Assembly (NCBI GenBank): GCA_964396395.1
Contig: CAYNFC010000007.1
Span: 299 to 64,298, forward strand
Origin: an uncultured Gammaproteobacteria bacterium
GTDB taxonomy: Bacteria > Patescibacteriota > Microgenomatia > UBA1406 > GWC2-37-13
DNA length: 64,000 bases
Direction of reading: 5' to 3'
Shown: positions 1 to 64,000 of the stretch, piece by piece
How the letters are laid out: the number at the start of each line of letters is the position of its first letter
Numbering within the stretch: the first letter of the stretch is position 1
Made by a program: the position numbers and the translations under genes
Notes under the pieces: model-generated
Seen by the model: the letters and a program-made list of their open reading frames with translations, nothing else
Told to the model about the DNA's origin: nothing
The model's database searches: none

Positions 1-101
1 GTTTAAATTGTTGATAAAAATCAAGCTTACTTTTATAACTGAAGAGATTTCTTAATAGTGATGAGAAAAGAAATAAGAGTAAAAAGAGAAAAATTATATT
101 T

Positions 102-557
102 TTAATAAGTTTCATAGTCAGACAAAATCTTCATTATTCTCCCCGGGTCGGCTTTTAATTTAAGTTGTTTTATACAAATCCCAATAATAGCTTTTTGGTT
201 ATTATTAAAGACAGCTTGGTTTTCTTTAATGATTTTTTCTACTTCACCCTTAAGTTCTTCATCGCTGATTTCAGCCGGTAGGTAAAAGGAAATAATTTCC
301 AACTGTTTTTTACTGTCATCGGCCAAATCTTTTCTTTTACCTTTTTCAAAGGCCTCAATTGATTCTTTTAATTCTTTGGCAACTTTTTTTAAGACAACCA
401 AAGTTTCTTCATCTGTTAACTCTCCGCCAGCTGGCGGATTTTTATCAATCTCTTTATTTTTAATCTGTGCTAAAATGAAGCGAAGGATTTCCAATTTGGT
501 CTTATCTCCGCTTTTAAGAGCGGTCATCTGATCATCTTGAAGTTTTTGTCTTAACAT
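102..557 (-). CDS. GatB/YqeY domain-containing protein
   Basis: 151-aa ORF. N-terminal LRQKLQDD..TALKSGDK..LEILR and the helical Lys/Glu-rich composition match the YqeY/GatB C-terminal-domain family. Confidence 0.75.
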   Translation of the reverse strand: MLRQKLQDDQMTALKSGDKTKLEILRFILAQIKNKEIDKNPPAGGELTDEETLVVLKKVAKELKESIEAFEKGKRKDLADDSKKQLEIISFYLPAEISDEELKGEVEKIIKENQAVFNNNQKAIIGICIKQLKLKADPGRIMKILSDYETY

Positions 558-573
558 TTAATAATTATAGCTT

Positions 574-978
574 ATGAAAAGAAAAATAAATAAAGACATA
601 TTATCACTTTTTGGTAATATTCAGAAAATTATTTCCTCCAAACCAAAAATAAATCAAGCACTCGAGGAGATACAGATGATGAAATTTAAAATAAAACCAC
701 TTCAAGGCGACGTCTCGGCTTATAATTTAAAGAATGAAAGATTTATCGAAAGCCTTTGGAGCTTGGGAAAATTAGACGAATTTTTTCGTAAGGAGTTTCC
801 CCAATTATCAAAAAAAGAACAGGAAGTTTTTTTGAGATTTTTTGACAGTTTATATATTAAATATCAACAACAACTTAATCAAGTTAATCTTCAGCCGACC
901 AGAAGAATGACGGCAAAAACAGGATTGTTGGAACTGGAGATTTATAAAGAACGAAAGTTGAAAAAAAAAGTTAACTAG
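574..978 (+). CDS. hypothetical protein
   Basis: 134-aa ORF filling the gap between flanking genes. No recognisable motif. Confidence 0.45.
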   Translation: MKRKINKDILSLFGNIQKIISSKPKINQALEEIQMMKFKIKPLQGDVSAYNLKNERFIESLWSLGKLDEFFRKEFPQLSKKEQEVFLRFFDSLYIKYQQQLNQVNLQPTRRMTAKTGLLELEIYKERKLKKKVN

Positions 979-1003
979 TATTTATAGTGAACGAAGTCGA
1001 ACT

Positions 1004-1582
1004 ATGAAAAAATTTCCAGTTGTTATTGATTTAGAGACAAAGCATACATTCCGTGACTTTTCTGAACACGCAAAACTTGGCATTAGTGTTTTGGCATTAT
1101 TCAATTATGAAGATGGCTCCCAAAAAATTTTTATCGAAAAAGAACTAAATAATCTTTTTCCAATTTTGGAAAATAGCTCATATATAATCGGTTTTAACAT
1201 CAATAATTTTGACTTGCCGGTTCTTCAACCGTATTATCCGGGAGACATCAAACATTTCAAAACTTTTGACATTTTAGACGATATAAAAAAAATTTTAGGG
1301 AGAAGATTATCTTTGAATGATACGATCAGGGCGACTTTAGATAAGAAGAAGATTGGCCATGGACTGGAAGCGATTGAGTTTTATAAAGAAGGTAAATGGG
1401 ATGAGTTAAAAAAATATTGTATGGACGATGTAATGTTAACCAAAGAACTCTTTGAATATGGTGTTAACAACAAAAAAATTTCTTATTTGAATGAAAATGG
1501 AAAAGTTGATATTACGGTTGATTGGGTAAAATATTTAGAAGATGAAGGGGGGGAGGAGATGCCGTTGACATTACCATTTTAA
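1004..1582 (+). CDS. RNase H-fold 3'-5' exonuclease-like protein
   Basis: 192-aa ORF. VVIDLET (DxE, ExoI-like) near the N-terminus and YCMDD (Yx3D, ExoIII-like) near the C-terminus resemble DnaQ/PolB-type exonuclease domains. Confidence 0.55.
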   Translation: MKKFPVVIDLETKHTFRDFSEHAKLGISVLALFNYEDGSQKIFIEKELNNLFPILENSSYIIGFNINNFDLPVLQPYYPGDIKHFKTFDILDDIKKILGRRLSLNDTIRATLDKKKIGHGLEAIEFYKEGKWDELKKYCMDDVMLTKELFEYGVNNKKISYLNENGKVDITVDWVKYLEDEGGEEMPLTLPF

Positions 1583-1584
1583 AT

Positions 1585-2163
1585 ATGATAACACAAGAAG
1601 AAATAATCAAAATCAGAAAGCCAAAACCAGACTATCCAGTTATAAAAGAAATTGCTAATCGTTTTAGCCCGAGATATTTTTTAAATGAGAAAGTAAAAAA
1701 TAATGACATTAATTCAATATTTGAAGCAGCCCGTTTTGCACCTTCAGGATGGAATTTTCAGCCGTGGTATTTTTATTGGTCAAAAAATGGTGAACGGTCA
1801 TTTAATAAGATAGTTTCTTGTTTGGCGAAATACAATCGATATTCAGCATCAGCATCAGTTTTAGTCATTGGTTGTTTCATTAAGAAATTCAAGAGTAGGA
1901 AATCTTATTACCGTCACGATTTAGGAGCGGCGGTTTTGTCTTTAGTTTTACAAGCGCAATATTTAGGTTATTATTCTAGGCAAATGGGAAAATTTAATAA
2001 AAATAAATTAATAAAACTATTGAACATCGATAAAACCCATCATCCATTTGTTGTCATTGCTCTTGGCAAATTGGGAGATTACACAAATATAGATAGTGGA
2101 TTACTTAAGAGAGAATTAGATCCAAGGCCAAGAAAAAAAGATTTTGTCAAAAAGTTAAACTGA
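1585..2163 (+). CDS. nitroreductase family protein
   Basis: 192-aa ORF. RFSPRYF, ARFAPSGWNFQPW and the size are typical of the NADH oxidase/flavin nitroreductase family. Confidence 0.7.
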   Translation: MITQEEIIKIRKPKPDYPVIKEIANRFSPRYFLNEKVKNNDINSIFEAARFAPSGWNFQPWYFYWSKNGERSFNKIVSCLAKYNRYSASASVLVIGCFIKKFKSRKSYYRHDLGAAVLSLVLQAQYLGYYSRQMGKFNKNKLIKLLNIDKTHHPFVVIALGKLGDYTNIDSGLLKRELDPRPRKKDFVKKLN

Positions 2164-2212
2164 TTAAAAACTTCTTATAATAAACACTAAACCAATAATC
2201 GGACTGGCGCCG

Positions 2213-3139
2213 ATGGATGGAGTTACCGATGCTCCCTTTCGTTATATTACCGATGTTTATGGAAAACCTGACATTATTTATACGGAGTTTATTTCTGTTA
2301 AAGGCTTAATACTTGGCAAACCAGCCATCAATCGCATGCTCCTTAAACACAAAACCGATACGTTTACTGTAGCTCAATTTTTTGGGACGGAGCCGGAATA
2401 TTTTTATCAGGCGGCACTAGTCGCCCTGGAAAAAGGATTTGACGGAGTTGATATTAATATGGGTTGTCCGGATAGAAGCGTCTTTAATCGGGGAGGAGGA
2501 GCAGGATTAATTTTACAACCAAAACTTGCTAAAGAAATTATTTTATCGGTCAAAAAGGCCGTCAAAGAAGGAATAAAAAAATTTAAAATAAAAAAAGATA
2601 TTACAGTTTCGGTCAAAACCAGAACCGGTTATAGGGAACATAAGACAAAAGAATGGATAAACAATTTGTTGGAGGCAGAGCCGGACGTTATTTGTATTCA
2701 TGCCCGGACTTTTGCCCAGAAATATTCGGGCCTAGCTGATTGGAGCCAAATAGGAATTTCAGCTGAAATAGCCAAAAAAACCAAGACAAAAATATTTGGC
2801 AATGGAGATATAAAAAGTCGATCTGCAGCATTGGATAAAATTAAAGAATATGATCTGGCTGGAGTTTTGATTGGTCGAGCGGCATTAGGGAATCCTTGGA
2901 TATTCAAAGGAGTAATTCCATCAACTGTTGAGAGATTCAAAGTATTATTGGAGCACTGCAAAAAATTTACAGAATTTTTTCCGTCAGCTGACCTAAGCAT
3001 TATGAGAAAACATTTGGCCTGGTATGTAAAGGATTTTTATCATGCCGCTGAAGTTAGGAACGAACTGATGCAGGTAAATAGTGTTGATGACGTGAAAAAA
3101 ATATTATCGAAAATTATCTCCTCCACGGTCGTAGCATAG
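2213..3139 (+). CDS. tRNA-dihydrouridine synthase
   Basis: 308-aa ORF starting MDGVTDAPFR, with GVDINMGCP. These are classic Dus motifs. The upstream in-frame GLAP is also Dus-like, but no ATG/GTG/TTG start is available there, so the N-terminus is uncertain. Confidence 0.85.
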   Translation: MDGVTDAPFRYITDVYGKPDIIYTEFISVKGLILGKPAINRMLLKHKTDTFTVAQFFGTEPEYFYQAALVALEKGFDGVDINMGCPDRSVFNRGGGAGLILQPKLAKEIILSVKKAVKEGIKKFKIKKDITVSVKTRTGYREHKTKEWINNLLEAEPDVICIHARTFAQKYSGLADWSQIGISAEIAKKTKTKIFGNGDIKSRSAALDKIKEYDLAGVLIGRAALGNPWIFKGVIPSTVERFKVLLEHCKKFTEFFPSADLSIMRKHLAWYVKDFYHAAEVRNELMQVNSVDDVKKILSKIISSTVVA

Positions 3140-3142
3140 ATA
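3115..3142. repeat. 28-bp palindromic site, copy 1
   Basis: TATCTCCTCCA-CGGTCG-TAGCATAGATA. Overlaps the dus stop codon. Forms a doublet with copy 2, 58 bp start to start. Confidence 0.7.
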
Positions 3143-3172
3143 GAGTTTGAAGTTTTTTAACAATAAAAACTC

Positions 3173-3200
3173 TATTTTAAAAACGGCCGTCGCATAGATA
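3173..3200. repeat. 28-bp palindromic site, copy 2
   Basis: TATTTTAAAAA-CGGCCG-TCGCATAGATA. The left arm is degenerate. The right arm is shared with copy 1. Confidence 0.6.
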
Positions 3201-3384
3201 GATTATTTGAATCTTACAAAACCTTTGTTGAGATTAATTCAGTATTCCATTAAGAAGAACTAGATTTTTACTCAAGTTAGGAATATTTTTTACTTAAAAC
3301 CCAAAAAACTTATTAGAATTTTCTTAATTCTTTTCACAATTTTATTTTACACCAATGTTTAATCTAATAAGTAATTCAAGAGAT

Positions 3385-3954
3385 CTATTTTCTCTTAAGG
3401 TAATATAAAATGTGGAGAAAGGGGATAATTCCTAAATTTTTATCTTTAAATTGACGGCTTTCTTCAATTTTAAATCCATGTTTTTTAAATATTTCTCTCC
3501 ACTCTTTATCTATTTTGTATGAGTTCCAAAAAGCATCCAACCTTAAATTTCCGATCGCATCTGAAATTACAGTAAATATTTTATTTACAGGACTTGTATA
3601 TGAAGTCTCAATTATTACTAACTCATCTGCTACCCGAGCGGCTTCTTTAAATACTAACTCAGGACTTGTTGTATGGTGTAAAACCATTAGTAATAATGCC
3701 GTATCAAACGATTTATTTTTAAAAGGAAGAATCTTACCATCATAGATAGTTGTTTTAACCAGTCTTAGTCCATGAAAATTACCAACGTCAACAGGTGTAA
3801 TTTTTTTACCCTTTTTTTGTAATAAATAAGCTACGTCACCAGTACCAGAACCAATATCAATAATTTTTTTGGACCCTTTTAAATAAGAGAAAATTCTTTG
3901 AACTACTATTTCCGATCGGCCTCTCACCAATTTTTGAATTATTGAACTTAACAT
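3385..3954 (-). CDS. class I SAM-dependent methyltransferase
   Basis: 189-aa ORF with motif I IIDIGSGTGDV and the post-I acidic residue (PVD). The LLLMVLHH region is typical of Methyltransf_11/25-like proteins. Confidence 0.75.
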   Translation of the reverse strand: MLSSIIQKLVRGRSEIVVQRIFSYLKGSKKIIDIGSGTGDVAYLLQKKGKKITPVDVGNFHGLRLVKTTIYDGKILPFKNKSFDTALLLMVLHHTTSPELVFKEAARVADELVIIETSYTSPVNKIFTVISDAIGNLRLDAFWNSYKIDKEWREIFKKHGFKIEESRQFKDKNLGIIPFLHILYYLKRK

Positions 3955-4026
3955 AAAGTAATAACATTATATTAAGATATTTATACCCTAGAATACAGGA
4001 AAAAAGTGATAAAGATATGAATAAAA

Positions 4027-4098
4027 TTATTTTTCCCACTTCGAAATGGAAAGGTCAACGCGATGACAGGGGACTTGGGGAGTGTTAGGATTATTTTT
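4027..4098 (-). pseudogene. internally deleted MGMT gene relic (copy B)
   Basis: Minus-strand reading gives KNNPNTPQVPCHRV-DLSISKWEK*. This is the MGMT active-site segment fused directly to the C-terminal tail. The deletion junction is the same as in relic A. Confidence 0.75.
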
Positions 4099-4742
4099 TA
4101 TAAAATAAAACGGCATGGGATTTTAATTTTCAATCGACCAATTCTCAGAAAAACATTATTTACAATATTATTTAACTTTTCTCTATCAACTATTTTTTTA
4201 AGTTGCTGTAAGTCAGATCTTCTTTGCTCAATATTTTTTCTTACGAAAAATCCCCAAGTTTTTAACCCAAAGCTATAAATACAATATAGAGTTTCTGGAG
4301 AAACGGTTTTTAAACTTATGCCTTCAAACGACGAGTCAATAACCCCACCGGAGGGAAAAGAAAATTTAATACTAGGGTATAATTCAACCAGAATCTCCTT
4401 TTTTAAGCCACCAAAATTAGAAGTCATTATTTCCAAATTTTTTCCATTTTTTTCAAATCGAAAATATTTTGACAGAGCTATTTTTTTAAGACGATTGTAA
4501 AAAGGAAATTTTTCATCAATAAAGGTATATTGTTCATAACCAAGTTTTAATAAATTATTTCTTATAATATCAAAATTTTTAATATCACAAATAATATCAA
4601 TATCTTTAATTTTTCTTTGATAACTATTTTTTATAAACGATAATAAAGACACTGAACCAATACAAAAATATTGCCGATCAGACGGAATTGAATCGATAAA
4701 ATCTCTTAAAGTAGAGGCAACCCATTTATTATCTAAATTCAT
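4098..4742 (-). CDS. hypothetical protein, possible minimal nucleotidyltransferase fold
   Basis: 214-aa ORF. IGSVSLL...KIKDIDIICD loosely fits the hG[GS]-x(n)-DhD pol-beta NTase signature. The stop codon lies inside MGMT relic B. Confidence 0.4.
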   Translation of the reverse strand: MNLDNKWVASTLRDFIDSIPSDRQYFCIGSVSLLSFIKNSYQRKIKDIDIICDIKNFDIIRNNLLKLGYEQYTFIDEKFPFYNRLKKIALSKYFRFEKNGKNLEIMTSNFGGLKKEILVELYPSIKFSFPSGGVIDSSFEGISLKTVSPETLYCIYSFGLKTWGFFVRKNIEQRRSDLQQLKKIVDREKLNNIVNNVFLRIGRLKIKIPCRFIL

Positions 4743-4789
4743 AAATCAATTTTACACCAACAAACAACACCCGGTGTTCAAAGCTATAT

Positions 4790-4817
4790 TATCTTGTAGA
4801 CGGCCGTCTTTAAGATA
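4790..4817. repeat. 28-bp palindromic site, copy 3
   Basis: TATCTTGTAGA-CGGCCG-TCTTTAAGATA. Lies 48 bp upstream of the 4742 start codon (minus strand). Confidence 0.8.
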
Positions 4818-4834
4818 ATAATTTAACAATAAAA

Positions 4835-4912
4835 TTATTTTTCCCACTTTGAAATAAAAAGATCGACCCGGTGGCAGGGGACGATGGGAGCATCAGGATT
4901 ATTTTTCAAAAA
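4835..4912 (-). pseudogene. internally deleted MGMT gene relic (copy A)
   Basis: Minus-strand reading gives FLKNNPDAPIVPCHRV-DLFISKWEK*. Nucleotide identity to 6412-6717 and 8292-8525 is clear across ...ggcaggggacgat.ggagcatcaggattattttt. Confidence 0.8.
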
Positions 4913-6086
4913 GAAAATACAGAAGCTTATCTACTATGTTTCTGATTGCAGCTGCTCCTTTGACTTCAGGTGGAGGACCTAATGAAGAATTTTGTGGAGG
5001 TAGGCCTTGGTTTTGCTGTTCTGGTGGAGGTCCTTGATCTGGGGGCGGACCCTGACGTTCTTGAGAATTTTCCAGAAGACGGAATTCTTCATTCCTTCTT
5101 TCCTGAGGATTAGGTGGTTGTCCCTCACCTTGGCATTTATCAGGATTATCTCGGCAGAATGTGTCGCGGGACTTTGGTGAGTTTGTAAAATCTTGTGGTT
5201 GACCACCACTAAATTGTTCTTTACACTTCTCGGGATTTTCTTTGCATAGTTTTTCCATTTCTTCTCGCTTTATTCCTTCTGGTGGTTTGCCTCGTTCTTC
5301 TTCTTTCCCTTCTGGGCCCGGTCCGAATTTTTGACATTCTGACGGATTTTTTTCACAGTATTCTTTACATGATGATTCACTATTGCATCCACCTGGTCCT
5401 TTAAATCCTTCTTGTGGCGGCCCACCACGGCGTTCTTGGCCTTCAGGCGGTTTGAATTTAGAACATTCATTAAAATTATCAGGACTGGAACAAAATGCTT
5501 TACAGGATTCTTCGGAATTACAACCACCAGGACCTCTTTTTTCTTCGCCTCCTTTCAATCCAGTTTGTTTGGCAAACTCTGAGCATTTTTGCCGATTCCC
5601 TTCCTGTTCACAGATTGATTTGCAGGTTTGGGGTGAATCACACCCTAGAATTTCTTTTGCTTTCGTAAGAATCTCCTGATTCTTTGGGCTCAATATTTGC
5701 TCTTTCACCAACCCTGTTTTTTTTGCAAAGTTGGTACATTTCTCAAAATTTTCCTCTTTTTCGCATATGTTTTTACATTCGGTTTCCGAACTACAACCCA
5801 GCTCTGTTTTTGCATGTGTTAATATCTCATCGGTTTTTCGTTCCTCATAAAATCCTTTTTGTTTGGCATACTGAATACAGGCGTCGCGATGAGTTTCGCC
5901 TTCACAATAGTTATGGCAGCTTGTATAGTCGGTACAGTTTCCGAGGCTTGTAATCGGATAGGTGATGCCATACTTTTTAGCAGCATCTTCATTTGTTGCC
6001 TGACCTTTTACTAATGGAGGCGGATAGAAAAAGAAAGCGGTAAATAATAAAAAAAGAAATAATTGACGGATTAATATGTGTTTCAT
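4899..6086 (-). CDS. secreted Cys-rich repeat protein with Pro/Gly/Gln/Glu-rich tail
   Basis: 395-aa ORF with an N-terminal hydrophobic signal (LFLFLLFTAFFF). It has at least five copies of a GC-x3-(S/E)C-x3-C-x6-8-C-x2-(F/Y)AK-type module. The C-terminus is low-complexity, and the last codons run into MGMT relic A. Confidence 0.7.
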   Translation of the reverse strand: MKHILIRQLFLFLLFTAFFFYPPPLVKGQATNEDAAKKYGITYPITSLGNCTDYTSCHNYCEGETHRDACIQYAKQKGFYEERKTDEILTHAKTELGCSSETECKNICEKEENFEKCTNFAKKTGLVKEQILSPKNQEILTKAKEILGCDSPQTCKSICEQEGNRQKCSEFAKQTGLKGGEEKRGPGGCNSEESCKAFCSSPDNFNECSKFKPPEGQERRGGPPQEGFKGPGGCNSESSCKEYCEKNPSECQKFGPGPEGKEEERGKPPEGIKREEMEKLCKENPEKCKEQFSGGQPQDFTNSPKSRDTFCRDNPDKCQGEGQPPNPQERRNEEFRLLENSQERQGPPPDQGPPPEQQNQGLPPQNSSLGPPPEVKGAAAIRNIVDKLLYFLFEK

Positions 6087-6424
6087 TTTAGATTGTCAAA
6101 TGGATTGGTATTTTTGGAAAACGGGTTTTGATACTGGGTTTTTTCGCTAAACGGATTTTCATATTTTGTCTCCATCGGAACATTCATTTTGTTTTCAACC
6201 TGAGTGGTTGGTGTTGGAGAATTTGTAAAAATAAATAACCCAACTACAATAAAAATAAGAAGTACAAATACTTCAATAACAAAAACTAGTTTTAAACGAC
6301 TGGGTTTTATTGGCTGAGTGATTGGTTGGGCAACGTCATCCACCATAGTACCACTATTACATAAATAAACGAAGTTGTCAATTGTCAAAATTTGTTTTTC
6401 TTTATCTTTAATTATTTTTTCCAC
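6083..6424 (-). CDS. single-pass membrane protein
   Basis: 113-aa ORF with one TM segment (LKLVFVIEVFVLLIFIVVGLFIF). It overlaps the upstream MGMT gene by 13 nt and the downstream gene by 4 nt (ATGA), suggesting translational coupling. Confidence 0.55.
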   Translation of the reverse strand: MEKIIKDKEKQILTIDNFVYLCNSGTMVDDVAQPITQPIKPSRLKLVFVIEVFVLLIFIVVGLFIFTNSPTPTTQVENKMNVPMETKYENPFSEKTQYQNPFSKNTNPFDNLK

Positions 6425-6717
6425 CCAGAAATGAAAAGATTAACTTTGTTATTTTTAAAACACACACCTTCTTTTAAAAGCATTTTTTTCTTTTGAGTAA
6501 TTCCTCCAATTCCCGAGTATCCGGTTAGTTTTCCGTCACTAGCGACGACTCGATAGCAGGGGACAATCGGGGCATCAGGATTATTTTTCATGAATGTTCC
6601 GACGGCCCGGGATGCTTTTGGTTTCCCGGCCAGCCCTGCCAGTTGACCATATGTGGCGACTTTACCTTCTGGAATAGAACGGCAGATTTTATAAACTTTT
6701 TCTTTAAATAAAGACAT
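6412..6717 (-). CDS. MGMT-family (methylated-DNA--protein-cysteine methyltransferase DNA-binding domain) protein, PCYR variant
   Basis: 101-aa ORF. VYKICRSIPEGKVATYGQLA...SRAVGTFMKNNPDAPIVPCYRVV is the MGMT C-terminal domain. The canonical PCHR reads PCYR here. Confidence 0.85.
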   Translation of the reverse strand: MSLFKEKVYKICRSIPEGKVATYGQLAGLAGKPKASRAVGTFMKNNPDAPIVPCYRVVASDGKLTGYSGIGGITQKKKMLLKEGVCFKNNKVNLFISGWKK

Positions 6718-6720
6718 ACA

Positions 6721-7227
6721 TTAATTAACCCTGTTTGTAAGTTTTGAGCGAAGTTCTCTGAAATAAAAAATGGCCTGACATACTTCTTTTGCCATTTCGT
6801 TTTCAGGATCAGTTTTGAGAGCTTTATTTACAAATAATAACGCCTGATTTTCATTTCCTTCTTTATTTTCAAGAACAGCCAAATCACATAATATTTGAAT
6901 ATCTTCAGGAAAAAGATGGTGAGCTTTTTTCATTAATTCCCTTCCAATATTTGGACTACCATTCATAAAATGAGTCCAACCTAAAAGATATAAAATTCTT
7001 GGATTGTTGGGAAGAAGTTTATCAGCTTTTGATAAAAAACTAATTGATTCAATAAACCGTTCTTGTTTACATAAGGCTTCTCCTAGAAGATAATAAGCCT
7101 CAGGATTTTTTTGATTAAATTTTATTGCTTGACGAAGTATCTTTTCTGCCTCTTCCCATCTTGCCAGTTCAAGACATTTATCCGCTTGTTTTATTAACTT
7201 TTTTACATTAGTTTTATTGTTTTTCAT
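6721..7227 (-). CDS. tetratricopeptide repeat protein
   Basis: 168-aa ORF with repeated WEEAEKILRQAIKFNQKNPEAYYLLGEAL-type 34-residue TPR units. Confidence 0.8.
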   Translation of the reverse strand: MKNNKTNVKKLIKQADKCLELARWEEAEKILRQAIKFNQKNPEAYYLLGEALCKQERFIESISFLSKADKLLPNNPRILYLLGWTHFMNGSPNIGRELMKKAHHLFPEDIQILCDLAVLENKEGNENQALLFVNKALKTDPENEMAKEVCQAIFYFRELRSKLTNRVN

Positions 7228-7235
7228 GACAAAAC

Positions 7236-8270
7236 TTACTTTTTATTTAAAATATAATATGATCCTTTACTTTTTCCCTTCATCATAATTAAGTCATGTT
7301 TTATCAGTTTTTTAAAATCAAGATGTCTAGTTGCTCGTGCTCTTTTAACTAATTTTGAATACTGACGATCGGTAATAAATCCTTTTTGTTTTATAGATTC
7401 CAAAATCTTCAAATGGTATGGTTGTAGTTGGGTTTTGGGACTTATTGCTTGTTGAGGAAGCAACTTTTCAACTCGTAGCAATTCATCGATAATTCCATCA
7501 GTAAAATATTCAAGCCATAAAGTAAAATCGACTGTTGGATATATATCATAATAATTTCCCCTGACTCCAACCATTTCAAAATATTTAGTGACGTTTTTGT
7601 TATAGTAATTTTCAAAGCTAAACAGATTAAAAGTATCTAATCCCATTTCGGCCAGAAGTATTTTGGTTGCCAGTCGGGTTGTTCTTCCGTTTCCATCCAT
7701 AAAAGGATGAATGATAACCATTTGCTTATGAAAAATACCAGCCAATATTAATGGGTCAATAATATTTTTATTTGATTTTACAAAATTAACAAGATCTGTA
7801 ATGAGTTTTTGGACATCTTTATGATCAGGCGGCCAATAAATGGTTTTTTGCGATTGCGGATCATTGACAAAGACAGCGTCTTGACGAAATTGTCCGGACT
7901 GAAATGTTGGGAGAAGTTTATGGGTTACTTTTTCTTGAATTGTTAAGATAAAATCAAGATTAAAAATAATAATTTCTTTTTCAAGCTTTATATTAATTTC
8001 TTTTAATATTTCGTTGTAGTTTAATACTTCCTGCTCACTCTCACGGATATTTTGAGGCCTTGTTTTTAGTATCTCTTTAACATTAGTTAGCGGGAGCGGA
8101 TTGCCTTCAATGCTGGTTGAGGCATAAGTAGAGATTTCCTCTGCATTTCTTTGCAATTCTGCTAAAACCACATGGGGAAAACGGTGTAAATTAAGATCGT
8201 TGACAAGTTCGTTGATTCGCTTAATATTTGCAAGTAATTTATTCGTAATAGTGTATTTTGGTTTAAACAT
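7236..8270 (-). CDS. Fic family protein with C-terminal winged-helix region
   Basis: 344-aa ORF containing the Fic motif HPFMDGNGRTTR (HxFx[DE]GNGRxxR). Confidence 0.9.
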   Translation of the reverse strand: MFKPKYTITNKLLANIKRINELVNDLNLHRFPHVVLAELQRNAEEISTYASTSIEGNPLPLTNVKEILKTRPQNIRESEQEVLNYNEILKEINIKLEKEIIIFNLDFILTIQEKVTHKLLPTFQSGQFRQDAVFVNDPQSQKTIYWPPDHKDVQKLITDLVNFVKSNKNIIDPLILAGIFHKQMVIIHPFMDGNGRTTRLATKILLAEMGLDTFNLFSFENYYNKNVTKYFEMVGVRGNYYDIYPTVDFTLWLEYFTDGIIDELLRVEKLLPQQAISPKTQLQPYHLKILESIKQKGFITDRQYSKLVKRARATRHLDFKKLIKHDLIMMKGKSKGSYYILNKK

Positions 8271-8291
8271 TAGACATATTATAGACGAATA

Positions 8292-8525
8292 TTAGACAAA
8301 AGTAAAGACTGATTTTTTATTTCTTCTGAGTAATTCCACCATTCCGTTACTGGCAACGACTCGGTGGCAGGGGACGATCGGAGCATCAGGATTATTTTTC
8401 ATGAAAGAACCAACAGCCCGGGCAGCTTTTGGTTTCCCAGCCAATCTGGCAATCTGTCCATAAGTAACGACTTTTCCTTTCGGAATGGAACGGCAGATTT
8501 TATAAACTTTTTCTTTGAAATTCAT
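8292..8525 (-). pseudogene. truncated/frameshifted MGMT-family gene
   Basis: 77-aa ORF identical in pattern to 6412-6717 up to PCHRVVASNG. A short deletion relative to the full copy (loss of the KLTGYSGI-equivalent codons) then shifts the frame. GGITQKK is still visible out of frame. Confidence 0.7.
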
Positions 8526-8792
8526 AAGGAAATAAGAATTAGTCCGGCGAGGATGCCGGCAATGCCGAAGTATTGATTGGGTTTGATTTTTTCTTAGAAA
8601 ATAATATCAAACCTGATAAAAACACCAATAAGAAAAAACTAACCAATTACCTTAGCTGATGATGCCAATAAAAATATCGCCACTTCCCAAAGTGTCATCG
8701 TCGCCAACCCCATCACTATACCCATATTTATTTATATTATTATAACGCTATTTTTTTCCATTCATCAACAAGTTGAATATTAAAAGATAATT

Positions 8793-9743
8793 TTATGGAC
8801 CAGTTGCCAGTCCTTCTACTTTCCATTGATTATCTTCTTTAACTAAGCCAACAAAACGGACATTTTCTCCCCGTTCAAATCCGTAATAAGAAATGGGTTC
8901 GTCAGCCGAGCTTGGATCCATAACCACGTCGAGAGTGATCATATACTGATGCCAAATTTCAGTCCAGTCTCCTTTTGATGACTCCTCAATATTTTTTATT
9001 TTTACTGAATTCATTGCGCTAAATTGCACTCCAAATGCCTGTTTTGTACTGTCATCATTTGTGATCTTTGAGGTCATCATCATGACCGCGTCACTTGCTT
9101 TACCCTCATCAATTAGTTGAAAAAAATTATTAACAATATTTTTCTCTTGGGGTAAATGCACTATATTAGCTCCCGATTTTTTTGTTGGTTCGATAGTTGG
9201 AGCCGAAACTAATCCTTGATTTTCACCTTTTTGAATTCGATCTGCGACTGCAATAGCTAATTTCATATTTTCTTCATTGGTTATAACTGTGGTCGAACTA
9301 CGGCTGACAGCAACATATCTATCCGGAGTGAGTTTTAAATATACTCCATAGAGATCTTCTCCCTGCCAAGAGACAAAATGTTTCATTTTAATTAATGCGT
9401 CTTGTCTTGTTGGCCGGCCTAAATATTCCGAACCTTCTTTCTGTTTTTCAAAACTTAATTTTGCTACATTAATTGTCAAGGAGCTATTTTCAGTTAAATA
9501 ATAACTGCATCCATGAATGACATTTGAATCATATCTATCAATCCTTAGCACTTTTCTTCCGAGAATTTTTTCAACAAACTCAGCTGAAAACTCAGCACAG
9601 ACATCTTCACTAATAATAATTTCTTTCTTGAATAAATTAGTAATTGGATTACTGGCGGTTGAAGTATTATTTGTCCGCCCCCGAGATAGAAATACCAATA
9701 CTACAGCTACCCCGATTATCAAAAAAGGAATAAATTTTTTCAT
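8793..9743 (-). CDS. membrane-anchored or secreted hypothetical protein
   Basis: The ORF extends to 9761. The start at MKKFIPFLIIGVAVVLVFL (9743) gives a typical signal anchor. No catalytic motif recognised. Confidence 0.55.
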   Translation of the reverse strand: MKKFIPFLIIGVAVVLVFLSRGRTNNTSTASNPITNLFKKEIIISEDVCAEFSAEFVEKILGRKVLRIDRYDSNVIHGCSYYLTENSSLTINVAKLSFEKQKEGSEYLGRPTRQDALIKMKHFVSWQGEDLYGVYLKLTPDRYVAVSRSSTTVITNEENMKLAIAVADRIQKGENQGLVSAPTIEPTKKSGANIVHLPQEKNIVNNFFQLIDEGKASDAVMMMTSKITNDDSTKQAFGVQFSAMNSVKIKNIEESSKGDWTEIWHQYMITLDVVMDPSSADEPISYYGFERGENVRFVGLVKEDNQWKVEGLATGP

Positions 9744-9794
9744 ATGTGCTAATTGTGGCAAAAATATTTTCCAAAGTCAAATTTTTAATTTTTT

Positions 9795-11288
9795 TTAACT
9801 TTTAACAAAAATTAACCTTCCCTCAATTTCCCTTGTTGTATTTTGATTGTTTCGGAAAAACTCCTCCAAGACCTGTTGAATCGAAGTCGTGATAACTTTT
9901 GTTTTTCCCGAAGCAGTTAATTCTTCCGGACTGATATTAAGATAGTTCTGGCAATTACCGTAGTGAAAATTTTGGATACAAAATTTATAAAAAGTAGTTT
10001 CAGAAATAGGTTGATTATTAATTAACAAAGACACAAGAGTTTTTTCTTTATCAGAATAAATCACTTTTACTGCATGATTAACTTGATAACATTCACCCTC
10101 ACCATCCCTGTTTTCAATTCTCATAAAATGGGCAAAAATTTTTTTCAATTGGTATCCTGTAATTTCAAATTGAATTAGAGAATCGTCGTACGGGAAACAG
10201 GCGAGGAAATTTTTTAAGGTAATGGCCGGGCCAATTTTTTTTACCCGGATTGATCCGCTGCCAACCAGAACCACGTCAGATCCCGATCTTTCCGCCAACC
10301 CATCGGCAGTAAAATTTCCTAAAGTTGTTTCTATTTCTCGTTTCGGGTGAGTTAATTCTTTTGAAAGCTTACAAATCAGGGCACTGTATTTCCGATCAAC
10401 TTCATCTTTAAATGAATTAATATATTCTTCCAGTTTTTTATCCGGTCTGGCAATCTTTTCATTGATTGGAATCAACTGCCATTTGTAAGAAATAATACTA
10501 TTAGTATCATCGTCAACTTCAATATCAAACCTTCCGATCTGATCAGTCCCGACTCCGGCCTGAACAATCAAAATATTATTTACTTTGGCCGGTTTTTCAA
10601 GAATGCTGTGGGAGTGACCGCCAATTATCATATCAACACCCCATTCGGGTTTAAGAAGCTTTGCCAGTTCAATGTCCGACTCATAACCGATATGGGTTAA
10701 CAAAATTGTTAAATCAATATCACTGTTTTTATAGGCATTACAGATTTTTCCAACCTCGTTACTTGCCTCTGATAAATTTACAAAGCTACCTATAAGACTG
10801 TCCTGCTTAATCGAATCCATAATTTTCTCCGTTATAATTCCGGTAAATAAAATATCAAATCCGGCCTTTTTGATAATCAAATAGGGATTCATTAGTCTTT
10901 TATAATTTTTCTTTATATAAAGATTGGCGTTAACAATAGGAAAGTTGGCAATTTTTTCCAAGAAAAGTAAATGAGGAAGACCATAATCTATCTCATGATT
11001 ACCTAAAGTGACAACATCAGGAGCTAACCAGTTCATAATCTCAATTGTTGATAATCCCTTCCATTCGGAATCAATGAGCGATCCTTGAAGCATATCACCG
11101 GCAATAACATACAAAACATTTTCTTCTTCTTTTCTAACTTTGTTAATATACCCTGAAAGAAGAGAAATGCCGCCAATTAATTCCTTTTTCCCCTCTTTGA
11201 TTTCTGCCAAAAAATCACCATGCATATCATTAGAATGGAGGATAGTAAATTTCTTTGTTTTCATGGTTAAGATATTTTTTTTGGCCAA
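9795..11288 (-). CDS. bifunctional metallophosphatase/5'-nucleotidase
   Basis: 497-aa ORF with calcineurin-like motifs (HSNDMHGD, GDMLQG, GNHEIDYG, GGHSH) followed by a 5'-nucleotidase C-terminal-like domain. Confidence 0.85.
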   Translation of the reverse strand: MAKKNILTMKTKKFTILHSNDMHGDFLAEIKEGKKELIGGISLLSGYINKVRKEEENVLYVIAGDMLQGSLIDSEWKGLSTIEIMNWLAPDVVTLGNHEIDYGLPHLLFLEKIANFPIVNANLYIKKNYKRLMNPYLIIKKAGFDILFTGIITEKIMDSIKQDSLIGSFVNLSEASNEVGKICNAYKNSDIDLTILLTHIGYESDIELAKLLKPEWGVDMIIGGHSHSILEKPAKVNNILIVQAGVGTDQIGRFDIEVDDDTNSIISYKWQLIPINEKIARPDKKLEEYINSFKDEVDRKYSALICKLSKELTHPKREIETTLGNFTADGLAERSGSDVVLVGSGSIRVKKIGPAITLKNFLACFPYDDSLIQFEITGYQLKKIFAHFMRIENRDGEGECYQVNHAVKVIYSDKEKTLVSLLINNQPISETTFYKFCIQNFHYGNCQNYLNISPEELTASGKTKVITTSIQQVLEEFFRNNQNTTREIEGRLIFVKS

Positions 11289-11590
11289 AGAGAACCCTTA
11301 TCTTTCTTTAGTTTGTCCCCGATATTTACTTCAGTATAAAATTGTGCGGTTGCCGGGATGTTATGTTCCTCCCCATTTTCCAACCTGACCCGGAAAAAAT
11401 AAAAATGTTCCTTGCGATTACTGTCTTTTTTATCTTTTGTATTATGGCCTTTATCAATTACTTCACCGACCCAGGCGGCATCTTTGGCTTTTAATAATAA
11501 CTTACCAACGAATAACAAAAAGCCAATAATTAACAAACCAAAAATCCCGAAAAAAATTATAATCGGACCAAAAACAATATATTTTTCCAT
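11267..11590 (-). CDS. small membrane protein
   Basis: The ORF extends to 11623. The ATG at 11590 (MEKYIVFGPIIIFFGIFGLLIIGFLLF) gives an N-terminal TM helix. It overlaps the start of the nucleotidase gene. Confidence 0.5.
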   Translation of the reverse strand: MEKYIVFGPIIIFFGIFGLLIIGFLLFVGKLLLKAKDAAWVGEVIDKGHNTKDKKDSNRKEHFYFFRVRLENGEEHNIPATAQFYTEVNIGDKLKKDKGSLWPKKIS

Positions 11591-11786
11591 AAATATTTTA
11601 AAAAATTTATAACTAATCAACACATATCATTTGCGCTTTCCCACTTCTCATTATACCAAAACAACCCAGTTCCACTACCCAGATCGAACATTGATAAAAT
11701 AAGTTAGAGCTTTTACGGCTGAAAAAAAAATAATTTTTTGATATCATGTATCTTGCTCTTTAACAATTCTATTTGTTTATTATTTT

Positions 11787-11859
11787 TCCCCTGTAGCTCA
11801 ATTGGTAGAGCAGGTCCCTGTTAAGGACAAGGTTACTGGTTCGAGTCCAGTCGGGGGAG
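11787..11859 (+). tRNA. tRNA-Asn (GTT)
   Basis: 73-nt cloverleaf folded by hand. Acceptor TCCCCTG/CGGGGGA, D arm GCTC-AATTGGTA-GAGC, anticodon loop CTGTTAA, T arm ACTGG-TTCGAGT-CCAGT. No encoded CCA. Confidence 0.85.
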
Positions 11860-11860
11860 C

Positions 11861-11922
11861 CTGGAGAATGATATTATAGCCTCATAAATTACAGGACCGA
11901 ATGGTTCTAAGCCGATATTGAG
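11861..11922 (+). repeat. direct repeat, left copy, abutting the tRNA-Asn 3' end
   Basis: ctggagaatgatattatagcctcataaattacaggaccgaatggttctaagccgatattgag aligns with 14485-14548 at roughly 70 percent identity by eye. Confidence 0.65.
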
Positions 11923-11930
11923 TTTTTTTG

Positions 11931-12287
11931 CTACTTGTTGGTAATAGTAAATTTAACATAACCATGGCTTGAACCGGGTAATAATGATGGATTGAACGAC
12001 TTTTTTACCGAGCTGACATTAATCGTATAGCCATATATCACAACTTTATCGCCTGCAACAACTGATTTACTAACAGAATCAGTCAGACCTTCTTTATGAA
12101 TAACCAATAAGGCGGATTTATCATTAACACTACTAAGACCAATAAAAATCTCACCAAAATGCATTTGGGTTCCCTGACTAAGTGTTTGAGTATTTGCCGG
12201 TTCTGAAATAGAAGTATTTTTATACCAAACGATCCATCCAATAAAGATAATGATGGCCAGAAAAGTAACGATTATCATTTTCTTCAT
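11931..12287 (-). CDS. membrane-anchored hypothetical protein
   Basis: 118-aa ORF with an N-terminal TM helix (MKKMIIVTFLAIIIFIGWIVW). Confidence 0.5.
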   Translation of the reverse strand: MKKMIIVTFLAIIIFIGWIVWYKNTSISEPANTQTLSQGTQMHFGEIFIGLSSVNDKSALLVIHKEGLTDSVSKSVVAGDKVVIYGYTINVSSVKKSFNPSLLPGSSHGYVKFTITNK

Positions 12288-12340
12288 GCACTAATAATAC
12301 ATCGTTTGACAATAAAACCCATATCTGAAACAATATATTT

Positions 12341-13867
12341 GTGAAGAAGTCTTTCATAATTCTTACATTAGTAAAATTTTCAACACTTTTTTTATTCTCT
12401 TATTTCCTAGTCAAACTTCTGGTTCCGGGTAAAGTCCAGGCATATACCCAGCAAGATTGCGTTAACATAGCAATGAATTGCGCAACGAGATGTATAAATT
12501 CAGTAAACGTTAAAAACATAAACATTAATAACCTTAATGCAGTAAGTGATGCATGTGCACAAAATTGTATTAATGAAATAACGGCTTATTGTGGAAATAT
12601 CGGCAATACACAACCACAGGTACAACAACCACAAGAAGAGCAACCGCAAAAATCTCAAGAACAACTGCCTACAGCCATTCCGCAGGAATCTTTACTCAAA
12701 ACAGCAATAAAAGGACAATACTATGAGGAGCCTTTATCGGATGAGCTAGTTGCATTATTAGGACCCGATAGTTCCGGAGGTCCTTATACTTTTGACCTCG
12801 ATACGATGGGCGGATTTCCTCCCATGGGTCTTATTCTGGGACCCGATGGTGTGTTAAGGGGTACACCGACGGGGAAAGACAGTAAGTTCAGGGCGTGTGT
12901 CAAAGACGCGGGTGGAAATACTGCCTGTAAAGTAATCAATATTGATGTGAAAAAGGAAGGTGAGTCGGAGTTTGTTGTACCCGGAAATTTTCACCTCACG
13001 GAATTAGCATACAATAATTTAACCTACGGTAAACAGTTTCAATCGAGTCAATACGAGCGGGTTGTGATCAAGATGCCCGATGGTTCACTGATGCACATGG
13101 ATATGGGTTCCATGGTTACTCCGGTTTCGGATTATGAAGTGAAAAGTGACACTGGCAGATTCATGTATGATTATAAACCTGCCTCGGGGGGAGGTTGCGG
13201 CCCTATCGGACAGAGTCCGACGTGGGCTTGCCGTCAGGTTGATGCGCGCGACGCAACGTTGAGGGTAAAAGGTACGCAATTTGCGGTTGATACTGATAGA
13301 TACGGCACAAACATTATCGTTATGAAGGGAGTATTGAGCGTATCTGACCCAAACGGCAATAAGACCGTTGAAGTTGCCGGAGGCCAGTACACCTATATAG
13401 CAAAAGGGGGGCTCCCGACCGATCCGCAGTCGTTTGATACCTCTCAAGTTGATTTCTGGTGGAAAGAAAAAACCGCTGAACAGATCAAGAGCGAAAAAAT
13501 TATTAGTTATATGGCTATTTTTCTGGTAGGGTTGTTCTTTATACTTTTTATTAAGGGCAAGCAAATTTGGCTAAACAGGTCAAAAATAATAGAAATAATA
13601 ATCGCAAACTGCTACGAACTTCTTGCTGTTATGGCATTTCTTATCGGATGTGTTGCTGTGGCCGTCCCACTAAACTTGTATGGAGGATTTTTCCCTCTTC
13701 CGCTTCCAATACTTAATTTTGTAACTTCCACCGCCTTCTTTGCAGTAAAAATGGCTGGATTAATCTTTGGAATCATTGCATTCAAATCGTCAAAAAAGAG
13801 TTTTGCTATTTTTATAATTATAATAAATATAGTTGGAATTATTTTGGGACTATGGTTCGGTTTTTAG
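12341..13867 (+). CDS. FecR-domain-like protein with Cys-rich N-terminus and polytopic C-terminal membrane domain
   Basis: 508-aa ORF with a GTG start and a signal-like N-terminus. The central segment LRVKGTQFAVDTD...VMKGVLSV...VEVAGGQYTYI resembles FecR/sigma-regulator beta-rich domains. There are about 4 C-terminal TM helices. The central 12.7-13.45 kb is visibly more GC-rich than its surroundings. Confidence 0.55.
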   Translation: MKKSFIILTLVKFSTLFLFSYFLVKLLVPGKVQAYTQQDCVNIAMNCATRCINSVNVKNININNLNAVSDACAQNCINEITAYCGNIGNTQPQVQQPQEEQPQKSQEQLPTAIPQESLLKTAIKGQYYEEPLSDELVALLGPDSSGGPYTFDLDTMGGFPPMGLILGPDGVLRGTPTGKDSKFRACVKDAGGNTACKVINIDVKKEGESEFVVPGNFHLTELAYNNLTYGKQFQSSQYERVVIKMPDGSLMHMDMGSMVTPVSDYEVKSDTGRFMYDYKPASGGGCGPIGQSPTWACRQVDARDATLRVKGTQFAVDTDRYGTNIIVMKGVLSVSDPNGNKTVEVAGGQYTYIAKGGLPTDPQSFDTSQVDFWWKEKTAEQIKSEKIISYMAIFLVGLFFILFIKGKQIWLNRSKIIEIIIANCYELLAVMAFLIGCVAVAVPLNLYGGFFPLPLPILNFVTSTAFFAVKMAGLIFGIIAFKSSKKSFAIFIIIINIVGIILGLWFGF

Positions 13868-13882
13868 TACTACTGCGAAAAT

Positions 13883-14440
13883 CTATTTGGTGATACTTGA
13901 TTTCAACGAGGTAAAAATAATACCGATATTTTTTTTGACAACTGAATTAGGTTCATCAATAACTAATGGTCTTAAAATGTGCACAATATTATTTTGAACA
14001 TATACGTAATTGGTTTCCATTTTACCGCTGTCGGCAAGCTTAACCTGTACTTCAAGATAATGGCCTTTGTTGATCGGGTGTTCTTTTGCAGAAATAATTT
14101 TATCCTGATTTATATACTGCTGGTACCACTGTTGTAAAGACTCGCCGGAGTAATGGTTTTTTGGATTCCGCTCATCATTTCCTCTATAGACAGAATTAGT
14201 ATAATCCCACTTCTCATTTTTCCCGTAATTTAAATCCCATCCAGAGCCAGAAAAAACGAAATCGCAACCCGGTGGAAGAGAAATGGTTGTTTGTACGCCA
14301 AAATCAGAGTTTTTGCCGGTAAAACTTTTCCAATCATTGGCTCTCTGCTTAAATAAAGTTCCTCCGACGATTTCCAAAACAATCAAAACAACAAGCGCAA
14401 GCAAAAACACTTTTCCTCTTTTTCTCAGGAGTGGAACCAT
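13883..14440 (-). CDS. membrane-anchored hypothetical protein
   Basis: 185-aa ORF with an N-terminal TM helix (VFLLALVVLIVLEIVGG). Confidence 0.5.
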   Translation of the reverse strand: MVPLLRKRGKVFLLALVVLIVLEIVGGTLFKQRANDWKSFTGKNSDFGVQTTISLPPGCDFVFSGSGWDLNYGKNEKWDYTNSVYRGNDERNPKNHYSGESLQQWYQQYINQDKIISAKEHPINKGHYLEVQVKLADSGKMETNYVYVQNNIVHILRPLVIDEPNSVVKKNIGIIFTSLKSSITK

Positions 14441-14484
14441 GATATTAATTGTAACAAACCATTAATAATTCTTTACATCGTAGT

Positions 14485-14548
14485 CTGGAGAATATAACCA
14501 TAACCTCTTTAATTACAGGATCAAACGGGTCTAGACCGACACGCTGAG
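14485..14548 (+). repeat. direct repeat, right copy
   Basis: ctggagaatataaccataacctctttaattacaggatcaaacgggtctagaccgacacgctgag. Partner of 11861-11922. Confidence 0.65.
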
Positions 14549-14653
14549 CCAAATAGGACTTAATATAACCAATATCCACAAAATACTCCTTGACAAATCG
14601 TCTCAAAATGATACGATTTTATCATAAAAAACAGAACTCCTCATAAAAACACT

Positions 14654-14692
14654 TGCATAGATTTGCATAGATATGTTAAAATATACATAGAT
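14654..14692 (+). promoter_or_regulatory. tandem TGCATAGAT repeats overlapping a promoter-like TTGCAT-18-TAAAAT
   Basis: TGCATAGAT at 14654-14662 and 14664-14672, and ACATAGAT at 14685-14692. TTGCAT (14653) and TAAAAT (14677) are 18 nt apart. The whole region lies 15-55 nt upstream of the 14707 ATG. Confidence 0.45.
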
Positions 14693-14706
14693 TTAAATAT
14701 ACAACT

Positions 14707-15438
14707 ATGCATAAATTATTATCAATCGGACAAACCGCCGAACTATTAGGTGTATCTATTGATACTCTCAGACGATGGGATTCTGCCGGCCGTTTACGCT
14801 CCATCCGCAGTGGCCCAAGAGGTCATCGGTTTTATAATAGGTCAGACATTGATCAATATCTGCAAGAAATTGACACCATAGCTTTAAATTGGGCAAAATC
14901 TACCAATCCAACCGTGCCTAACACTGATGTTTACTGCCAAACTCGTGATGTATTTCAAGCCAGACTGGAAAAATTTCAATCAGAGTTAAGTAAAATCGTA
15001 TCAATTAAAATAGTTTCTTTAATTACGGCAGTTGCCGGCGAGATTGGAAATAATTCATTTGATCATAATTTGGGAAATTGGTCAGATATTCCCGGTATTT
15101 TTTTCTCATATGCTATCAGAAATAGGAAAGTAGTATTAGCAGATCGTGGTCAAGGCATATTGACAACATTGAAGAGAGTACGCACAGAACTGGTAAATTC
15201 TAGTGAAGCAATGAAAGTGGCATTTACTGAAAAAATATCCGGAAGATATCCAGAAATGAGAGGAAATGGGTTGAAGTTTGTAAGATCAATTATTGTGGAA
15301 AATCCATTTTCAATACATTTTCAAACAGGAAATGCTCAGCTATACTTAAAAAAGGATGACGTTGAACTAAATATTCAACAAACTAACACAATTATTCAAG
15401 GATGTTTTGCGCTTATAAGTTTTGAAGAGTTGATATGA
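14707..15438 (+). CDS. MerR/excisionase-type HTH fused to a GHKL (SpoIIAB/RsbW-like) ATPase domain
   Basis: 243-aa ORF. N-terminal LLSIGQTAELLGVSIDTLRRWDSAGRL is an HTH_17/MerR helix-turn-helix. The C-terminal part carries an N-box (GEIGNNSFDHN), G1 (ADRGQGI) and G2-like (RGNGLKF) motifs of histidine-kinase-like ATPases. Confidence 0.7.
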   Translation: MHKLLSIGQTAELLGVSIDTLRRWDSAGRLRSIRSGPRGHRFYNRSDIDQYLQEIDTIALNWAKSTNPTVPNTDVYCQTRDVFQARLEKFQSELSKIVSIKIVSLITAVAGEIGNNSFDHNLGNWSDIPGIFFSYAIRNRKVVLADRGQGILTTLKRVRTELVNSSEAMKVAFTEKISGRYPEMRGNGLKFVRSIIVENPFSIHFQTGNAQLYLKKDDVELNIQQTNTIIQGCFALISFEELI

Positions 15439-15701
15439 ATATTGAATTAAAAAAATTTGGAACAACTCTTGTCTCACGTCCAGCTGGGAAAGAAGCATGG
15501 TTAGCTTTTCAGCCTGTATTAAAAGGGATACCACCAGGTGAAAAAATTATTGTAAATTTTGATGGAGTAGTTGTCTTAACACCCTCTTGGGCAGATGAGT
15601 TTTTAACTCCTCTTAGAAATAATTTTAAAGATAAAGTTAATTTGATCAACACTAATAATCCATCTGTGGAAGCAACCTTGTCAATTTTAGATCGACCTTG
15701 A
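15435..15701 (+). CDS. STAS-like (DUF4325-type) small protein
   Basis: 88-aa ORF overlapping the upstream gene by ATGA. ...LVSRPAGKEAW...IIVNFDGVVVLTPSWADEFL matches the STAS-like anti-anti-sigma-type fold family that usually pairs with GHKL ATPases. Confidence 0.65.
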   Translation: MNIELKKFGTTLVSRPAGKEAWLAFQPVLKGIPPGEKIIVNFDGVVVLTPSWADEFLTPLRNNFKDKVNLINTNNPSVEATLSILDRP

Positions 15702-15806
15702 GGTTAATTTCAGACATCTAAAATTTGCAAATGATACGTATTTCAGGTAAAACCAGTTTTCACTTTCATCGCGATAGGGAGTAATTTTATTGATATAATT
15801 CTATCA

Positions 15807-17012
15807 ATGAAAAAAAATATTTTAATAGGAGTCACTAGTGGGATTGCTGCATATAAAATTCTTGATTTAATAAAATTATTAAAAAATGAAGGTCATGAAG
15901 TGTTTGTTATTATGACAAGGGGAGCGGTGGAAATGTTTTCTCTGACTGATTTTGAAAAAGCTTCAGGAAATAAAGTTTTTTCAAATTTATTTGAAAAGAA
16001 TTTTGATTATAAAGAAGTTTTAAAGAAAAGAAAAGTTGAGCATATTGATTTAGCAGATAAATGCGATGCAATGGTGATTGCACCGGCAACAGCCAATATT
16101 ATTGGAAAATTGGCCCAAGGTATTGCTGATGATTTTTTGACAACCACCGCCTTAACTGTTACTTCGCCAATAATTATCTGTCCTTCTATGAACGTTAATA
16201 TGTGGGGGAATCCAATTGTCCAGGAAAATCTTACTAAGTTAAAATCAATTGGTTATCAAGTTATTGAACCTGCAAAGGGAATGCTGGCTTGCGGATATGA
16301 GGGAATAGGAAGACTTGAAGATATAAAAATTATTAAAAACGAAGTTGTTAAGCAAATTAAAAAGGGTGATTCATTGAAAGGAAAAAAAGTTATTGTCACG
16401 GCAGGAGGAACAATAGAAAAGATTGATGAAGTTCGTAATATTTCCAACAGAAGTTCTGGGAAAATGGGAATTGCACTGGCTGAAGAATGTTATTTACGTG
16501 GAGTCGATGTTTTATTACTTCGGGCCAAAAATTCGGTTAAACCAAGATATCTAATCAGAGAAAAAATATTTGAGACAGCCGAAGATCTTTTGTTGCTGGT
16601 AAAAGAAAATATTAAAGATACCGATATTTTTTTCCAGGCGGCGGCGGTTTCTGATTATAAAGTGGACAAATCATTTAAAGGAAAGATATCAAGCGGAAAA
16701 TCTTTTAACTTAAAGTTGGTGCCGCAAATAAAAATTGTTGATCAGATTAAAAAGATTTCTCCAAAAACGGTTCTCGTCGCTTTTAAAGCAGTATATGGCT
16801 TGGGAGAGAAATTGCTGATTCAAGAAGGATTAAAAAAATTAAAAGAATCAAAGGCAGATGTCGTTATAACCAATGATATTAGCCGCGACGATCGCGGTTT
16901 TGAATCGGATGATAACGAAGTTTATATAATTTCAAAAGATAAATCGGTTAAAAAACTTCCATTGACTTCTAAACGAGAAATTGCGAAAGAAATTGTTGAA
17001 TTTGTTTTATAA
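15807..17012 (+). CDS. coaBC: bifunctional phosphopantothenoylcysteine decarboxylase/phosphopantothenate--cysteine ligase
   Basis: 401-aa ORF. N-terminal flavoprotein motif ILIGVTSGIAAYK, PAMN-like PSMNVNMW, and a C-terminal DFP domain (VTAGGTIEKID.VR.ISNRSSGKMG). Confidence 0.9.
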   Translation: MKKNILIGVTSGIAAYKILDLIKLLKNEGHEVFVIMTRGAVEMFSLTDFEKASGNKVFSNLFEKNFDYKEVLKKRKVEHIDLADKCDAMVIAPATANIIGKLAQGIADDFLTTTALTVTSPIIICPSMNVNMWGNPIVQENLTKLKSIGYQVIEPAKGMLACGYEGIGRLEDIKIIKNEVVKQIKKGDSLKGKKVIVTAGGTIEKIDEVRNISNRSSGKMGIALAEECYLRGVDVLLLRAKNSVKPRYLIREKIFETAEDLLLLVKENIKDTDIFFQAAAVSDYKVDKSFKGKISSGKSFNLKLVPQIKIVDQIKKISPKTVLVAFKAVYGLGEKLLIQEGLKKLKESKADVVITNDISRDDRGFESDDNEVYIISKDKSVKKLPLTSKREIAKEIVEFVL

Positions 17013-17472
17013 TGTTTTCCTCTCCGTTTTCATCATTAACAATTATCAAATGATTGATTATTGGTTTATCAAAATTTAATTCCATTTTTCTTGCATATTC
17101 CAAATCCAGAGGAAAATCACTCCTTTCCATTAAACGTTTTTCTCGAATAGATTTTTTTGTTTCAATTAAAACAAATTTTGCTTCAGGAATTTTATTAATA
17201 AAGTTAACTCTATATCTTTCTTTGATAAAAGTTTGAGAAACAACCAAATTTTGATATTTAGATTTTAGATTTTGGATTTTATTTATTAGTTTTTCGAAAA
17301 ACACATCTCTCATCTGATCAGTGAAAACTCTCTGTACCTTGATAGCCTCTTTCATTTCATCAGTTAAATCACGGTCTCCGTCATAAAAATAATAGTTAAA
17401 ATATTTTTCAAATATTTTTCCAACAAAAGTTTTACCGGTTCCCGGGAGACCAAATAAAATAATAAGTAACAT
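16969..17472 (-). CDS. P-loop kinase (gluconokinase/shikimate-kinase-like AAA family)
   Basis: 167-aa ORF with Walker A LFGLPGTGKTFVG at the N-terminus. Its 3' end overlaps the coaBC 3' end convergently by 44 nt. Confidence 0.6.
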   Translation of the reverse strand: MLLIILFGLPGTGKTFVGKIFEKYFNYYFYDGDRDLTDEMKEAIKVQRVFTDQMRDVFFEKLINKIQNLKSKYQNLVVSQTFIKERYRVNFINKIPEAKFVLIETKKSIREKRLMERSDFPLDLEYARKMELNFDKPIINHLIIVNDENGEENIIKQIQQFLSQFLV

Positions 17473-17510
17473 GAAGGAAATTATATATTAAAATAAATTG
17501 AGAGGAGGTA

Positions 17511-17708
17511 ATGAATATGACAGGATATATAATCAATATTGAGGAAAAAACTTTTAAAAATAATTATTTCCGTGAAGTGCTTTTTACCACTAACAAAAGT
17601 CAATTAGTTGTCATGGCCTTAAAACCGGGTGAGGAGATTGGGGCAGAAGTTCATCCAGAACACAAACCAGGAACGATTCACAAAACCAAGGAAGAGGCGA
17701 AAGAATAA
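17511..17708 (+). pseudogene. internally deleted cupin-domain gene
   Basis: 65-aa ORF. The N-terminal half of a small cupin (FREVLFTT.KSQLVVMALKPGEEIGAEVHPEH) is joined directly to the family C-terminal tail (KPGTIHKTKEEAKE). The beta-barrel core between them is missing. Confidence 0.5.
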
Positions 17709-17714
17709 ATAATT

Positions 17715-18590
17715 TTAATCCAATCGATGCTTTGAGGTACGAATAAAAATCATAAATATTAAACCACCATATCCAAGTTGCCATATTATTGGCCGAAACA
17801 GAAAATATAATGGAAAAAAAACTACATAATAAATGGCTTTAAAGAGCCTTCTCAATATCACATTCTCGATTAAGGTAAAGTTGCCATCAAGATTTTTTTT
17901 GAAGTCTACGGTATCCTCATAAGTCTTCATAAACTTGAGTTTGTAACCTGTTTTTTTCATCATATTACTCAATGAGTTGGGTGTAAAAAAGTATTTATGA
18001 TCTGTAATCACCCACCAAGACCAATTTTTGCAAATTTTTGCCATTAAGCTGTTGTAATTTGGAGTTTGGATTACAATTATTCCCTTTTTGTCGAGACTAT
18101 TTTTTAATCTGACAATCGAGTTTACCGGATTTTTTAGGTGTTCGATTATGTCTATAAGCAGTATCAAATCATATTTATTTTTGTTTTTTTGGAAAAATAT
18201 ATCAAACGTATTTCTATAGACTTTTTTTTTGAATTTTCTTAAATAATAAAGTTGGTTTACCGGTTCAATTGCAGTAATATTAAATCTCTTTTCTGCAAAA
18301 ATTGAAGCAAATAATCCGAATCCGGCTCCAACGTCTAATAATTTACCCTTATCTTTATACCTTAATATTATTTCTGAAAGTAAAATAAATCTTTTTTTCA
18401 ATTTTGATTCTTCTTGTCTGTATTCTCCTAATGAATATTGGGTGTCTTTTGATATTCTGCTTTGCTTTGCCAATCCTACCTTATCCAGAAATCCCAATTG
18501 GCACGAAGAACAGACATAAATTTGAATTCCATCAACTTTTTTTAAATAATGAATGTTATTTACTTTGGAGCATAAGAGACATTTTTTCAT
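17715..18590 (-). CDS. class I SAM-dependent methyltransferase with N-terminal Cys4 zinc ribbon
   Basis: The ORF extends to 18608. MKKCLLCSK...YVCSSCQ forms a zinc ribbon. Motif I is LLDVGAGFGLF. A C-terminal TM segment is present. Confidence 0.7.
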   Translation of the reverse strand: MKKCLLCSKVNNIHYLKKVDGIQIYVCSSCQLGFLDKVGLAKQSRISKDTQYSLGEYRQEESKLKKRFILLSEIILRYKDKGKLLDVGAGFGLFASIFAEKRFNITAIEPVNQLYYLRKFKKKVYRNTFDIFFQKNKNKYDLILLIDIIEHLKNPVNSIVRLKNSLDKKGIIVIQTPNYNSLMAKICKNWSWWVITDHKYFFTPNSLSNMMKKTGYKLKFMKTYEDTVDFKKNLDGNFTLIENVILRRLFKAIYYVVFFPLYFLFRPIIWQLGYGGLIFMIFIRTSKHRLD

Positions 18591-18706
18591 TATAATATTA
18601 TATCTCATCTCATAGATGAAAGAAAAATCTCCACATATTTGTATTACTTATATGGAAGGAGGAAAAAATATGAATATAGACAATATTGAATGTATAATGT
18701 TAATAT

Positions 18707-19084
18707 ATGAAAACTAAAGTTGAAACGACTAAAGCACCAAAAGCTGTTGGACCATATTCACAGGCAGTGATGGTTGATGATTTTATTTTTACTTCCGGTC
18801 AGATTCATTTGACTCCTGAAGGTAAGCTTCTTGAAGGAACAATTGAAGAACAGACTCATCAGGTAATGAAAAATTTAAAAGCTGTTCTTGAAGCCGCCGG
18901 TGTTGCTTTTGCTGATGTAGTTAAAACAACTATTTATGTAATTAATATAGGTGATTATGGAAAGATTAATGAAGTTTATAGCAGCTATATGATAGAACCA
19001 TTTCCGGCCAGGGAAACAGTTTGTGTTAACGCTCTTCCTCTTGACGCCAGAGTAGAGATTAGTATGGTGGCGATAAAAAATTAA
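18707..19084 (+). CDS. ridA: RidA/YjgF family reactive-intermediate deaminase
   Basis: 125-aa ORF. APKAVGPYSQAV, GQI and the C-terminal PARETVCVNALPLDARVEI are hallmark RidA motifs. Confidence 0.9.
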   Translation: MKTKVETTKAPKAVGPYSQAVMVDDFIFTSGQIHLTPEGKLLEGTIEEQTHQVMKNLKAVLEAAGVAFADVVKTTIYVINIGDYGKINEVYSSYMIEPFPARETVCVNALPLDARVEISMVAIKN

Positions 19085-19118
19085 TAAGAAGAAATAAAAT
19101 ATTTGCTATACTTTAACA

Positions 19119-19766
19119 ATGATTTTTCTTTCTTTAAAAACTTATAAAGAATCAACTGGAAGTGCGGCGGTTAAATTATTATCTTGCGTTAAAAGAGTCA
19201 GTAAAGAAACAGGTGTAGAAATAATTCCCGCTGTTCAACCGACCGATATCTATAGAGTAAAAAAAGAATTAGGAATTGAAGTCTGGGCTCAGCATATGGA
19301 TCCAATTGAACCAGGGAAGAATATGGGCTGGCTCTCTCCATATGCTTTAAAGGAAGCCGGAGCTTCCGGTCTTGTCATTAATCACAGTGAACATAAAATG
19401 GATGACGATCATGTGAAAAAAATTTTGGATAAAGCCAAGGAATATGGATTAAAAAATGTTATCTGTGGCTTTAATATGGAAATGGTGATGAAATTTGACT
19501 CATGGAATCCTGACTATGTTTCTTACGAAAGAGAAGACATGATTGGTACGGGCGTATCAATGATTACTAAAGAAGCAGAAAATATAAAAAAATTAGTCTT
19601 AGTTCTGAAAAGGCCGCTTATAATTGGTGCAGGAATTTCAACGGGAGAAGACATTAGGCAGGCGAAGAAATTAGGAGCGGCAGGAGCAATACTTGCATCA
19701 GGTTTTGTTTTAGCCAAAGATCCAAAAGCCAAGCTTCGTGAACTTGCAGAGGGATTTAAAGTATAA
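19119..19766 (+). CDS. tpiA: triosephosphate isomerase, short archaeal type
   Basis: 215-aa ORF. LKTYKES, GLVINHSEHK and GAGIS.GEDI are characteristic of the roughly 220-aa archaeal-type TIM. Confidence 0.8.
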   Translation: MIFLSLKTYKESTGSAAVKLLSCVKRVSKETGVEIIPAVQPTDIYRVKKELGIEVWAQHMDPIEPGKNMGWLSPYALKEAGASGLVINHSEHKMDDDHVKKILDKAKEYGLKNVICGFNMEMVMKFDSWNPDYVSYEREDMIGTGVSMITKEAENIKKLVLVLKRPLIIGAGISTGEDIRQAKKLGAAGAILASGFVLAKDPKAKLRELAEGFKV

Positions 19767-19767
19767 G

Positions 19768-20025
19768 TTATCCGTGCTTCCTTTTTAAAATCATAAGAAA
19801 AAAAGCTCCTACAAAAAGAATAGAATTTGTTACCCAAATAAAAGGATCGCCTTTTAATAATCCATAAATCACCCATGATATTCCGTTTAACATTCCAATA
19901 ATAATTCCCATCCAAGAAAGATCACGTGTTTTTTTAGTTTTGAAAGAAGCCCAGACCTGAGGAAAAAATATCAAAGCGGCAAAAATTGATCCCAAATATC
20001 CAAATAATAATTCTAAGTTTTTCAT
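19768..20025 (-). CDS. SemiSWEET/PQ-loop family transporter
   Basis: The ORF extends to 20064. From MKNLELLFGY there are three TM helices with the PQ motif (FFPQVWASFKTKKT), about 86 aa in all. This is typical of a bacterial SemiSWEET. Confidence 0.75.
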   Translation of the reverse strand: MKNLELLFGYLGSIFAALIFFPQVWASFKTKKTRDLSWMGIIIGMLNGISWVIYGLLKGDPFIWVTNSILFVGAFFLMILKRKHG

Positions 20026-20093
20026 TAATGTATATATTATATCTATAAAAATATTTTTTATCATTTCACAAACTTATCTAACTATAAATAACC

Positions 20094-20121
20094 TATCTTG
20101 TCGACGATCGTCTATAAGATA
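20094..20121. repeat. 28-bp palindromic site, copy 4
   Basis: TATCTTGTCGA-CGATCG-TCTATAAGATA. Confidence 0.8.
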
Positions 20122-20278
20122 TATCTATCGATAAAAATATACTACTACAACAATCTAAATCTTCACTTTTGTAGGTTATAAGCGGTGGACATACTTAGTA
20201 TATAAAGTTATAAAGTCTATAAGGTTCTTTAAATAATAAAAAAATACAAAAATATAGCAATTAATTATGATAAACATT

Positions 20279-20306
20279 TATCTTGTGGACGATCGTACAT
20301 AAGATA
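20279..20306. repeat. 28-bp palindromic site, copy 5
   Basis: TATCTTGTGGA-CGATCG-TACATAAGATA. It ends 18 nt before the 20325 ATG, and its right edge runs into an ATAATT -10-like box. Confidence 0.8.
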
Positions 20307-20324
20307 ATAATTCAAATAAGATAT

Positions 20325-20912
20325 ATGGAAGAAAAGGAAATTAAGTTAAAACGGGGACAGTTATATTGGCATATCTTGGAGATCATAGGTCTAACTTTGA
20401 TATCGGCTGGCAATCCGCTTCGCCCAGTTATTCCTTTAGCCATAAAAGAAATTATTAAAACTCTTAAAGAAGTCAAAAATCTAAACGTTGAAGAAGAAAA
20501 AATTAAAAGAAGTTTAAAAAGCTTAGAGAGAAAAGAAATTATTGATCTAGAAGAAAAAGGTAATGAAGTTTTTGTCAGATTAAAAGATAAGAATAATTTA
20601 ACAGTAATAAAATATTCAACGAAAGCACTTTTAGATTTCAAAAGGAAAGAAAAAAATTGGAACGGCAAATGGTTTTTAGTTTTCTTTGATGTTCCAGAAA
20701 TTCAAAGGAATAAAAGAAATTATTTAAGAAAATTTCTCGTAGATATAGGATTTCATCAATATCAAAAAAGTATTTACATCTTTCCCTATGAATGCGAAAA
20801 GGAAATAGCACTGATTAAGAAAATTGTCGAGGGGGCAAAATATATGAAATATATAATTGCAGAAAAAATAGAGGACGAAAAAACAGTAAAATCTTTCTTC
20901 AAATTAGGATAA
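20325..20912 (+). CDS. PaaX-family-like regulator with Cas2/VapD-fold-like C-terminal half
   Basis: The ORF track starts at 20283, but an ATG at 20325 (MEEKEIKLKRG) is preferred. The N-terminal half is winged-helix-like. The C-terminal KWFLVFFDVPE...R..LRKFL.DIGFHQYQKSIYIFP matches the PaaX_C/Cas2-like beta-alpha-beta-beta-alpha-beta signature. Confidence 0.55.
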   Translation: MEEKEIKLKRGQLYWHILEIIGLTLISAGNPLRPVIPLAIKEIIKTLKEVKNLNVEEEKIKRSLKSLERKEIIDLEEKGNEVFVRLKDKNNLTVIKYSTKALLDFKRKEKNWNGKWFLVFFDVPEIQRNKRNYLRKFLVDIGFHQYQKSIYIFPYECEKEIALIKKIVEGAKYMKYIIAEKIEDEKTVKSFFKLG

Positions 20913-20954
20913 TAATATTATCTTCAATTTTTTTTTATGTTATTAGTAATAATG

Positions 20955-20982
20955 TATCTTGTAGACGACCGTCTTGAAGATA
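20955..20982. repeat. 28-bp palindromic site, copy 6
   Basis: TATCTTGTAGA-CGACCG-TCTTGAAGATA. Lies 43 nt downstream of the 20912 stop. Confidence 0.8.
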
Positions 20983-21018
20983 AAGAATAAAAACTTGATT
21001 TTTTAAAAAAGTGATTTT

Positions 21019-21050
21019 AGTCTAGATTCCCGCCTTCGCGGGAATAACAC
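21019..21050. repeat. GC-rich REP-like hairpin element
   Basis: agtctagATTCCCGCcttcGCGGGAATaacac, between convergent genes. Same family as 31687, 37113, 49283 and 49336. Confidence 0.8.
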
Positions 21051-21078
21051 TTGTGATTCTAAGTAGCGATCCCTTTAT

Positions 21079-21702
21079 TTATAAAAAAATAAGGGCGAAG
21101 ATTCCTGAAGATAACCCGAGTAAGATTCCGCCTATAACGTCGGTTGGCCAATGTTCTCCGAGAGAAATCCGGGAAACGAGCATTAATCCGTTAACGATGA
21201 ATAGTAAAGAATTAAAGAAAATTTTATTTGAATTACTAATCTTCATTTTGTTGATAAGATAAGAAATTATTACTGAAACGAAAATTACTCTCAAGCTATG
21301 GCCGGATGGATAAGAAGATCCCGGTTGAACATATGATGAAGGAAAAAGAAAATCCAAATTATATCTAAAAAATAAGAATGGTGGTCCGGGATGGTTCATC
21401 AATGACTTACCGATTAATTCAATAATATGTGCCCCGACCAAAGGAATAAAGATCAAAAAAGATAGTATTTTTCTTCTGAAAAGAGCAATAAAAAATAAAA
21501 AACCAGCTAATATTTCAAAACTTCCAACGAGGCTAAAAAAAGACAAGAAAGAATCATATTTTATTGAAATATGATTTTGTAATCTAACCGTTGTATTAAA
21601 GTCAAAACTATTTAATAGTTCCTTTTTAACAACGAAAGTAAAAAAGGCAAAAACAAAAAAGAAAAATAAACTTATCAAAATCAAAATGATTTTTTTTCTC
21701 AT
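21079..21702 (-). CDS. PAP2-family phosphatase (membrane)
   Basis: 207-aa polytopic ORF with PAP2 motifs SYPSGHS and SRISLGEHWPTDVIGG. Confidence 0.85.
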   Translation of the reverse strand: MRKKIILILISLFFFFVFAFFTFVVKKELLNSFDFNTTVRLQNHISIKYDSFLSFFSLVGSFEILAGFLFFIALFRRKILSFLIFIPLVGAHIIELIGKSLMNHPGPPFLFFRYNLDFLFPSSYVQPGSSYPSGHSLRVIFVSVIISYLINKMKISNSNKIFFNSLLFIVNGLMLVSRISLGEHWPTDVIGGILLGLSSGIFALIFL

Positions 21703-21756
21703 TATTAAATCATTATATCAGCTTATTTTTTGATAGAATAGAGATAGGAAAATAAA

Positions 21757-21830
21757 CGGAGCGTAGCTCAGATGGCTAGAGCGCAGCGTTTGGGACGCTG
21801 AGGCCGCGAGTTCAAGTCCCGCCGCTCCGA
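21757..21830 (+). tRNA. tRNA-Pro (TGG)
   Basis: 74-nt cloverleaf. Acceptor CGGAGCG/CGCTCCG, D arm GCTC-AGATGGCTA-GAGC, anticodon loop TTTGGGA, T arm GCGAG-TTCAAGT-CCCGC with one A-C mismatch. Confidence 0.85.
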
Positions 21831-21836
21831 CACTTT

Positions 21837-22154
21837 ATGAAAAAAATTAAAACCCCATGGGGTTATGTTACTCCGTTCGGCGTCGCAGAAGGTTTTGAGG
21901 GATCTATTTTAGTTATTCTTCTGGGAAAGGAGATTAAACCTCATTTTCATCGAAAAACATTTGAATATGAAGTGATTCTTGCTGGAAGAGGATTAGCCAA
22001 TGGTAAGAAAGTGATTAAGGGTGATTTCAGATCATGGAGACTTAATCAAATTCACGGATATATAAATAATGGAAAAAAAGAACTTAAAATATTTTGCATT
22101 ACTCAACCTCCTTATAATCCTTCAGACGACATATTAGTAGAAAATAAAACTTAA
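21837..22154 (+). CDS. cupin domain protein
   Basis: 105-aa ORF. IKPHFHRKTFEYEVILAG and the later HGYINNG fit the two cupin motifs. Confidence 0.6.
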   Translation: MKKIKTPWGYVTPFGVAEGFEGSILVILLGKEIKPHFHRKTFEYEVILAGRGLANGKKVIKGDFRSWRLNQIHGYINNGKKELKIFCITQPPYNPSDDILVENKT

Positions 22155-22170
22155 ACTAATATAAAACATT

Positions 22171-22563
22171 ATGAAAAAAATTATTATTCCAATTTTATTA
22201 ATATTTTTGGTTTTTCTTATCTATTTTTTATCAAATAGAAATAATTCGTTAATAAATTACAAACTTAACAATAAAACCTATAAACTCCTAACTGCTAAAA
22301 ATAGCAGCGAATGGCAAAAAGGACTAATGTTTTACAAAAATAAATCAGAACTCAAAGGAGCCGACGGAATGATTTTTATTTTTCCTGATAAACAAATAAG
22401 AAGTTTTTGGAATAAAAATACCTATTTGGATTTAGATTTATATTGGATAAATGATGAAGAAGTGGTTGGGAAAAGTTTTTTACCAAGCATAAATAAGAGT
22501 AAGGAAACTACAACTGTTAGTTCTCCAAAAATCGTCAATAAAGTAGTAGAAATTGTTCAATAA
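22171..22563 (+). CDS. DUF192 family protein
   Basis: 130-aa ORF with an N-terminal TM helix. GLMFYKN...GMIFIF...FWNKNTYLDLDLYWI matches the DUF192 (COG1430) pattern. Confidence 0.7.
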   Translation: MKKIIIPILLIFLVFLIYFLSNRNNSLINYKLNNKTYKLLTAKNSSEWQKGLMFYKNKSELKGADGMIFIFPDKQIRSFWNKNTYLDLDLYWINDEEVVGKSFLPSINKSKETTTVSSPKIVNKVVEIVQ

Positions 22564-23745
22564 TTATCTTTTTAATGCCTCAATTCCCGGCAGGGTTCCT
22601 TTCTCAATAAACTCAAGCATCGCTCCTCCGCCGGTTGAGATGTGAGTAATTTTATCCAAGTATTCTTTTTTTGAAATGGCGGCCAGTGTGTCTCCGCCGC
22701 CAACAATCGAGATAGCTTGATCGTTATGAGTGATTGAATAATAAATAAAATCAGTTCCTCTTTTAAAAGTTGGATTTTCGAAATATCCTACAGGTCCATT
22801 CCAGATTATTGTTTTTGCTTTAGAAATAATAGCGCCAAATTTTGCTTTTGTTTCCGGACCAATGTCGAAGATAGATTTATTTGGAGGTATATTTTCAATT
22901 TTTACTACCTCACTCTCTCGATCTTCTTTTGTAGTTGCCACAACTGCATCAACCGGTAAAACAAGAAAAGCCCTGTTTTTTTTGGATAAAGAAAGCAGTC
23001 TTCTTGCTTGTTGAACTGCTTCATATTCACAAAAACTATTACCGATTTCATGTCCTTGAGCACTAATGAAAGTATTTGCTAGACCGCCACCAATAATTAG
23101 GTAATCAACAATTTTAATCAATTTATTAATCAACCCAACTTTAGTTGAAACTTTTACTCCTCCGATAATCGCAACAACTGGTTTTTTAGGTTTGTTAATA
23201 ACTTGAGATATTATTGCTAATTCTTTTTTAAGAAGAAGTCCTCCATATGAAGGAATAAACTTTGGCGGTCCAATGACTGAGGTATCAGATCGGTGACAAA
23301 CCGCGAAAGCATCATTCACATAAATATCCGCCAGAGAAGAAAGTTGTTTTGCAAATATTGTTGAATAATCTTTTTCTTTTGGATAAAAACGAATATTTTC
23401 CAAAACTAAAATTTCTTTACTGGTTTGTTTTGTAAATACTCTTTTATCCGTGGACAGAAAGTTATCAACCAAAGTAATTTTATAATCAGGCAGATATTCA
23501 CGAAGCCTTTTGATAACAGTCATTAATGATAGTTTTGGATCCCGGGTTTTTGGACGATCCAGTTTGGCCACACAAATAAGTCGATTATTATTTTTTAAAA
23601 GATACTTTATGGTGGGAAGATTTTTTTGAATCCGAACATCATCAGCAATGGTTTGATCAGGGTTTAAAGAAACATCAAAATCAACCCTAAGAAGAATAGT
23701 TTTATTTTTGATTTCGACTTCGTCGATGTAAGTTATTTTAGACAT
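22564..23745 (-). CDS. pgk: phosphoglycerate kinase
   Basis: 393-aa ORF. LLRVDFDV, the N-terminal domain R..KLDRP, and C-terminal GGGDT and STGGGA motifs. Confidence 0.95.
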   Translation of the reverse strand: MSKITYIDEVEIKNKTILLRVDFDVSLNPDQTIADDVRIQKNLPTIKYLLKNNNRLICVAKLDRPKTRDPKLSLMTVIKRLREYLPDYKITLVDNFLSTDKRVFTKQTSKEILVLENIRFYPKEKDYSTIFAKQLSSLADIYVNDAFAVCHRSDTSVIGPPKFIPSYGGLLLKKELAIISQVINKPKKPVVAIIGGVKVSTKVGLINKLIKIVDYLIIGGGLANTFISAQGHEIGNSFCEYEAVQQARRLLSLSKKNRAFLVLPVDAVVATTKEDRESEVVKIENIPPNKSIFDIGPETKAKFGAIISKAKTIIWNGPVGYFENPTFKRGTDFIYYSITHNDQAISIVGGGDTLAAISKKEYLDKITHISTGGGAMLEFIEKGTLPGIEALKR

Positions 23746-24745
23746 ATTGAGCTAATCGTTCAACGAGGTCAACGAGCCTTGTAGAATAACCCCATTCATT
23801 ATCATACCAGCCAAAGATTTTTACTAAATTTCCGTTGACAATTTTAGTGTAATTAGCGTCAAAAATACAAGAATAAGGAGACCCAATAAAATCAGAAGAA
23901 ACTAAGATTCTATCTTCATAACCTAATATTCCCTTCATTTTACTTTCTGATACTTCTTTAAATTTTTTATTTACTTCTTCAACAGTGGTTGGTTTTTCCA
24001 CAATGATTGAAATATCAGTGATAGATCCTGTTGCCACTGGAACACGAAGAGACATGCCGTCGACTTTCCCTTTTAACTCAGGGATGACTTTAGCAACAGC
24101 TTTAGCCGCTCCCGTTGTTGACGGAATAATATTTATAAAAGCGGCTCTTGACCCACCCGGGTTTTTCCCGGCATCATCAAGTAATTTTTGACTGATTGTC
24201 ATTGCGTGGATCGTGGTCAAAAAACCTGAGATAACTTTAAAATTATCATTAATTACTTTAAACATCGGGGCGGAACAGTTTGTTGTGCAGGAAGCATTTG
24301 ATATAACTGTTGCTTTTTTGAAATCAAATTTATCGTCATTAACACCAAGAACAATAAAAGGGGTTTCCTCATCCTTGGCGGGGGATGTTAAAATGACTTT
24401 TTTCACAGAACCTTTTAGATGCTTTTCCAAATCAACTTTTTTTGTAAAACTACCCGTAGCGTCAACGACTACGTTTACTCCATATTTATCCCAAGGAATA
24501 TTTTCGGGTCGGTCGTTGAGTAGAGTTAATATCTTTTTACCATTGACAGAAATTCCATCAGATTCTTCTTTAACTTCCATTCCAAATCTTCTATAAACAG
24601 AATCATAAGAAAGCAAATAAGCCATAATCGAAGTTGACGTTTTTCTGGTATTTATTGCCACAATTTCAAATTTATTCCGGGTCAAGGCAATTCTGGTAAA
24701 AGCCCGACCGATTCTGCCGAAACCATTTAAACCGACCTTAATCAT
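23738..24745 (-). CDS. gap: glyceraldehyde-3-phosphate dehydrogenase
   Basis: 335-aa ORF. GLNGFGRIGR and the active site SNASCTTNC. WYDNEWGYS near the C-terminus. Confidence 0.95.
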   Translation of the reverse strand: MIKVGLNGFGRIGRAFTRIALTRNKFEIVAINTRKTSTSIMAYLLSYDSVYRRFGMEVKEESDGISVNGKKILTLLNDRPENIPWDKYGVNVVVDATGSFTKKVDLEKHLKGSVKKVILTSPAKDEETPFIVLGVNDDKFDFKKATVISNASCTTNCSAPMFKVINDNFKVISGFLTTIHAMTISQKLLDDAGKNPGGSRAAFINIIPSTTGAAKAVAKVIPELKGKVDGMSLRVPVATGSITDISIIVEKPTTVEEVNKKFKEVSESKMKGILGYEDRILVSSDFIGSPYSCIFDANYTKIVNGNLVKIFGWYDNEWGYSTRLVDLVERLAQYV

Positions 24746-24757
24746 AGAAATTAGTTG

Positions 24758-25702
24758 TTATTTATAATAATGATGATGCGTAGTGACGTAGCGAACTGTA
24801 CCAGATATTCCTCGAATGACTATCGAATGTGTAATAGCTTTATTTTTTTCAAAGACAACTCCATTAAGAAGAGGGCCATCAATAACGCCGGTAGCCGTAA
24901 AAGTTAATTCTTTTCCATGAGCCAGATCCTCAGCAGTAAAAATTTTATCTATATTTTTAACACCGGCCGCTTTAATTTTTGGAATATCAGCTTCTTTTTT
25001 AGGTTTAAACTGACATAAAATTTCCCCACCTAATATTTTTACAGGTACGGCCGCCAAGACCGCCTCAGTTGATCCGCCAATTCCCATCAGCAAATCAATT
25101 CCTGATTCCGGAAAACAAGTAGCAATGGCAGCGGCAACGTCGCCGTCAGTAATAAGTCTAACGCGAGCACCAGCATCACGGACTTCTTTGATTAAATCAG
25201 CATGTCTTTCCCGGTCCAGAATAACAACCGTGATATCTTCAACTTTTTTACTCATCGCTTTAGCGGTTTTTTCGATATTTATTTTAACGGAGGCTTCCAA
25301 ATTAATTGCTTTTTTGCCAAGCGGGCCAACAGCAATTTTTTTCATGTAAGTATCGGGAGCGTGAAGAAGACTGCCTTTTGGGCCTGATGCAATCACGGTT
25401 GTGGCATTATATCTTCCATAAGCAACACTTTCCGTACATTCAAGAGGATCGATCGCCAAATCCATCGTCGGACCTTTTTTTGTCCCGACCTTTTCTCCGG
25501 TGTAAAGCATCGGCGCCTCGTCTTTTTCTCCCTCACCGATGACAACCGTTCCGGAAAAATTAATCAGATTAAAACGAGATCTCATCGCATTGACGGCGGC
25601 TCCATCGGCTTTATTTTTATCTCCCCGGCCAATCCAATGAGCGGCTTCAATAGCAGCCGCTTCCGTAACTCGAACGAATTCAAGAGCTAAGTTTCTATCC
25701 AT
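24758..25702 (-). CDS. glpX: class II fructose-1,6-bisphosphatase (GlpX type)
   Basis: 314-aa ORF. LALEFVRVTEAAAIEAA...GRGDKN.ADGAAV and IGEGEKDEAPML are GlpX hallmarks. Confidence 0.9.
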   Translation of the reverse strand: MDRNLALEFVRVTEAAAIEAAHWIGRGDKNKADGAAVNAMRSRFNLINFSGTVVIGEGEKDEAPMLYTGEKVGTKKGPTMDLAIDPLECTESVAYGRYNATTVIASGPKGSLLHAPDTYMKKIAVGPLGKKAINLEASVKINIEKTAKAMSKKVEDITVVILDRERHADLIKEVRDAGARVRLITDGDVAAAIATCFPESGIDLLMGIGGSTEAVLAAVPVKILGGEILCQFKPKKEADIPKIKAAGVKNIDKIFTAEDLAHGKELTFTATGVIDGPLLNGVVFEKNKAITHSIVIRGISGTVRYVTTHHHYYK

Positions 25703-25795
25703 GATTCAGTATTGATAATATACTAAATAAACTTGTGTTTGTCTATTTAATAATGATAAAATATTTTTTGATTGTTATTAGTTAATTTTATATAT

Positions 25796-26806
25796 ATGGT
25801 TACTAATCAAACAGACGGAAACGTTTTGTCTAAAGTTGCGCATGAATTGGTAGCCCCACGGAAAGGAATATTAGCGGCTGATGAAAGTACCGGGACAATG
25901 AAGAAGAGATTGGATGCAATTAGAGTTGAGGCTACCCCGGAAAATCGCTCAATGTGGCGAGAAATTATGGCCGAAGCTCAAGGAATTGAAGAAGCAATAA
26001 GTGGGGTAATACTATTTGATGAAACGCTACGTCAACCTTTACCAAACGGAAAAATAATTGCCGATTTACTTAAATCAAAAAATATTCATCCCGGAATCAA
26101 AGTTGATGCCGGTGTGGTCAAAATTAATGAACAAGGAGAAAGCTTTACCCAGGGTTTGGACAAGCTGGGAGAAAGGTTACTGGAGTATAAAAATATGGGA
26201 ACGGCTTTTACCAAATGGAGAGCAGTGTATAAAATTGGCGAAAAAATGCCTTCAACAGCGGCGATTGTGGCAAATTCTATTGGATTAGCTGAATATGCCC
26301 TTCTTTCCCAAAAGGCCGGATTGGTGCCGATCGTTGAACCGGAAATATTGGTTTTGGAAGGAAGCCATGATGTTAATAAGAGTAAAGATATAACTTTAAA
26401 AGTCCTTAAAGACGTATTTTATTGGTTAAAAGAGTTTGGAGTACTTTTTTCCGGAATGCTATTAAAACCAAACATGGTTCTTCCGGGGAAAGATTCGCAA
26501 AAAAAGTCAACCGCAGAAGAAATCGCCCGTTTGACTGTCGAGACATTAAAAGAAACCGTTCCGACCGAAGTCCCGGGAATTGTCTTTTTATCAGGTGGTT
26601 TGACTCCTGATCAATCAACTGAATATTTAAAAACAATGAATGCAATGTTTAAAGATCTACCTTGGCAGTTAAGTTATTCGTTTGGTCGGGCATTACAACA
26701 GGAAGCTTTACAGGCATGGATGGGAAAACCGGAAAATGTTAAAGCGACCCAAGATATTTTTATGGTTCGAACTAAAAAAGTATCAAGTGCGAGAGACGGG
26801 ATCTAA
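25796..26806 (+). CDS. fba: class I fructose-bisphosphate aldolase
   Basis: The ORF track starts at a TTG (25772), but the ATG at 25796 is preferred. [13 protein letters not shown] and LLKPNMV (Schiff-base Lys region) are typical of class I FBA. Confidence 0.85.
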
Positions 26807-27025
26807 ACCACCTTTGCTCCACGGGTGGCAGCGGACGATTCTTTTTATTCCAATAATTAATCCTTTAAAAGCTCCATATTTTTCAACTGCTTGATAAATA
26901 TATTCCGAACAGGTTGGAGTAAAACGACAAGCTTGGTCGGTTAAAAATAATTGCCGGGCAACGGCTCCATGAAAAAACCGGGTTTTTTGATAAAAACGGA
27001 TAAACTTAAGAATAACTGTTTTCAT
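26783..27025 (-). CDS. yidD: membrane protein insertion efficiency factor YidD
   Basis: 80-aa ORF. FIRFYQK...[10 protein letters not shown]...[13 protein letters not shown] is the YidD signature. Confidence 0.9.
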
Positions 27026-27042
27026 ATTGTTATAATTTTACT

Positions 27043-27816
27043 ATGAAAATCTCAATTATTACTTTGTTCCCAAAAATGATTTCAGGTTTTTTTGAGGAAA
27101 GCATTGTTAAGCGGGCAATTAAAAAAAAATTAGTTGAGATTGAAATAGTCAACTTACGTGATTTTGCCATTAATGATTACGGTACTGTTGACGACAGGCC
27201 TTATGGTGGAGGAGCGGGGATGGTGATTCGCGCAGACGTTATTTATAAGGCAATATCAAATATTAAAAATCAAAGATCAAAAACACATATTAAAAATCAA
27301 AAAGAAAAAATCATATTAACAAGTCCTAAAGGAAAAACTTTTAATCAGCAATTAGCGATTGACTATTCAAAATTAAACCATTTAGTTATTATTGCCGGAC
27401 ATTATGAGGGAGTGGATGAACGGGTTTTAGATTACGTTGACGAAGAAATATCTTTGGGAGATTTTGTTATGACAGGGGGAGAAATAACCGCGTCGGCCAT
27501 TGTTGATTCAGTCGTTCGTTTAATCCCCGGTGTATTGAAAAAAGATACGGCAACTAAAATAGAGAGCTACTTCGATGTATCGATACATCGAATGATTGAT
27601 ATGATTGGCAAAGATAAACGTTTAATAGAACTTAAGGACAAAGGAATAAAGACAATCAAACTTTTAGAATATCCTCAATATACTAGACCGGAAATATTTA
27701 ATAACAAAAAGGTTCCGGGGATTCTTTTATCTGGCGATCATAAAAAGATTAAGGATTGGCAAATAAAAAAAGCGATCGAAGAAACCCGCAAAAAAAGACT
27801 TGATCTATTAAAATAA
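27043..27816 (+). CDS. trmD: tRNA (guanine37-N1)-methyltransferase
   Basis: 257-aa ORF. ISIITLFPKM, DDRPYGGGAGMV, IAGHYEGVDERV and SLGDFVMTGGE are TrmD motifs. Confidence 0.9.
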   Translation: MKISIITLFPKMISGFFEESIVKRAIKKKLVEIEIVNLRDFAINDYGTVDDRPYGGGAGMVIRADVIYKAISNIKNQRSKTHIKNQKEKIILTSPKGKTFNQQLAIDYSKLNHLVIIAGHYEGVDERVLDYVDEEISLGDFVMTGGEITASAIVDSVVRLIPGVLKKDTATKIESYFDVSIHRMIDMIGKDKRLIELKDKGIKTIKLLEYPQYTRPEIFNNKKVPGILLSGDHKKIKDWQIKKAIEETRKKRLDLLK

Positions 27817-27820
27817 ACAT

Positions 27821-28012
27821 ATGAAATGTAAAAATTTTCCCAGATGTCCTTTAAGGAAATTTGAAGAAAAAGGTTTAATAACCTCTATTTGGAGAAAAAA
27901 TTACTGCGAAAAAGATTTTCTCAAATGTGTCAGATATCAAGAAGCTGAACAGGGAATTTCTCACCCGGATAATAAGCTTCCTGATGGATCGATAGATAAA
28001 AATCTTAAATGA
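27821..28012 (+). CDS. small Cys-rich protein
   Basis: 63-aa ORF with CKNFPRC...YC...C spacing, suggesting metal binding. Family not recognised. Confidence 0.45.
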   Translation: MKCKNFPRCPLRKFEEKGLITSIWRKNYCEKDFLKCVRYQEAEQGISHPDNKLPDGSIDKNLK

Positions 28013-28072
28013 GCTTGACAAATGCTGTGAATATGAATACGAAGCTTACTGAAAATACGGTATAATTTTACC

Positions 28073-29473
28073 ATGATAAGGACGAGAGCGGCAATATCGC
28101 CTACTGGTTATCCTCACATTGGGACTATTTATCAAGTTCTTTTTGATTATGCTTTTGCACATAGACATAAAGGTAAGTTTATTGTCAGAATCGAAGATAC
28201 TGATAAAGAAAGAACAGTTGCCGATGCCGAAGAAAAGGTCTTTATGGCTTTAGATTGGTTTGGGTTAATAGAGGATGAAAGTATCAGAAAAGAAGGTCCA
28301 TATAAACCATATCGTCAATCGGACAGACTGGATATTTATAAAAAATATGCCGAAGAATTAATTAACAATAACAAAGCTTATTATTGTTTTTGTTCAAAAG
28401 AAAGGTTGGATAAGCTAAGACAAGAACTTCAAAAAGAAGGAAAAGTGCCGATGTATGACAAACATTGTTTAAAATTAAATAAAGAAGAAATTAAACAAAA
28501 ATTAGCAAAGAATGAATCTTATGTAATCAGATTAAATATTCCGAATAATATTCAGATTAAGATAAAAGATGAATTAAGGGGAGAGATTACTTTTGAATCA
28601 AATTCAGTGGACGATCAGGTGCTTATGAAGTCAGACGGTTACCCCACTTATTTTTTGGCGGTCGTGGTTGACGATCATTTAATGAAAATTACCCATATGG
28701 TGCGAGGTGAAGAATGGTTGACTTCTTCGGCAAAGATCGTTCTTCTTTATGAATATTTTGGTTGGGAAAAACCAATTTTTATTCATACTCCAATTATCAG
28801 GAATCCAGACCGATCAAAATTTTCCAAAAGACAAGGTCATACGAGCGTTTCTTGGTATCAAGAACAAGGGTTTCTTCCAGAGGCGATTCTCAATTATTTG
28901 TCACTGATGGGTTGGAGTCACCCTGATGGTAAAGAAATTTTTCCGTTAGACGAATTTATTAGACGATTTGATTTTAAAGATATTAAACCGATTGGCCCGG
29001 TTTTCGATTTGATGAAACTGGAATGGATGAATGGGATGTATATCAGACAAAGTCAAAAGTCAAAAGTCAAAAGTGAAATATTAAAATTCTATAAAGAAAA
29101 AAATATTGAGTTAGACGAAGTTCTTGTTGAAAAAACAATTCCATTAATTCAGGACAGAATAAAAAAACTTTCCGACTATTTACCACTTTGCGAATTCTTT
29201 TTCAAGACACCTGAAAAATATGAGGTTGATTTAACAGGTAAAAAAGAATTTTTTGAAAAAGTTTACGCCGAACTGGAAAAAGTTAACGACTGGAAAGCGG
29301 ACTTGATCGGGGAAGTGTTGGTTAATTTAGCTAAAAAACTAGAGATAAAAAACCCCCAGTTTTTTATGGATATGAGATTGATTATTACCGGTAAAAAAAT
29401 TTCCCCACCGTTAAATGAATCAATGGAGATATTGGGAAAAGAGGAATGTCTTAAACGATTGACTTTGATCTAA
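28073..29473 (+). CDS. gltX: glutamate--tRNA ligase
   Basis: 466-aa ORF. The HIGH-type motif PTGYPHIGT, IVRIEDTD and the KMSKS-type KFSKRQG are present. Confidence 0.9.
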   Translation: MIRTRAAISPTGYPHIGTIYQVLFDYAFAHRHKGKFIVRIEDTDKERTVADAEEKVFMALDWFGLIEDESIRKEGPYKPYRQSDRLDIYKKYAEELINNNKAYYCFCSKERLDKLRQELQKEGKVPMYDKHCLKLNKEEIKQKLAKNESYVIRLNIPNNIQIKIKDELRGEITFESNSVDDQVLMKSDGYPTYFLAVVVDDHLMKITHMVRGEEWLTSSAKIVLLYEYFGWEKPIFIHTPIIRNPDRSKFSKRQGHTSVSWYQEQGFLPEAILNYLSLMGWSHPDGKEIFPLDEFIRRFDFKDIKPIGPVFDLMKLEWMNGMYIRQSQKSKVKSEILKFYKEKNIELDEVLVEKTIPLIQDRIKKLSDYLPLCEFFFKTPEKYEVDLTGKKEFFEKVYAELEKVNDWKADLIGEVLVNLAKKLEIKNPQFFMDMRLIITGKKISPPLNESMEILGKEECLKRLTLI

Positions 29474-29493
29474 TTTTTTAGTATTTTTAAGCT

Positions 29494-30246
29494 ATGAAAT
29501 TAAAAAAAGCATTAATTTTAATATTATCTTCGGGTTTGTTATTTTTTGGACCTTCATTAGTAAAATCAGAATCACAAATAAAACAGAATGTTAAGGAAAA
29601 TATATTGAAACAAAAAGAAAACAGAAATGTTGTCAAAGAAACGTTGCAGGCTGAAAGAAAAGCAAAAAAAACAGAAATTGAAGAAAAAAGAGAAACTTTT
29701 AGAGAAACTCTACAAGCTGAGAGAGAAGAAAGAAAAACGAAAATTGAAGAAATGAAGGAAGCTTTTAAGGCAAAAAGAGATGATTTCAAAGAAAAAATTG
29801 AAACAATTAAAGATGAAAGAAAGAAAAAATTGACAGAGAAAATTGATAATCGTATGTCAATTGTCAATAAAAATCAAACAGCTAGAATGATAAAGGCCTT
29901 GGAAAAGCTAACAGAACATGTTAATAAAATTGAAGAAAGAATAACTAAGGCAAAAGAAAAAGGAATAGATCTTTCGTCAGTAAAAGCTTTAATAACTTCA
30001 GCAAAAACGACTATCAGTGCAGCTCTAGTAATTGTTGAAGAACAAGCGGCAAAAGATTATGCTTTTACAATAAGCGACGAGACAAATCTTGGTCAATCAG
30101 TCAAATCATCTTATGATGGACTTAGTCAGGATTTAAAAAAAGCTCAGGAATCATTAGTTAAAGCAAAAGAAGCAGTCATAGTTCTTTATAAAGCAGCGGG
30201 AGTGTTAGAAAAAGTTATACCGACGCCAACGGTAGTCACACCATAA
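29494..30246 (+). CDS. secreted coiled-coil repeat protein
   Basis: 250-aa ORF with a signal peptide. Tandem ETLQAER-x-KKTEIEEKRETF / ETLQAEREERKTKIEEMKEAF heptad-rich repeats. Confidence 0.6.
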   Translation: MKLKKALILILSSGLLFFGPSLVKSESQIKQNVKENILKQKENRNVVKETLQAERKAKKTEIEEKRETFRETLQAEREERKTKIEEMKEAFKAKRDDFKEKIETIKDERKKKLTEKIDNRMSIVNKNQTARMIKALEKLTEHVNKIEERITKAKEKGIDLSSVKALITSAKTTISAALVIVEEQAAKDYAFTISDETNLGQSVKSSYDGLSQDLKKAQESLVKAKEAVIVLYKAAGVLEKVIPTPTVVTP

Positions 30247-30249
30247 ATT

Positions 30250-30540
30250 ATGGATCCAATTAAACCAGATTTAATACAATCGGAACCTCAAAAATCTTCA
30301 TCAAATAAAATATTAACAATTTCTTTAGTGATTCTAATCGTCATTACTGTTGGACTTGGAGGATTTTTATTATTACAGGTAAATAATAAAAAAACATCAT
30401 CTAATGATGCAGCAGCTACTTCCATAATTTCACCAACAACAACGCCAACAGTTGAGGCTGACAATCCAGCCAATGTTGACGTTGGAAATGTTGAAACAGA
30501 TTTAAAAGATATTGGAGTTGATGTAAAAAGTCTGCAATAA
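30250..30540 (+). CDS. single-pass membrane protein
   Basis: 96-aa ORF with one TM helix (ILTISLVILIVITVGLGGFLLL). Confidence 0.5.
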   Translation: MDPIKPDLIQSEPQKSSSNKILTISLVILIVITVGLGGFLLLQVNNKKTSSNDAAATSIISPTTTPTVEADNPANVDVGNVETDLKDIGVDVKSLQ

Positions 30541-30548
30541 AAAATTAG

Positions 30549-31658
30549 ATGAACACTACAAATAAATTAACCTACAAAGACTCAGGAGTTAATTACGAAA
30601 CAATTGACTACATAAAAAGAATTGCTCAACAGGCCGGGGAAAAAACTGTTGATAATTTGCCCAAAAATTATCAAGAAGTTTTTGCAAGTCGCGGTGAGTC
30701 AGCCCATGTAGTTGACGCCGGTGACTATTATTTTGCATCTGTTATTGAAGGACTGGGAACAAAAAGCTTGGTTGCTAATAAAATGTATCGCTTGACTGGA
30801 AAAACTTATTATGATTCTTTGGCTTACGATACGGTGGCGATGATCATCAACGATTTAATAACGGTTGGAGCAAAGCCATTGACTTTGATGGCTTACTGGG
30901 CAGCCGGTTCTTCAGACTGGTTTAAAGATAAAAAAAGAACCGATGATTTAGTCGCAGGGTGGACAAAGGCAAGTAATGATAGTGGTGCTGTTTGGGGCGG
31001 GGGAGAAACTCCGGTCTTGTCAGGCGTTATTGAAAAAAATTCAATAGATTTAGCAGGTAGCTGTTTTGGAATTGTTAATCCGAAAAAGAATTTATGTTTA
31101 GGAGAAAAACTTCAAACGGGTGACAGGATAATTTTATTTGAAAGTAACGGTATTCATGCAAATGGTTTAACCTTGGCTCGAAAAATTGCTGAAAATTTAC
31201 CAGATGGTTATTTAACTAAAATCAATGGAGAAAAAACTTATGGAGAATCCTTATTAACTCCAACAATTATTTATGCAAAGTTAATGGAAGACTTATTAAA
31301 AAATACTATAAACATACATTACATGGTTAATATCACCGGCCATGGTTGGAGAAAGTTAATGAGACATAAAAAAAATTTAACTTATCGAATTACAGAACTA
31401 CCTCCGGTTCCAGAAGTTTTACAATTTATAATTAAACAAGGAAAATTAGATGATAAAGAGGCTTATGGAAATTTAAATATGGGAGCTGGCTTTGCCATTT
31501 TTGTCCCAGAAAAAGATGTATCTCAAGTATTAAAACTTTCAGAAACTCACAATATTAAGGCTTATAACTATGGAATAGTTAAAGATGGAGACAAAAAAGT
31601 CATCATTGAACCAAAAAACATCACCTTCGAAAAAGAAACTCTACAAGTACGCGTATAA
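30549..31658 (+). CDS. purM: AIR synthase-related protein (phosphoribosylformylglycinamidine cyclo-ligase-like)
   Basis: 369-aa ORF. YKDSGVN, EGLGTKSLVA, DTVAMIINDL and HANGLTLAR follow the PurM/AIRS N- and C-domain pattern. The sequence is divergent. Confidence 0.7.
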   Translation: MNTTNKLTYKDSGVNYETIDYIKRIAQQAGEKTVDNLPKNYQEVFASRGESAHVVDAGDYYFASVIEGLGTKSLVANKMYRLTGKTYYDSLAYDTVAMIINDLITVGAKPLTLMAYWAAGSSDWFKDKKRTDDLVAGWTKASNDSGAVWGGGETPVLSGVIEKNSIDLAGSCFGIVNPKKNLCLGEKLQTGDRIILFESNGIHANGLTLARKIAENLPDGYLTKINGEKTYGESLLTPTIIYAKLMEDLLKNTINIHYMVNITGHGWRKLMRHKKNLTYRITELPPVPEVLQFIIKQGKLDDKEAYGNLNMGAGFAIFVPEKDVSQVLKLSETHNIKAYNYGIVKDGDKKVIIEPKNITFEKETLQVRV

Positions 31659-31686
31659 TTCTTCACGATCGGTCACATCGTAGTTT

Positions 31687-31717
31687 GTCATCCCCGTGAA
31701 GACGGGGATCAAGTCTA
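31687..31717. repeat. GC-rich REP-like hairpin element
   Basis: GTCATCCCCGTgaagACGGGGATCaagtcta, 29 nt downstream of the purM stop. Confidence 0.8.
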
Positions 31718-31760
31718 AAATTACATTTTTAAATAATTATTTTAACAATAAATAAATATT

Positions 31761-31788
31761 TATCTTATGGACGGCCGTCTTGAAGATA
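31761..31788. repeat. 28-bp palindromic site, copy 7
   Basis: TATCTTATGGA-CGGCCG-TCTTGAAGATA, 17 nt upstream of a TTGCAT box. Confidence 0.8.
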
Positions 31789-31795
31789 ATAAATT

Positions 31796-31834
31796 CCTTT
31801 TCCTCTTGCATTTTCCCGCCCCAAGAGCCTAATT
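31796..31834 (+). repeat. 39-bp direct repeat R1 (promoter-like TTGCAT-18-TAATTT)
   Basis: ccttttcctcTTGCATtttcccgccccaagagccTAATT. The first 25 nt are identical to R2 at 32991. Confidence 0.7.
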
Positions 31835-31874
31835 TTTTGCTTTTGTCATTTAAGACTGTTATAATAAGCCAAAT

Positions 31875-32990
31875 ATGAGTTCATTTGGTGTTGGATTAAA
31901 GCGTAGAGGAGTTAGGCTACGTGATTTTACTCCAAGGGATGTTGCCATGATGAATATGGATGTAAAGTTTCAAAGAAAAGTAGCCGAACAAGAAACTCAA
32001 ATATTTTATGAACATTTAGTTGAGACAAAAGACTTCTTACATAATAGAATAAAAGAAAAAACAGGTAGAGAAAAGCTTGATGGGTGGATTGTCTGTGGTT
32101 CAGGAATAGCATCACTTCCTCAATATAAATCTCAGGATATAAAAATATTAGATATAATTTCTACTTCCGAAATTCCTAATTGGCCAGAGCCACAAGCTGA
32201 AGGTCATGGAAAAGAATTATATGTTGCGGATATTGGTGGACAAATTGTCTGTATTCAAACTGGAAGAGAGCACATGTATGATACTGACAATACACCAAAA
32301 AGATTAAAGATGATGACGTCTCCTCTAATTGTTGCAAAAGGATTAGGGATTGATTGGTTAGTGACAACTAATGCTGCAGGAGTTTTGGAAAATGGAAAAA
32401 TCCAACAAGGAGATGTTGTTGTTGATGTTGACTATGTTAATAAACATGGAGTAAATCCGCTGATTGGCCCAAATGATAAACGATTGGGTGCGAGATTTCC
32501 TAGTAAAAAAACGATAGCTGATCCATATATATTTGGAAAATTTGAACAATTTATCCCAGAAGACCATGTCTATTTAGGAGTGTATTCTCTTTCAACTCAA
32601 TCACCGATGTATGAAAGTGGTGCAGATGTTTTAGATGGAAAATATGATGCACTTTTAGAACAAAATCCAGAATTAATTCAGGCTTATGGAATGTCCTTTG
32701 CGATGGAAGCAATGATTATGCAACATTTTAATAATCCGCCAGTTGATGAAAACGGGTTTGATAGGCCAGTTAGATTTATTGGTTTAACCGCAGCAACTAA
32801 TATTATCAGTAAACCAGTAGCCGCAACTAAGGAAGCGTTAAGAAAGGCAATAGTCAAGGAAGCAAATTTAACTACACATAAAGAAGTTCTTGAAGGTGCA
32901 AAAGAGGCGGAAATATATCTTATACCAGCCGTGATAAAACTTTGTAAATCAATAACAGAAAATCCGTTGCCTCCAATTCCAGAAGAATAA
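31875..32990 (+). CDS. purine nucleoside phosphorylase family (PNP_UDP_1) protein, long form
   Basis: 371-aa ORF. GSGIASL, IQTGREHMYD (compare the GRxHxYEG motif of PunA-type PNPs), TNAAGVL and the MSFAMEA region. It is longer than typical PNPs at both ends. Confidence 0.65.
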   Translation: MSSFGVGLKRRGVRLRDFTPRDVAMMNMDVKFQRKVAEQETQIFYEHLVETKDFLHNRIKEKTGREKLDGWIVCGSGIASLPQYKSQDIKILDIISTSEIPNWPEPQAEGHGKELYVADIGGQIVCIQTGREHMYDTDNTPKRLKMMTSPLIVAKGLGIDWLVTTNAAGVLENGKIQQGDVVVDVDYVNKHGVNPLIGPNDKRLGARFPSKKTIADPYIFGKFEQFIPEDHVYLGVYSLSTQSPMYESGADVLDGKYDALLEQNPELIQAYGMSFAMEAMIMQHFNNPPVDENGFDRPVRFIGLTAATNIISKPVAATKEALRKAIVKEANLTTHKEVLEGAKEAEIYLIPAVIKLCKSITENPLPPIPEE

Positions 32991-33029
32991 CCTTTTCCTC
33001 TTGCATTTTCCCGCCTCAAGGACTAAATT
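32991..33029 (+). repeat. 39-bp direct repeat R2 (promoter-like TTGCAT-17-TAAATT)
   Basis: ccttttcctcTTGCATtttcccgcctcaaggacTAAATT. It begins immediately after the PNP stop, 36 nt before the 33065 ATG. Confidence 0.7.
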
Positions 33030-33064
33030 AGTAGCAAATTATATATATCGATTTTTAATATAAA

Positions 33065-34444
33065 ATGAAATCTAAAATTCTTTTAATAAATTTTGAAAAA
33101 AGTGATGCTGAATATTTAGAGAGGCGCGGAATTGAGTGTCATTTAGGGTATTTAAGCGATAGTTATGAATTAATAGGAATAGATAAAAAAGAAGAGGTAT
33201 TTGATTATTATTTTCCTTTAGCGATATACGAATATAAAACGGTTTTTTTGAAACTAACCAAAAACCCTCCATTAACAAAAAGTCAAGAAGCAAAACAGGC
33301 AAAAACAATTACACAAAATGAAACATCAAATTTTTTAAAATTTTGGAGGAAAAAAGGAGTTTTAGTAATTTTTCTTGAAGATAATAACTTTCGTTCTTTT
33401 TCAAGTTTATTAGGGTTTGGAGAAAATATTAATTTGATAGAAAGTAGTGGAAAAGATTTAACCGTCAAATTTGCGATGAATGATGAAAATCGACCGTTCA
33501 GGCACATATTCAAAGAAATTAAACCATTGATTAATATACCCCCAACAAAATATATTGAAGTTGGGAACAGAGAAGGATCATCTGGGAATTGGCAAATAAT
33601 TAATATTTATGAGAACTTAAATGATCAAGCTTTAGGTGTTTATTTTAATGATAGTTATTCATATACAAATAAGGATATTCCATCTTTTGTAATCCTTCCA
33701 GGATTTAAAGATTATAAAGAAATTATTTTTAAATTATTAAAATCTTTTGCAAATATTTATACCAAGCTTATACCAGAAATAGATAGTGGTAATTGGGTTG
33801 ACAGTGATCAATTTTATCCAAAAGAAGTTGCTTTTTTTGATGAGCAAATCATCAAAATAAAGGAAGAAACAAAATCAAAAATAGAAAATTTAACCAATCT
33901 TAAGTTTAAAGTTAGAGAAAAATATTCTTTTTTAAGGAAAATTCTTTCAGAAACAGGAGATGAATTAAAAGATGCAGTTATAAAAGTTTTTATTGATATT
34001 TGGAAATTAAATATAAAAGATATGGATAGTGCGCGTAAGTCTGATTTTCGTGAAGATCTTCTGATAGAGGGTGATCAAGAAGTTCTAGGGGAGGTAAAAG
34101 GAACTCAAAATTCAAATCCTTCTTTTACTTATGTAACTCAATTATTAACACATTTATTAAAAAGTAAAAATAAAGAAGCTATTGGTGCGTTAATTTTAAA
34201 TCATGATCTTAAAAAAAACCCTGAAGAAAGATCTGAGGCATATACTAATCTAGATGAAGAAGAGGAGCTTAAAAACATAATTTTTATTGATACTAGAGTT
34301 CTTTTCCAACTTTCTATTGCAATTATGGATTATGGGTTAGATATAAAAAAGGCAAAAGACTATTTACTTAAAAAAGGTAGAGTGACATTTGATATAAATG
34401 ATTATTTAAAAGATAAATTAGAAAATAATAAGAACAAAAAATAA
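33065..34444 (+). CDS. hypothetical protein with central coiled coil and C-terminal PD-(D/E)xK-like nuclease motif
   Basis: 459-aa ORF. Residues about 265-300 are heptad-rich. DFREDLLIEGDQEVLGEVKG gives a D...(D/E)-x-K arrangement typical of restriction-endonuclease-fold proteins. The N-terminal 250 aa are unrecognised. Confidence 0.45.
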   Translation: MKSKILLINFEKSDAEYLERRGIECHLGYLSDSYELIGIDKKEEVFDYYFPLAIYEYKTVFLKLTKNPPLTKSQEAKQAKTITQNETSNFLKFWRKKGVLVIFLEDNNFRSFSSLLGFGENINLIESSGKDLTVKFAMNDENRPFRHIFKEIKPLINIPPTKYIEVGNREGSSGNWQIINIYENLNDQALGVYFNDSYSYTNKDIPSFVILPGFKDYKEIIFKLLKSFANIYTKLIPEIDSGNWVDSDQFYPKEVAFFDEQIIKIKEETKSKIENLTNLKFKVREKYSFLRKILSETGDELKDAVIKVFIDIWKLNIKDMDSARKSDFREDLLIEGDQEVLGEVKGTQNSNPSFTYVTQLLTHLLKSKNKEAIGALILNHDLKKNPEERSEAYTNLDEEEELKNIIFIDTRVLFQLSIAIMDYGLDIKKAKDYLLKKGRVTFDINDYLKDKLENNKNKK

Positions 34445-34452
34445 TTTATTTA

Positions 34453-34548
34453 TTAAAAATACTTCTCCAAATTTTTTTTATCCTTTCCTCAATCGGATAC
34501 TCAAAGGCTTTGAATTTGCGGCCGGTGGGTTTTTCGTAGATACTTATA
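34453..34548 (-). pseudogene. relic of the purC 3' end
   Basis: Minus-strand reading gives IYEKPTGRKFKAFEYPIEERIKK..., which aligns with the true purC C-terminus VYEKLTGKKFKAFEYPIESRIKK (35600-35695). The nucleotide alignment is obvious by eye. Confidence 0.75.
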
Positions 34549-34554
34549 TCTTGC

Positions 34555-34704
34555 TCATTTTAATTGTTTTTCTATTTTCTTGATTTTTGACTCAACCCCT
34601 TTCATCAAAAAAGTCAAATAACCTTTGACTTTGAAGTCGAGGTTAGGAATTTTTTTCTTCAATTTATCATAGAGTTCTTTTCCTGCAGCCAACTCTTCTT
34701 TCAT
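34555..34704 (-). CDS. small hypothetical protein (49 aa)
   Basis: Not in the supplied track because it is shorter than 60 aa. ATG at 34704 is preceded by GGGGGTGG. It reads MKEELAAGKELYDKLKKKIPNLDFKVKGYLTFLMKGVESKIKKIEKQLK* and lies directly downstream of the 270-aa gene. Confidence 0.35.
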   Translation of the reverse strand: MKEELAAGKELYDKLKKKIPNLDFKVKGYLTFLMKGVESKIKKIEKQLK

Positions 34705-34715
34705 CCACCCCCTTA

Positions 34716-35528
34716 TTACCTCATACCATCTAATAAGTTTGGATTATTCATCAATTCTTCGCCGTCAATCTGGGCTTCTTCCAGAATTTCTTTTGGAATT
34801 TTACAAGTAAAAAGAGCCAACTCCGACTTCAGATCAGCAAGGGCAAATATTTTACCTTGAAGTTGAGCGATTTCTTCTATATCTTTAAACCTGGTTTTTG
34901 AACGAAGAGCAATAAGCATTATATTGTGGGCATAACTAAAAGAGTTATCATCAATAGTTTTTAATTCGGCTTTTGTTAGTATTTTATGATTGACTCTTCT
35001 ATCATATTCAACTAACATCGCATCAAGAAACATGTCCCAATCCTGCCTGACGTCATCGCCCGGTTTTTGATCTCTTTCAAGATTTTCAAGCGTATATTTG
35101 AGTAAAAAATCCAGAGTAAAATCTCTTTTTACTTCAGCGTTCCTGTTTCTTATTTGGCCTTTGGCTGCTTTTACATACTCAGGAAAGTTTTCGTATCCAA
35201 AAACTTTCGGATCCAAATCTCCATCAGCCATATCGTCTGTTGCCCGGCCAAGCATATATGCCGGCGCGGCTGACCGATAAAAAGATAATTCTGCCGGCGC
35301 CGATACCGGCAAACCCAAAAGTCTGGTAGGCAGCGTTTGAAGAAATGAAAAACCGCTTAAAAGACTGACACTTTCACCTATTAGTAAATATTTTTTTAAT
35401 GATCTTGCATAAAACCCGAGTTTGATATCAGTAACTATTTTTAGTGCAAAGAATTCGTCAGAATATCTCTGTAGATTTTTTTCATACATGAATGTAAGTC
35501 TTTCTTGTAAAGCCATTGTCATTGTCAC
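34716..35528 (-). CDS. hypothetical protein, weak isoprenoid-synthase-fold (squalene/phytoene synthase-like) signature
   Basis: 270-aa all-helical ORF with GRATDDMADGD (an Rx2DDxxD-like Asp-rich motif). Locally GC-richer than its neighbours. Confidence 0.4.
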   Translation of the reverse strand: MTMTMALQERLTFMYEKNLQRYSDEFFALKIVTDIKLGFYARSLKKYLLIGESVSLLSGFSFLQTLPTRLLGLPVSAPAELSFYRSAAPAYMLGRATDDMADGDLDPKVFGYENFPEYVKAAKGQIRNRNAEVKRDFTLDFLLKYTLENLERDQKPGDDVRQDWDMFLDAMLVEYDRRVNHKILTKAELKTIDDNSFSYAHNIMLIALRSKTRFKDIEEIAQLQGKIFALADLKSELALFTCKIPKEILEEAQIDGEELMNNPNLLDGMR

Positions 35529-35595
35529 CAGATTATCAAATCAACTCGATAAAATCAAAATAAGTAGTGATTTTTAAAATCTAAGAATAACTCAT

Positions 35596-36561
35596 TTATA
35601 AGTAAGCACTTAAATTCTTTTTGATGCGAGATTCGATGGGATATTCAAAGGCTTTGAACTTTTTACCGGTGAGTTTTTCGTAAACTGCGATGTAACGTTG
35701 AGCAACGGCGACGATAAGTTCATTAGCCATTTTTGGTGGGGGGCCGTCACCACGGTAACCACGCTTAACATACCATAACCGCAAAAATTCTTTATCAAAG
35801 TTTTCGGGTTCAAGTCCTTTTTTAAATCGTGATTGATAAGTTTTTGCAATCCAGAAGCGGGAAGAATCAGGAGTATGAATTTCATCGATCAAAGTCAGTT
35901 TACCGTTATAAATTCCAAATTCATACTTAGTATCCACAAGAATCAATCCTTTAGAAAGGCAAAGTTTTGTTCCAAATTTAAATAAAGCCAAAGCCGTTTT
36001 TTCCATTTGTTTATAAAGTTTTTCACTAACAATTTTTTTACCAATTATTTGTTCTCTGGTTAATCTTTCATCATGACCTTTAGCACCAGCTAATGGGTGA
36101 GTAGTTGGAGTGATAACCGGTTCCTTAAGTTTTTGATTCTTCTTTAGTCCATCTGGAAATTTTAATCCATAAATTACCCTTTCACCTTTTTCGTATGATC
36201 CCCAAATAGAAGTATTTGTGACACCAGATATATATCCTCGAACAATCATTTCCACTTGAATCGGCTCACAGTTTTTAGTTACAGAAACGTTTGGATCAGG
36301 AACTTCAATTAGATGATTATCAATAATATGTTTAGTTTTTTTAAACCAAAAAGAGGCTAATTGGTTTAAAACAGCCCCTTTAAAAGGGATATTTCCTAAA
36401 ATAACATCAAAAGCCGATTGACGATCGGTGATAATTAAAATTCTTTTTTTATCCTTAAAATAAATATCTCGGACTTTACCTTGAAGTTTTTTCCCCAAGG
36501 GTAGATTAATAGTTTTTAAAACTTTTGGAAGAGATTCCAGAATCACTTTTTCAGATACCAT
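35596..36561 (-). CDS. purC: phosphoribosylaminoimidazole-succinocarboxamide synthase
   Basis: 321-aa ORF. GKVRDIY, TDRQSAFD, LILVDTKYEFG and DEIHTPDSSRFW are SAICAR synthetase (long form) motifs. Confidence 0.9.
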   Translation of the reverse strand: MVSEKVILESLPKVLKTINLPLGKKLQGKVRDIYFKDKKRILIITDRQSAFDVILGNIPFKGAVLNQLASFWFKKTKHIIDNHLIEVPDPNVSVTKNCEPIQVEMIVRGYISGVTNTSIWGSYEKGERVIYGLKFPDGLKKNQKLKEPVITPTTHPLAGAKGHDERLTREQIIGKKIVSEKLYKQMEKTALALFKFGTKLCLSKGLILVDTKYEFGIYNGKLTLIDEIHTPDSSRFWIAKTYQSRFKKGLEPENFDKEFLRLWYVKRGYRGDGPPPKMANELIVAVAQRYIAVYEKLTGKKFKAFEYPIESRIKKNLSAYL

Positions 36562-36562
36562 A

Positions 36563-37087
36563 TTATTTTTTAATAACTTCTAAATATTTTTTATAACCTA
36601 AAGTTTTTAGTTTTTCTGTTTTGTCTAAAACAGAATTTTTAAGCTTATTACGGTATTCTCTAAGTTTAGTTGCCAATTCTTTGTTAGAAGTTGCCAATAT
36701 TTGAATTGCCAAAAGTGCCGCATTTTTAGCACCATTAATTCCAACGGTCGCCACAGGAATTCCCGGTGGCATTTGGACAATCGAAAGAAGTGAATCCAAA
36801 CCATCTAATGACTTTGATTTTATAGGGACACCGATGACAGGTAGTGGAAACATAGCGGCAATCACACCAGGGAGATGAGCAGCTCCGCCGGCTCCGGCAA
36901 TAATAATTTTTATGCCTTTTCCAACCGCTGACGTGGCATATTCGCGAGTGGCTTCAAATGTCCGGTGAGCTGATAAAACTAAAACTTCGTTTTTAACACC
37001 AAAATCATTCAAAACATCAAGAGCCTCTTTCATGATCGGTAAATCGGAATCACTTCCCATAATGACGGAAACAATTATCTTATTCAT
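36563..37087 (-). CDS. purE: 5-(carboxyamino)imidazole ribonucleotide mutase
   Basis: The start is taken at [17 protein letters not shown] (37087). The 19 extra codons in the ORF track ([11 protein letters not shown]...) are a read-through of the REP-like hairpin. [15 protein letters not shown] and [14 protein letters not shown] are PurE motifs. Confidence 0.9.
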
Positions 37088-37112
37088 ACATAAATTTATA
37101 AATAGTAATTTT

Positions 37113-37144
37113 AATCTGGATTCCCGCCTACGCGGGAATGACAC
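37113..37144. repeat. GC-rich REP-like hairpin element inside the pur operon
   Basis: aatctggATTCCCGCctacGCGGGAATgacac. On the minus strand it supplies the last purB codons (V-I-P-A) and the stop. Confidence 0.8.
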
Positions 37145-38528
37145 GAATAATTTTAACTAATTTTTTTGCCCTTTCTGGTGCGTCACCAATATGGGTTTCA
37201 ACTTCCATTAATTTTTCTAACTGATTTTTATTCAAATATTTACTAACTAATTTGTCTTCCAATAATAGTTTCATCATGGGATTTTCTTTGCCTTTTTGAA
37301 TATCAGCCCAAGCAATCATTGAATTAATCCTTAATACTTCATGCATTTCCTGGCGGTTAGCCCCGTTTTTAACTGCTTCCAAAATTATAGACTCGGAGGC
37401 GGCAAATGATGCATATTGTTTTAAATTAAAACTAATTCTTTCTTTGTTTATAATTAAACTACTAATAATTTTTTCCGCGGTTATTAAAATTTGATCGGTT
37501 GTTAAAAACGCTTCAGCAACAATAATTCTTTTATTGGCTGAATCGTCAAGAGTTCTTTCTAGATAAGAAAGAGAAGCATTTTCACCAGCAACTTGCGGAA
37601 GAGTGGCAACGAAGCGGGCGAGAGAACAGATATTCTCACTGCTGATCGGATTTTTTTTGAAAGGCATTGCCGAACTGCCCACTTGTTTTTTTCCAAAAGA
37701 CTCAGACCATTCGCCATAAAGAGGAGATTGTAGAATCCGCAAATCTCCGGCAAATTTAGAAAGAGCAGATGTAACCATTACTAAACTATTTAAAACAATA
37801 AAATCATATAAACGGGGATAGACTTGACCACTGATTAGAGAAGCATCAATTCCTAAACTTTTCATCACTTTAGTTTCCAGTTGATCAACAGATACTGACT
37901 TATCTTTTAATAATTCTTTATAACTTGCCGCAGTTCCAACCGCTCCTTTCATTCCCTTTCCCTTAATAGTTTTTTTAACGAACTGAATAAATTCGTAGGC
38001 GGTCAATAAATCCTGAGCATAAAAAGCTAAACGATAGCCGACGGTTGTTGGTTCGGCCGGTTGCAAATGAGTGTAGCCTAAGCAAGGAAAATCTGAGTAC
38101 TCATCAATTTTATCAGCCAGTAAATTTAGAATAACAACAACTTTTTTTTCAATAATTTCCAGCGCTTCCTGAACCCTGACCATATCGGCATTATCAACGA
38201 TGTCCATACTAGTTGCTCCCAGATGAATTTTTCCGCCACCGACCTTTGCTTTTTCGGCAAATTCTTTGATTGCCGCCACGACATCATGTTTGGTATCCTT
38301 TTCCAATTCAAAAATTTTTTCAATATCGATATCTTTTTCATTTTTTTTCAAATCTTCTAATTCTTCTTTGCTAACCAAACCAGCTTGATACTGAGCTTCA
38401 GCTATTGCAACCCAAATTTTTCGCCAAAGTTCGTATTTATGTTTTTCGCTGAAAATTTTTCTCATTTCGGGAGAGCCGTAGCGCCAGGTAAGAGGAGATA
38501 GATAGGTGGAGAAATCAAAGTTTTTCAT
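37128..38528 (-). CDS. purB: adenylosuccinate lyase
   Basis: 466-aa [13 protein letters not shown], the [10 protein letters not shown]-type motif [11 protein letters not shown], and the signature [11 protein letters not shown]. Confidence 0.9.
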
Positions 38529-38533
38529 AAAGC

Positions 38534-39655
38534 TTACGTTAATATTTTATCAAAATTTTTTAATTTTATCGCCTCTTTTATTTCCATCGCTACCCTTTGA
38601 CCAACTGACATATGTTGTCCGTAAAGATAATTTCCGTATGGAGTTGAAGAAATTCCAGGTGATCCGGGCATGCGGGGAGAAATATCAATAACAACAATAT
38701 CTTTTTTCGGCGGGCCGGCAGTAATAATACTTTGTAAAGCGAACGGTCCGATGATTCCCGGAGAAAATAATTCCCGACTGGTTTTAACAAATCTTTCTCC
38801 CAGATCATATGCTTTTTCCAACATAGATTCAAGGACGGTGACGGCAATGTGACCGGCCTCTTCATATTTAATATTAATTTTTTTGGAAACCTCAATTTGA
38901 TAAGAAGCAGGAATTCTCAGCAAACCCTCGATATTAGTTTGTCTGCGCATATCGGTCCCAAGTAGTTCTAGACGATTGGAAATTGGAGAGTAAAAAAAGT
39001 TAAAATTAACCTGAACCCCGATGACAAATTCTTCGATAACAGCTTGTTTGATCTGTTCTTCAGTAAAAACTCCTTGTTTTAGTTTTTCTTCAACCTGTTT
39101 TTTATAATCATGATAATTTTCGGCTAAAAAGAAGGCTCTTTCAAAGACACGTTTTTTTTCCTGAACTTTGATCAAACATAAACGGTCGATTTCTTTTGGA
39201 TTCTTAAACTGTTTAGGATATTTTATCCCCGATTTTTCCAAAAGATAATATTGATTTTCAGCCCGGCCTCTTTCTTCAATCTTCAGAAGCTTCCTATTAC
39301 CAAACATAGGAATATTAAAATCATTTTCTATTGCTTCATAATCAAAATTTAAATAAGCTTCAAAAGAACGATTGGGAACAAAAACTGAATTTTTATCCAA
39401 CAATTTCTTTTGAACTTCCGGTTTCAATAAATCAGAAAATTTATTAAGAGTCAAGGTTTCATCAACACAACCTAAATTGCCTTGAGTTTTATAATATTTT
39501 TCGTAAGTTTTTTCCCGGCCTTTTTCGGTCACAACCAAAGTTTTAAAACCAAGATTTTTAGCACCGCGGCAAACATCAAGAGCGCTATGAGAGCCGAGAG
39601 TAGCAATCATTAATTTTTTTAAGTTATATTGTTTTAGTGTTGATGAAATATTCAT
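38534..39655 (-). CDS. purP: archaeal-type formate-dependent FAICAR synthetase (PurP family), paralog 1
   Basis: 373-aa ORF. IATLGSHSALDVCRGAKNLGFKT and the ATP-grasp C-terminal half match the PurP (DUF1246/DUF1297) pattern. Confidence 0.75.
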   Translation of the reverse strand: MNISSTLKQYNLKKLMIATLGSHSALDVCRGAKNLGFKTLVVTEKGREKTYEKYYKTQGNLGCVDETLTLNKFSDLLKPEVQKKLLDKNSVFVPNRSFEAYLNFDYEAIENDFNIPMFGNRKLLKIEERGRAENQYYLLEKSGIKYPKQFKNPKEIDRLCLIKVQEKKRVFERAFFLAENYHDYKKQVEEKLKQGVFTEEQIKQAVIEEFVIGVQVNFNFFYSPISNRLELLGTDMRRQTNIEGLLRIPASYQIEVSKKINIKYEEAGHIAVTVLESMLEKAYDLGERFVKTSRELFSPGIIGPFALQSIITAGPPKKDIVVIDISPRMPGSPGISSTPYGNYLYGQHMSVGQRVAMEIKEAIKLKNFDKILT

Positions 39656-39824
39656 AAGTTTTAAGCTCGGTATCGAAAATTTTTTGACGGAAGAAATTAA
39701 ACCGCAAAAAATTTGATACTTTCGCTTAACACAATTTACTAAAAGCGCAGATACCTATTTTTGAGACAATCGCTTGGGGCCCCTTTGGGGTGAAGCGGTC
39801 GAAAAAATACAGTATCAAGCTTTT
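39656..39824 (-). other. structured intergenic spacer with terminal inverted repeats and GC-rich hairpin
   Basis: The ends are imperfectly complementary (aagctcggtatcgaaaattttttgac / gtcgaaaaaatacagtatcaagctt). The internal hairpin cgcttGGGGcccctttGGGGtgaagcg stands out in AT-rich DNA. Confidence 0.4.
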
Positions 39825-40823
39825 TTAATCCAATATTTGTTCTAACCTATTTTCTTTAATTGCATTTTTAATTTCTCTGGCGATTCTTCGGCCTGTGCTC
39901 ATTGGTTCATTATAAAGTAAATCCGTGTATGGTGAACCTTCAATGAATAAGTTTGTTCCGGCAACGATTCGGGTTGAGATTTCAATCACATAAAATTTTT
40001 GATCGGGGGTAATTATTGTTTCCAGACAAAATGGACCAAATAATCCTTGAGGGCTTATTAATTCTTGAGATTTTTTGATGACTTTTTCTCCCATTTCATA
40101 AGCTTCCGGCAACATTGATTCTCTAAGTACTAAAGGACTATTTCCAACAACCACATAACTTGGATCAACATTAAATGGAATTCTTCCGAGGGAATCAACA
40201 TTAGTTTCATATCTTCGATCCATACTTAGAATTTCCAAAGTTTTTGTCAGCGGTGAATAAAAGTAATGAATATAAAGAGGAACACCAATAATGTATTGTT
40301 GAATAATAAATTGTTGCTTGTTAAAAAGTTTTATTTTCTCAGTCAAATCTTGTTTGTTATTAACGAGAAAATAACCTTTTCCTCCAGCAGCTCCGAATGA
40401 TTTTATAATTACTGGAAATTCAATATTTCCAATATTTTTAAATTTTTTAGGTGTATTTATTCCGGATTTTTTTAGCCAGTCTCCTTGTTTAATTCGATCA
40501 AACTCGAAGTCAAAAACTTTTTTATTGCCAAAATAAGGAAGAGTCATTTTTTTATTTCCTTCCATTCCGAGATAGGCAACAAAAGATCCATGAGGAATGA
40601 CGATAATTTTTTTATCTTTTAACTTTTTTTCAATTTCCGGAAATTCTGAAAACGTGTTAACGCAAATAATTTCATCAATAAAAGAAAACCTTTGGTAAAA
40701 AGAAACATGTTTTTTTAAAGCAATTACTAAAGTTTTAAATCCTTCATCGCGAGCTCCTTTTAAAATCTGAAGGGCCGAATGGCTGCCAAGAGTAGTGATG
40801 GTATATTGGTTATTATTTATCAT
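39825..40823 (-). CDS. purP: PurP family protein, paralog 2
   Basis: 332-aa ORF. ITTLGSHSALQILKGARDEGFKT, with the same architecture as 38534-39655. Confidence 0.75.
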   Translation of the reverse strand: MINNNQYTITTLGSHSALQILKGARDEGFKTLVIALKKHVSFYQRFSFIDEIICVNTFSEFPEIEKKLKDKKIIVIPHGSFVAYLGMEGNKKMTLPYFGNKKVFDFEFDRIKQGDWLKKSGINTPKKFKNIGNIEFPVIIKSFGAAGGKGYFLVNNKQDLTEKIKLFNKQQFIIQQYIIGVPLYIHYFYSPLTKTLEILSMDRRYETNVDSLGRIPFNVDPSYVVVGNSPLVLRESMLPEAYEMGEKVIKKSQELISPQGLFGPFCLETIITPDQKFYVIEISTRIVAGTNLFIEGSPYTDLLYNEPMSTGRRIAREIKNAIKENRLEQILD

Positions 40824-41623
40824 AACTTAAAATAGTTTACCCCATTTTTGAAAATTTGTAATCCTGGTCCGAATTTCGGAAGTTTTTCTTTGCCCGCCGA
40901 AGCTTTAGCGGAGGCGGGTCCTTCCCGTAAATATTTTTCTTTAAGATAAGGCCAATCGGGCAGTTGTGTAAAAAACATCGCCCGTTCCGGATGGGGCATT
41001 AGGCCAAAAATCCTTTTACTTTCATCAGTAATACCGGCGATATTTTCCAAAGTTCCGGTTGGGTTAATATTTAAATATTTTAAAGCAACTAAATTTTTTT
41101 TATTTATCTCTTTTAACACTTCTTTGTTAGCAAAAAACTTACCTTCACCATGGGCGATTGGCAGAGAAATTTTTTTGATTCCATTTAACCAAGGAGTATC
41201 GCTAATGACTTTTAGATCAAACCAGCCGGTTGTGTATTTTGCAGAATCGTTTGATAAAAGGGCTGTCTGACGTTCACCGTATTTCTTATTTAGGGCAGGC
41301 ACTAATCCCAAATTAACCAGAACTTGAAAGCCGTTACAGATCCCAACAACAAGCTTATCTTTGATCACAAACCTTAAAATATTTTCCCAAAGATGATTTT
41401 TTAATTTTAAACCATAAGCGTTTCCGGCGCCAGTATCGTCACCATAAGCAAACCCGCCAGGAATGGCCATTATTTGAAAATCGTTAAGTAAGTTTTTATT
41501 TTTTATTAGATCGTTAATATGAACAATCTGACCTTGGCCTCCGGCCAGTTCAAAGGCGTATTTTGTTTCGTCTTCACAGTTCAAGCCGTATCCGGATAAG
41601 ATTAAGATCTTAGGTTTAATCAT
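40820..41623 (-). CDS. purQ: phosphoribosylformylglycinamidine synthase, glutaminase subunit
   Basis: 267-aa ORF. ILILSGYGLNCEDE, GGFAYGD, GICNGFQ (nucleophile Cys) and MPHPER. Confidence 0.9.
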   Translation of the reverse strand: MIKPKILILSGYGLNCEDETKYAFELAGGQGQIVHINDLIKNKNLLNDFQIMAIPGGFAYGDDTGAGNAYGLKLKNHLWENILRFVIKDKLVVGICNGFQVLVNLGLVPALNKKYGERQTALLSNDSAKYTTGWFDLKVISDTPWLNGIKKISLPIAHGEGKFFANKEVLKEINKKNLVALKYLNINPTGTLENIAGITDESKRIFGLMPHPERAMFFTQLPDWPYLKEKYLREGPASAKASAGKEKLPKFGPGLQIFKNGVNYFKL

Positions 41624-41740
41624 AGTTAATAATTTAGAATGTCAAAGCTCGCCACTGAATTTTATTTCTCCGTGGGAACCCTCCCCAAGGGAGCTCCCAA
41701 GTCGAAAAAAATTAAGCGTCTCGCTTTTGCTATCTTTAAT
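41624..41740 (-). other. structured intergenic spacer (purL-purQ) related to 39656-39824
   Basis: It shares the gtcgaaaaaa(a)t..a.g..tc..gctttt end and has a GC-rich hairpin (gggaaccCTCCCcaaGGGAGctccc). The ends aaagctcgccactgaatttta / taatttttttcgac..gcgagacgctt are imperfectly inverted. Confidence 0.35.
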
Positions 41741-44623
41741 TTAATAATTTTTAAACACTGACTTATAAGCTTTTTCAATTTTTTTTAAACTTAAATTGAT
41801 AATAATCTCATTCTCTAATCCATTAATTATTAACTGTTGATTATTTATTATCTGGCCGATTTGCTTGATCGGATTTCCCTTCATAATTTTTCCAAACTCT
41901 CTTTTATTTTGAGGATTAATGGTTGCTAATATTCTTCCTTGGCTTTCAGAAAATAAAGCAAAGTCATTTCGTGAAACTTGACCCGGTAATTTATCAAGTG
42001 AAACTTCAACTCCTAATTTTCCAGCTAAAGCTGTTTTTGTTAAAGCGACCCCTAACCCTCCTCGAGTAATACTAATTGCTGAAGAAATTAATTGTTTTTG
42101 GCTGGCTTTATAAAAATTTTGGTAAAGTTTTTTGTTTCTTTGAGCTTCAACTTTGGGGATATTATTTCCGATAGATTCATTCATGGCAAAATATTCTGAT
42201 CCACCCAGCTCATCTTTTGTTTCACCAAGAATATAAACTAAATCCCCGGGAAACTTAATATCTATTGAAATCGTTTTAAAAACATCCTCAATTAATCCAA
42301 TAGAAGAAATTAAAAGCGTTGGTGGAACTGATATTTTTATTGGGTTACCTTTTTCATCATAACCTTTAAAATCATTAAACATACTGTCTTTTCCGGAGAT
42401 GTAGGGAGTTTCATAAATTTTAGCAAAATCATAACAGGCCTCCGCCGCTTTTTTTAACTGATAAAGTCTTTGCGGATCATTAGAACTGCACCAACAGAAA
42501 TTATCAAGTAGGGCAATTTTATCAATATCAACTCCTGAGGCAACTAAGTTTCTAATGGCTGTATCAATACTGGCACCCGCCATTTGGTAACAATCAATTT
42601 CACTGTAAGAAGGATAAAGTCCTTGTGATATGGCAACAGCGTGGAGAGAATTAAAAATTGGTTTTACAACTGAGATTTCACCATTAACTTTCCCTTTTCC
42701 TTGTAATGGTTTAATCACGGAATTAGCTTGTACCTCATGATCGTATTGTTTGGAAATAAATTCAAAACCGGTAATATTTAATCTTTGCATCATCAACAGT
42801 AAAACATCGTTAAGATTTTTTTGTTGAGGAATAACCGGTTCTTTGAACATTGATTTTATTGGAGTTGTCTTCATCGGACGGACCGGCAAACCATTATGGA
42901 GAAATTCCATATCTATATTCATAATTGTTTTTTTATGATAATTAACAATACAGCGGCCGCTATCATTAAACTCGCCGATGATAGTTGCCTCAACGTCGCG
43001 GCTATTCATTAACTTTGAAAATTTTAACCATTTATTTTTTGGCACCGCCAAAGTCATTCTTTCCTGCGATTCAGATACCCAAATTTTCCAGGGTTCAAGT
43101 CCGGGATATTTTAAAGGTACTTTTTCCAGATTAACCAAACAACCTTTGGATTCTTTAGCCATTTCGGCGACCGAACAGGAAATACCTCCGGCCCCGTTAT
43201 CAGTAATACTATTATAAAGTTTTTGGTCTCGGGCTTCCTTGACGATCGCATCGCTTAATTTTTTTTGGGTAATCGGATCACCAATCTGAACAGCCCCGGC
43301 CGGACTACCGAAAGACAGAGCTTCCGAAGAAAAAGTAGCTCCATGAATTCCATCCTGGCCAACCCGGCCACCGATGATAACAATATAATCACCGGGTTTG
43401 GCTTTTTTTACAACGGAAGATTTTATCGGCAAGAGTCCTATTGTCCCTACAAAAACTAAAGGTTTACCTTGATATTTATTGTCAAAATATAAAAATCCCT
43501 GAGGGGTTGGGATACCCGAACAGTTACCGCCGGAATTTACACCGGTCACCACCCCATCTAAAATCCGGCGGGGGGAGAGAAGCGGTTGTTTTTTTTCTTG
43601 ATCGCGAAAAAGGGGAGAATTTAAATTTGGATTGGCAAAACAAAATCCATAAAAATTAACTATCGGTTTGGCACCCATATCAAATCCAATCGCGTCTCGG
43701 TTAACACCAACAATTCCGGTGATAGCACCGCCAAACGGATCAAGAGCTGACGGGCTATTATGAGTCTCAACTTTATGTGAAATTATATAATCTTTATCAA
43801 ATTTAATAGCTCCTGAATTGTCTGTAAAGACAGAAGTACAAAAATCCTGATTGCCCTTTTTCTTTCTAATTTCTTCGGTAGCCTTTTTAATATATGTTTT
43901 AAATAATCCATCTTTAATTTCATCAATCGGGTCGGCAAAAATTGCATGATGGCAATGTTCAGACCAAGTTTGAGCAATTGCCTCAAGTTCAATATCGGTT
44001 GAATTTCTTCCTAATTTTTTGAAGTAATTTTTTATCGTTTTCATATAAATTAAATCAAGCGCTAAAGGTCCACGACTCGAACCGTCTTGATTTTTTATTC
44101 CTGATTTACCGATAGCGGTTAGTTCTTCATCAGAAATATTTAGATCAACCGTATCAACTTGGTTGGCAGACAATAACTTTACTTGAGGAGCAATTTTATC
44201 CATTCCGTTATCTTTTATATATTGTTGTTTGTTTTTAAAATGAACCCGCTGGATAAGAGGATTAATTAATTCCTGACTAATTTTTATAACATCTTTTTCG
44301 TTTATTTTTCCATTAATCAAAAGTAACCGAGAAGTGAAAACTCCTTCGTCACCAATGAATTTTATTTTTAACTGGTCCTTGATAATTTCCTTGACGGTAT
44401 TAGCAACATTATCAGTGACTCCCGGTAAAAAACCGGTTTCAACTCCCCAGGAAAATTTATTAACCAAAGTTGGTTGGTTAATGGTAAAGTTTTGATAAAC
44501 AGGATTTGTTAAAGATAAAGCTATTTGTTTCAACTGATTTTTATTGAGATTTTTTACAATTGTATAAACATTGATGGCCTGGGTATTAGAAATTTTTGAG
44601 GAAACCTCAATTCGGTTAATCAT
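41741..44623 (-). CDS. purL: phosphoribosylformylglycinamidine synthase subunit PurL with about 210-aa N-terminal extension
   Basis: The start is taken at ATG 44623 (MINRIEV), forming an ATGATTAA overlap with the purD stop. The ORF track extends to 44704. AQTWSEHCHH, DNGAGG and paired AIRS domains are present. No separate purS was seen, so the extension may be PurS-like. Confidence 0.85.
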   Translation of the reverse strand: MINRIEVSSKISNTQAINVYTIVKNLNKNQLKQIALSLTNPVYQNFTINQPTLVNKFSWGVETGFLPGVTDNVANTVKEIIKDQLKIKFIGDEGVFTSRLLLINGKINEKDVIKISQELINPLIQRVHFKNKQQYIKDNGMDKIAPQVKLLSANQVDTVDLNISDEELTAIGKSGIKNQDGSSRGPLALDLIYMKTIKNYFKKLGRNSTDIELEAIAQTWSEHCHHAIFADPIDEIKDGLFKTYIKKATEEIRKKKGNQDFCTSVFTDNSGAIKFDKDYIISHKVETHNSPSALDPFGGAITGIVGVNRDAIGFDMGAKPIVNFYGFCFANPNLNSPLFRDQEKKQPLLSPRRILDGVVTGVNSGGNCSGIPTPQGFLYFDNKYQGKPLVFVGTIGLLPIKSSVVKKAKPGDYIVIIGGRVGQDGIHGATFSSEALSFGSPAGAVQIGDPITQKKLSDAIVKEARDQKLYNSITDNGAGGISCSVAEMAKESKGCLVNLEKVPLKYPGLEPWKIWVSESQERMTLAVPKNKWLKFSKLMNSRDVEATIIGEFNDSGRCIVNYHKKTIMNIDMEFLHNGLPVRPMKTTPIKSMFKEPVIPQQKNLNDVLLLMMQRLNITGFEFISKQYDHEVQANSVIKPLQGKGKVNGEISVVKPIFNSLHAVAISQGLYPSYSEIDCYQMAGASIDTAIRNLVASGVDIDKIALLDNFCWCSSNDPQRLYQLKKAAEACYDFAKIYETPYISGKDSMFNDFKGYDEKGNPIKISVPPTLLISSIGLIEDVFKTISIDIKFPGDLVYILGETKDELGGSEYFAMNESIGNNIPKVEAQRNKKLYQNFYKASQKQLISSAISITRGGLGVALTKTALAGKLGVEVSLDKLPGQVSRNDFALFSESQGRILATINPQNKREFGKIMKGNPIKQIGQIINNQQLIINGLENEIIINLSLKKIEKAYKSVFKNY

Positions 44624-45905
44624 ATTTATCGCCAAATAATAATCCTTTTCTCCCAATATCACGTCGGTATTGCATACCTTTAAAATGAACAGCTTTTTTT
44701 CCAATATATTGGTAAGCTTTTTTGATAGTTTCTTCTAGGGCTGATCCTGTTGCGGTAACGGACAAAACCCGACCACTATTGGTAACAATTTTTTTATCTA
44801 CTTCTTTGGTACCGGCGTGAAAAACTTGAATATCTTTATCATTAACTTTATCTAATCCGATTATCTGATCTCCTTTTTTATATTCTCCTGGGTAACCCGC
44901 GGATGTGAGAACCACGCCAACAGAAAAACCTTTTTTGAAAACTAACCCCTTCTTTTTTAACTGTTTTTTTTGTTGGGCGAGAAAAATTTCGACTAAATCG
45001 GATTCAAGGCTCATCATCAAGGGTTGGGTTTCCGGATCCCCAAAACGACAGTTATATTCCAGAACCTTTGGTCCTTCGCGAGTCAAGATTAAACCTGGGT
45101 AAAGAATCCCTTGATAAAGACAACCTTCTTTTGCCATTCCTTTAATTGTTGGAGCAACAATTTCCTTTTCAATCTGCTTAATAAGTTTTCCATCAACAAA
45201 AGGAACCGGTGTATAAGCCCCCATACCTCCGGTATTGGGACCCCGGTCACTGTCAAGAAGTCTTTTATGATCCTGAGAGGTTGAAAAAGATTGAAAATCT
45301 TTTCCATCAGTAATAACCATAAAAGAAATTTCCTGACCATAAAGACACTCTTCAATAATTATTTTTTCCCCGGACTTTCCAAAAATTTTATCAATGATTA
45401 ATTGTTTTAAAAATATCTCAGCTTCCTTTTTACTTTTACAAACAGCCACTCCTTTTCCTAGACAAAGACCATCGGCTTTAATAACGACGGGATATTTAGT
45501 ATGTTCCAAATGTTTTTTAGCTTGATCAAAATTATCAAAAGAATAATACTGAGCGGTTGGAATTTTATATTTTTTCATTAATTGTTTGGCAAAAATTTTA
45601 GAACTTTCGATTTGGCTGGCACATTTTGAAGGGCCGATAATTTTGAGACTTTCTTTTCTAAAAACATCAGCAATTCCTAAAGTTAAAGGAATTTCCGGGC
45701 CAACGACCGTTAGATCAATTTTATTTTCCTTAGTGAATTTTAATAATTTATTAATATCAGTTATCTCAATTGAAACGTTTTCTCCAATTTTTTTTGTACC
45801 GGGATTGCCGGGGGCAAAATAAATTTTGGTTACAAGAGGAGACTGTTTAATTTTCCAACCCAACGCATGTTCTCGTCCTCCGGAACCAATAATTAAGATT
45901 TTCAT
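44616..45905 (-). CDS. purD: phosphoribosylamine--glycine ligase
   Basis: 429-aa ORF. KILIIGSGGREHAL, ATP-grasp motifs and GGMGAYTP. Confidence 0.95.
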   Translation of the reverse strand: MKILIIGSGGREHALGWKIKQSPLVTKIYFAPGNPGTKKIGENVSIEITDINKLLKFTKENKIDLTVVGPEIPLTLGIADVFRKESLKIIGPSKCASQIESSKIFAKQLMKKYKIPTAQYYSFDNFDQAKKHLEHTKYPVVIKADGLCLGKGVAVCKSKKEAEIFLKQLIIDKIFGKSGEKIIIEECLYGQEISFMVITDGKDFQSFSTSQDHKRLLDSDRGPNTGGMGAYTPVPFVDGKLIKQIEKEIVAPTIKGMAKEGCLYQGILYPGLILTREGPKVLEYNCRFGDPETQPLMMSLESDLVEIFLAQQKKQLKKKGLVFKKGFSVGVVLTSAGYPGEYKKGDQIIGLDKVNDKDIQVFHAGTKEVDKKIVTNSGRVLSVTATGSALEETIKKAYQYIGKKAVHFKGMQYRRDIGRKGLLFGDKYD

Positions 45906-45906
45906 A

Positions 45907-46506
45907 TTAATTACACAACTTCATTAATGACTCAACGTAAATTTGATTTTCTTTTTTCTTTAATCTTTCATAAAGACTTTTTACCGTATCATTGGGTAAA
46001 ATTTTTTCAAAGCAACGGGCAAGAACCGGTCCGAAATCAAATTCTTGACTTAAAAAATGGACAGTTGAACCGGCATAAGTAGCATGATAGTTTAAAAAAT
46101 TTTGGATAGCAAAGTCAGTCAATTTTCTCCGGTTCCAAAGTCCCGAAGAGCCATCCGGATTATGAACGGCTCCGTCCATTGTATCGGGAATAAGTCCAGG
46201 ATGAAGATTAAGAATTTTATTTTTAAATGTATTTATTAAAGACTGAGGAATAATTAATTTCCATCCGGCCAAAACAATTAAATCAACTTGATGGTCCTTA
46301 AATATTTTTTCTAAATCGTTTTTTTTGTTTACAACCATTGTAGTAATATTATTTTTTTTTGCCCTTTGTAAACCATATGCATTCTCAGAACTACTGACAA
46401 CTAAAACAATTTTCGCCCCTAATTTTTTATTTTCAATCGCGTCAATAATAGCCTGGAGATTAGTACCTGTTCCGGCATCGGAAATTAAAATTACTAGTTT
46501 TTTCAT
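45907..46506 (-). CDS. purN: phosphoribosylglycinamide formyltransferase
   Basis: The start is taken at MKKLVILISDAGTGTNLQAIIDA (46506). LAGW and NLHPGLIP are present (the NxHPSLLP equivalent). Confidence 0.85.
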   Translation of the reverse strand: MKKLVILISDAGTGTNLQAIIDAIENKKLGAKIVLVVSSSENAYGLQRAKKNNITTMVVNKKNDLEKIFKDHQVDLIVLAGWKLIIPQSLINTFKNKILNLHPGLIPDTMDGAVHNPDGSSGLWNRRKLTDFAIQNFLNYHATYAGSTVHFLSQEFDFGPVLARCFEKILPNDTVKSLYERLKKKENQIYVESLMKLCN

Positions 46507-46525
46507 ATTTCGACTCCGCTCACTA

Positions 46526-47950
46526 TTAACTAATTGTTTCAAAAACATCTTTTCTAAAACCACCTTCAACCTGCATTGGATATCTACCTGTAAAACAAGA
46601 ATCACAAAGTTTGTTTGATTTGATTCTTGAAGCTTTTCTTAATCCATCCAAACTTAAGTAGGCCAAAGAGTCGGCCCCGATGAATTTTTCAATTTCGTTC
46701 ATCTTCATCCGGGAAGCGATCAATAGTTTTTTATCGGGAGTATCAATACCAAAATAACAAGGATCAGTGACCGGGGGAGAACAAACACGGACATGAACTT
46801 TTTTAACTCCGCAGTTTTTCAACATCTTAATTATTTTTTTAATTGTCGTTCCCCGGACAATTGAGTCATCAACAATAATAATTCTTTTTCCTTTGACAAT
46901 TTCTTTTAAGGGATTAAATTTTATTCTCACACCCATCTCTCGGATATGTTGTTCCGGTTGGATAAAAGTCCGACCGATGTATCTGTTTTTGATAAGAACC
47001 TCACCGTAAGGAATTCCGGAGGCTTTCGAATAACCGATGGCGGCTGATGTCCCCGAGTCGGGAACAGCAACCACTAAATCAGCACAAACAGGAGACTCGT
47101 AAGCCAGCATTTCTCCTGATCTTTGTCTAACCTGATGAACTAACTGTTTACCAAATATACTATCAGGACGAGCTAAGTATACATATTCGAAAAGACAGAA
47201 GCTTTTCTTTACCGATTTTATTTTTCCGGCAATATGTACCCCTGCTTCATTAATAACAAGTACTTCGCCGGGTGCAATCTCTCTGATAAATTTCGCTCCG
47301 ACTGTATCCAAAGCACAGGTTTCGGAACAGACAATATATGAAGAATCATTTAATCGGCCCAAAACCAAAGGCCGGAAACCATATGTATCCCTGAAAGCAA
47401 TTAATTTGTCTTTAGTCAATGCAATCATGCTGAAAGCACCCTGAAATTTTTTAAAAGAAGAAAGGATTTTTTCTTCCCAATTTTGACCTGTTGAATTTTT
47501 TATTATCCAACCCATAATTTCCGTATCACTGGTTGAAGCGAGTTTAATGTTTGAGGGGAGTTGATGGACTAATTTCATTGCATTAATAATATTACCATTA
47601 TGTGCCAAAGCGAAATCTTCGTTTTTAGAATTTATAACCACAGGTTGAACATTGCACAATTTATTGCCTCCGGTTGTTGAATAGCGTGTGTGAGCAATAG
47701 CAGCAAAACCTTTAAGAGAATTTATTTTTTTTTCATCAAAAACAGAAGAAACCAAACCTAATCCTTTAACGCTTTTTAATTTTTTTCCATCGGCAACTGT
47801 AATGCCGGCCCCTTCCTGCCCACGGTGCTGGAGACTGTATAAACCAAAAAAACTAATTCGGGCCACGTCGATTTCTTTGCCATAAATTCCAAAAATTCCG
47901 CATTTGTCTTTGAGAGATTCTTGTTGTTTGAGCTTGTTTATATTAATCAT
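46526..47950 (-). CDS. purF: amidophosphoribosyltransferase
   Basis: The start is taken at ATG 47950 (MININKL...), preceded by AGGTGG 13 nt upstream. The ORF track begins at a TTG (47977). CGIFGIYG (Ntn Cys), HRGQEGAGI and the PRPP loop IIVDDSIVRGTT are present. Confidence 0.9.
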   Translation of the reverse strand: MININKLKQQESLKDKCGIFGIYGKEIDVARISFFGLYSLQHRGQEGAGITVADGKKLKSVKGLGLVSSVFDEKKINSLKGFAAIAHTRYSTTGGNKLCNVQPVVINSKNEDFALAHNGNIINAMKLVHQLPSNIKLASTSDTEIMGWIIKNSTGQNWEEKILSSFKKFQGAFSMIALTKDKLIAFRDTYGFRPLVLGRLNDSSYIVCSETCALDTVGAKFIREIAPGEVLVINEAGVHIAGKIKSVKKSFCLFEYVYLARPDSIFGKQLVHQVRQRSGEMLAYESPVCADLVVAVPDSGTSAAIGYSKASGIPYGEVLIKNRYIGRTFIQPEQHIREMGVRIKFNPLKEIVKGKRIIIVDDSIVRGTTIKKIIKMLKNCGVKKVHVRVCSPPVTDPCYFGIDTPDKKLLIASRMKMNEIEKFIGADSLAYLSLDGLRKASRIKSNKLCDSCFTGRYPMQVEGGFRKDVFETIS

Positions 47951-48058
47951 GTGTGTATTCAATCCACCTTCGTTCAAGTTCGGACATCCACCATGTCTTA
48001 CTTCGAGCCTTTTCAGAACTATTCGTTCACGGCTCGAAAAGCGTCATTTAGTGGATTT

Positions 48059-48105
48059 ACTCTCACTAATCTTTTCCGCCAGCTGGCGGATTAGAAAGTG
48101 AGAGT
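48059..48105 (-). other. long perfect hairpin in the pur leader
   Basis: ACTCTCACTaatcttttCCGCCAGCTGGCGGattagaaAGTGAGAGT, about 47 nt, immediately downstream (minus sense) of the leader terminator. Confidence 0.55.
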
Positions 48106-48130
48106 ACAAAAAAACCCGCTCTGGGCGGGT
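48106..48130 (-). terminator. intrinsic terminator in the pur operon leader
   Basis: Minus-strand ACCCGCCcagaGCGGGT followed by TTTTTTTG. It lies about 35-60 nt downstream of the predicted transcription start. Confidence 0.6.
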
Positions 48131-48172
48131 AGAATTTTTAACTGAGAAAAAAGCATTTCTCATTAGAGAAAA

Positions 48173-48201
48173 ATTATACAAAATCAAAAACTCTTTTGCA
48201 A
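48173..48201 (-). promoter_or_regulatory. sigma-70-type promoter of the pur operon
   Basis: On the minus strand, TTGCAA (48201-48196), a 17-nt spacer, then TATAAT (48178-48173). Confidence 0.65.
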
Positions 48202-48219
48202 GGTGAATTTTAAATAATT

Positions 48220-48247
48220 TATCTATACGACGGTCGTCTCTAAGATA
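48220..48247. repeat. 28-bp palindromic site, copy 8
   Basis: TATCTATACGA-CGGTCG-TCTCTAAGATA, 18 nt upstream of the pur promoter -35. Confidence 0.8.
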
Positions 48248-48277
48248 GATTTTAGATTATTTAAAATTATCAAATTA

Positions 48278-48305
48278 TATCTATACTACGGCCGTGAGAA
48301 AGATA
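48278..48305. repeat. 28-bp palindromic site, copy 9
   Basis: TATCTATACTA-CGGCCG-TGAGAAAGATA, 58 bp start to start from copy 8. Confidence 0.7.
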
Positions 48306-48400
48306 ATATTGATATAAATATTGTAATGGAGTAATTTATATATGTTTTAATCTATTGATAGATTGAAACAAAGATTTTTATTTTTTAATCAATTAATTTT

Positions 48401-49240
48401 ATGAAAAAACAAATTACCACATCCGGGCAATTTATTAAATTACCTGATGGGATAGTGCATTATCAATTATCCGGCCCTAAAAATAAGAGAACTGTTGTAT
48501 TAATTCATGGTTTTTCGGTACCGTATTATAATTGGGACCATACATTTGATTTTTTAGTTGAGTCGGGACTTCGAGTACTAAGATATGATGTTTATGGACG
48601 AGGTTTTTCTGACAAGCCAATAGTTCAGTACACTAAGGATTTTTATTACAATCAACTCTCGAATTTATTATCAGCCTTGAAGATTAATTCTCAAATCGAT
48701 TTAATCGGTTTTTCCATGGGAGGGATCGTCTCTGCGATTTTTGCTAACCGACAACCAAAAATAATAAGACGCATTTGTCTTATTAGCCCGGCCGGCATGC
48801 CAATGGCAGTGCCGATTGCGTTAAATATAATAAAACTACCAAGAGTTGGAGAGATCATAATGAAATTGTTTGGAAATCAGATATTAATTTCAGGAGTGAG
48901 AATGGATCTATCTGAACCAGAAAAATATCCAGAATATTTTGATAATTATTCTTCCCAACTACAATATCCAGGTTTTAAACATTCTTTATTATCAACTTTA
49001 AGAAGTGGAATGTTATTTGATTCAGAGAATGAATATGCAAAACTTGGAAAGAAAAATATAAAAACAATATTAATATGGGGTAAGAAGGATAAGGTAGTTC
49101 CTTATTCACTACATAGTAAATTTATTTTGAATGTTCCAAAAATAAAATTTTATCCAATTAACAAAGCCGGGCATGCATCTCATTATGAATGTCCCAAGAT
49201 AGTAAATCCAATATTATTAAATTTTTTAACATCATATTAA
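48401..49240 (+). CDS. alpha/beta hydrolase
   Basis: 279-aa ORF. HGFS oxyanion region, nucleophile elbow GFSMGG, and C-terminal AGHASH. Confidence 0.85.
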   Translation: MKKQITTSGQFIKLPDGIVHYQLSGPKNKRTVVLIHGFSVPYYNWDHTFDFLVESGLRVLRYDVYGRGFSDKPIVQYTKDFYYNQLSNLLSALKINSQIDLIGFSMGGIVSAIFANRQPKIIRRICLISPAGMPMAVPIALNIIKLPRVGEIIMKLFGNQILISGVRMDLSEPEKYPEYFDNYSSQLQYPGFKHSLLSTLRSGMLFDSENEYAKLGKKNIKTILIWGKKDKVVPYSLHSKFILNVPKIKFYPINKAGHASHYECPKIVNPILLNFLTSY

Positions 49241-49282
49241 TCAAAAGAATTAATCGTAGTTTTACTTCTGGACAATATTCTT

Positions 49283-49313
49283 GTCATCCCCGTGAAGACG
49301 GGGATCCAGTCTA
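49283..49313. repeat. GC-rich REP-like hairpin element
   Basis: GTCATCCCCGTgaagACGGGGATCcagtcta. Inverted relative to the neighbouring copy at 49336. Confidence 0.8.
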
Positions 49314-49335
49314 TCAATTCAATTATGGTAATTTT

Positions 49336-49365
49336 AGTCTGGATTCCCGCCTACGCGGGAATGAC
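49336..49365. repeat. GC-rich REP-like hairpin element
   Basis: agtctggATTCCCGCctacGCGGGAATgac. Together with 49283 it forms a composite inverted repeat between convergent genes. Confidence 0.8.
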
Positions 49366-49416
49366 GGCTTTCGATATCTATTAACTCTTCTTGCAGGATA
49401 GTTTGTTTAATCAATG

Positions 49417-50289
49417 TCAATAATACATCTCCTGCCAGTGTGGGTCGGTTTCGATGGTTAAATCAAGAAATACTTTTTTATTAATTGCTAAAGCAATTTC
49501 TTTGCGGGCAAAACTGCCAATTTCTTTAATTTTTCTTCCCTCCTTACCAATCAACATTCCTTTATAACGGTCGTTAGTGGTTAATATTCTGGCTTTGATA
49601 TAGGTAGTTCCATTTTTTCTCTCCCTTACTTGATCAACGATAACAGTTGTTGTGTATGGAATTTCTTCACCCGTCATTAAAAATATTTTTTCCCGAATTA
49701 ATTCGCTCAAGAATATCTTACTATCAAGATTAATAATAGGGTAAGCTAAATCAGGAGGAATTTTTTCAGAATCAATGTTTTCTTCAGGAAGATATTCGAA
49801 GATTTTATCAAGAAGAGGTTTAATATGCATATTATTAATGGCCGAGATTTGGAAAACATCCTTAAATTCTTCCTCTAAAAATTTATATTGTGGTAAAAAT
49901 GATTTTCCCGGATCATCAATTTTATTAATAACCAATATTTTTGGTTTATTAATTTTTCTAACCAGTCCCAAAACTTTGCTTTCTTCAAAATCCCTTTTTC
50001 TCGTTTGATCAACCATATAAATAACTACATCAACCTGTTCATTTAAAATTTGTAAAGTTTTCTCATTAATTCGCTTCGAAAGAAAATCTTTTGCTTTTCC
50101 AACAATTCCCGGAGTATCGACAAAAATAATTTTTCCCCGTTTTTCCTCGTAAAGAGCCCGGATAGAAAATCTGGTTGTCTGTGGTTTTGGAGAAGTGATG
50201 GCTACTTTTTGCCCAATTACATTATTGACAAAAGTCGATTTACCAACATTGGCTCTTCCGACCAATAAAACCTTGCCAATTTTTATCAT
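49417..50289 (-). CDS. era: GTPase Era
   Basis: 290-aa ORF. G1 GRANVGKST, G3 DTPG, G4 NKID, and a C-terminal KH domain (GKEGRKIKEIG). Confidence 0.9.
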   Translation of the reverse strand: MIKIGKVLLVGRANVGKSTFVNNVIGQKVAITSPKPQTTRFSIRALYEEKRGKIIFVDTPGIVGKAKDFLSKRINEKTLQILNEQVDVVIYMVDQTRKRDFEESKVLGLVRKINKPKILVINKIDDPGKSFLPQYKFLEEEFKDVFQISAINNMHIKPLLDKIFEYLPEENIDSEKIPPDLAYPIINLDSKIFLSELIREKIFLMTGEEIPYTTTVIVDQVRERKNGTTYIKARILTTNDRYKGMLIGKEGRKIKEIGSFARKEIALAINKKVFLDLTIETDPHWQEMYY

Positions 50290-50293
50290 GTTG

Positions 50294-51106
50294 TTATTTT
50301 ACCTCATTATCCCAACTCAAACCACCGAGGATTGAGTTATTTAACTGAGACCATTTGAAAAGAGAAAAACTTGAATGACCTTGGATTTTTAGGAATTTAA
50401 CTTTTGGAAGATTTGGAATTCCGGCTTTTTCCCAAATTTGTGCTACTAAACTGCCACAGTAAATACCTTTGACGGTTCTTTTAAGCTTTTTTGTTAAAAG
50501 AGCCAATTTTATTTTTGATTTTAGCGGATCAAAATTTACTGCATAAAATTTTTTGATTAGCGGAACCATAAAAAAAGAATAGACGACCGATTGGTTATCA
50601 ATCGTCCCGGAATCGCTAATTTCTTTAGCAATCTGACCGGCTTTTTTAATCATTTCTTTATCTGTAACCGGCGGCGGGCCAAAAAAAATTTTTTTATAAT
50701 CACCTTTTTTATAAAGCTCAACGTATTCTATCGCCGTGATAATTCTTAACCCTGATTTATCAAACTTGTCACCAGTCAATGGTCCAATACCCAGTCCCAT
50801 TGGAGGTGGAGAAGCATTAAGTAAAAAAGCATCAAATAAATTTAATGAAGCCTCATCCTGATGCGGGACAATCGCAATATGATCAACATAATCTTTTTCT
50901 CTGACAAAATATATTGCCCAACCGGGTTCAACCTTTATTTTTTTAGCTTTTTCTTTCAATTCGTTCCATGTAGGAAAATGAATTATAGGAAGGTTACTGA
51001 AAGAAACTTTTTGGAGTTTATTTAAAAATGCTTCGATTTTACCGTGTATTGAAGCGATACTCATAACTAATAATAATACAGTAAACATACTAAATTTGTG
51101 GTACAA
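50294..51106 (-). CDS. secreted hypothetical protein, possible permuted papain-fold (YiiX-like) hydrolase
   Basis: 270-aa ORF with a signal peptide. DHIAIV and IYCGSLVAQIWEKAGI weakly recall the His and Cys segments of permuted NlpC/P60-like amidases. Confidence 0.35.
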   Translation of the reverse strand: MYHKFSMFTVLLLVMSIASIHGKIEAFLNKLQKVSFSNLPIIHFPTWNELKEKAKKIKVEPGWAIYFVREKDYVDHIAIVPHQDEASLNLFDAFLLNASPPPMGLGIGPLTGDKFDKSGLRIITAIEYVELYKKGDYKKIFFGPPPVTDKEMIKKAGQIAKEISDSGTIDNQSVVYSFFMVPLIKKFYAVNFDPLKSKIKLALLTKKLKRTVKGIYCGSLVAQIWEKAGIPNLPKVKFLKIQGHSSFSLFKWSQLNNSILGGLSWDNEVK

Positions 51107-51152
51107 TATAGTTCATTAATCCACCGATTTTTGATGGTGGTTTTTTTATACT

Positions 51153-52991
51153 ATGGAAATTCGAAACGTTGTTATTATTGCCCATGTTGATCATGGTAAA
51201 ACCACTTTAGTGGATGCCATCCTTAAACAAACCCATACTTTCCGTGATAATCAAAAAGAAATGAGCGAAACCTTGATTATGGATTCAAACGATTTGGAAC
51301 GGGAAAAAGGGATCACGATTTTAGCAAAAAATACAGCTGTTTTTTATAAAGATACAAAAATAAATATTATTGATACTCCGGGTCATGCTGATTTTGGCGG
51401 TGAAGTGGAACGGGTCATTAATATGGCCTCAGGAGCCATTTTATTAGTTGATGCCGCTGAAGGCCCTCTTCCTCAAACAAAATTTGTTTTAAAGAAAGCC
51501 ATCCAAGCCAAGTTAAAAATAATTTTAATTATTAATAAAATTGATAAAAAAGACGCCCGACCGAAAGAAATTTTGAACCAAGTAGAAGATCTTTTTTTAG
51601 AATTGATTCCCGACGAATCTTTTCTTCATTTTACAACTCTTTATGCAGTTGGCCGGGACGGTAAAGCTTTTTACGAACTGCCGGAAAAATATTCCTTGGA
51701 TCTTAAAGGCAATTTAATTCCTTTATTTGAAACGGTGGTTAAAGAAATAAAAAATAGCGCTGTAAAAGAAGATAAGCCTTTTCAGATGTTAATCTCGACT
51801 TTAGACTATGATAACTACGTTGGCAGACTTTGTATTGGAGAAGTTTCCCAGGGAGTATTAAAAAAAGATCAACCGATTATCCTGGTTCAGGATAATAAAA
51901 TAATCGGTCAATACCGGGCCCAGAAACTTTATACTTTTGAAGGTCTGCAGAAAAAAGAAGTTGGTTTGGTAACAAGCGGCGATATTATTGCCATTGCCGG
52001 AATTCCTCAATTGAATATTGGTCAGACAATCTGTGATCCATTAAATCCGGTTAGTCTTCCGTCAATTAAAGTGGAAGATCCAACCATTAAAATTACCATC
52101 GGTCCAAATACCAGTCCATTTTCCGGAAGAGAGGGGAAATATTGCACGTCCCGTCAAATCAAAGAAAGATTGGAAAAAGAAAAACAAACAAATTTAGGGT
52201 TAAAAATTAAACCGGACTCCGAAGGTGTTAATTATTTAGTTTATGGACGGGGAGAATTACATTTGGCCATTTTAATTGAAACAATGCGCCGGGAAGGATT
52301 TGAACTTCAAGTTTCCAAACCGCAGGTAATTTACAAAAAAATTGATGGAAAAATTCACGAACCATTTGAAGAGGTAACCATTGATGTGGATAAAGACTAT
52401 ATGGGTTTGGTAACGGAGGAGTTTGGGAAACGGAAAGGAGAAATGGTTAATGTGATTACGACCGGAAATACAACCAGACTGATTTATAAAATTTCCGATC
52501 AAAATTTACTTGGAGCAAGAAGCTCTTTGATGACAAAGACCAGAGGGACCGCAATTTTGAGTTCTTATTTTTTAGGTTATTTATCAAGGGGAATTAAAAT
52601 GGAGTCAACAAGAAATGGTGCTTTAATAGCTGTTAAACCAGGAGAGGCAGTCACCTATGGATTGGTTAAAAGTCAAAATAGGGGAATACTTTTTATTGGG
52701 ACAGGGACCCAGGTTTATGAAGGAATGGTGGTTGGTATTTCCAGCCGGGAAATGGATATTGAGGTTAATGTCTGTAAAGAAAAACAACTGACAAACAACC
52801 GGTCGGCCGGTGAAGGTGTTTCCGTTCCTTTAATACCGGCCGTTCCTTTATCTTTAGAACAGGCTTTGGATTTTATTAACGATGATGAAATGCTGGAAAT
52901 AACTCCATTAAACATCAGAATTAGAAAAACGCATCTTTCTTTAACTAAAAGAAGAGTAGAGGGGCGTCGAAAAGAAAGTTTACCCTGTTAA
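51153..52991 (+). CDS. typA: translational GTPase TypA/BipA
   Basis: 612-aa ORF. IRNVVIIAHVDHGKTTLVD, DTPGHADFGGEVER and NKIDK, with domain order as in BipA. Confidence 0.95.
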   Translation: MEIRNVVIIAHVDHGKTTLVDAILKQTHTFRDNQKEMSETLIMDSNDLEREKGITILAKNTAVFYKDTKINIIDTPGHADFGGEVERVINMASGAILLVDAAEGPLPQTKFVLKKAIQAKLKIILIINKIDKKDARPKEILNQVEDLFLELIPDESFLHFTTLYAVGRDGKAFYELPEKYSLDLKGNLIPLFETVVKEIKNSAVKEDKPFQMLISTLDYDNYVGRLCIGEVSQGVLKKDQPIILVQDNKIIGQYRAQKLYTFEGLQKKEVGLVTSGDIIAIAGIPQLNIGQTICDPLNPVSLPSIKVEDPTIKITIGPNTSPFSGREGKYCTSRQIKERLEKEKQTNLGLKIKPDSEGVNYLVYGRGELHLAILIETMRREGFELQVSKPQVIYKKIDGKIHEPFEEVTIDVDKDYMGLVTEEFGKRKGEMVNVITTGNTTRLIYKISDQNLLGARSSLMTKTRGTAILSSYFLGYLSRGIKMESTRNGALIAVKPGEAVTYGLVKSQNRGILFIGTGTQVYEGMVVGISSREMDIEVNVCKEKQLTNNRSAGEGVSVPLIPAVPLSLEQALDFINDDEMLEITPLNIRIRKTHLSLTKRRVEGRRKESLPC

Positions 52992-53089
52992 ATAGTCGCG
53001 GAGCGAATTTAACAGGGTGAATAAAAAAACACTACCTGCATTATCAAGTTTTTCAACTTTCAAAAAATCAGATAGTGTTTTATATGCTA

Positions 53090-53410
53090 TTAATAGCTTC
53101 TTCTATCGTTTCTGTATCCACCAGTTCTAAAACCACCGGGTCCGCCTGGTCGCCTTTCTTCTCTGGGGCGCGCGACGTTAACGACGATTTTTCTTCCTTC
53201 GATTTCTTTTTCATTCATCTGTTGAGTAGCCGCTGCGGCTGACTCTTCAGTTGCAAAAGTGACGAAACCAAAACCTTTTGATCGTCCAGACATTCGGTCT
53301 GTGATGATGACGGCTTCAGTGACTTCGCCAAACTGTGCAAATAATTCTTTTAAAGAATCATTAGTCAATGTCCAAGGTAAATTACCTACGTACAATTTTT
53401 TGTTATCCAT
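53090..53410 (-). CDS. RRM-type RNA-binding protein
   Basis: 106-aa ORF. RNP-2 LYVGNL and RNP-1 KGFGFVTF, with an Arg/Gly-rich tail. A strong AGGAGGTG SD lies upstream. Confidence 0.9.
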   Translation of the reverse strand: MDNKKLYVGNLPWTLTNDSLKELFAQFGEVTEAVIITDRMSGRSKGFGFVTFATEESAAAATQQMNEKEIEGRKIVVNVARPREERRPGGPGGFRTGGYRNDRRSY

Positions 53411-53557
53411 TTATGTTTTCACCTCCTTTTGATTATATTTGAATGTTATCCAGAAGTTTACAAACTGAATTGTTTTCCAACAGCAGTTTTTCTACCATAC
53501 TGAATTAACTTTAATAATTATATCATAAGAAATGTTTTTTGCCATGTCAAATGGATT

Positions 53558-53824
53558 TTAGCGACGAATATATTTTTCCCAGACCTTTTTGAAATAAGGC
53601 AGAGTGAGGGTTGATAAAAGAAATCCAACAGAAGGAACAATTGCGTTTAGCCAAGGTTTATCAATATTAATTGCTCGTAAATAAAAACTAATAGCTAGGT
53701 ATGTAAATATCATCAACAGAAACTTTCTAGTCCAACTAGTTTCCCAAGCTTTATCAATTTCAACTTTTTTATTACGAATTTTTATCGCCAAAATTTCTTT
53801 TTCTAACTCTACGATTGAGGTCAT
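53558..53824 (-). CDS. small two-TM membrane protein
   Basis: 88-aa ORF with two hydrophobic helices. Confidence 0.45.
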   Translation of the reverse strand: MTSIVELEKEILAIKIRNKKVEIDKAWETSWTRKFLLMIFTYLAISFYLRAINIDKPWLNAIVPSVGFLLSTLTLPYFKKVWEKYIRR

Positions 53825-53836
53825 ATTTTTAAATAA

Positions 53837-54694
53837 TTAAACTTTAAAAATAAACTTTCCATCTTTTGTTGCCACGTATCCTCCCACAGGATTTGAAAAA
53901 TGCGATCCAAGTAAAAGCAAATTTGTATTTGCTAAAAATTGAAGCATTTTTTTTCTCGTTTTAAAGGCTTGGTTAGGATAAATATCAACTGTATTTCCCC
54001 ATTCTGGTTTTTCTACTTGGCAAGGGTGATAAATAAAATCACCTGAGATAAGTGCTTTTTCTCCTTCTGATTCTATAAGAACGCTTACATGCGACGGTGT
54101 ATGGCCTGGGGTTGGTATCAAGCTGATATTTTCATCAAATACAAAAGTATCATCAACTAGTTCTGCTAAACCCGCATTAATAATAGGCTGCACAGAATCT
54201 TCTATTCCAAGTAAATCATCAATCATTTCTTTTTTAGGTTTACTGCTCCAATACTCAAATTCTTTTTTTGAAAATATATACTTTGCATTGGGAAATGTTG
54301 GTATCCATTTCCCATTAACTAAAATAGTATTCCACCCAACATGGTCAAAATGTAGATGAGTGCATACAACATAGTTAATATCTGACAGAGTTATTCCGAT
54401 TTGATTAAGCTTTTCAATAAATTTTATTTTTAAATTTGCCCATTCAGGTAGACTTGGTCGATTTTTATCATTCCCGTTACAAGTATCAACTAAAATATAT
54501 TTACCATTAAACTTAATTAAAAAGCTTTGAACTAATGCTTTTAATATCCCATTTTCATCTGCATAATTTGGAATTAACCATTTCATTTTTTTTACATTCT
54601 CAAGAGTTGCATCGGGCATAATATTTTGGATAATTTTTCCCGCTTCAAGTTCAATGATTTGAAAAATCTCAACATTCCCAACTGACCATTTCAT
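53837..54694 (-). CDS. MBL-fold metallo-hydrolase
   Basis: The start is taken at MKWSVGNVE (54694). The ORF track extension to 54832 runs through palindrome copy 10. THLHFDHVGW (HxHxDH) and a downstream GHTPSH are present. Confidence 0.8.
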   Translation of the reverse strand: MKWSVGNVEIFQIIELEAGKIIQNIMPDATLENVKKMKWLIPNYADENGILKALVQSFLIKFNGKYILVDTCNGNDKNRPSLPEWANLKIKFIEKLNQIGITLSDINYVVCTHLHFDHVGWNTILVNGKWIPTFPNAKYIFSKKEFEYWSSKPKKEMIDDLLGIEDSVQPIINAGLAELVDDTFVFDENISLIPTPGHTPSHVSVLIESEGEKALISGDFIYHPCQVEKPEWGNTVDIYPNQAFKTRKKMLQFLANTNLLLLGSHFSNPVGGYVATKDGKFIFKV

Positions 54695-54727
54695 ATAAAT
54701 ATTATACAAAATAATATTTAAATTTTT

Positions 54728-54755
54728 TATCTTATCGACGGCCGTCCACAAGATA
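54728..54755. repeat. 28-bp palindromic site, copy 10
   Basis: TATCTTATCGA-CGGCCG-TCCACAAGATA. It differs from copy 11 at only 2 of 28 positions. Confidence 0.85.
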
Positions 54756-54809
54756 ACTATTGCCAAAGAAATACTTCCATTTTTACCATGATTATTGATA
54801 AAATATAGT

Positions 54810-55064
54810 ATGACAGTTAATAGTATTATCAAGAATAAGCCTTATTTGGCGTGGTATGTAAAAGATCCGGAAAATCTTTCGGAGGAGTCTGTTTTGGAAC
54901 ATGTATTAAACTACGGAAATTGGGATGATGTCCAACAATTCATTAGAATTAAAGGTAAGGATAAAACCGCCATATTATTTAAGAAAACCCTGACAAACAA
55001 AAGAACGAATTATCAACCGGCAGTTCAGTCTTATTTTTTCCGTTATTTTAATCATCGCGCATGA
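54810..55064 (+). CDS. small protein paired with an AbiEii-like nucleotidyltransferase (putative antitoxin partner)
   Basis: The ATG at 54810 is preferred over the TTG at 54795. ...WYVKDPENLSEESVLEHVLNYGNWDDVQQFI resembles the small partner proteins found upstream of AbiEii-type NTases. Its stop overlaps the next start (ATGA). Confidence 0.5.
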   Translation: MTVNSIIKNKPYLAWYVKDPENLSEESVLEHVLNYGNWDDVQQFIRIKGKDKTAILFKKTLTNKRTNYQPAVQSYFFRYFNHRA

Positions 55065-55669
55065 ATAAACAAATATTTAATAACGATCAGGAACAACTAC
55101 TTCCTTTTATAAAATTATTTTTATCGAATTTTTATCTTGTAGGAGGTACGGCAATAGCCCTTCATTTAGGACATAGAAGATCTATTGATTTTGATTTATT
55201 TACAGATAATATATTTGATCCTATGAAGATACGTAATAAAATAATGCAAGATAAAACTATCAATCATACTTTTTCTCAGGGAACTGGTGAATTAACAGTC
55301 CTTATTGATAAAGTTAAAATAACTTTTTTCCATTATCCATTTATTATCCAAAGAAATATTATGTTTGAACAAACATTAAAACTTCCTGACTTAATTACAC
55401 TTGGCGCCATGAAAGCATTTGCCCTTGGAAGACGGGCTAAATGGAAAGATTATATTGATTTATATTTTATTTTTCAAAAGCATTCATTTCAAGAATTAAT
55501 TGTTAAAACAAATAGTATCTTTAAAGCCGAATTTAATGAAAAATTATTTCGTACCCAGCTTAGTTATTTTGATGATATTGATTACTCCGAGCAAATTGAA
55601 TACATGGATGGGTTTGAAAAAAACGATGAAAATATAAAGCAATTTCTTGAAAAAATAAGTCTTTCCTAA
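55061..55669 (+). CDS. nucleotidyltransferase AbiEii/AbiGii toxin family protein
   Basis: 202-aa ORF. FYLVGGTAIALHLGHRRSIDFDLFT is the family hallmark (GGTAL..HR.S.DlDfF). Confidence 0.75.
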   Translation: MNKQIFNNDQEQLLPFIKLFLSNFYLVGGTAIALHLGHRRSIDFDLFTDNIFDPMKIRNKIMQDKTINHTFSQGTGELTVLIDKVKITFFHYPFIIQRNIMFEQTLKLPDLITLGAMKAFALGRRAKWKDYIDLYFIFQKHSFQELIVKTNSIFKAEFNEKLFRTQLSYFDDIDYSEQIEYMDGFEKNDENIKQFLEKISLS

Positions 55670-55681
55670 TTAATTGTTGTT

Positions 55682-55709
55682 TATCTTATCGACGACCGTC
55701 TACAAGATA
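55682..55709. repeat. 28-bp palindromic site, copy 11
   Basis: TATCTTATCGA-CGACCG-TCTACAAGATA, 13 nt after the 55669 stop. Confidence 0.85.
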
Positions 55710-55818
55710 ATTTTTATGGAAAAAATTATATCAAAATATTAATACAATGAAGTATTTGAAGTTAAAAGATATTTTTTGTAGGAATCATTCCTTTGGAGGA
55801 TGAGATCCAGATAAATTT

Positions 55819-56853
55819 TTAATATTTCACCGTATCAAATTCTTGTTTTTCCTGGTGAAAACATAAAGATCCCTTACCAACCTTAGCAAGTTCAAATATT
55901 GAACAAGTTGGAAACTCACCCGTTTTTTGTAAGAGAGTTAAAACGCCATTTTTACGATAATAAAATTGGTGTTCTATGTAATCTGTACTTGCCCCAGGGT
56001 AAATAAGAGTGAATCTTAATAATTGATTATCTAAATCTTCTAACTTTACAGATACCTCATTTGTGTATTTATGGGAAAGACTAAAAAAATTCTCATATTG
56101 ATTTACCAGTTTTTTATCGATTTTTGCACAAGAAATTCGGACTACTATTGGATGCGAAACTTTTTTTAAATCATAATATGGAACACTATTTATATCATTA
56201 TTCATTTGAAATTGATTAATAAAATCTTCTTTAGTCATCTCAATTGCCGTAATTAAATAGGCCTCATCACCTTTAATAAAACCTATTTTTCGAGCTCCTA
56301 ATCCTTGAGGATATCGGTAAAAAGAAATATTCATAGGTTCATGTATCTTAAACCCTTCATTTATTAGATCAGATACGACCCCTTTTTTAATATCAATATC
56401 TTTTGAAAGATCTAATATATTCGAATTCGCTATATAATGTGAAAATTCACCTTCGGCATACAAGCCGGCATAAGGTTGATCGTCAGCTAAACGCCATTTT
56501 ACGATTCCTTCAACATAATCTTCGCTATTCACATAAGGTGAAAATGTCACATCATCGGAACTTTGAGAACCTTTTTTAGAGATCCAACTCTCAACAGACT
56601 CGGTAATTGTTTTATAATCAGGGCACTTATCAAGCGGTAATTGGTTAATAACATCGTCAATCACCAAAAAAGGTGGAGGATAATCTAAAGGATTTTTAAT
56701 ATGTAGGACTTTATAGGCTGATGAAGTTAAACCTGTAATCCGATTATTAATTGATTCAGGAAAGTAAAAAGGAGCAAAATTCCAAAAAATTATTCCTATG
56801 AGAAAAAACAGTATACAAAAAAGATCTTTTTCATTTATAAAATAGTATATCAA
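55819..56853 (-). CDS. membrane-anchored hypothetical protein
   Basis: 344-aa ORF with an N-terminal TM helix (LFCILFFLIGIIFWNFAPF). Confidence 0.5.
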   Translation of the reverse strand: MIYYFINEKDLFCILFFLIGIIFWNFAPFYFPESINNRITGLTSSAYKVLHIKNPLDYPPPFLVIDDVINQLPLDKCPDYKTITESVESWISKKGSQSSDDVTFSPYVNSEDYVEGIVKWRLADDQPYAGLYAEGEFSHYIANSNILDLSKDIDIKKGVVSDLINEGFKIHEPMNISFYRYPQGLGARKIGFIKGDEAYLITAIEMTKEDFINQFQMNNDINSVPYYDLKKVSHPIVVRISCAKIDKKLVNQYENFFSLSHKYTNEVSVKLEDLDNQLLRFTLIYPGASTDYIEHQFYYRKNGVLTLLQKTGEFPTCSIFELAKVGKGSLCFHQEKQEFDTVKY

Positions 56854-56977
56854 ATGTGTTGATTAATTTTTTTGCCGTACAACCTCGTAGGTTAAATGAG
56901 GCTAAACTTGAATTTTGAAGAAGAAATAAATGTCGATAGTTAAAATTATTAATGAGAGTATGTTTAGGACAAAAAAG

Positions 56978-57229
56978 TCAGCCGCAAACATTGAAAATTA
57001 ATAACTCTTTTTTAGCTTTAGTCATTTGCTTAATTTCAAATTCTCTTTTTAGTGCTTTATTGATGGTTTTATATTTTTCAAAATAAACCAACTTTGCCGG
57101 TCTCCGAACACGAGTGTATTTTGATTTTGAGTTATCACTATTATGTTCTTCGACTCGTCTTTTGAGATCATTTGTTTGTCCACAGTAAAGGGAGTTATCA
57201 GAACAGCGAAGGATGTAGAGATAATACAT
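56978..57229 (-). CDS. GIY-YIG nuclease family protein (UPF0213-like)
   Basis: 83-aa ORF. YYLYILRCSDNSLYCGQTNDLKRRVEEHN is the GIY-(x10)-YIG core. It starts 14 nt downstream of tRNA-Gln on the same strand. Confidence 0.8.
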   Translation of the reverse strand: MYYLYILRCSDNSLYCGQTNDLKRRVEEHNSDNSKSKYTRVRRPAKLVYFEKYKTINKALKREFEIKQMTKAKKELLIFNVCG

Positions 57230-57242
57230 AATTTTTTATTTG

Positions 57243-57313
57243 TTGGGAGACTAGGAGTCGGACCTAGATAAACAGATCCAAAGTCTGTTGTCCTACCATT
57301 GGACGATCTCCCA
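57243..57313 (-). tRNA. tRNA-Gln (TTG) with atypical T-loop
   Basis: 71-nt cloverleaf. Acceptor TGGGAGA/TCTCCCA, D arm GTCC-AATGGTA-GGAC, anticodon loop CTTTGGA, T arm CTAGG-TCCGACT-CCTAG. Position 55 is C instead of the near-universal U. Confidence 0.7.
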
Positions 57314-57373
57314 AAATATCAGCTATATTTTACCAAATAAACCGAGCTTTAGGTTTGCTATAATCATAGCTAT

Positions 57374-58510
57374 ATGAACGACATGATTATCTGTCCCAAT
57401 TGTAAAAAATCCATACCGTTGACGGAGGCATTGTCTCATCAAATTCAGGATAAATATGCCAAATTTTATAAAATCCGTCTTGAGGAAGAAAAAAATAAAT
57501 TTGCCAAAACTTTACAGCCGGAACTGGAAAAACAACTGAAAGAAAAGATGGAATTTGAAATGAAGAATAAAAACAATGAATTGGAAGAACTGAGAAAACA
57601 AAATAGAAATATGCAGGAGCAGATGCTGGAACTGAATAAATTAATACGTCAAATAAAACAGGAAAATGATAATCAAAAAATTGAAATGGAAAAAAAATTA
57701 ACAACTTCTCAAGAAAAGATCCGAGAAGAGGAAAAAAGAAAATCTGACGAAGAATATAAACTAAAAATTTTAGAAAAGGATAAAAAACTATCAGACGCAA
57801 TGAAAATGGTGGAAGAATATAAGAGAAAAATGGAGCAAGGCTCCCAACAATCACAGGGTGAGGTAATGGAAGATGAATTAAAAAAAATATTGATAGTGGA
57901 ATTTCCTTATGATGAAATTTCCGATGTGCCAAAAGGAATTAGAGGGGCGGATTTAGTTCAGACGGTAAAAAATAATTTTGGAAAAGAATGCGGAACAATT
58001 TTATGGGAGTCAAAACGGACCAAAGTCTGGACTGAAGGGTGGATTTTCAAATTAAAACAAGATCAAAGGGAGATTAAGGCGGAAGTGGCGATTATCGTTA
58101 CTCAAGTTTTACCGCAAGGAGTAAAGAATTTTGGCATAAAAGAAGGAATTTGGGTGGTTGATTATGCGACTGTTGTTGGCGCCGCCATTTCCCTGAGAAA
58201 TAGTTTGGTGGAACTTTCAGGAGTGCGTTTGGCTAACAAAGGCAAGGAAGAAAAAAAAGAAATTCTCTGGAATTATCTGACAAGTATTGAATTCAAACAA
58301 AGGGTTGAAGCGATCTATGAATCGTATACTAATCTTCGCGATGAATTACAAAAAGAAAAAGACTGGTTCACCAAAAAATGGGCCCGTGAAGAAAAGAGCA
58401 TTTCATTAGTTAAGGATAATTTACTGGGAATGCATGGGGATTTGGAAGGAATCGTCGGTAAAACACTACCGGAATTGGAACAATTAAAAAAATTAGAATC
58501 GGGTGAATAA
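57374..58510 (+). CDS. DUF2130-like protein (Zn-ribbon, long coiled coil, PD-(D/E)xK-like C-terminal domain)
   Basis: 378-aa ORF. N-terminal ICPNCKK, about 130 aa of Lys/Glu heptads, then GADLVQTV...GTILWESKRTK, as in the DUF2130/COG4487 family. Confidence 0.6.
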   Translation: MNDMIICPNCKKSIPLTEALSHQIQDKYAKFYKIRLEEEKNKFAKTLQPELEKQLKEKMEFEMKNKNNELEELRKQNRNMQEQMLELNKLIRQIKQENDNQKIEMEKKLTTSQEKIREEEKRKSDEEYKLKILEKDKKLSDAMKMVEEYKRKMEQGSQQSQGEVMEDELKKILIVEFPYDEISDVPKGIRGADLVQTVKNNFGKECGTILWESKRTKVWTEGWIFKLKQDQREIKAEVAIIVTQVLPQGVKNFGIKEGIWVVDYATVVGAAISLRNSLVELSGVRLANKGKEEKKEILWNYLTSIEFKQRVEAIYESYTNLRDELQKEKDWFTKKWAREEKSISLVKDNLLGMHGDLEGIVGKTLPELEQLKKLESGE

Positions 58511-58512
58511 CT

Positions 58513-59043
58513 ATGGATGATTTTTTTTCTTTTGTCTCAAAGGCAGTTATTATTATCCCGATAGTTATTGTTATTTTATCTTTAATGTTTAAATTCGGTC
58601 AATCAAAAACGGGTTTGGTAAATCCGAAAATGGGCTTGATAAATCAAGCCCCTACGGAGATTCCAATTGCACAAAATAATTTTATTAATTTTGATTTTAA
58701 AGGGCCGATTGTTTGTGATGCTCTTTTTATCCAAGACAAAAAGATTTTATTCAAAAACAAAACAACTAATTATTTATTAAATGGAGACTGTCTTTATACT
58801 TGGGAGATCGGAAAATTAAATGGAGAAAAAAAATGCGGATTATCAAACTATGTTAGTATGGCTGAAAATTATTTAGGATTTTTGGATGTTGAAGATTTGG
58901 CCAGCAATAATTTAGTTAAAGAATTTATAAAAGATAAAAATATTGATTTAACGAGCGTTGTAAAAAGTTGTGAAAGAGAAGAGATCAAGGACTTTTCGAT
59001 TTTTGAAGTGCCGGAGAAAGTATTATTTGGAAATAAAAAGTAA
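58513..59043 (+). CDS. membrane-anchored hypothetical protein
   Basis: 176-aa ORF with an N-terminal TM helix and four Cys in the ectodomain. Confidence 0.45.
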   Translation: MDDFFSFVSKAVIIIPIVIVILSLMFKFGQSKTGLVNPKMGLINQAPTEIPIAQNNFINFDFKGPIVCDALFIQDKKILFKNKTTNYLLNGDCLYTWEIGKLNGEKKCGLSNYVSMAENYLGFLDVEDLASNNLVKEFIKDKNIDLTSVVKSCEREEIKDFSIFEVPEKVLFGNKK

Positions 59044-59298
59044 AGAATCTCTTAACATTAATCGTAAAGTTTTCTTTCCAGAAGTAGTTTTAAAATACTT
59101 TTCTCTTCGAGTGGCATCGTGTATTGATAAGAAATATTCACAAAGTAATAAAGTAAATGGCCTTCTTGGTTCAGTTGCCTTCGAATGACCTTGAATATGA
59201 GAAGTCAATCTATCATGAAGGTTGGTAGTATAACCGATATAAAATTGATTGTCTTTTAGAGAAAGAAGAACGTAGACGCAATAAAGTAGCTTTTTCAT
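59023..59298 (-). CDS. GIY-YIG nuclease family protein
   Basis: The start is taken at MKKLLYCVYVL (59298). YVLLSLKDNQFYIGYTTNLHDRLTSH is the GIY-YIG core. It lies directly downstream of the 5S rRNA and its hairpins on the same strand. Confidence 0.75.
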   Translation of the reverse strand: MKKLLYCVYVLLSLKDNQFYIGYTTNLHDRLTSHIQGHSKATEPRRPFTLLLCEYFLSIHDATRREKYFKTTSGKKTLRLMLRDSLLFISK

Positions 59299-59325
59299 TT
59301 TTTGACTCTTTAGAGACAATAAGGG

Positions 59326-59395
59326 CGGTGAAGTAGAGCGAAGCTCACTTCACCGTACTGAAGTGAGCTCGACCTATGTCGAGCCTACTTCAGTA
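59326..59395 (-). other. two tandem strong hairpins trailing the 5S rRNA
   Basis: Minus sense: TACTGAAGTagGCTCGACataGGTCGAGCtcACTTCAGTA, then CGGTGAAGTgAGCttcGCTctACTTCACCG. Both share GAAGTGAGC. Confidence 0.6.
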
Positions 59396-59513
59396 CCCCG
59401 GCTACGACCTACTTTCCCTTCATCTTTCGAAGTTAGTATCATCGGCGCTGACTCGTTTCACTTCCTTGTTCGGGATGGAAAAGGGTGGTACCAAGTCGCT
59501 CAAGTAACCAGGG
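59396..59513 (-). rRNA. rrf: 5S ribosomal RNA (not linked to 16S/23S in this window)
   Basis: The minus strand reads CCCTGGTTAC...CCATCCCGAACAAGGAAGTGAAACGAGTCAGCGCCGATGATACT...GGGAAAGTAGGTCGTAGCCGGGG. This matches the universal 5S loop C/helix III and loop E regions, with helix I pairing. Confidence 0.9.
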
Positions 59514-59539
59514 CGAGTAATAGTATATAATATAGAGAG

Positions 59540-60091
59540 ATGGAAAACAATAATAAAAAAAACTCGGTTTTCTATTCTTTTAACCTTGATCCGAAGATAA
59601 AATTTGAGGCGCACGAAGAAGGGGAGAAAATAATTTTATTACTGCGAAGTCATCCTTTTACCCAAATCAATTGGATTTTAAATTCAATTTTTTTATTTAT
59701 TATTGTTATTATTTTAAATTTTTTCATCGGAAACTTTTTTGATATTGGAGAAATATTTATTATTAACTGCTTTGCAATCGTTTTTATTCTGAGTTACGTC
59801 TGGTTTAACATTTTAAATTGGTATTTTAATGTTGGAATTGTAACAAATAAGAAAGTTATTGACATTGATTTTTACGCGGTTTTATATAAAGAGGTAACCG
59901 TGGCTCAGTTAGGCAGGATTGAGGATATCACAGTCAAAAGCGGCGGATATTTTAAGTCACTTTTTGATTATGGATCAATTTTTGTCCAAACCGCCGGGAC
60001 GGAAGCTAATGTAGAATTTGAAGATGTTCCTCATCCAGCCGATGCGGTTCAAATAATTAATAAATTCATAAGTAAAAAACATGGATTTTAA
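59540..60091 (+). CDS. membrane protein with C-terminal bacterial PH-like domain
   Basis: 183-aa ORF. Two TM helices are followed by ...DIDFYAVLYKEVTVAQLGRIEDITVKSGGYFKSLFDYGSIFVQTAG, reminiscent of bPH/YdbS-like domains. Confidence 0.45.
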   Translation: MENNNKKNSVFYSFNLDPKIKFEAHEEGEKIILLLRSHPFTQINWILNSIFLFIIVIILNFFIGNFFDIGEIFIINCFAIVFILSYVWFNILNWYFNVGIVTNKKVIDIDFYAVLYKEVTVAQLGRIEDITVKSGGYFKSLFDYGSIFVQTAGTEANVEFEDVPHPADAVQIINKFISKKHGF

Positions 60092-60284
60092 AAGTATTTT
60101 TTTCAAGATTATAATGATATTGTTTGCTGTTTTATATTTTTTTTATGCTGTGGTAATTTCCAAGCAAGTTCAAATCATGAACAAGACTCTTCAAGATAAA
60201 TATAATTGGCTGATTTTTTTGATTACTTCAATACAGGTAACGGCATCGTTGATATTATTAATATTAGCTATATTTCTGATTTAG
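60081..60284 (+). CDS. small two-TM membrane protein
   Basis: 67-aa ORF overlapping the upstream gene by 11 nt. Confidence 0.4.
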   Translation: MDFKSIFFKIIMILFAVLYFFYAVVISKQVQIMNKTLQDKYNWLIFLITSIQVTASLILLILAIFLI

Positions 60285-60288
60285 AAAT

Positions 60289-61992
60289 ATGTTTAAACAA
60301 GACATTGGCTTCTATTTAGGTCATGAAAAAACGGACGGTTTTTCCGGTTTTGTCAGTGAAAATAATTTATTTTTGGCGGTTGAGATTGAGGAAGGAATGA
60401 CCCCTGATAAAGGCAGGGAGCTAACGGCCTTCATAAAAGAAAAAATCAGTTCGATTATGATTGAGAATCTACAACAATTTGATTCCTTTATCTCCGGCTT
60501 AATCAAAGAAAAAAATTTACCGTCCGGTTTTTCTCTATCAGGCGGTTATTTAAAAGAAAATATATTTTATTTGAAAACAGTCAATCATGGTCAAGTATAT
60601 ATCCGACGGAAAGATAAACTAGCTCTCCTTATCAAAGGTAACGAATCTGCTTCAGGATATATTGAAGAAAGCGATATTTTTATTTTTACTTTCAATAGAT
60701 TTATGATTTTACTCGGAGAGGAAGAAGGACTAAATAAAAAATTTGATCACCGGCCGGTCTCGGAAATCATTGATGAAATTACTCCGGAACTGCTTACAAA
60801 AGACGATCAAGGAACGGCGGCTTTGTTTTTACAATTAAAAAAAATCGGAGAAATCGAAAAACCGGTTAGCGATTTTTTTGAACAACCGGAAAAAAAATCC
60901 CGAAAAATCCTGACATTTATAACGGTTTTTGTTCTTGGAATAATTCTTTTTTGGAGTGTTGGTCTGGGTTATAAAAGACGGACTCAGGAGATCGGCCGTG
61001 AGAAAATTAAATTGGCTAAAGAATTAATTGGCCAGAAATTGGATAAAGCCGAAGAAGTAGCTTTTTTAAATATGTCGAGCGCTTTGAGTTTAATTGCGGA
61101 TAGCAAAACGGAAGCAAATAAATTTAAACAAGAGCTCCGCCTTCGTCCTAACTCAGTCGGGACTATGGCGAGACAAGTAGAAGAATTAGAAAAATTGATT
61201 TCCGATACTGAGAATAAAATTCTCAAAAAAGAGGAAAAAAAATACAGCGAGTTTTTTGATTTAACGGTTGATGACAAAGATGCCAAAGGTGATAAACTCT
61301 ATCTTAACGACGGCCGTCTCTTAGTTAGTGATAAAAGTAGAGGAGTATTATATGAACTTTCACTGGAAAAAAAGTCTTTAGATAAAGATCAGTTCAGTGC
61401 TGTAAAAAGATCAAGCTTGATTACTTCATATGATGATAAAAAATATTTTTATGTTTCGGGAGAGGGTATCTACCGGGTGGCGGATGGAAAAGCGGATAAA
61501 GTAATTAAAAATAATAAAGACTGGGGAGAAATTATTGATATGGTGGTTTTTAACGGTAATATTTATCTATTAGATCGGGGTAAAGATGAGATTTGGAAGT
61601 ATGTGAGTACGGAAGATGGGTTTGGAAGCGGGATTTCCTACTTTCAATCCGGGCAATCAATCGACCTGTCCGCCATTAATTCCTTAACGATTGACGGTTC
61701 GGTTTATCTGGCCGGCGATTCGGTCATGGTTAAATATACTTCAGGCCTCCGCGACGGATTTAAGGTTAATTTACCGGACGATAATGTCAATATGACAAAA
61801 GTTTTTACCGGCAAAGATCTGGAAAAAGTCTATCTTTGGGATAAGGGTGAAGGGGCAGTTTATGTTTTGGGAAAAAATGGAAATTATCAGGAACAGGTAA
61901 ATTCAAAAATTTTATCAACAGGAACAGATTTAGTTGTCTATAAAGATTCTATTTACGTGTTGGGAGGAAGTAAGATATTTAAGATCGATTAA
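60289..61992 (+). CDS. hypothetical protein with central TM helix and C-terminal beta-propeller-like repeats
   Basis: 567-aa ORF with a TM helix at ILTFITVFVLGIILFWSV. The C-terminal half has repeated GxxY(V/L)xD..xxxI(W/Y)K-like strands. Confidence 0.45.
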   Translation: MFKQDIGFYLGHEKTDGFSGFVSENNLFLAVEIEEGMTPDKGRELTAFIKEKISSIMIENLQQFDSFISGLIKEKNLPSGFSLSGGYLKENIFYLKTVNHGQVYIRRKDKLALLIKGNESASGYIEESDIFIFTFNRFMILLGEEEGLNKKFDHRPVSEIIDEITPELLTKDDQGTAALFLQLKKIGEIEKPVSDFFEQPEKKSRKILTFITVFVLGIILFWSVGLGYKRRTQEIGREKIKLAKELIGQKLDKAEEVAFLNMSSALSLIADSKTEANKFKQELRLRPNSVGTMARQVEELEKLISDTENKILKKEEKKYSEFFDLTVDDKDAKGDKLYLNDGRLLVSDKSRGVLYELSLEKKSLDKDQFSAVKRSSLITSYDDKKYFYVSGEGIYRVADGKADKVIKNNKDWGEIIDMVVFNGNIYLLDRGKDEIWKYVSTEDGFGSGISYFQSGQSIDLSAINSLTIDGSVYLAGDSVMVKYTSGLRDGFKVNLPDDNVNMTKVFTGKDLEKVYLWDKGEGAVYVLGKNGNYQEQVNSKILSTGTDLVVYKDSIYVLGGSKIFKID

Positions 61993-61996
61993 ACAT

Positions 61997-62076
61997 AGAA
62001 ATTAGTTGTTAGAAATTAGAAAGTTGTAATAGAGAATCGAAATTAGAAACTAGTATTAGAAATTGGAAATTAGAAA
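61997..62076 (+). repeat. left arm of IVS-like element (degenerate GAAATTAGAAA repeats)
   Basis: agaaattagttgttagaaattagaaagttgtaatagagaatcgaaattagaaactagtattagaaattggaaattag. Imperfectly complementary to 62327-62392. Confidence 0.65.
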
Positions 62077-62328
62077 ATGGAAAATAACAAAAAAATCATC
62101 AAAAGCTTTACTAATTTAAGAGCATATCAAAATCTTTATCAGGCGATGAAGATTGTTTTAACAAAAATTATACCTACACTTCCTAAAGAAGAGAAATATG
62201 ACCTAGTTGATTAAATGAGAACTTATGTTGATGTTGAATTATATAAAGAAGTAATTGATTTATATGATTTTAGTTGTAAACAATTAACTAATCTTAAAAA
62301 AGCCTGGACGAACTATCATGAAAGATAA
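62077..62328 (+). pseudogene. decayed four-helix-bundle (23S rRNA intervening-sequence-type) protein gene
   Basis: MENNKKIIKSFTNLRAYQNLYQAMKIVLTKIIPTLPKEEKYDLVD, then an in-frame TAA where the family has Q, then MR and a direct jump to the C-terminal helix (YKEVIDLYDFSCKQLTNLKKAW). The central NIAEG-containing helices are missing. Confidence 0.6.
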
Positions 62329-62392
62329 CTAATTTCAAATTTCTATTTTCAATTACTAATTTCGAATCACTAACAACAATTTTCAATTTTCC
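62327..62392 (+). repeat. right arm of IVS-like element
   Basis: aactaatttcaaatttctattttcaattactaatttcgaatcactaacaacaattttcaatttt. Inverted copy of the left arm. Confidence 0.65.
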
Positions 62393-62624
62393 TAACCCGT
62401 TTCCATACCTACTCCCATCTTCCCCTTGACTTTAGCATGCTCCTTTCTTTATCATTAAAATCAATGAGGAAAATTCCTAAGGGCTCGTTCGTTAATAATT
62501 TACGATGTTATTAACGATTACGGCCCTTTGTGCAGCATCATCACTTGAAATAGGTATATATTATTAACGGATGCGGCCTCAAATTAGAAATTAATTAAAA
62601 GTCAAATGCAAAGGGGGTGAAAAT

Positions 62625-63632
62625 ATGAAAGACAACAAAATTTGTGTAAGTAAAACAGTCGCTTACCTAGTTGCGTTAGTCGCAGTGATCGTTGGTGCTT
62701 TTTATATAATGAAAGTTACGAACACGCAAAAACTAGGAACAACTCCTCGAGCAACAGGAATATCTTGTAACTATTATCACTCAGATTTTAGTAGCGAATT
62801 TTCAAAATCGAGTATTTATCGATATGTAGCAAGAGTAGAGGGAAACACGTGTTATGGTTATAAAGGCTATAAAAATGCAGCCGGTAATTGTGTCGAGGAA
62901 AAAATTCCTTGTAGAATAGATAAAACAGGAACTACTGTCAAAGATGTTGCTTTTTGTAATAAATCTTATATCCGGGTCCCAAATGATTCTCCAACAGGAG
63001 GAAATCTTTGTGGAAGAACAACAGGATATAAACAAGAATATTATGAAGCAAACGTAATACATAATAAATATATAAAGGTAAATACTCCTAGGTGTAAAAC
63101 AAGCGAGATTGTTGATGACGCTTATTGTTGGGTATATCCAACTGAAGTAACTGAAGCCACTTCTCCTCAAAGGATTGTCAGGACAGCTCAATGCCCAGTC
63201 GGTTCAGCTTGGCTGAGTGTGGTAGAAGATAACACGGTAAAAACTACTGACTACTTAACAACACCAAGTAGAAAAGATTATTTAAAAAATGAGTATTGTG
63301 TAGGCTTAGATGGTTATGCGATGATAACAAAAAATATAGATGGAAGTACTAAATATCGGTGTATGAGAACGAAATTAATTAGTAAAGGTAGCACAGGAAA
63401 AAGAACAAATTGTTATAAAACACAAAAAAGTGAAAAATTTACTTTTTTTGGACTTGATGGAATTAAAACTACTTGTACTTCTGTAATATATACAGGTGTT
63501 GGTGAGTATAAGAGTGCAGCTAAAAAAAATGCGCTGAAACAATGTATGGATGAAGGATATAGTAATTGTTTTGATACAAAAGAAGAATGTCGTGCTTTAA
63601 TTGTTGTAAATAATAGACAGAATCCTGAATAA
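62625..63632 (+). CDS. membrane-anchored or secreted Cys-rich protein
   Basis: 335-aa ORF with a strong SD (AAGGGGGTG), an N-terminal TM helix and more than 20 Cys spread through the ectodomain. Confidence 0.65.
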   Translation: MKDNKICVSKTVAYLVALVAVIVGAFYIMKVTNTQKLGTTPRATGISCNYYHSDFSSEFSKSSIYRYVARVEGNTCYGYKGYKNAAGNCVEEKIPCRIDKTGTTVKDVAFCNKSYIRVPNDSPTGGNLCGRTTGYKQEYYEANVIHNKYIKVNTPRCKTSEIVDDAYCWVYPTEVTEATSPQRIVRTAQCPVGSAWLSVVEDNTVKTTDYLTTPSRKDYLKNEYCVGLDGYAMITKNIDGSTKYRCMRTKLISKGSTGKRTNCYKTQKSEKFTFFGLDGIKTTCTSVIYTGVGEYKSAAKKNALKQCMDEGYSNCFDTKEECRALIVVNNRQNPE

Positions 63633-63659
63633 CTAAAAGTAAATAAGAAAAAGAATAAT

Positions 63660-63688
63660 ACCCCGGTCGCTCCGGGGTGTTTTTTTTA
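63660..63688 (+). terminator. intrinsic terminator
   Basis: ACCCCGGtcgctCCGGGGT followed by a G and a T-run, 28 nt after the 63632 stop. Confidence 0.85.
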
Positions 63689-63726
63689 AGAAGACGTTGC
63701 TAAATTGTAAATTTAGCTTACGAATT

Positions 63727-63804
63727 CTTAACCCTCCTGTATTCGCTCTTCGAGCCGCAGTAGAAGTCTACTAAGGCGAGAAGTAAGAATAGGAGGGTGT
63801 TAAG
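63727..63804. other. long imperfect hairpin of unknown function
   Basis: CTTAACCCTCCTGTATTCGCTCTTCG pairs with CGAGAAGtaaGAATAGGAGGGTGTTAAG. The apical hairpin is GTAGAagTCTAC. Confidence 0.4.
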
Positions 63805-63914
63805 TCTTGAGATAAGATTTGGAGGATGGAAAATCCTTTTATAGTTTACAGTTGACAGTAAACTGTAAACTAACTATTGACTTTTGCTTACTTATGCTGC
63901 ATAATGGATAACAT

Positions 63915-64000
63915 ATGAGTAATGGAACTGCTTCGAATTTACAGTTTAAGTTATCCTTGGATCAAGGTTTAACTAATGTTTGGGGATATTTAAAAAAAGA
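63915..64000 (+). CDS. 5' end of an ORF running off the window
   Basis: ATG at 63915 (MSNGTASNLQFKLSLDQGLTNVWGYLKK...), preceded by TTGACT-17-CATAAT. Incomplete, so the function is unknown. Confidence 0.3.
   Translation, partial: MSNGTASNLQFKLSLDQGLTNVWGYLKK

Follow-up and report, generated by a model that had tools for sequence, protein, structure and literature searches.

The locus examined here lies in a stretch of 64,000 nucleotides of DNA (the window) from an uncultured Roizmanbacteria genome and consists of a gene at 20325-20912 (+ strand) surrounded by three copies of a 28-base palindrome with the pattern TATCTT-RTN-SACG-RY-CGTS-NAY-AAGATA. The three copies, which like all copies discussed below are given without a strand, lie at 20094-20121, 20279-20306 and 20955-20982, where the original prediction had placed them. 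The gene encodes a protein of 195 amino acids, here called mini-PaaX on the basis of a Pfam match to PaaX_M, an AlphaFold2 model and a fold match in the PDB. The ATG at 20325 is the start that is kept across the orthologs, whose N-termini are MKEKEIKLKRGQ.

The protein begins with a weakly hydrophobic helix (residues 12-27), followed by a winged helix (40-88), a linker helix (92-109) and a Cas2-like ferredoxin fold (116-179); residues W112, W116, D122 and S149 are invariant. In the AlphaFold2 model (pLDDT 86), the winged helix is composed of two helices (40-50 and 57-69) and a beta-hairpin (73-86). PF20803 (PaaX_M) matches residues 110-185 with an E-value of 3e-19 and a score of 69.3 bits against a cut-off of 24. 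Pfam HTH matches are weak (TrmB, E 0.021), and the best profile-level sequence match of the winged-helix part is to AspA (E 0.001). The best fold match in the PDB is E. coli PaaX (8a39, E 1.9e-6), which covers both domains; further fold matches include AF1382 and PadR/ArsR proteins, and several Cas2 chains were matched by Foldseek. The score is 23.7 bits against a cut-off of 23.8 for Pfam CRISPR_Cas2 and 25.4 bits against a cut-off of 24.5 for TIGR01573 (Cas2), and D122, the Cas2-type Asp that closes beta-1, does not vary among 58 aligned sequences. The score for TIGR02277 (PaaX), 38.9 bits, is below the cut-off of 264.55. The domain reading made earlier from the sequence is therefore right about the N-terminal winged helix and about the Cas2-like fold, to which the PaaX_M match corresponds, but not about PaaX_C: Pfam gives no PaaX_C match in the protein, the C-terminus of which lies about 10 residues past the Cas2-like fold, and no ligand-binding domain is recognisable in it. 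The family comprises at least 2845 representative clusters. The genes beside mini-PaaX are those for TIM, a PQ-loop transporter, PAP2 and glycolysis enzymes, and no paa genes are present among the neighbours examined.

Copy 4 of the palindrome in the window (TATCTTGTCGACGATCGTCTATAAGATA, 20094-20121) ends 203 nt before the ATG, in the divergent region common to the mini-PaaX gene and a PQ-loop/SWEET gene (19768-20064, - strand). Seven other loci also have a distal site of this kind, which precedes the proximal one by 139-197 bp. Copy 5 (TATCTTGTGGACGATCGTACATAAGATA, 20279-20306), the proximal site, ends 18 nt before the ATG, and its right arm is overlapped by a -10-like hexamer, GATAAT (20303-20308). 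The predicted overlap of copy 5 with a -10 box thus exists for this hexamer, but not for the one originally named, ATAATT (20307-20312), which abuts the palindrome without lying inside it. Nor is ATAATT the only promoter-like element before the gene, as had been supposed: a second one, consisting of a -35 hexamer TGGACA (20186-20191), a 17-nt spacer and a -10 hexamer TATAAA (20209-20214), is located between copies 4 and 5, and its position is kept in nine orthologs. This element is part of a promoter-type block on the + strand (20122-20214; TATCTATCG..AATCTAAA..TTTTGTAGGTTATAAGCG at 20167-20184), which is itself kept in nine orthologs and also precedes other small genes in at least 14 further places in the Roizmanbacteria loci. 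A sigma-70 scan of the region yielded fewer promoter-like matches than shuffled controls did; it missed the block because the hexamer ends in A. Since neither site overlaps the -35 and -10 hexamers of the block, a protein bound there could repress this promoter only by looping or as a roadblock. Copy 6 (TATCTTGTAGACGACCGTCTTGAAGATA, 20955-20982) begins about 42-43 nt past the stop at 20912, in the convergent gap ahead of a PAP2 gene (21079-21702, - strand). A scan for terminators gave none in 19950-21150, where a T tract of the terminator type is also absent.

Distribution of the palindrome

The strict 28-mer pattern occurs 5 times in the window, compared with an expectation of 0.00, and the relaxed pattern ATCT-N5-ACG-NN-CGT-N5-AGAT 12 times, compared with 0.11, a density of about 1 site per 5 kb. 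The Poisson probability of finding 3 of the 12 sites in one given 900-bp stretch is 7e-4. Most of the ACGRYCGT octamers in the window (12/14) lie inside the large palindrome; a restriction or methylation target was considered and rejected, as the core is almost never found without the arms.

The remaining copies are found in various settings. Two divergent copies 58 bp apart (3115-3142 and 3173-3200) occupy a convergent gap where the Dus gene has its 3' end, and the copy that overlaps the Dus end is present in L099 too. Another copy (4790-4817) is 47 nt upstream of an unknown gene (4098-4742, - strand). The copy at 31761-31788 is located between a purM-like gene (end 31658) and a PNP-family gene (start 31875), and L076 contains an orthologous copy after purM in which the variable bases are identical. 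A second pair spaced by 58 bp (48220-48247 and 48278-48305) lies in the divergent region of purF and an alpha-beta hydrolase gene; because purF and Era adjoin in L053, these sites and the hydrolase gene are extra in the window. Two further copies bracket a two-gene module (54810-55669) that encodes a small ORF and an AbiEii toxin: one (54728-54755) is in the divergent region between this module and an MBL-fold gene (ATG 54694, - strand), and the other (55682-55709) is 12 nt past the AbiEii stop. Finally, a degenerate copy (61300-61327) lies in frame inside ORF 60289-61992, where it encodes YLNDGRLLV, and the L001 ortholog of this ORF keeps the copy with 2 mismatches. No relevant Rfam family was detected, either in the window at gathering thresholds or in 19900-21200 and 3950-6800 at E-value thresholds.

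Roizmanbacteria orthologs are 66-88% identical to the protein of the window. In all of those examined except L004, a site is present 10-31 nt before the ATG (17-20 nt in most) and a second one 3-42 nt past the stop; L004 (70% identical) has a divergent site variant, and the standard sites are absent. This site-gene-site layout is kept even where the adjoining genes differ. The gene order TIM-SWEET-gene-PAP2 is common to the window and L082, and the order in L097 is TIM-gene-PAP2-DUF192-PGK, without a SWEET match. Among the matches listed in the genome scan, the motif is confined to Roizmanbacteria-type MAGs, and among the 111 genome blocks sampled from these matches, the mini-PaaX gene alone has at least three sites per kb. 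The original prediction implied that genomes rich in the motif should also carry a homolog of the protein. A few 8-kb blocks were sampled per assembly from assemblies taken from the matches listed, and the homolog was found inside the sampled blocks in 9 of the 16 multi-hit assemblies, which agrees with that expectation as far as the survey was run. A scan of 2.9 million viral contigs in IMG/VR gave only 2 chance-level matches and thus no phage link.

In the Roizmanbacteria loci, 54 of 129 sites are intragenic, and of the intergenic sites, about 75 in number, 19 have convergent genes on their two sides, so that a simple promoter-operator regulon is insufficient to explain them. In-frame sites occur at the same position across species in ArgRS, NadE, TatD, Nfo, MurC/B, QueA and FolC orthologs, which points to selection acting on the DNA. 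Other sites are upstream of lexA/SNase, UvrD/AddA-like helicase, PNP, purF and MBL genes; in two genomes, LexA-like genes have a site 63-64 nt ahead of them. Sites are also found near UvrD/AddA-like and nuclease genes. The SNase gene of L102 is bracketed by sites. In L117, a RAYT-like Y1 gene lies beside a site.

The layout extends to the wider CPR family. Of 73 distant CPR relatives, 61 have the gene between two copies of a 30-bp palindrome of its own, the sequence of which varies by locus. At these 61 loci, the two flanks of a gene agree in 19 or more of 22 nt; mismatched pairs, used as a control, share at most 18 and typically 15. In most of these loci the upstream site ends 2-40 nt before the ATG. 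The layout recurs in a Saccharibacteria homolog that is 27% identical, where the upstream copy overlaps a TATAAT that is followed by a GGAGG ribosome-binding site. Extra copies outside Roizmanbacteria are rare (5 in 270 kb). Clustering of the 220 genes that flank the family members at 80 loci gave 194 clusters, and no recurrent partner or recombinase is present among them.

As one of its two readings, the original prediction considered the gene to be simply another site-flanked cassette. The gene and palindromes would then form a mobile or recombining unit, the palindromes would be recombination or target-duplication sites (pdif, integron or repeat-duplication style), and the other bracketed genes would be further cassettes. 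Such an origin would account for the like palindromes that closely flank the gene upstream and downstream in the 61 loci, for the bracketing of the AbiEii module and of the L102 SNase gene, for the different neighbourhoods in L001, L002 and L004, for the insertion of the hydrolase gene and its sites between purF and Era relative to L053, and for the promoter block common to small accessory genes. However, the gene order is kept among the window, L082 and, without SWEET, L097, no recombinase recurs among the neighbours, the viral contigs are practically devoid of the motif, and the sites occupy fixed positions in housekeeping genes, inside whose ORFs they are conserved. Moreover, both copies hold the family consensus across the whole range of protein identity instead of decaying as duplications would, which indicates that they are under selection. 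On these grounds the reading as a mobile cassette is not supported, and we regard it as improbable. A dif/Xer site was also rejected, on the basis of copy number and co-variation with the mini-PaaX protein.

Co-variation of protein and site

In the Roizmanbacteria clade, residue 132, which lies in the Cas2-like domain, is the sole alignment column that separates loci of the G type from those of the C type. Where this residue is Asn, palindrome position 10 is G in 42 cases and C in none; where it is Asp, position 10 is C in 27 cases and G in none, and the tree requires at least six independent changes of state. Note that position 10 is mostly A in both L097 (N132) and L200 (D132), so the rule is one of exclusion between G and C rather than a full code. 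R131 and N132 are proposed as the base-reading pair. The sites found genome-wide are homotypic (GG 41, CC 21, GC 2), which may reflect two paralogous specificities, G-type and C-type. When protein columns were compared with half-site positions by mutual information in 54 members of the family, the recognition helix was not enriched and the signal was dominated by phylogeny.

That the mini-PaaX protein recognises the 28-mer palindrome, the other reading of the original prediction, is strongly supported by three independent comparative grounds, namely the conserved layout, the locus-specific palindromes and the co-variation of N/D132 with the base at position 10. An opposing explanation is that the palindromes are bound by another protein, such as a LexA-like S24 repressor or another global factor, which would merely control the PaaX-like gene more heavily than its other targets. 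The set of genes with sites, which includes the LexA-like genes in two genomes, UvrD/AddA-like genes and nuclease genes, does resemble an SOS-type set. Against this, the palindrome varies by family member while both flanking copies stay alike, and residue 132 tracks base 10 of the flanking sites exclusively, through the switches mentioned above. LexA boxes are 14-16 bp long, and a 28-30 bp site with an arm spacing of 23 bp suits the PaaX precedent better. Control by another protein is therefore highly improbable in our estimation, and a LexA box in particular was rejected because of the length of the site and because the site co-varies with the PaaX-like protein.

Most members outside Roizmanbacteria and Saccharibacteria have a transmembrane-like N-terminal helix, which is unusual for a soluble repressor; in most non-Roizmanbacteria members, the N-terminal segment is uncharged, is 15-31 aa long (median 19) and has positive charges on both sides. 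This segment would suit a membrane-anchored, sequence-specific DNA receptor or tether, for which the palindromes would serve as self-recognition marks in the style of uptake sequences or Noc sites, not as promoter operators. The sites inside ORFs, at gene 3' ends and close to genome-maintenance genes could be read in the same way, and tight bracketing would hold the gene and its sites on one DNA fragment. However, the hydrophobic segment is absent from the window's own subfamily and from the Saccharibacteria homolog, the upstream copy lies at or directly past a promoter in nearly all loci, and extra copies are scarce outside Roizmanbacteria. A family-wide role of this kind appears very improbable.

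The palindrome might also act as a hairpin. Positions 10/19, 9/20 and 14/15 co-vary; the spacer positions do not, and positions 6-8 and 21-23 are not complementary. A comparison of upstream and downstream copies gave 96 single changes, and 9 of 28 double changes were compensatory, which equals the random expectation. In addition, the arms are conserved as sequence, beyond what pairing would need, and the co-variation of 10/19, which first suggested a hairpin, is explained by two homotypic specificities, one that goes with N132 and one with D132. Hairpins in RNA or single-stranded DNA (terminators, protectors of mRNA ends, or REP-like elements with a RAYT-type transposase), with the Cas2-like protein as an RNA binder or RNase, could be reconciled with the many sites at gene 3' ends, an mRNA that would bear the palindrome at both ends, the co-varying pairs, the retained Cas2-type residues (D122 at the end of beta-1, Q147 and S149) and the Y1 gene adjoining a site in L117, but are the least probable explanation in view of the pair-breaking single changes, the missing compensatory excess, the lack of terminators and T tract around the gene and the absence of an Rfam match. 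The hairpin was rejected on the count of compensatory changes and on the homotypic GG and CC sites; these sequence comparisons favour a double-stranded DNA site for a dimer rather than a hairpin in RNA or a mobile repeat of recent origin.

Proposed mechanism

We consider it likely that mini-PaaX is an autoregulated dimeric repressor or architectural factor whose cognate site is the 28-30 bp palindrome. It would be a short PaaX-type protein with a winged helix and a Cas2-fold dimerisation domain, lacking the ligand-binding C-terminus of PaaX, and the homodimer would lie along one face of the DNA. The winged helices would read the outer arms TTATCT and AGATAA, the centres of which are about 23 bp apart, and the core SACG-RY-CGTS would be covered by the Cas2-like dimer. 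The edge of the core would be read by two residues of the first Cas2-domain helix, R131, which is near-invariant, and residue 132, which varies: Asn132 goes with G at position 10 and Asp132 with C.

Of the putative operators that bracket the gene, one is distal, one directly precedes the ATG, where it either overlaps a -10-like hexamer or is part of the 5' UTR, and one directly follows the stop. Because the gene is bracketed by what would be its own operators, we propose that the protein represses itself, by occlusion or as a roadblock, possibly with looping between operators. In Roizmanbacteria, the same site would have been recruited genome-wide, including around toxin or nuclease genes, and at these dispersed sites the protein is probably a global repressor or architectural factor; given how many sites are intragenic or at gene 3' ends, the description as the regulator of a regulon may be too narrow.

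A broader idea, which we hold to be unlikely, is that the Cas2-fold domain itself reads sequence, with R131 and residue 132 reading the palindrome core, and that this very large, bracketed CPR family, most members of which have a membrane-anchor-like helix, goes beyond ordinary repressors and is a self-recognition system, in which each gene would travel with its cognate repeat and mark DNA by it. Such a system could take the form of a membrane tether, an uptake-type receptor or a relative of the repeat-recognising ancestor from which the CRISPR adaptation module arose.

CPR/Patescibacteria have tiny genomes with few recognisable regulators, and to our knowledge their gene control is almost unknown. 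A literature search for links between PaaX or Cas2-like proteins and palindromes of CPR, Patescibacteria, Saccharibacteria or Roizmanbacteria found nothing relevant. For a family that comprises 2845 or more sequence clusters, the present analysis offers a candidate pair of protein and site, and a rule that would connect a single residue with a single base (Asn132 with G, Asp132 with C). It also points to a conserved, genome-wide DNA element in Roizmanbacteria that constrains the coding sequence of housekeeping genes, and the bracketed nuclease and toxin genes suggest how reduced genomes may silence dangerous genes. If the Cas2-like domain does read the palindrome core, this would add a new activity to those of the Cas2 fold and would bear on the origin of the association of Cas2-type proteins with palindromic repeats.

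Comparison with known systems

Several known systems share parts of this arrangement. AspA, the centromere-binding winged-helix protein of pNOB8, binds a palindrome and is similar to mini-PaaX in the winged helix, as the profile match noted above indicates; it differs in having no Cas2-like domain and in its context of plasmid partition. The REP/RAYT system likewise consists of a single-copy gene flanked by cognate palindromes, which are dispersed and co-vary with the protein. However, mini-PaaX is not an HUH/Y1 enzyme, its only Pfam and NCBIfam matches being PaaX_M, Cas2 and wHTH, and its sites, unlike REP, are often intragenic, occupy orthologous in-frame positions and show no selection for a hairpin.

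Palindromic sites scattered over a replicon are also found in Noc/NBS, ParB/parS and KorB/OB. As in these systems, where one protein binds the sites, there are at least tens of conserved palindromes per genome, many of them in ORFs, and they are densest beside the protein's own gene. Unlike Noc, ParB and KorB, mini-PaaX has an unrelated fold without a ParB/HTH-CTPase domain, and a spreading or partition partner is not evident. Lambda CI with OR/OL, GalR and DeoR are looping repressors. In these systems, a repressor has operators on both sides of its own gene and promoter, as proposed here, but the putative loop of mini-PaaX is only 0.65-0.9 kb compared with these repressors and has a single palindrome per side.

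Cas2 shares with mini-PaaX the ferredoxin-like fold, the FD(I/V)P...R...L...GF..QKS(V/I) signature and the invariant Asp at the end of beta-1. Unlike Cas2, which is a stand-alone protein of about 90-110 aa encoded beside cas1 and a CRISPR array, mini-PaaX has this domain fused to a winged helix; in addition, the repeat search of the window lists no regularly spaced direct-repeat array, and there is no recurrent partner among the 220 flanking genes. Residue 132 of the Cas2-like domain appears to contribute to sequence read-out, which we do not know to be a property of any Cas2.

PaaX of E. coli and Pseudomonas (PDB 8a39, 3l09) has the same arrangement of a winged helix followed by a Cas2-like dimerisation domain, with the WDGKW motif. 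PaaX is responsive to phenylacetyl-CoA and about 305-316 aa long, whereas mini-PaaX has 195 aa and lacks PaaX_C, the helical C-terminal domain to which phenylacetyl-CoA binds. The operator bound by E. coli PaaX is a long split palindrome, TGATTC-N27-GAATCA, and among the promoters that it represses is its own (PMC9493321). In comparison with this 6-N27-6 operator, the putative operator of mini-PaaX is 28-30 bp long with a conserved CG-rich core, and, unlike that of PaaX, it lies on both sides of the gene and is dispersed over the genome, including inside ORFs.

Palindromic sites in the window and around orthologous genes

At a G+C content of 33.6%, the window encodes proteins that match those of Candidatus Roizmanbacteria (Microgenomates, CPR). 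The strict 28-mer pattern has five matches in it (0.00 expected) and the relaxed pattern 12 (0.11 expected), a site density of about one per 5 kb, and the consensus is (T)TATCT-T/A-RTN-S-ACG-RY-CGT-S-NAY-AGATA(A). Since 12 of the 14 ACGRYCGT octamers lie within the large palindrome, the core is absent as a stand-alone element. The original prediction placed three palindromes around the regulator gene, and pattern matching confirmed them at 20094-20121 (copy 4), 20279-20306 (copy 5) and 20955-20982 (copy 6). Two palindrome pairs of a divergent flavour (TATCTAT.. arms) occur at 3115-3200 and 48220-48305, with a start-to-start spacing of exactly 58 bp in each. In MAG JBAZVQ01 (locus L053, 2363-2487) purF lies directly beside era; in the window (47978-49416) the two genes are parted by an alpha/beta-hydrolase gene, a pair of palindromes and a hairpin repeat, and this material looks like an insertion.

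Two other repeat families are present. G+C-rich hairpins of the form ATTCCC-N8-GGGAAT, for example GATTCCCGCCTTCGCGGGAAT and GTCATCCCCGTGAAGACGGGGATC, are located at gene 3' ends (21001-21065, 31685-31728, 37095-37159 and 49281-49382); one is found in the gap that separates copy 6 from the PAP2 gene, and another precedes the post-purM palindrome both in the window and at locus L076. A repeat of about 90 nt adjoins the ends of minus-strand genes at 4020-4109, 4828-4917 and 6410-6444; the first two copies are 80% identical, and the Rfam scan gave no match to it.

The Roizmanbacteria family of the regulator comprises 587 matches, and the best 120 of the 587 are 65-100% identical. In a comparison of 19 further Roizmanbacteria-type loci, a standard upstream site ends 10-31 nt (mostly 17-20) before the ATG in all but L004, and outside L004 a standard downstream site begins 3-42 nt past the stop codon, the downstream copy of L203 being degenerate. 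An additional site is found in most orthologs, at a distance of 139-197 bp on the upstream side or of about 50-70 bp on the downstream side. The L004 ortholog, which is 70% identical, has a divergent site variant in which the core GACGATCGTC is unchanged. At locus L002, the sites nearest the gene (7183-7212 and 7818-7847) contain an altered core, CGTACCTACG, inside the usual TTATCT/AGATAA arms, and the distal site has the standard core. A mobile cassette is an unlikely rival reading of this layout: the genes beside the regulator gene vary in several genomes, as it would expect, but against it the order TIM-SWEET-gene-PAP2 is common to the window and L082, with TIM-gene-PAP2-DUF192-PGK at L097.

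A motif scan of the genome collection gave matches in at least 111 blocks. Among the matches listed, the genomes with multiple matches are MAGs of Roizmanbacteria type with a G+C content near 33%, and clusters of at least three sites per kb occur only at the regulator gene; the viral contigs scanned gave two matches, which is chance level. Several MAGs titled "uncultured Gammaproteobacteria", "Nanoarchaeota" or "Parcubacteria" (L008, L012, L015, L019, L026, L029, L030 and others, from CAYWJV01, CAZIYS01, CAYIVY01 and CAZJKY01; L007; L104) hold contigs of 33% G+C with proteins that share 66-88% identity with those of Roizmanbacteria, and are probably mislabelled or mis-binned.

Correspondence between the protein and its palindromes

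Among 1.84 billion representative proteins searched, 2845 clusters fall within the family at an E-value of 0.001 or less, and 1013 do so at 1e-10 or less; among the matches listed, members are mostly 175-235 aa long. Residues W112, W116, D122 and S149 are invariant in the family alignment. A Saccharibacteria homolog, 27% identical, is flanked by TATCTTTTTCACGATCGTGAAAAAGATA, one copy of which lies 23 nt past the stop codon, and the other overlaps a TATAAT that is followed by a GGAGG ribosome-binding site and the ATG. For 80 distant members from metagenomes, we compared each gene's own upstream flank with its own downstream flank. At 61 of the 73 loci scored, the two flanks had at least 19 of 22 nt in common, against at most 18 (typically 15) for mismatched locus pairs used as a control. 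The common element is a 15+15 palindrome whose sequence varies by locus, as in GTTATATACTCACGATCGTGAGTATATAAC, ATTCTAATTTCGCATATGCGAAATTAGAAT and CGCATTACGATGCTATAGCATCGTAATGCG, and two paralogs on one contig each have a different palindrome. Copies that are alike within a locus and divergent between loci are expected if the protein encoded between them reads both. No conserved neighbour gene was found: 220 neighbours formed 194 clusters, and the ones looked at are housekeeping genes. Outside Roizmanbacteria, extra palindrome copies are rare (five in 270 kb).

Protein and site also vary together within Roizmanbacteria. Across 20 orthologs with flanking sites, the sole alignment column that separates G-type from C-type loci is residue 132; it lies in the first Cas2-domain helix, directly after R131, which is nearly invariant. 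At N132 loci, half-site position 10 is G in 42 of 60 half-sites and C in none; at D132 loci it is C in 27 of 48 and G in none. Residue 132 has changed state at least six times on the tree.

The layout, the palindrome particular to each family gene and the residue-132 rule all support one of the two readings offered in the original prediction, and we consider it very likely, judging from these comparisons, that the regulator protein is the cognate binder of the palindrome. Among the rivals, a membrane receptor or tether is favoured by a feature of most members outside Roizmanbacteria and Saccharibacteria (P0122-P0262 in alignment A1), namely an N-terminal stretch of 15-31 aa that is free of charged residues, resembles a transmembrane helix, has AP(N/G) as its end and is flanked on either side by positive charges; however, the window's subfamily is without this helix. 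Binding by a different protein is opposed by the fact that both copies track the protein encoded between them and that residue 132 tracks base 10.

Nature and distribution of the sites

The weakest rival, an RNA hairpin or REP-like element, fares poorly in the wide family, where compensatory changes (9 of 28 double changes) equal the random expectation and most differences between upstream and downstream copies are single, pair-breaking changes (96), and neither a terminator-like T tract (terminator scan) nor an Rfam family was found at the palindromes. In 117 Roizmanbacteria sites, whose arms were fixed by the search pattern, positions 10/19, 9/20 and 14/15 co-vary, and positions 6-8 and 21-23 do not. 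In the wide family, symmetry is lowest at the spacer positions between arm and core. The 10/19 co-variation is explained by the homotypic nature of the sites (GG 41, CC 21, GC 2); in one MAG with two paralogs, G-type sites flank one and C-type sites the other. Because there is no compensatory excess, the sites are homotypic, and T tract and Rfam family are absent, we read the palindrome as a duplex-DNA element that a symmetric dimer would occupy.

Among the matches listed, related genomes contain 129 sites, 54 of them inside genes and 19 in the gaps of convergent gene pairs. Intragenic sites occupy the same position across species in orthologous ArgRS, NadE, TatD, endonuclease IV, MurC/B, QueA, FolC and GT39-like genes, and 37 of the 54 use the frame Y-L-x-x-[DG]-R-x-[QI]-D. 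In-frame housekeeping sites are found at L012, L016, L019, L023, L037, L039, L043, L044, L057, L059, L060, L064, L067, L070, L072, L083, L085, L086, L088, L108, L110, L111 and L116. Five of eight orthologs chosen regardless of motif retain the site at two or fewer mismatches, which, together with the conserved positions, indicates selection on the DNA itself. Sites also lie within 150 nt upstream of LexA-like repressors divergent from SNase nucleases, UvrD/AddA-like helicases, NYN, QueA, PNP and MBL-fold genes, and the purF region. Like the regulator gene, an SNase gene (L102) and the AbiEii module of the window have palindromes on both sides; this module (54728-55709) lies exactly between two palindromes and contains a small ORF (54810-55064) that overlaps the AbiEii-type nucleotidyltransferase toxin (55061-55669). 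In-frame sites within AbiEi-type antitoxin-like proteins, judged by eye, were seen at L008, L058 and L089.

Proposed control and comparison with PaaX and Cas2

Copy 5 ends 18 nt before the ATG at 20325, which is the conserved start, and overlaps a -10-like GATAAT; the ATAATT of the original prediction abuts it, and is not the only promoter-like element. Roizmanbacteria have a second one, a -35/17/-10 arrangement that keeps its place between the distal and the proximal site; control of this promoter would take a roadblock or looping. The distance from the upstream palindrome to the ATG is 2-12 nt in many family members, and a TAnnnT hexamer is present in the right arm in 24 of 43. Simple autorepression does not account for the downstream copy, which may serve in looping, as an insulator against read-through or antisense transcription, or in control of an inward-facing promoter.

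A promoter-type block of about 95 nt, TATCTATCG..AATCTAAA..TTTTGTAGGTTATAAGCG-TTGACA-17-TAnAAn, precedes unrelated small accessory genes (including NYN, Y1/RAYT-like, four-helix-bundle and TA-toxin genes) in many Roizmanbacteria loci: the window (20122-20214), L015, L023, L045, L051 (x2), L060, L068, L076 (x2), L080, L103, L111, L112 and L117. In some cases a full palindrome lies directly upstream of it. At L117 (2630-3220) the block accompanies a RAYT/IS200-like Y1 transposase gene that adjoins a palindrome and occupies the place of the regulator gene's neighbourhood in the window (PAP2 side).

The product of ORF 20325-20912 has a Pfam PaaX_M match (E 3e-19) and a Cas2 match at threshold, and profile searches found no PaaX_C domain in it; of the predicted PaaX_C/Cas2-like fold, only the Cas2-like part thus stood. 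Its AlphaFold2 model (pLDDT 86) comprises a winged helix, then a linker helix, then a Cas2 fold of beta-alpha-beta-beta-alpha-beta topology. Among solved structures E. coli PaaX ranks first, matching over both domains (E 1.9e-6), ahead of winged-helix proteins and Cas2 chains. From the residue-132 rule, the Cas2-like dimer may sit on the CG-rich core and help to read it, and the winged helices would contact the outer arms; the arm centres are separated by 23 bp and so lie on nearly one face of the DNA. That the whole mechanism holds, an autoregulated mini-PaaX repressor with genome-wide sites, seems likely.

E. coli PaaX, too, recognises a split palindrome (TGATTC-N27-GAATCA), and it acts as a repressor at its own promoter (PMC9493321). 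The regulator appears to work like PaaX, yet it lies outside the PaaX equivalog: it scores 38.9 bits against a cut-off of 264.55, is without PaaX_C, and has no paa genes around it. Similarly, it has the Cas2 fold but not the Cas2 context. Our literature search found no paper tying PaaX or Cas2-like proteins to CPR palindromes. We class the regulator as a putative PaaX-type repressor cut down to two domains, with operators of its own on both sides, a set of sites across the genome, and a Cas2-fold domain that apparently takes part in reading DNA.
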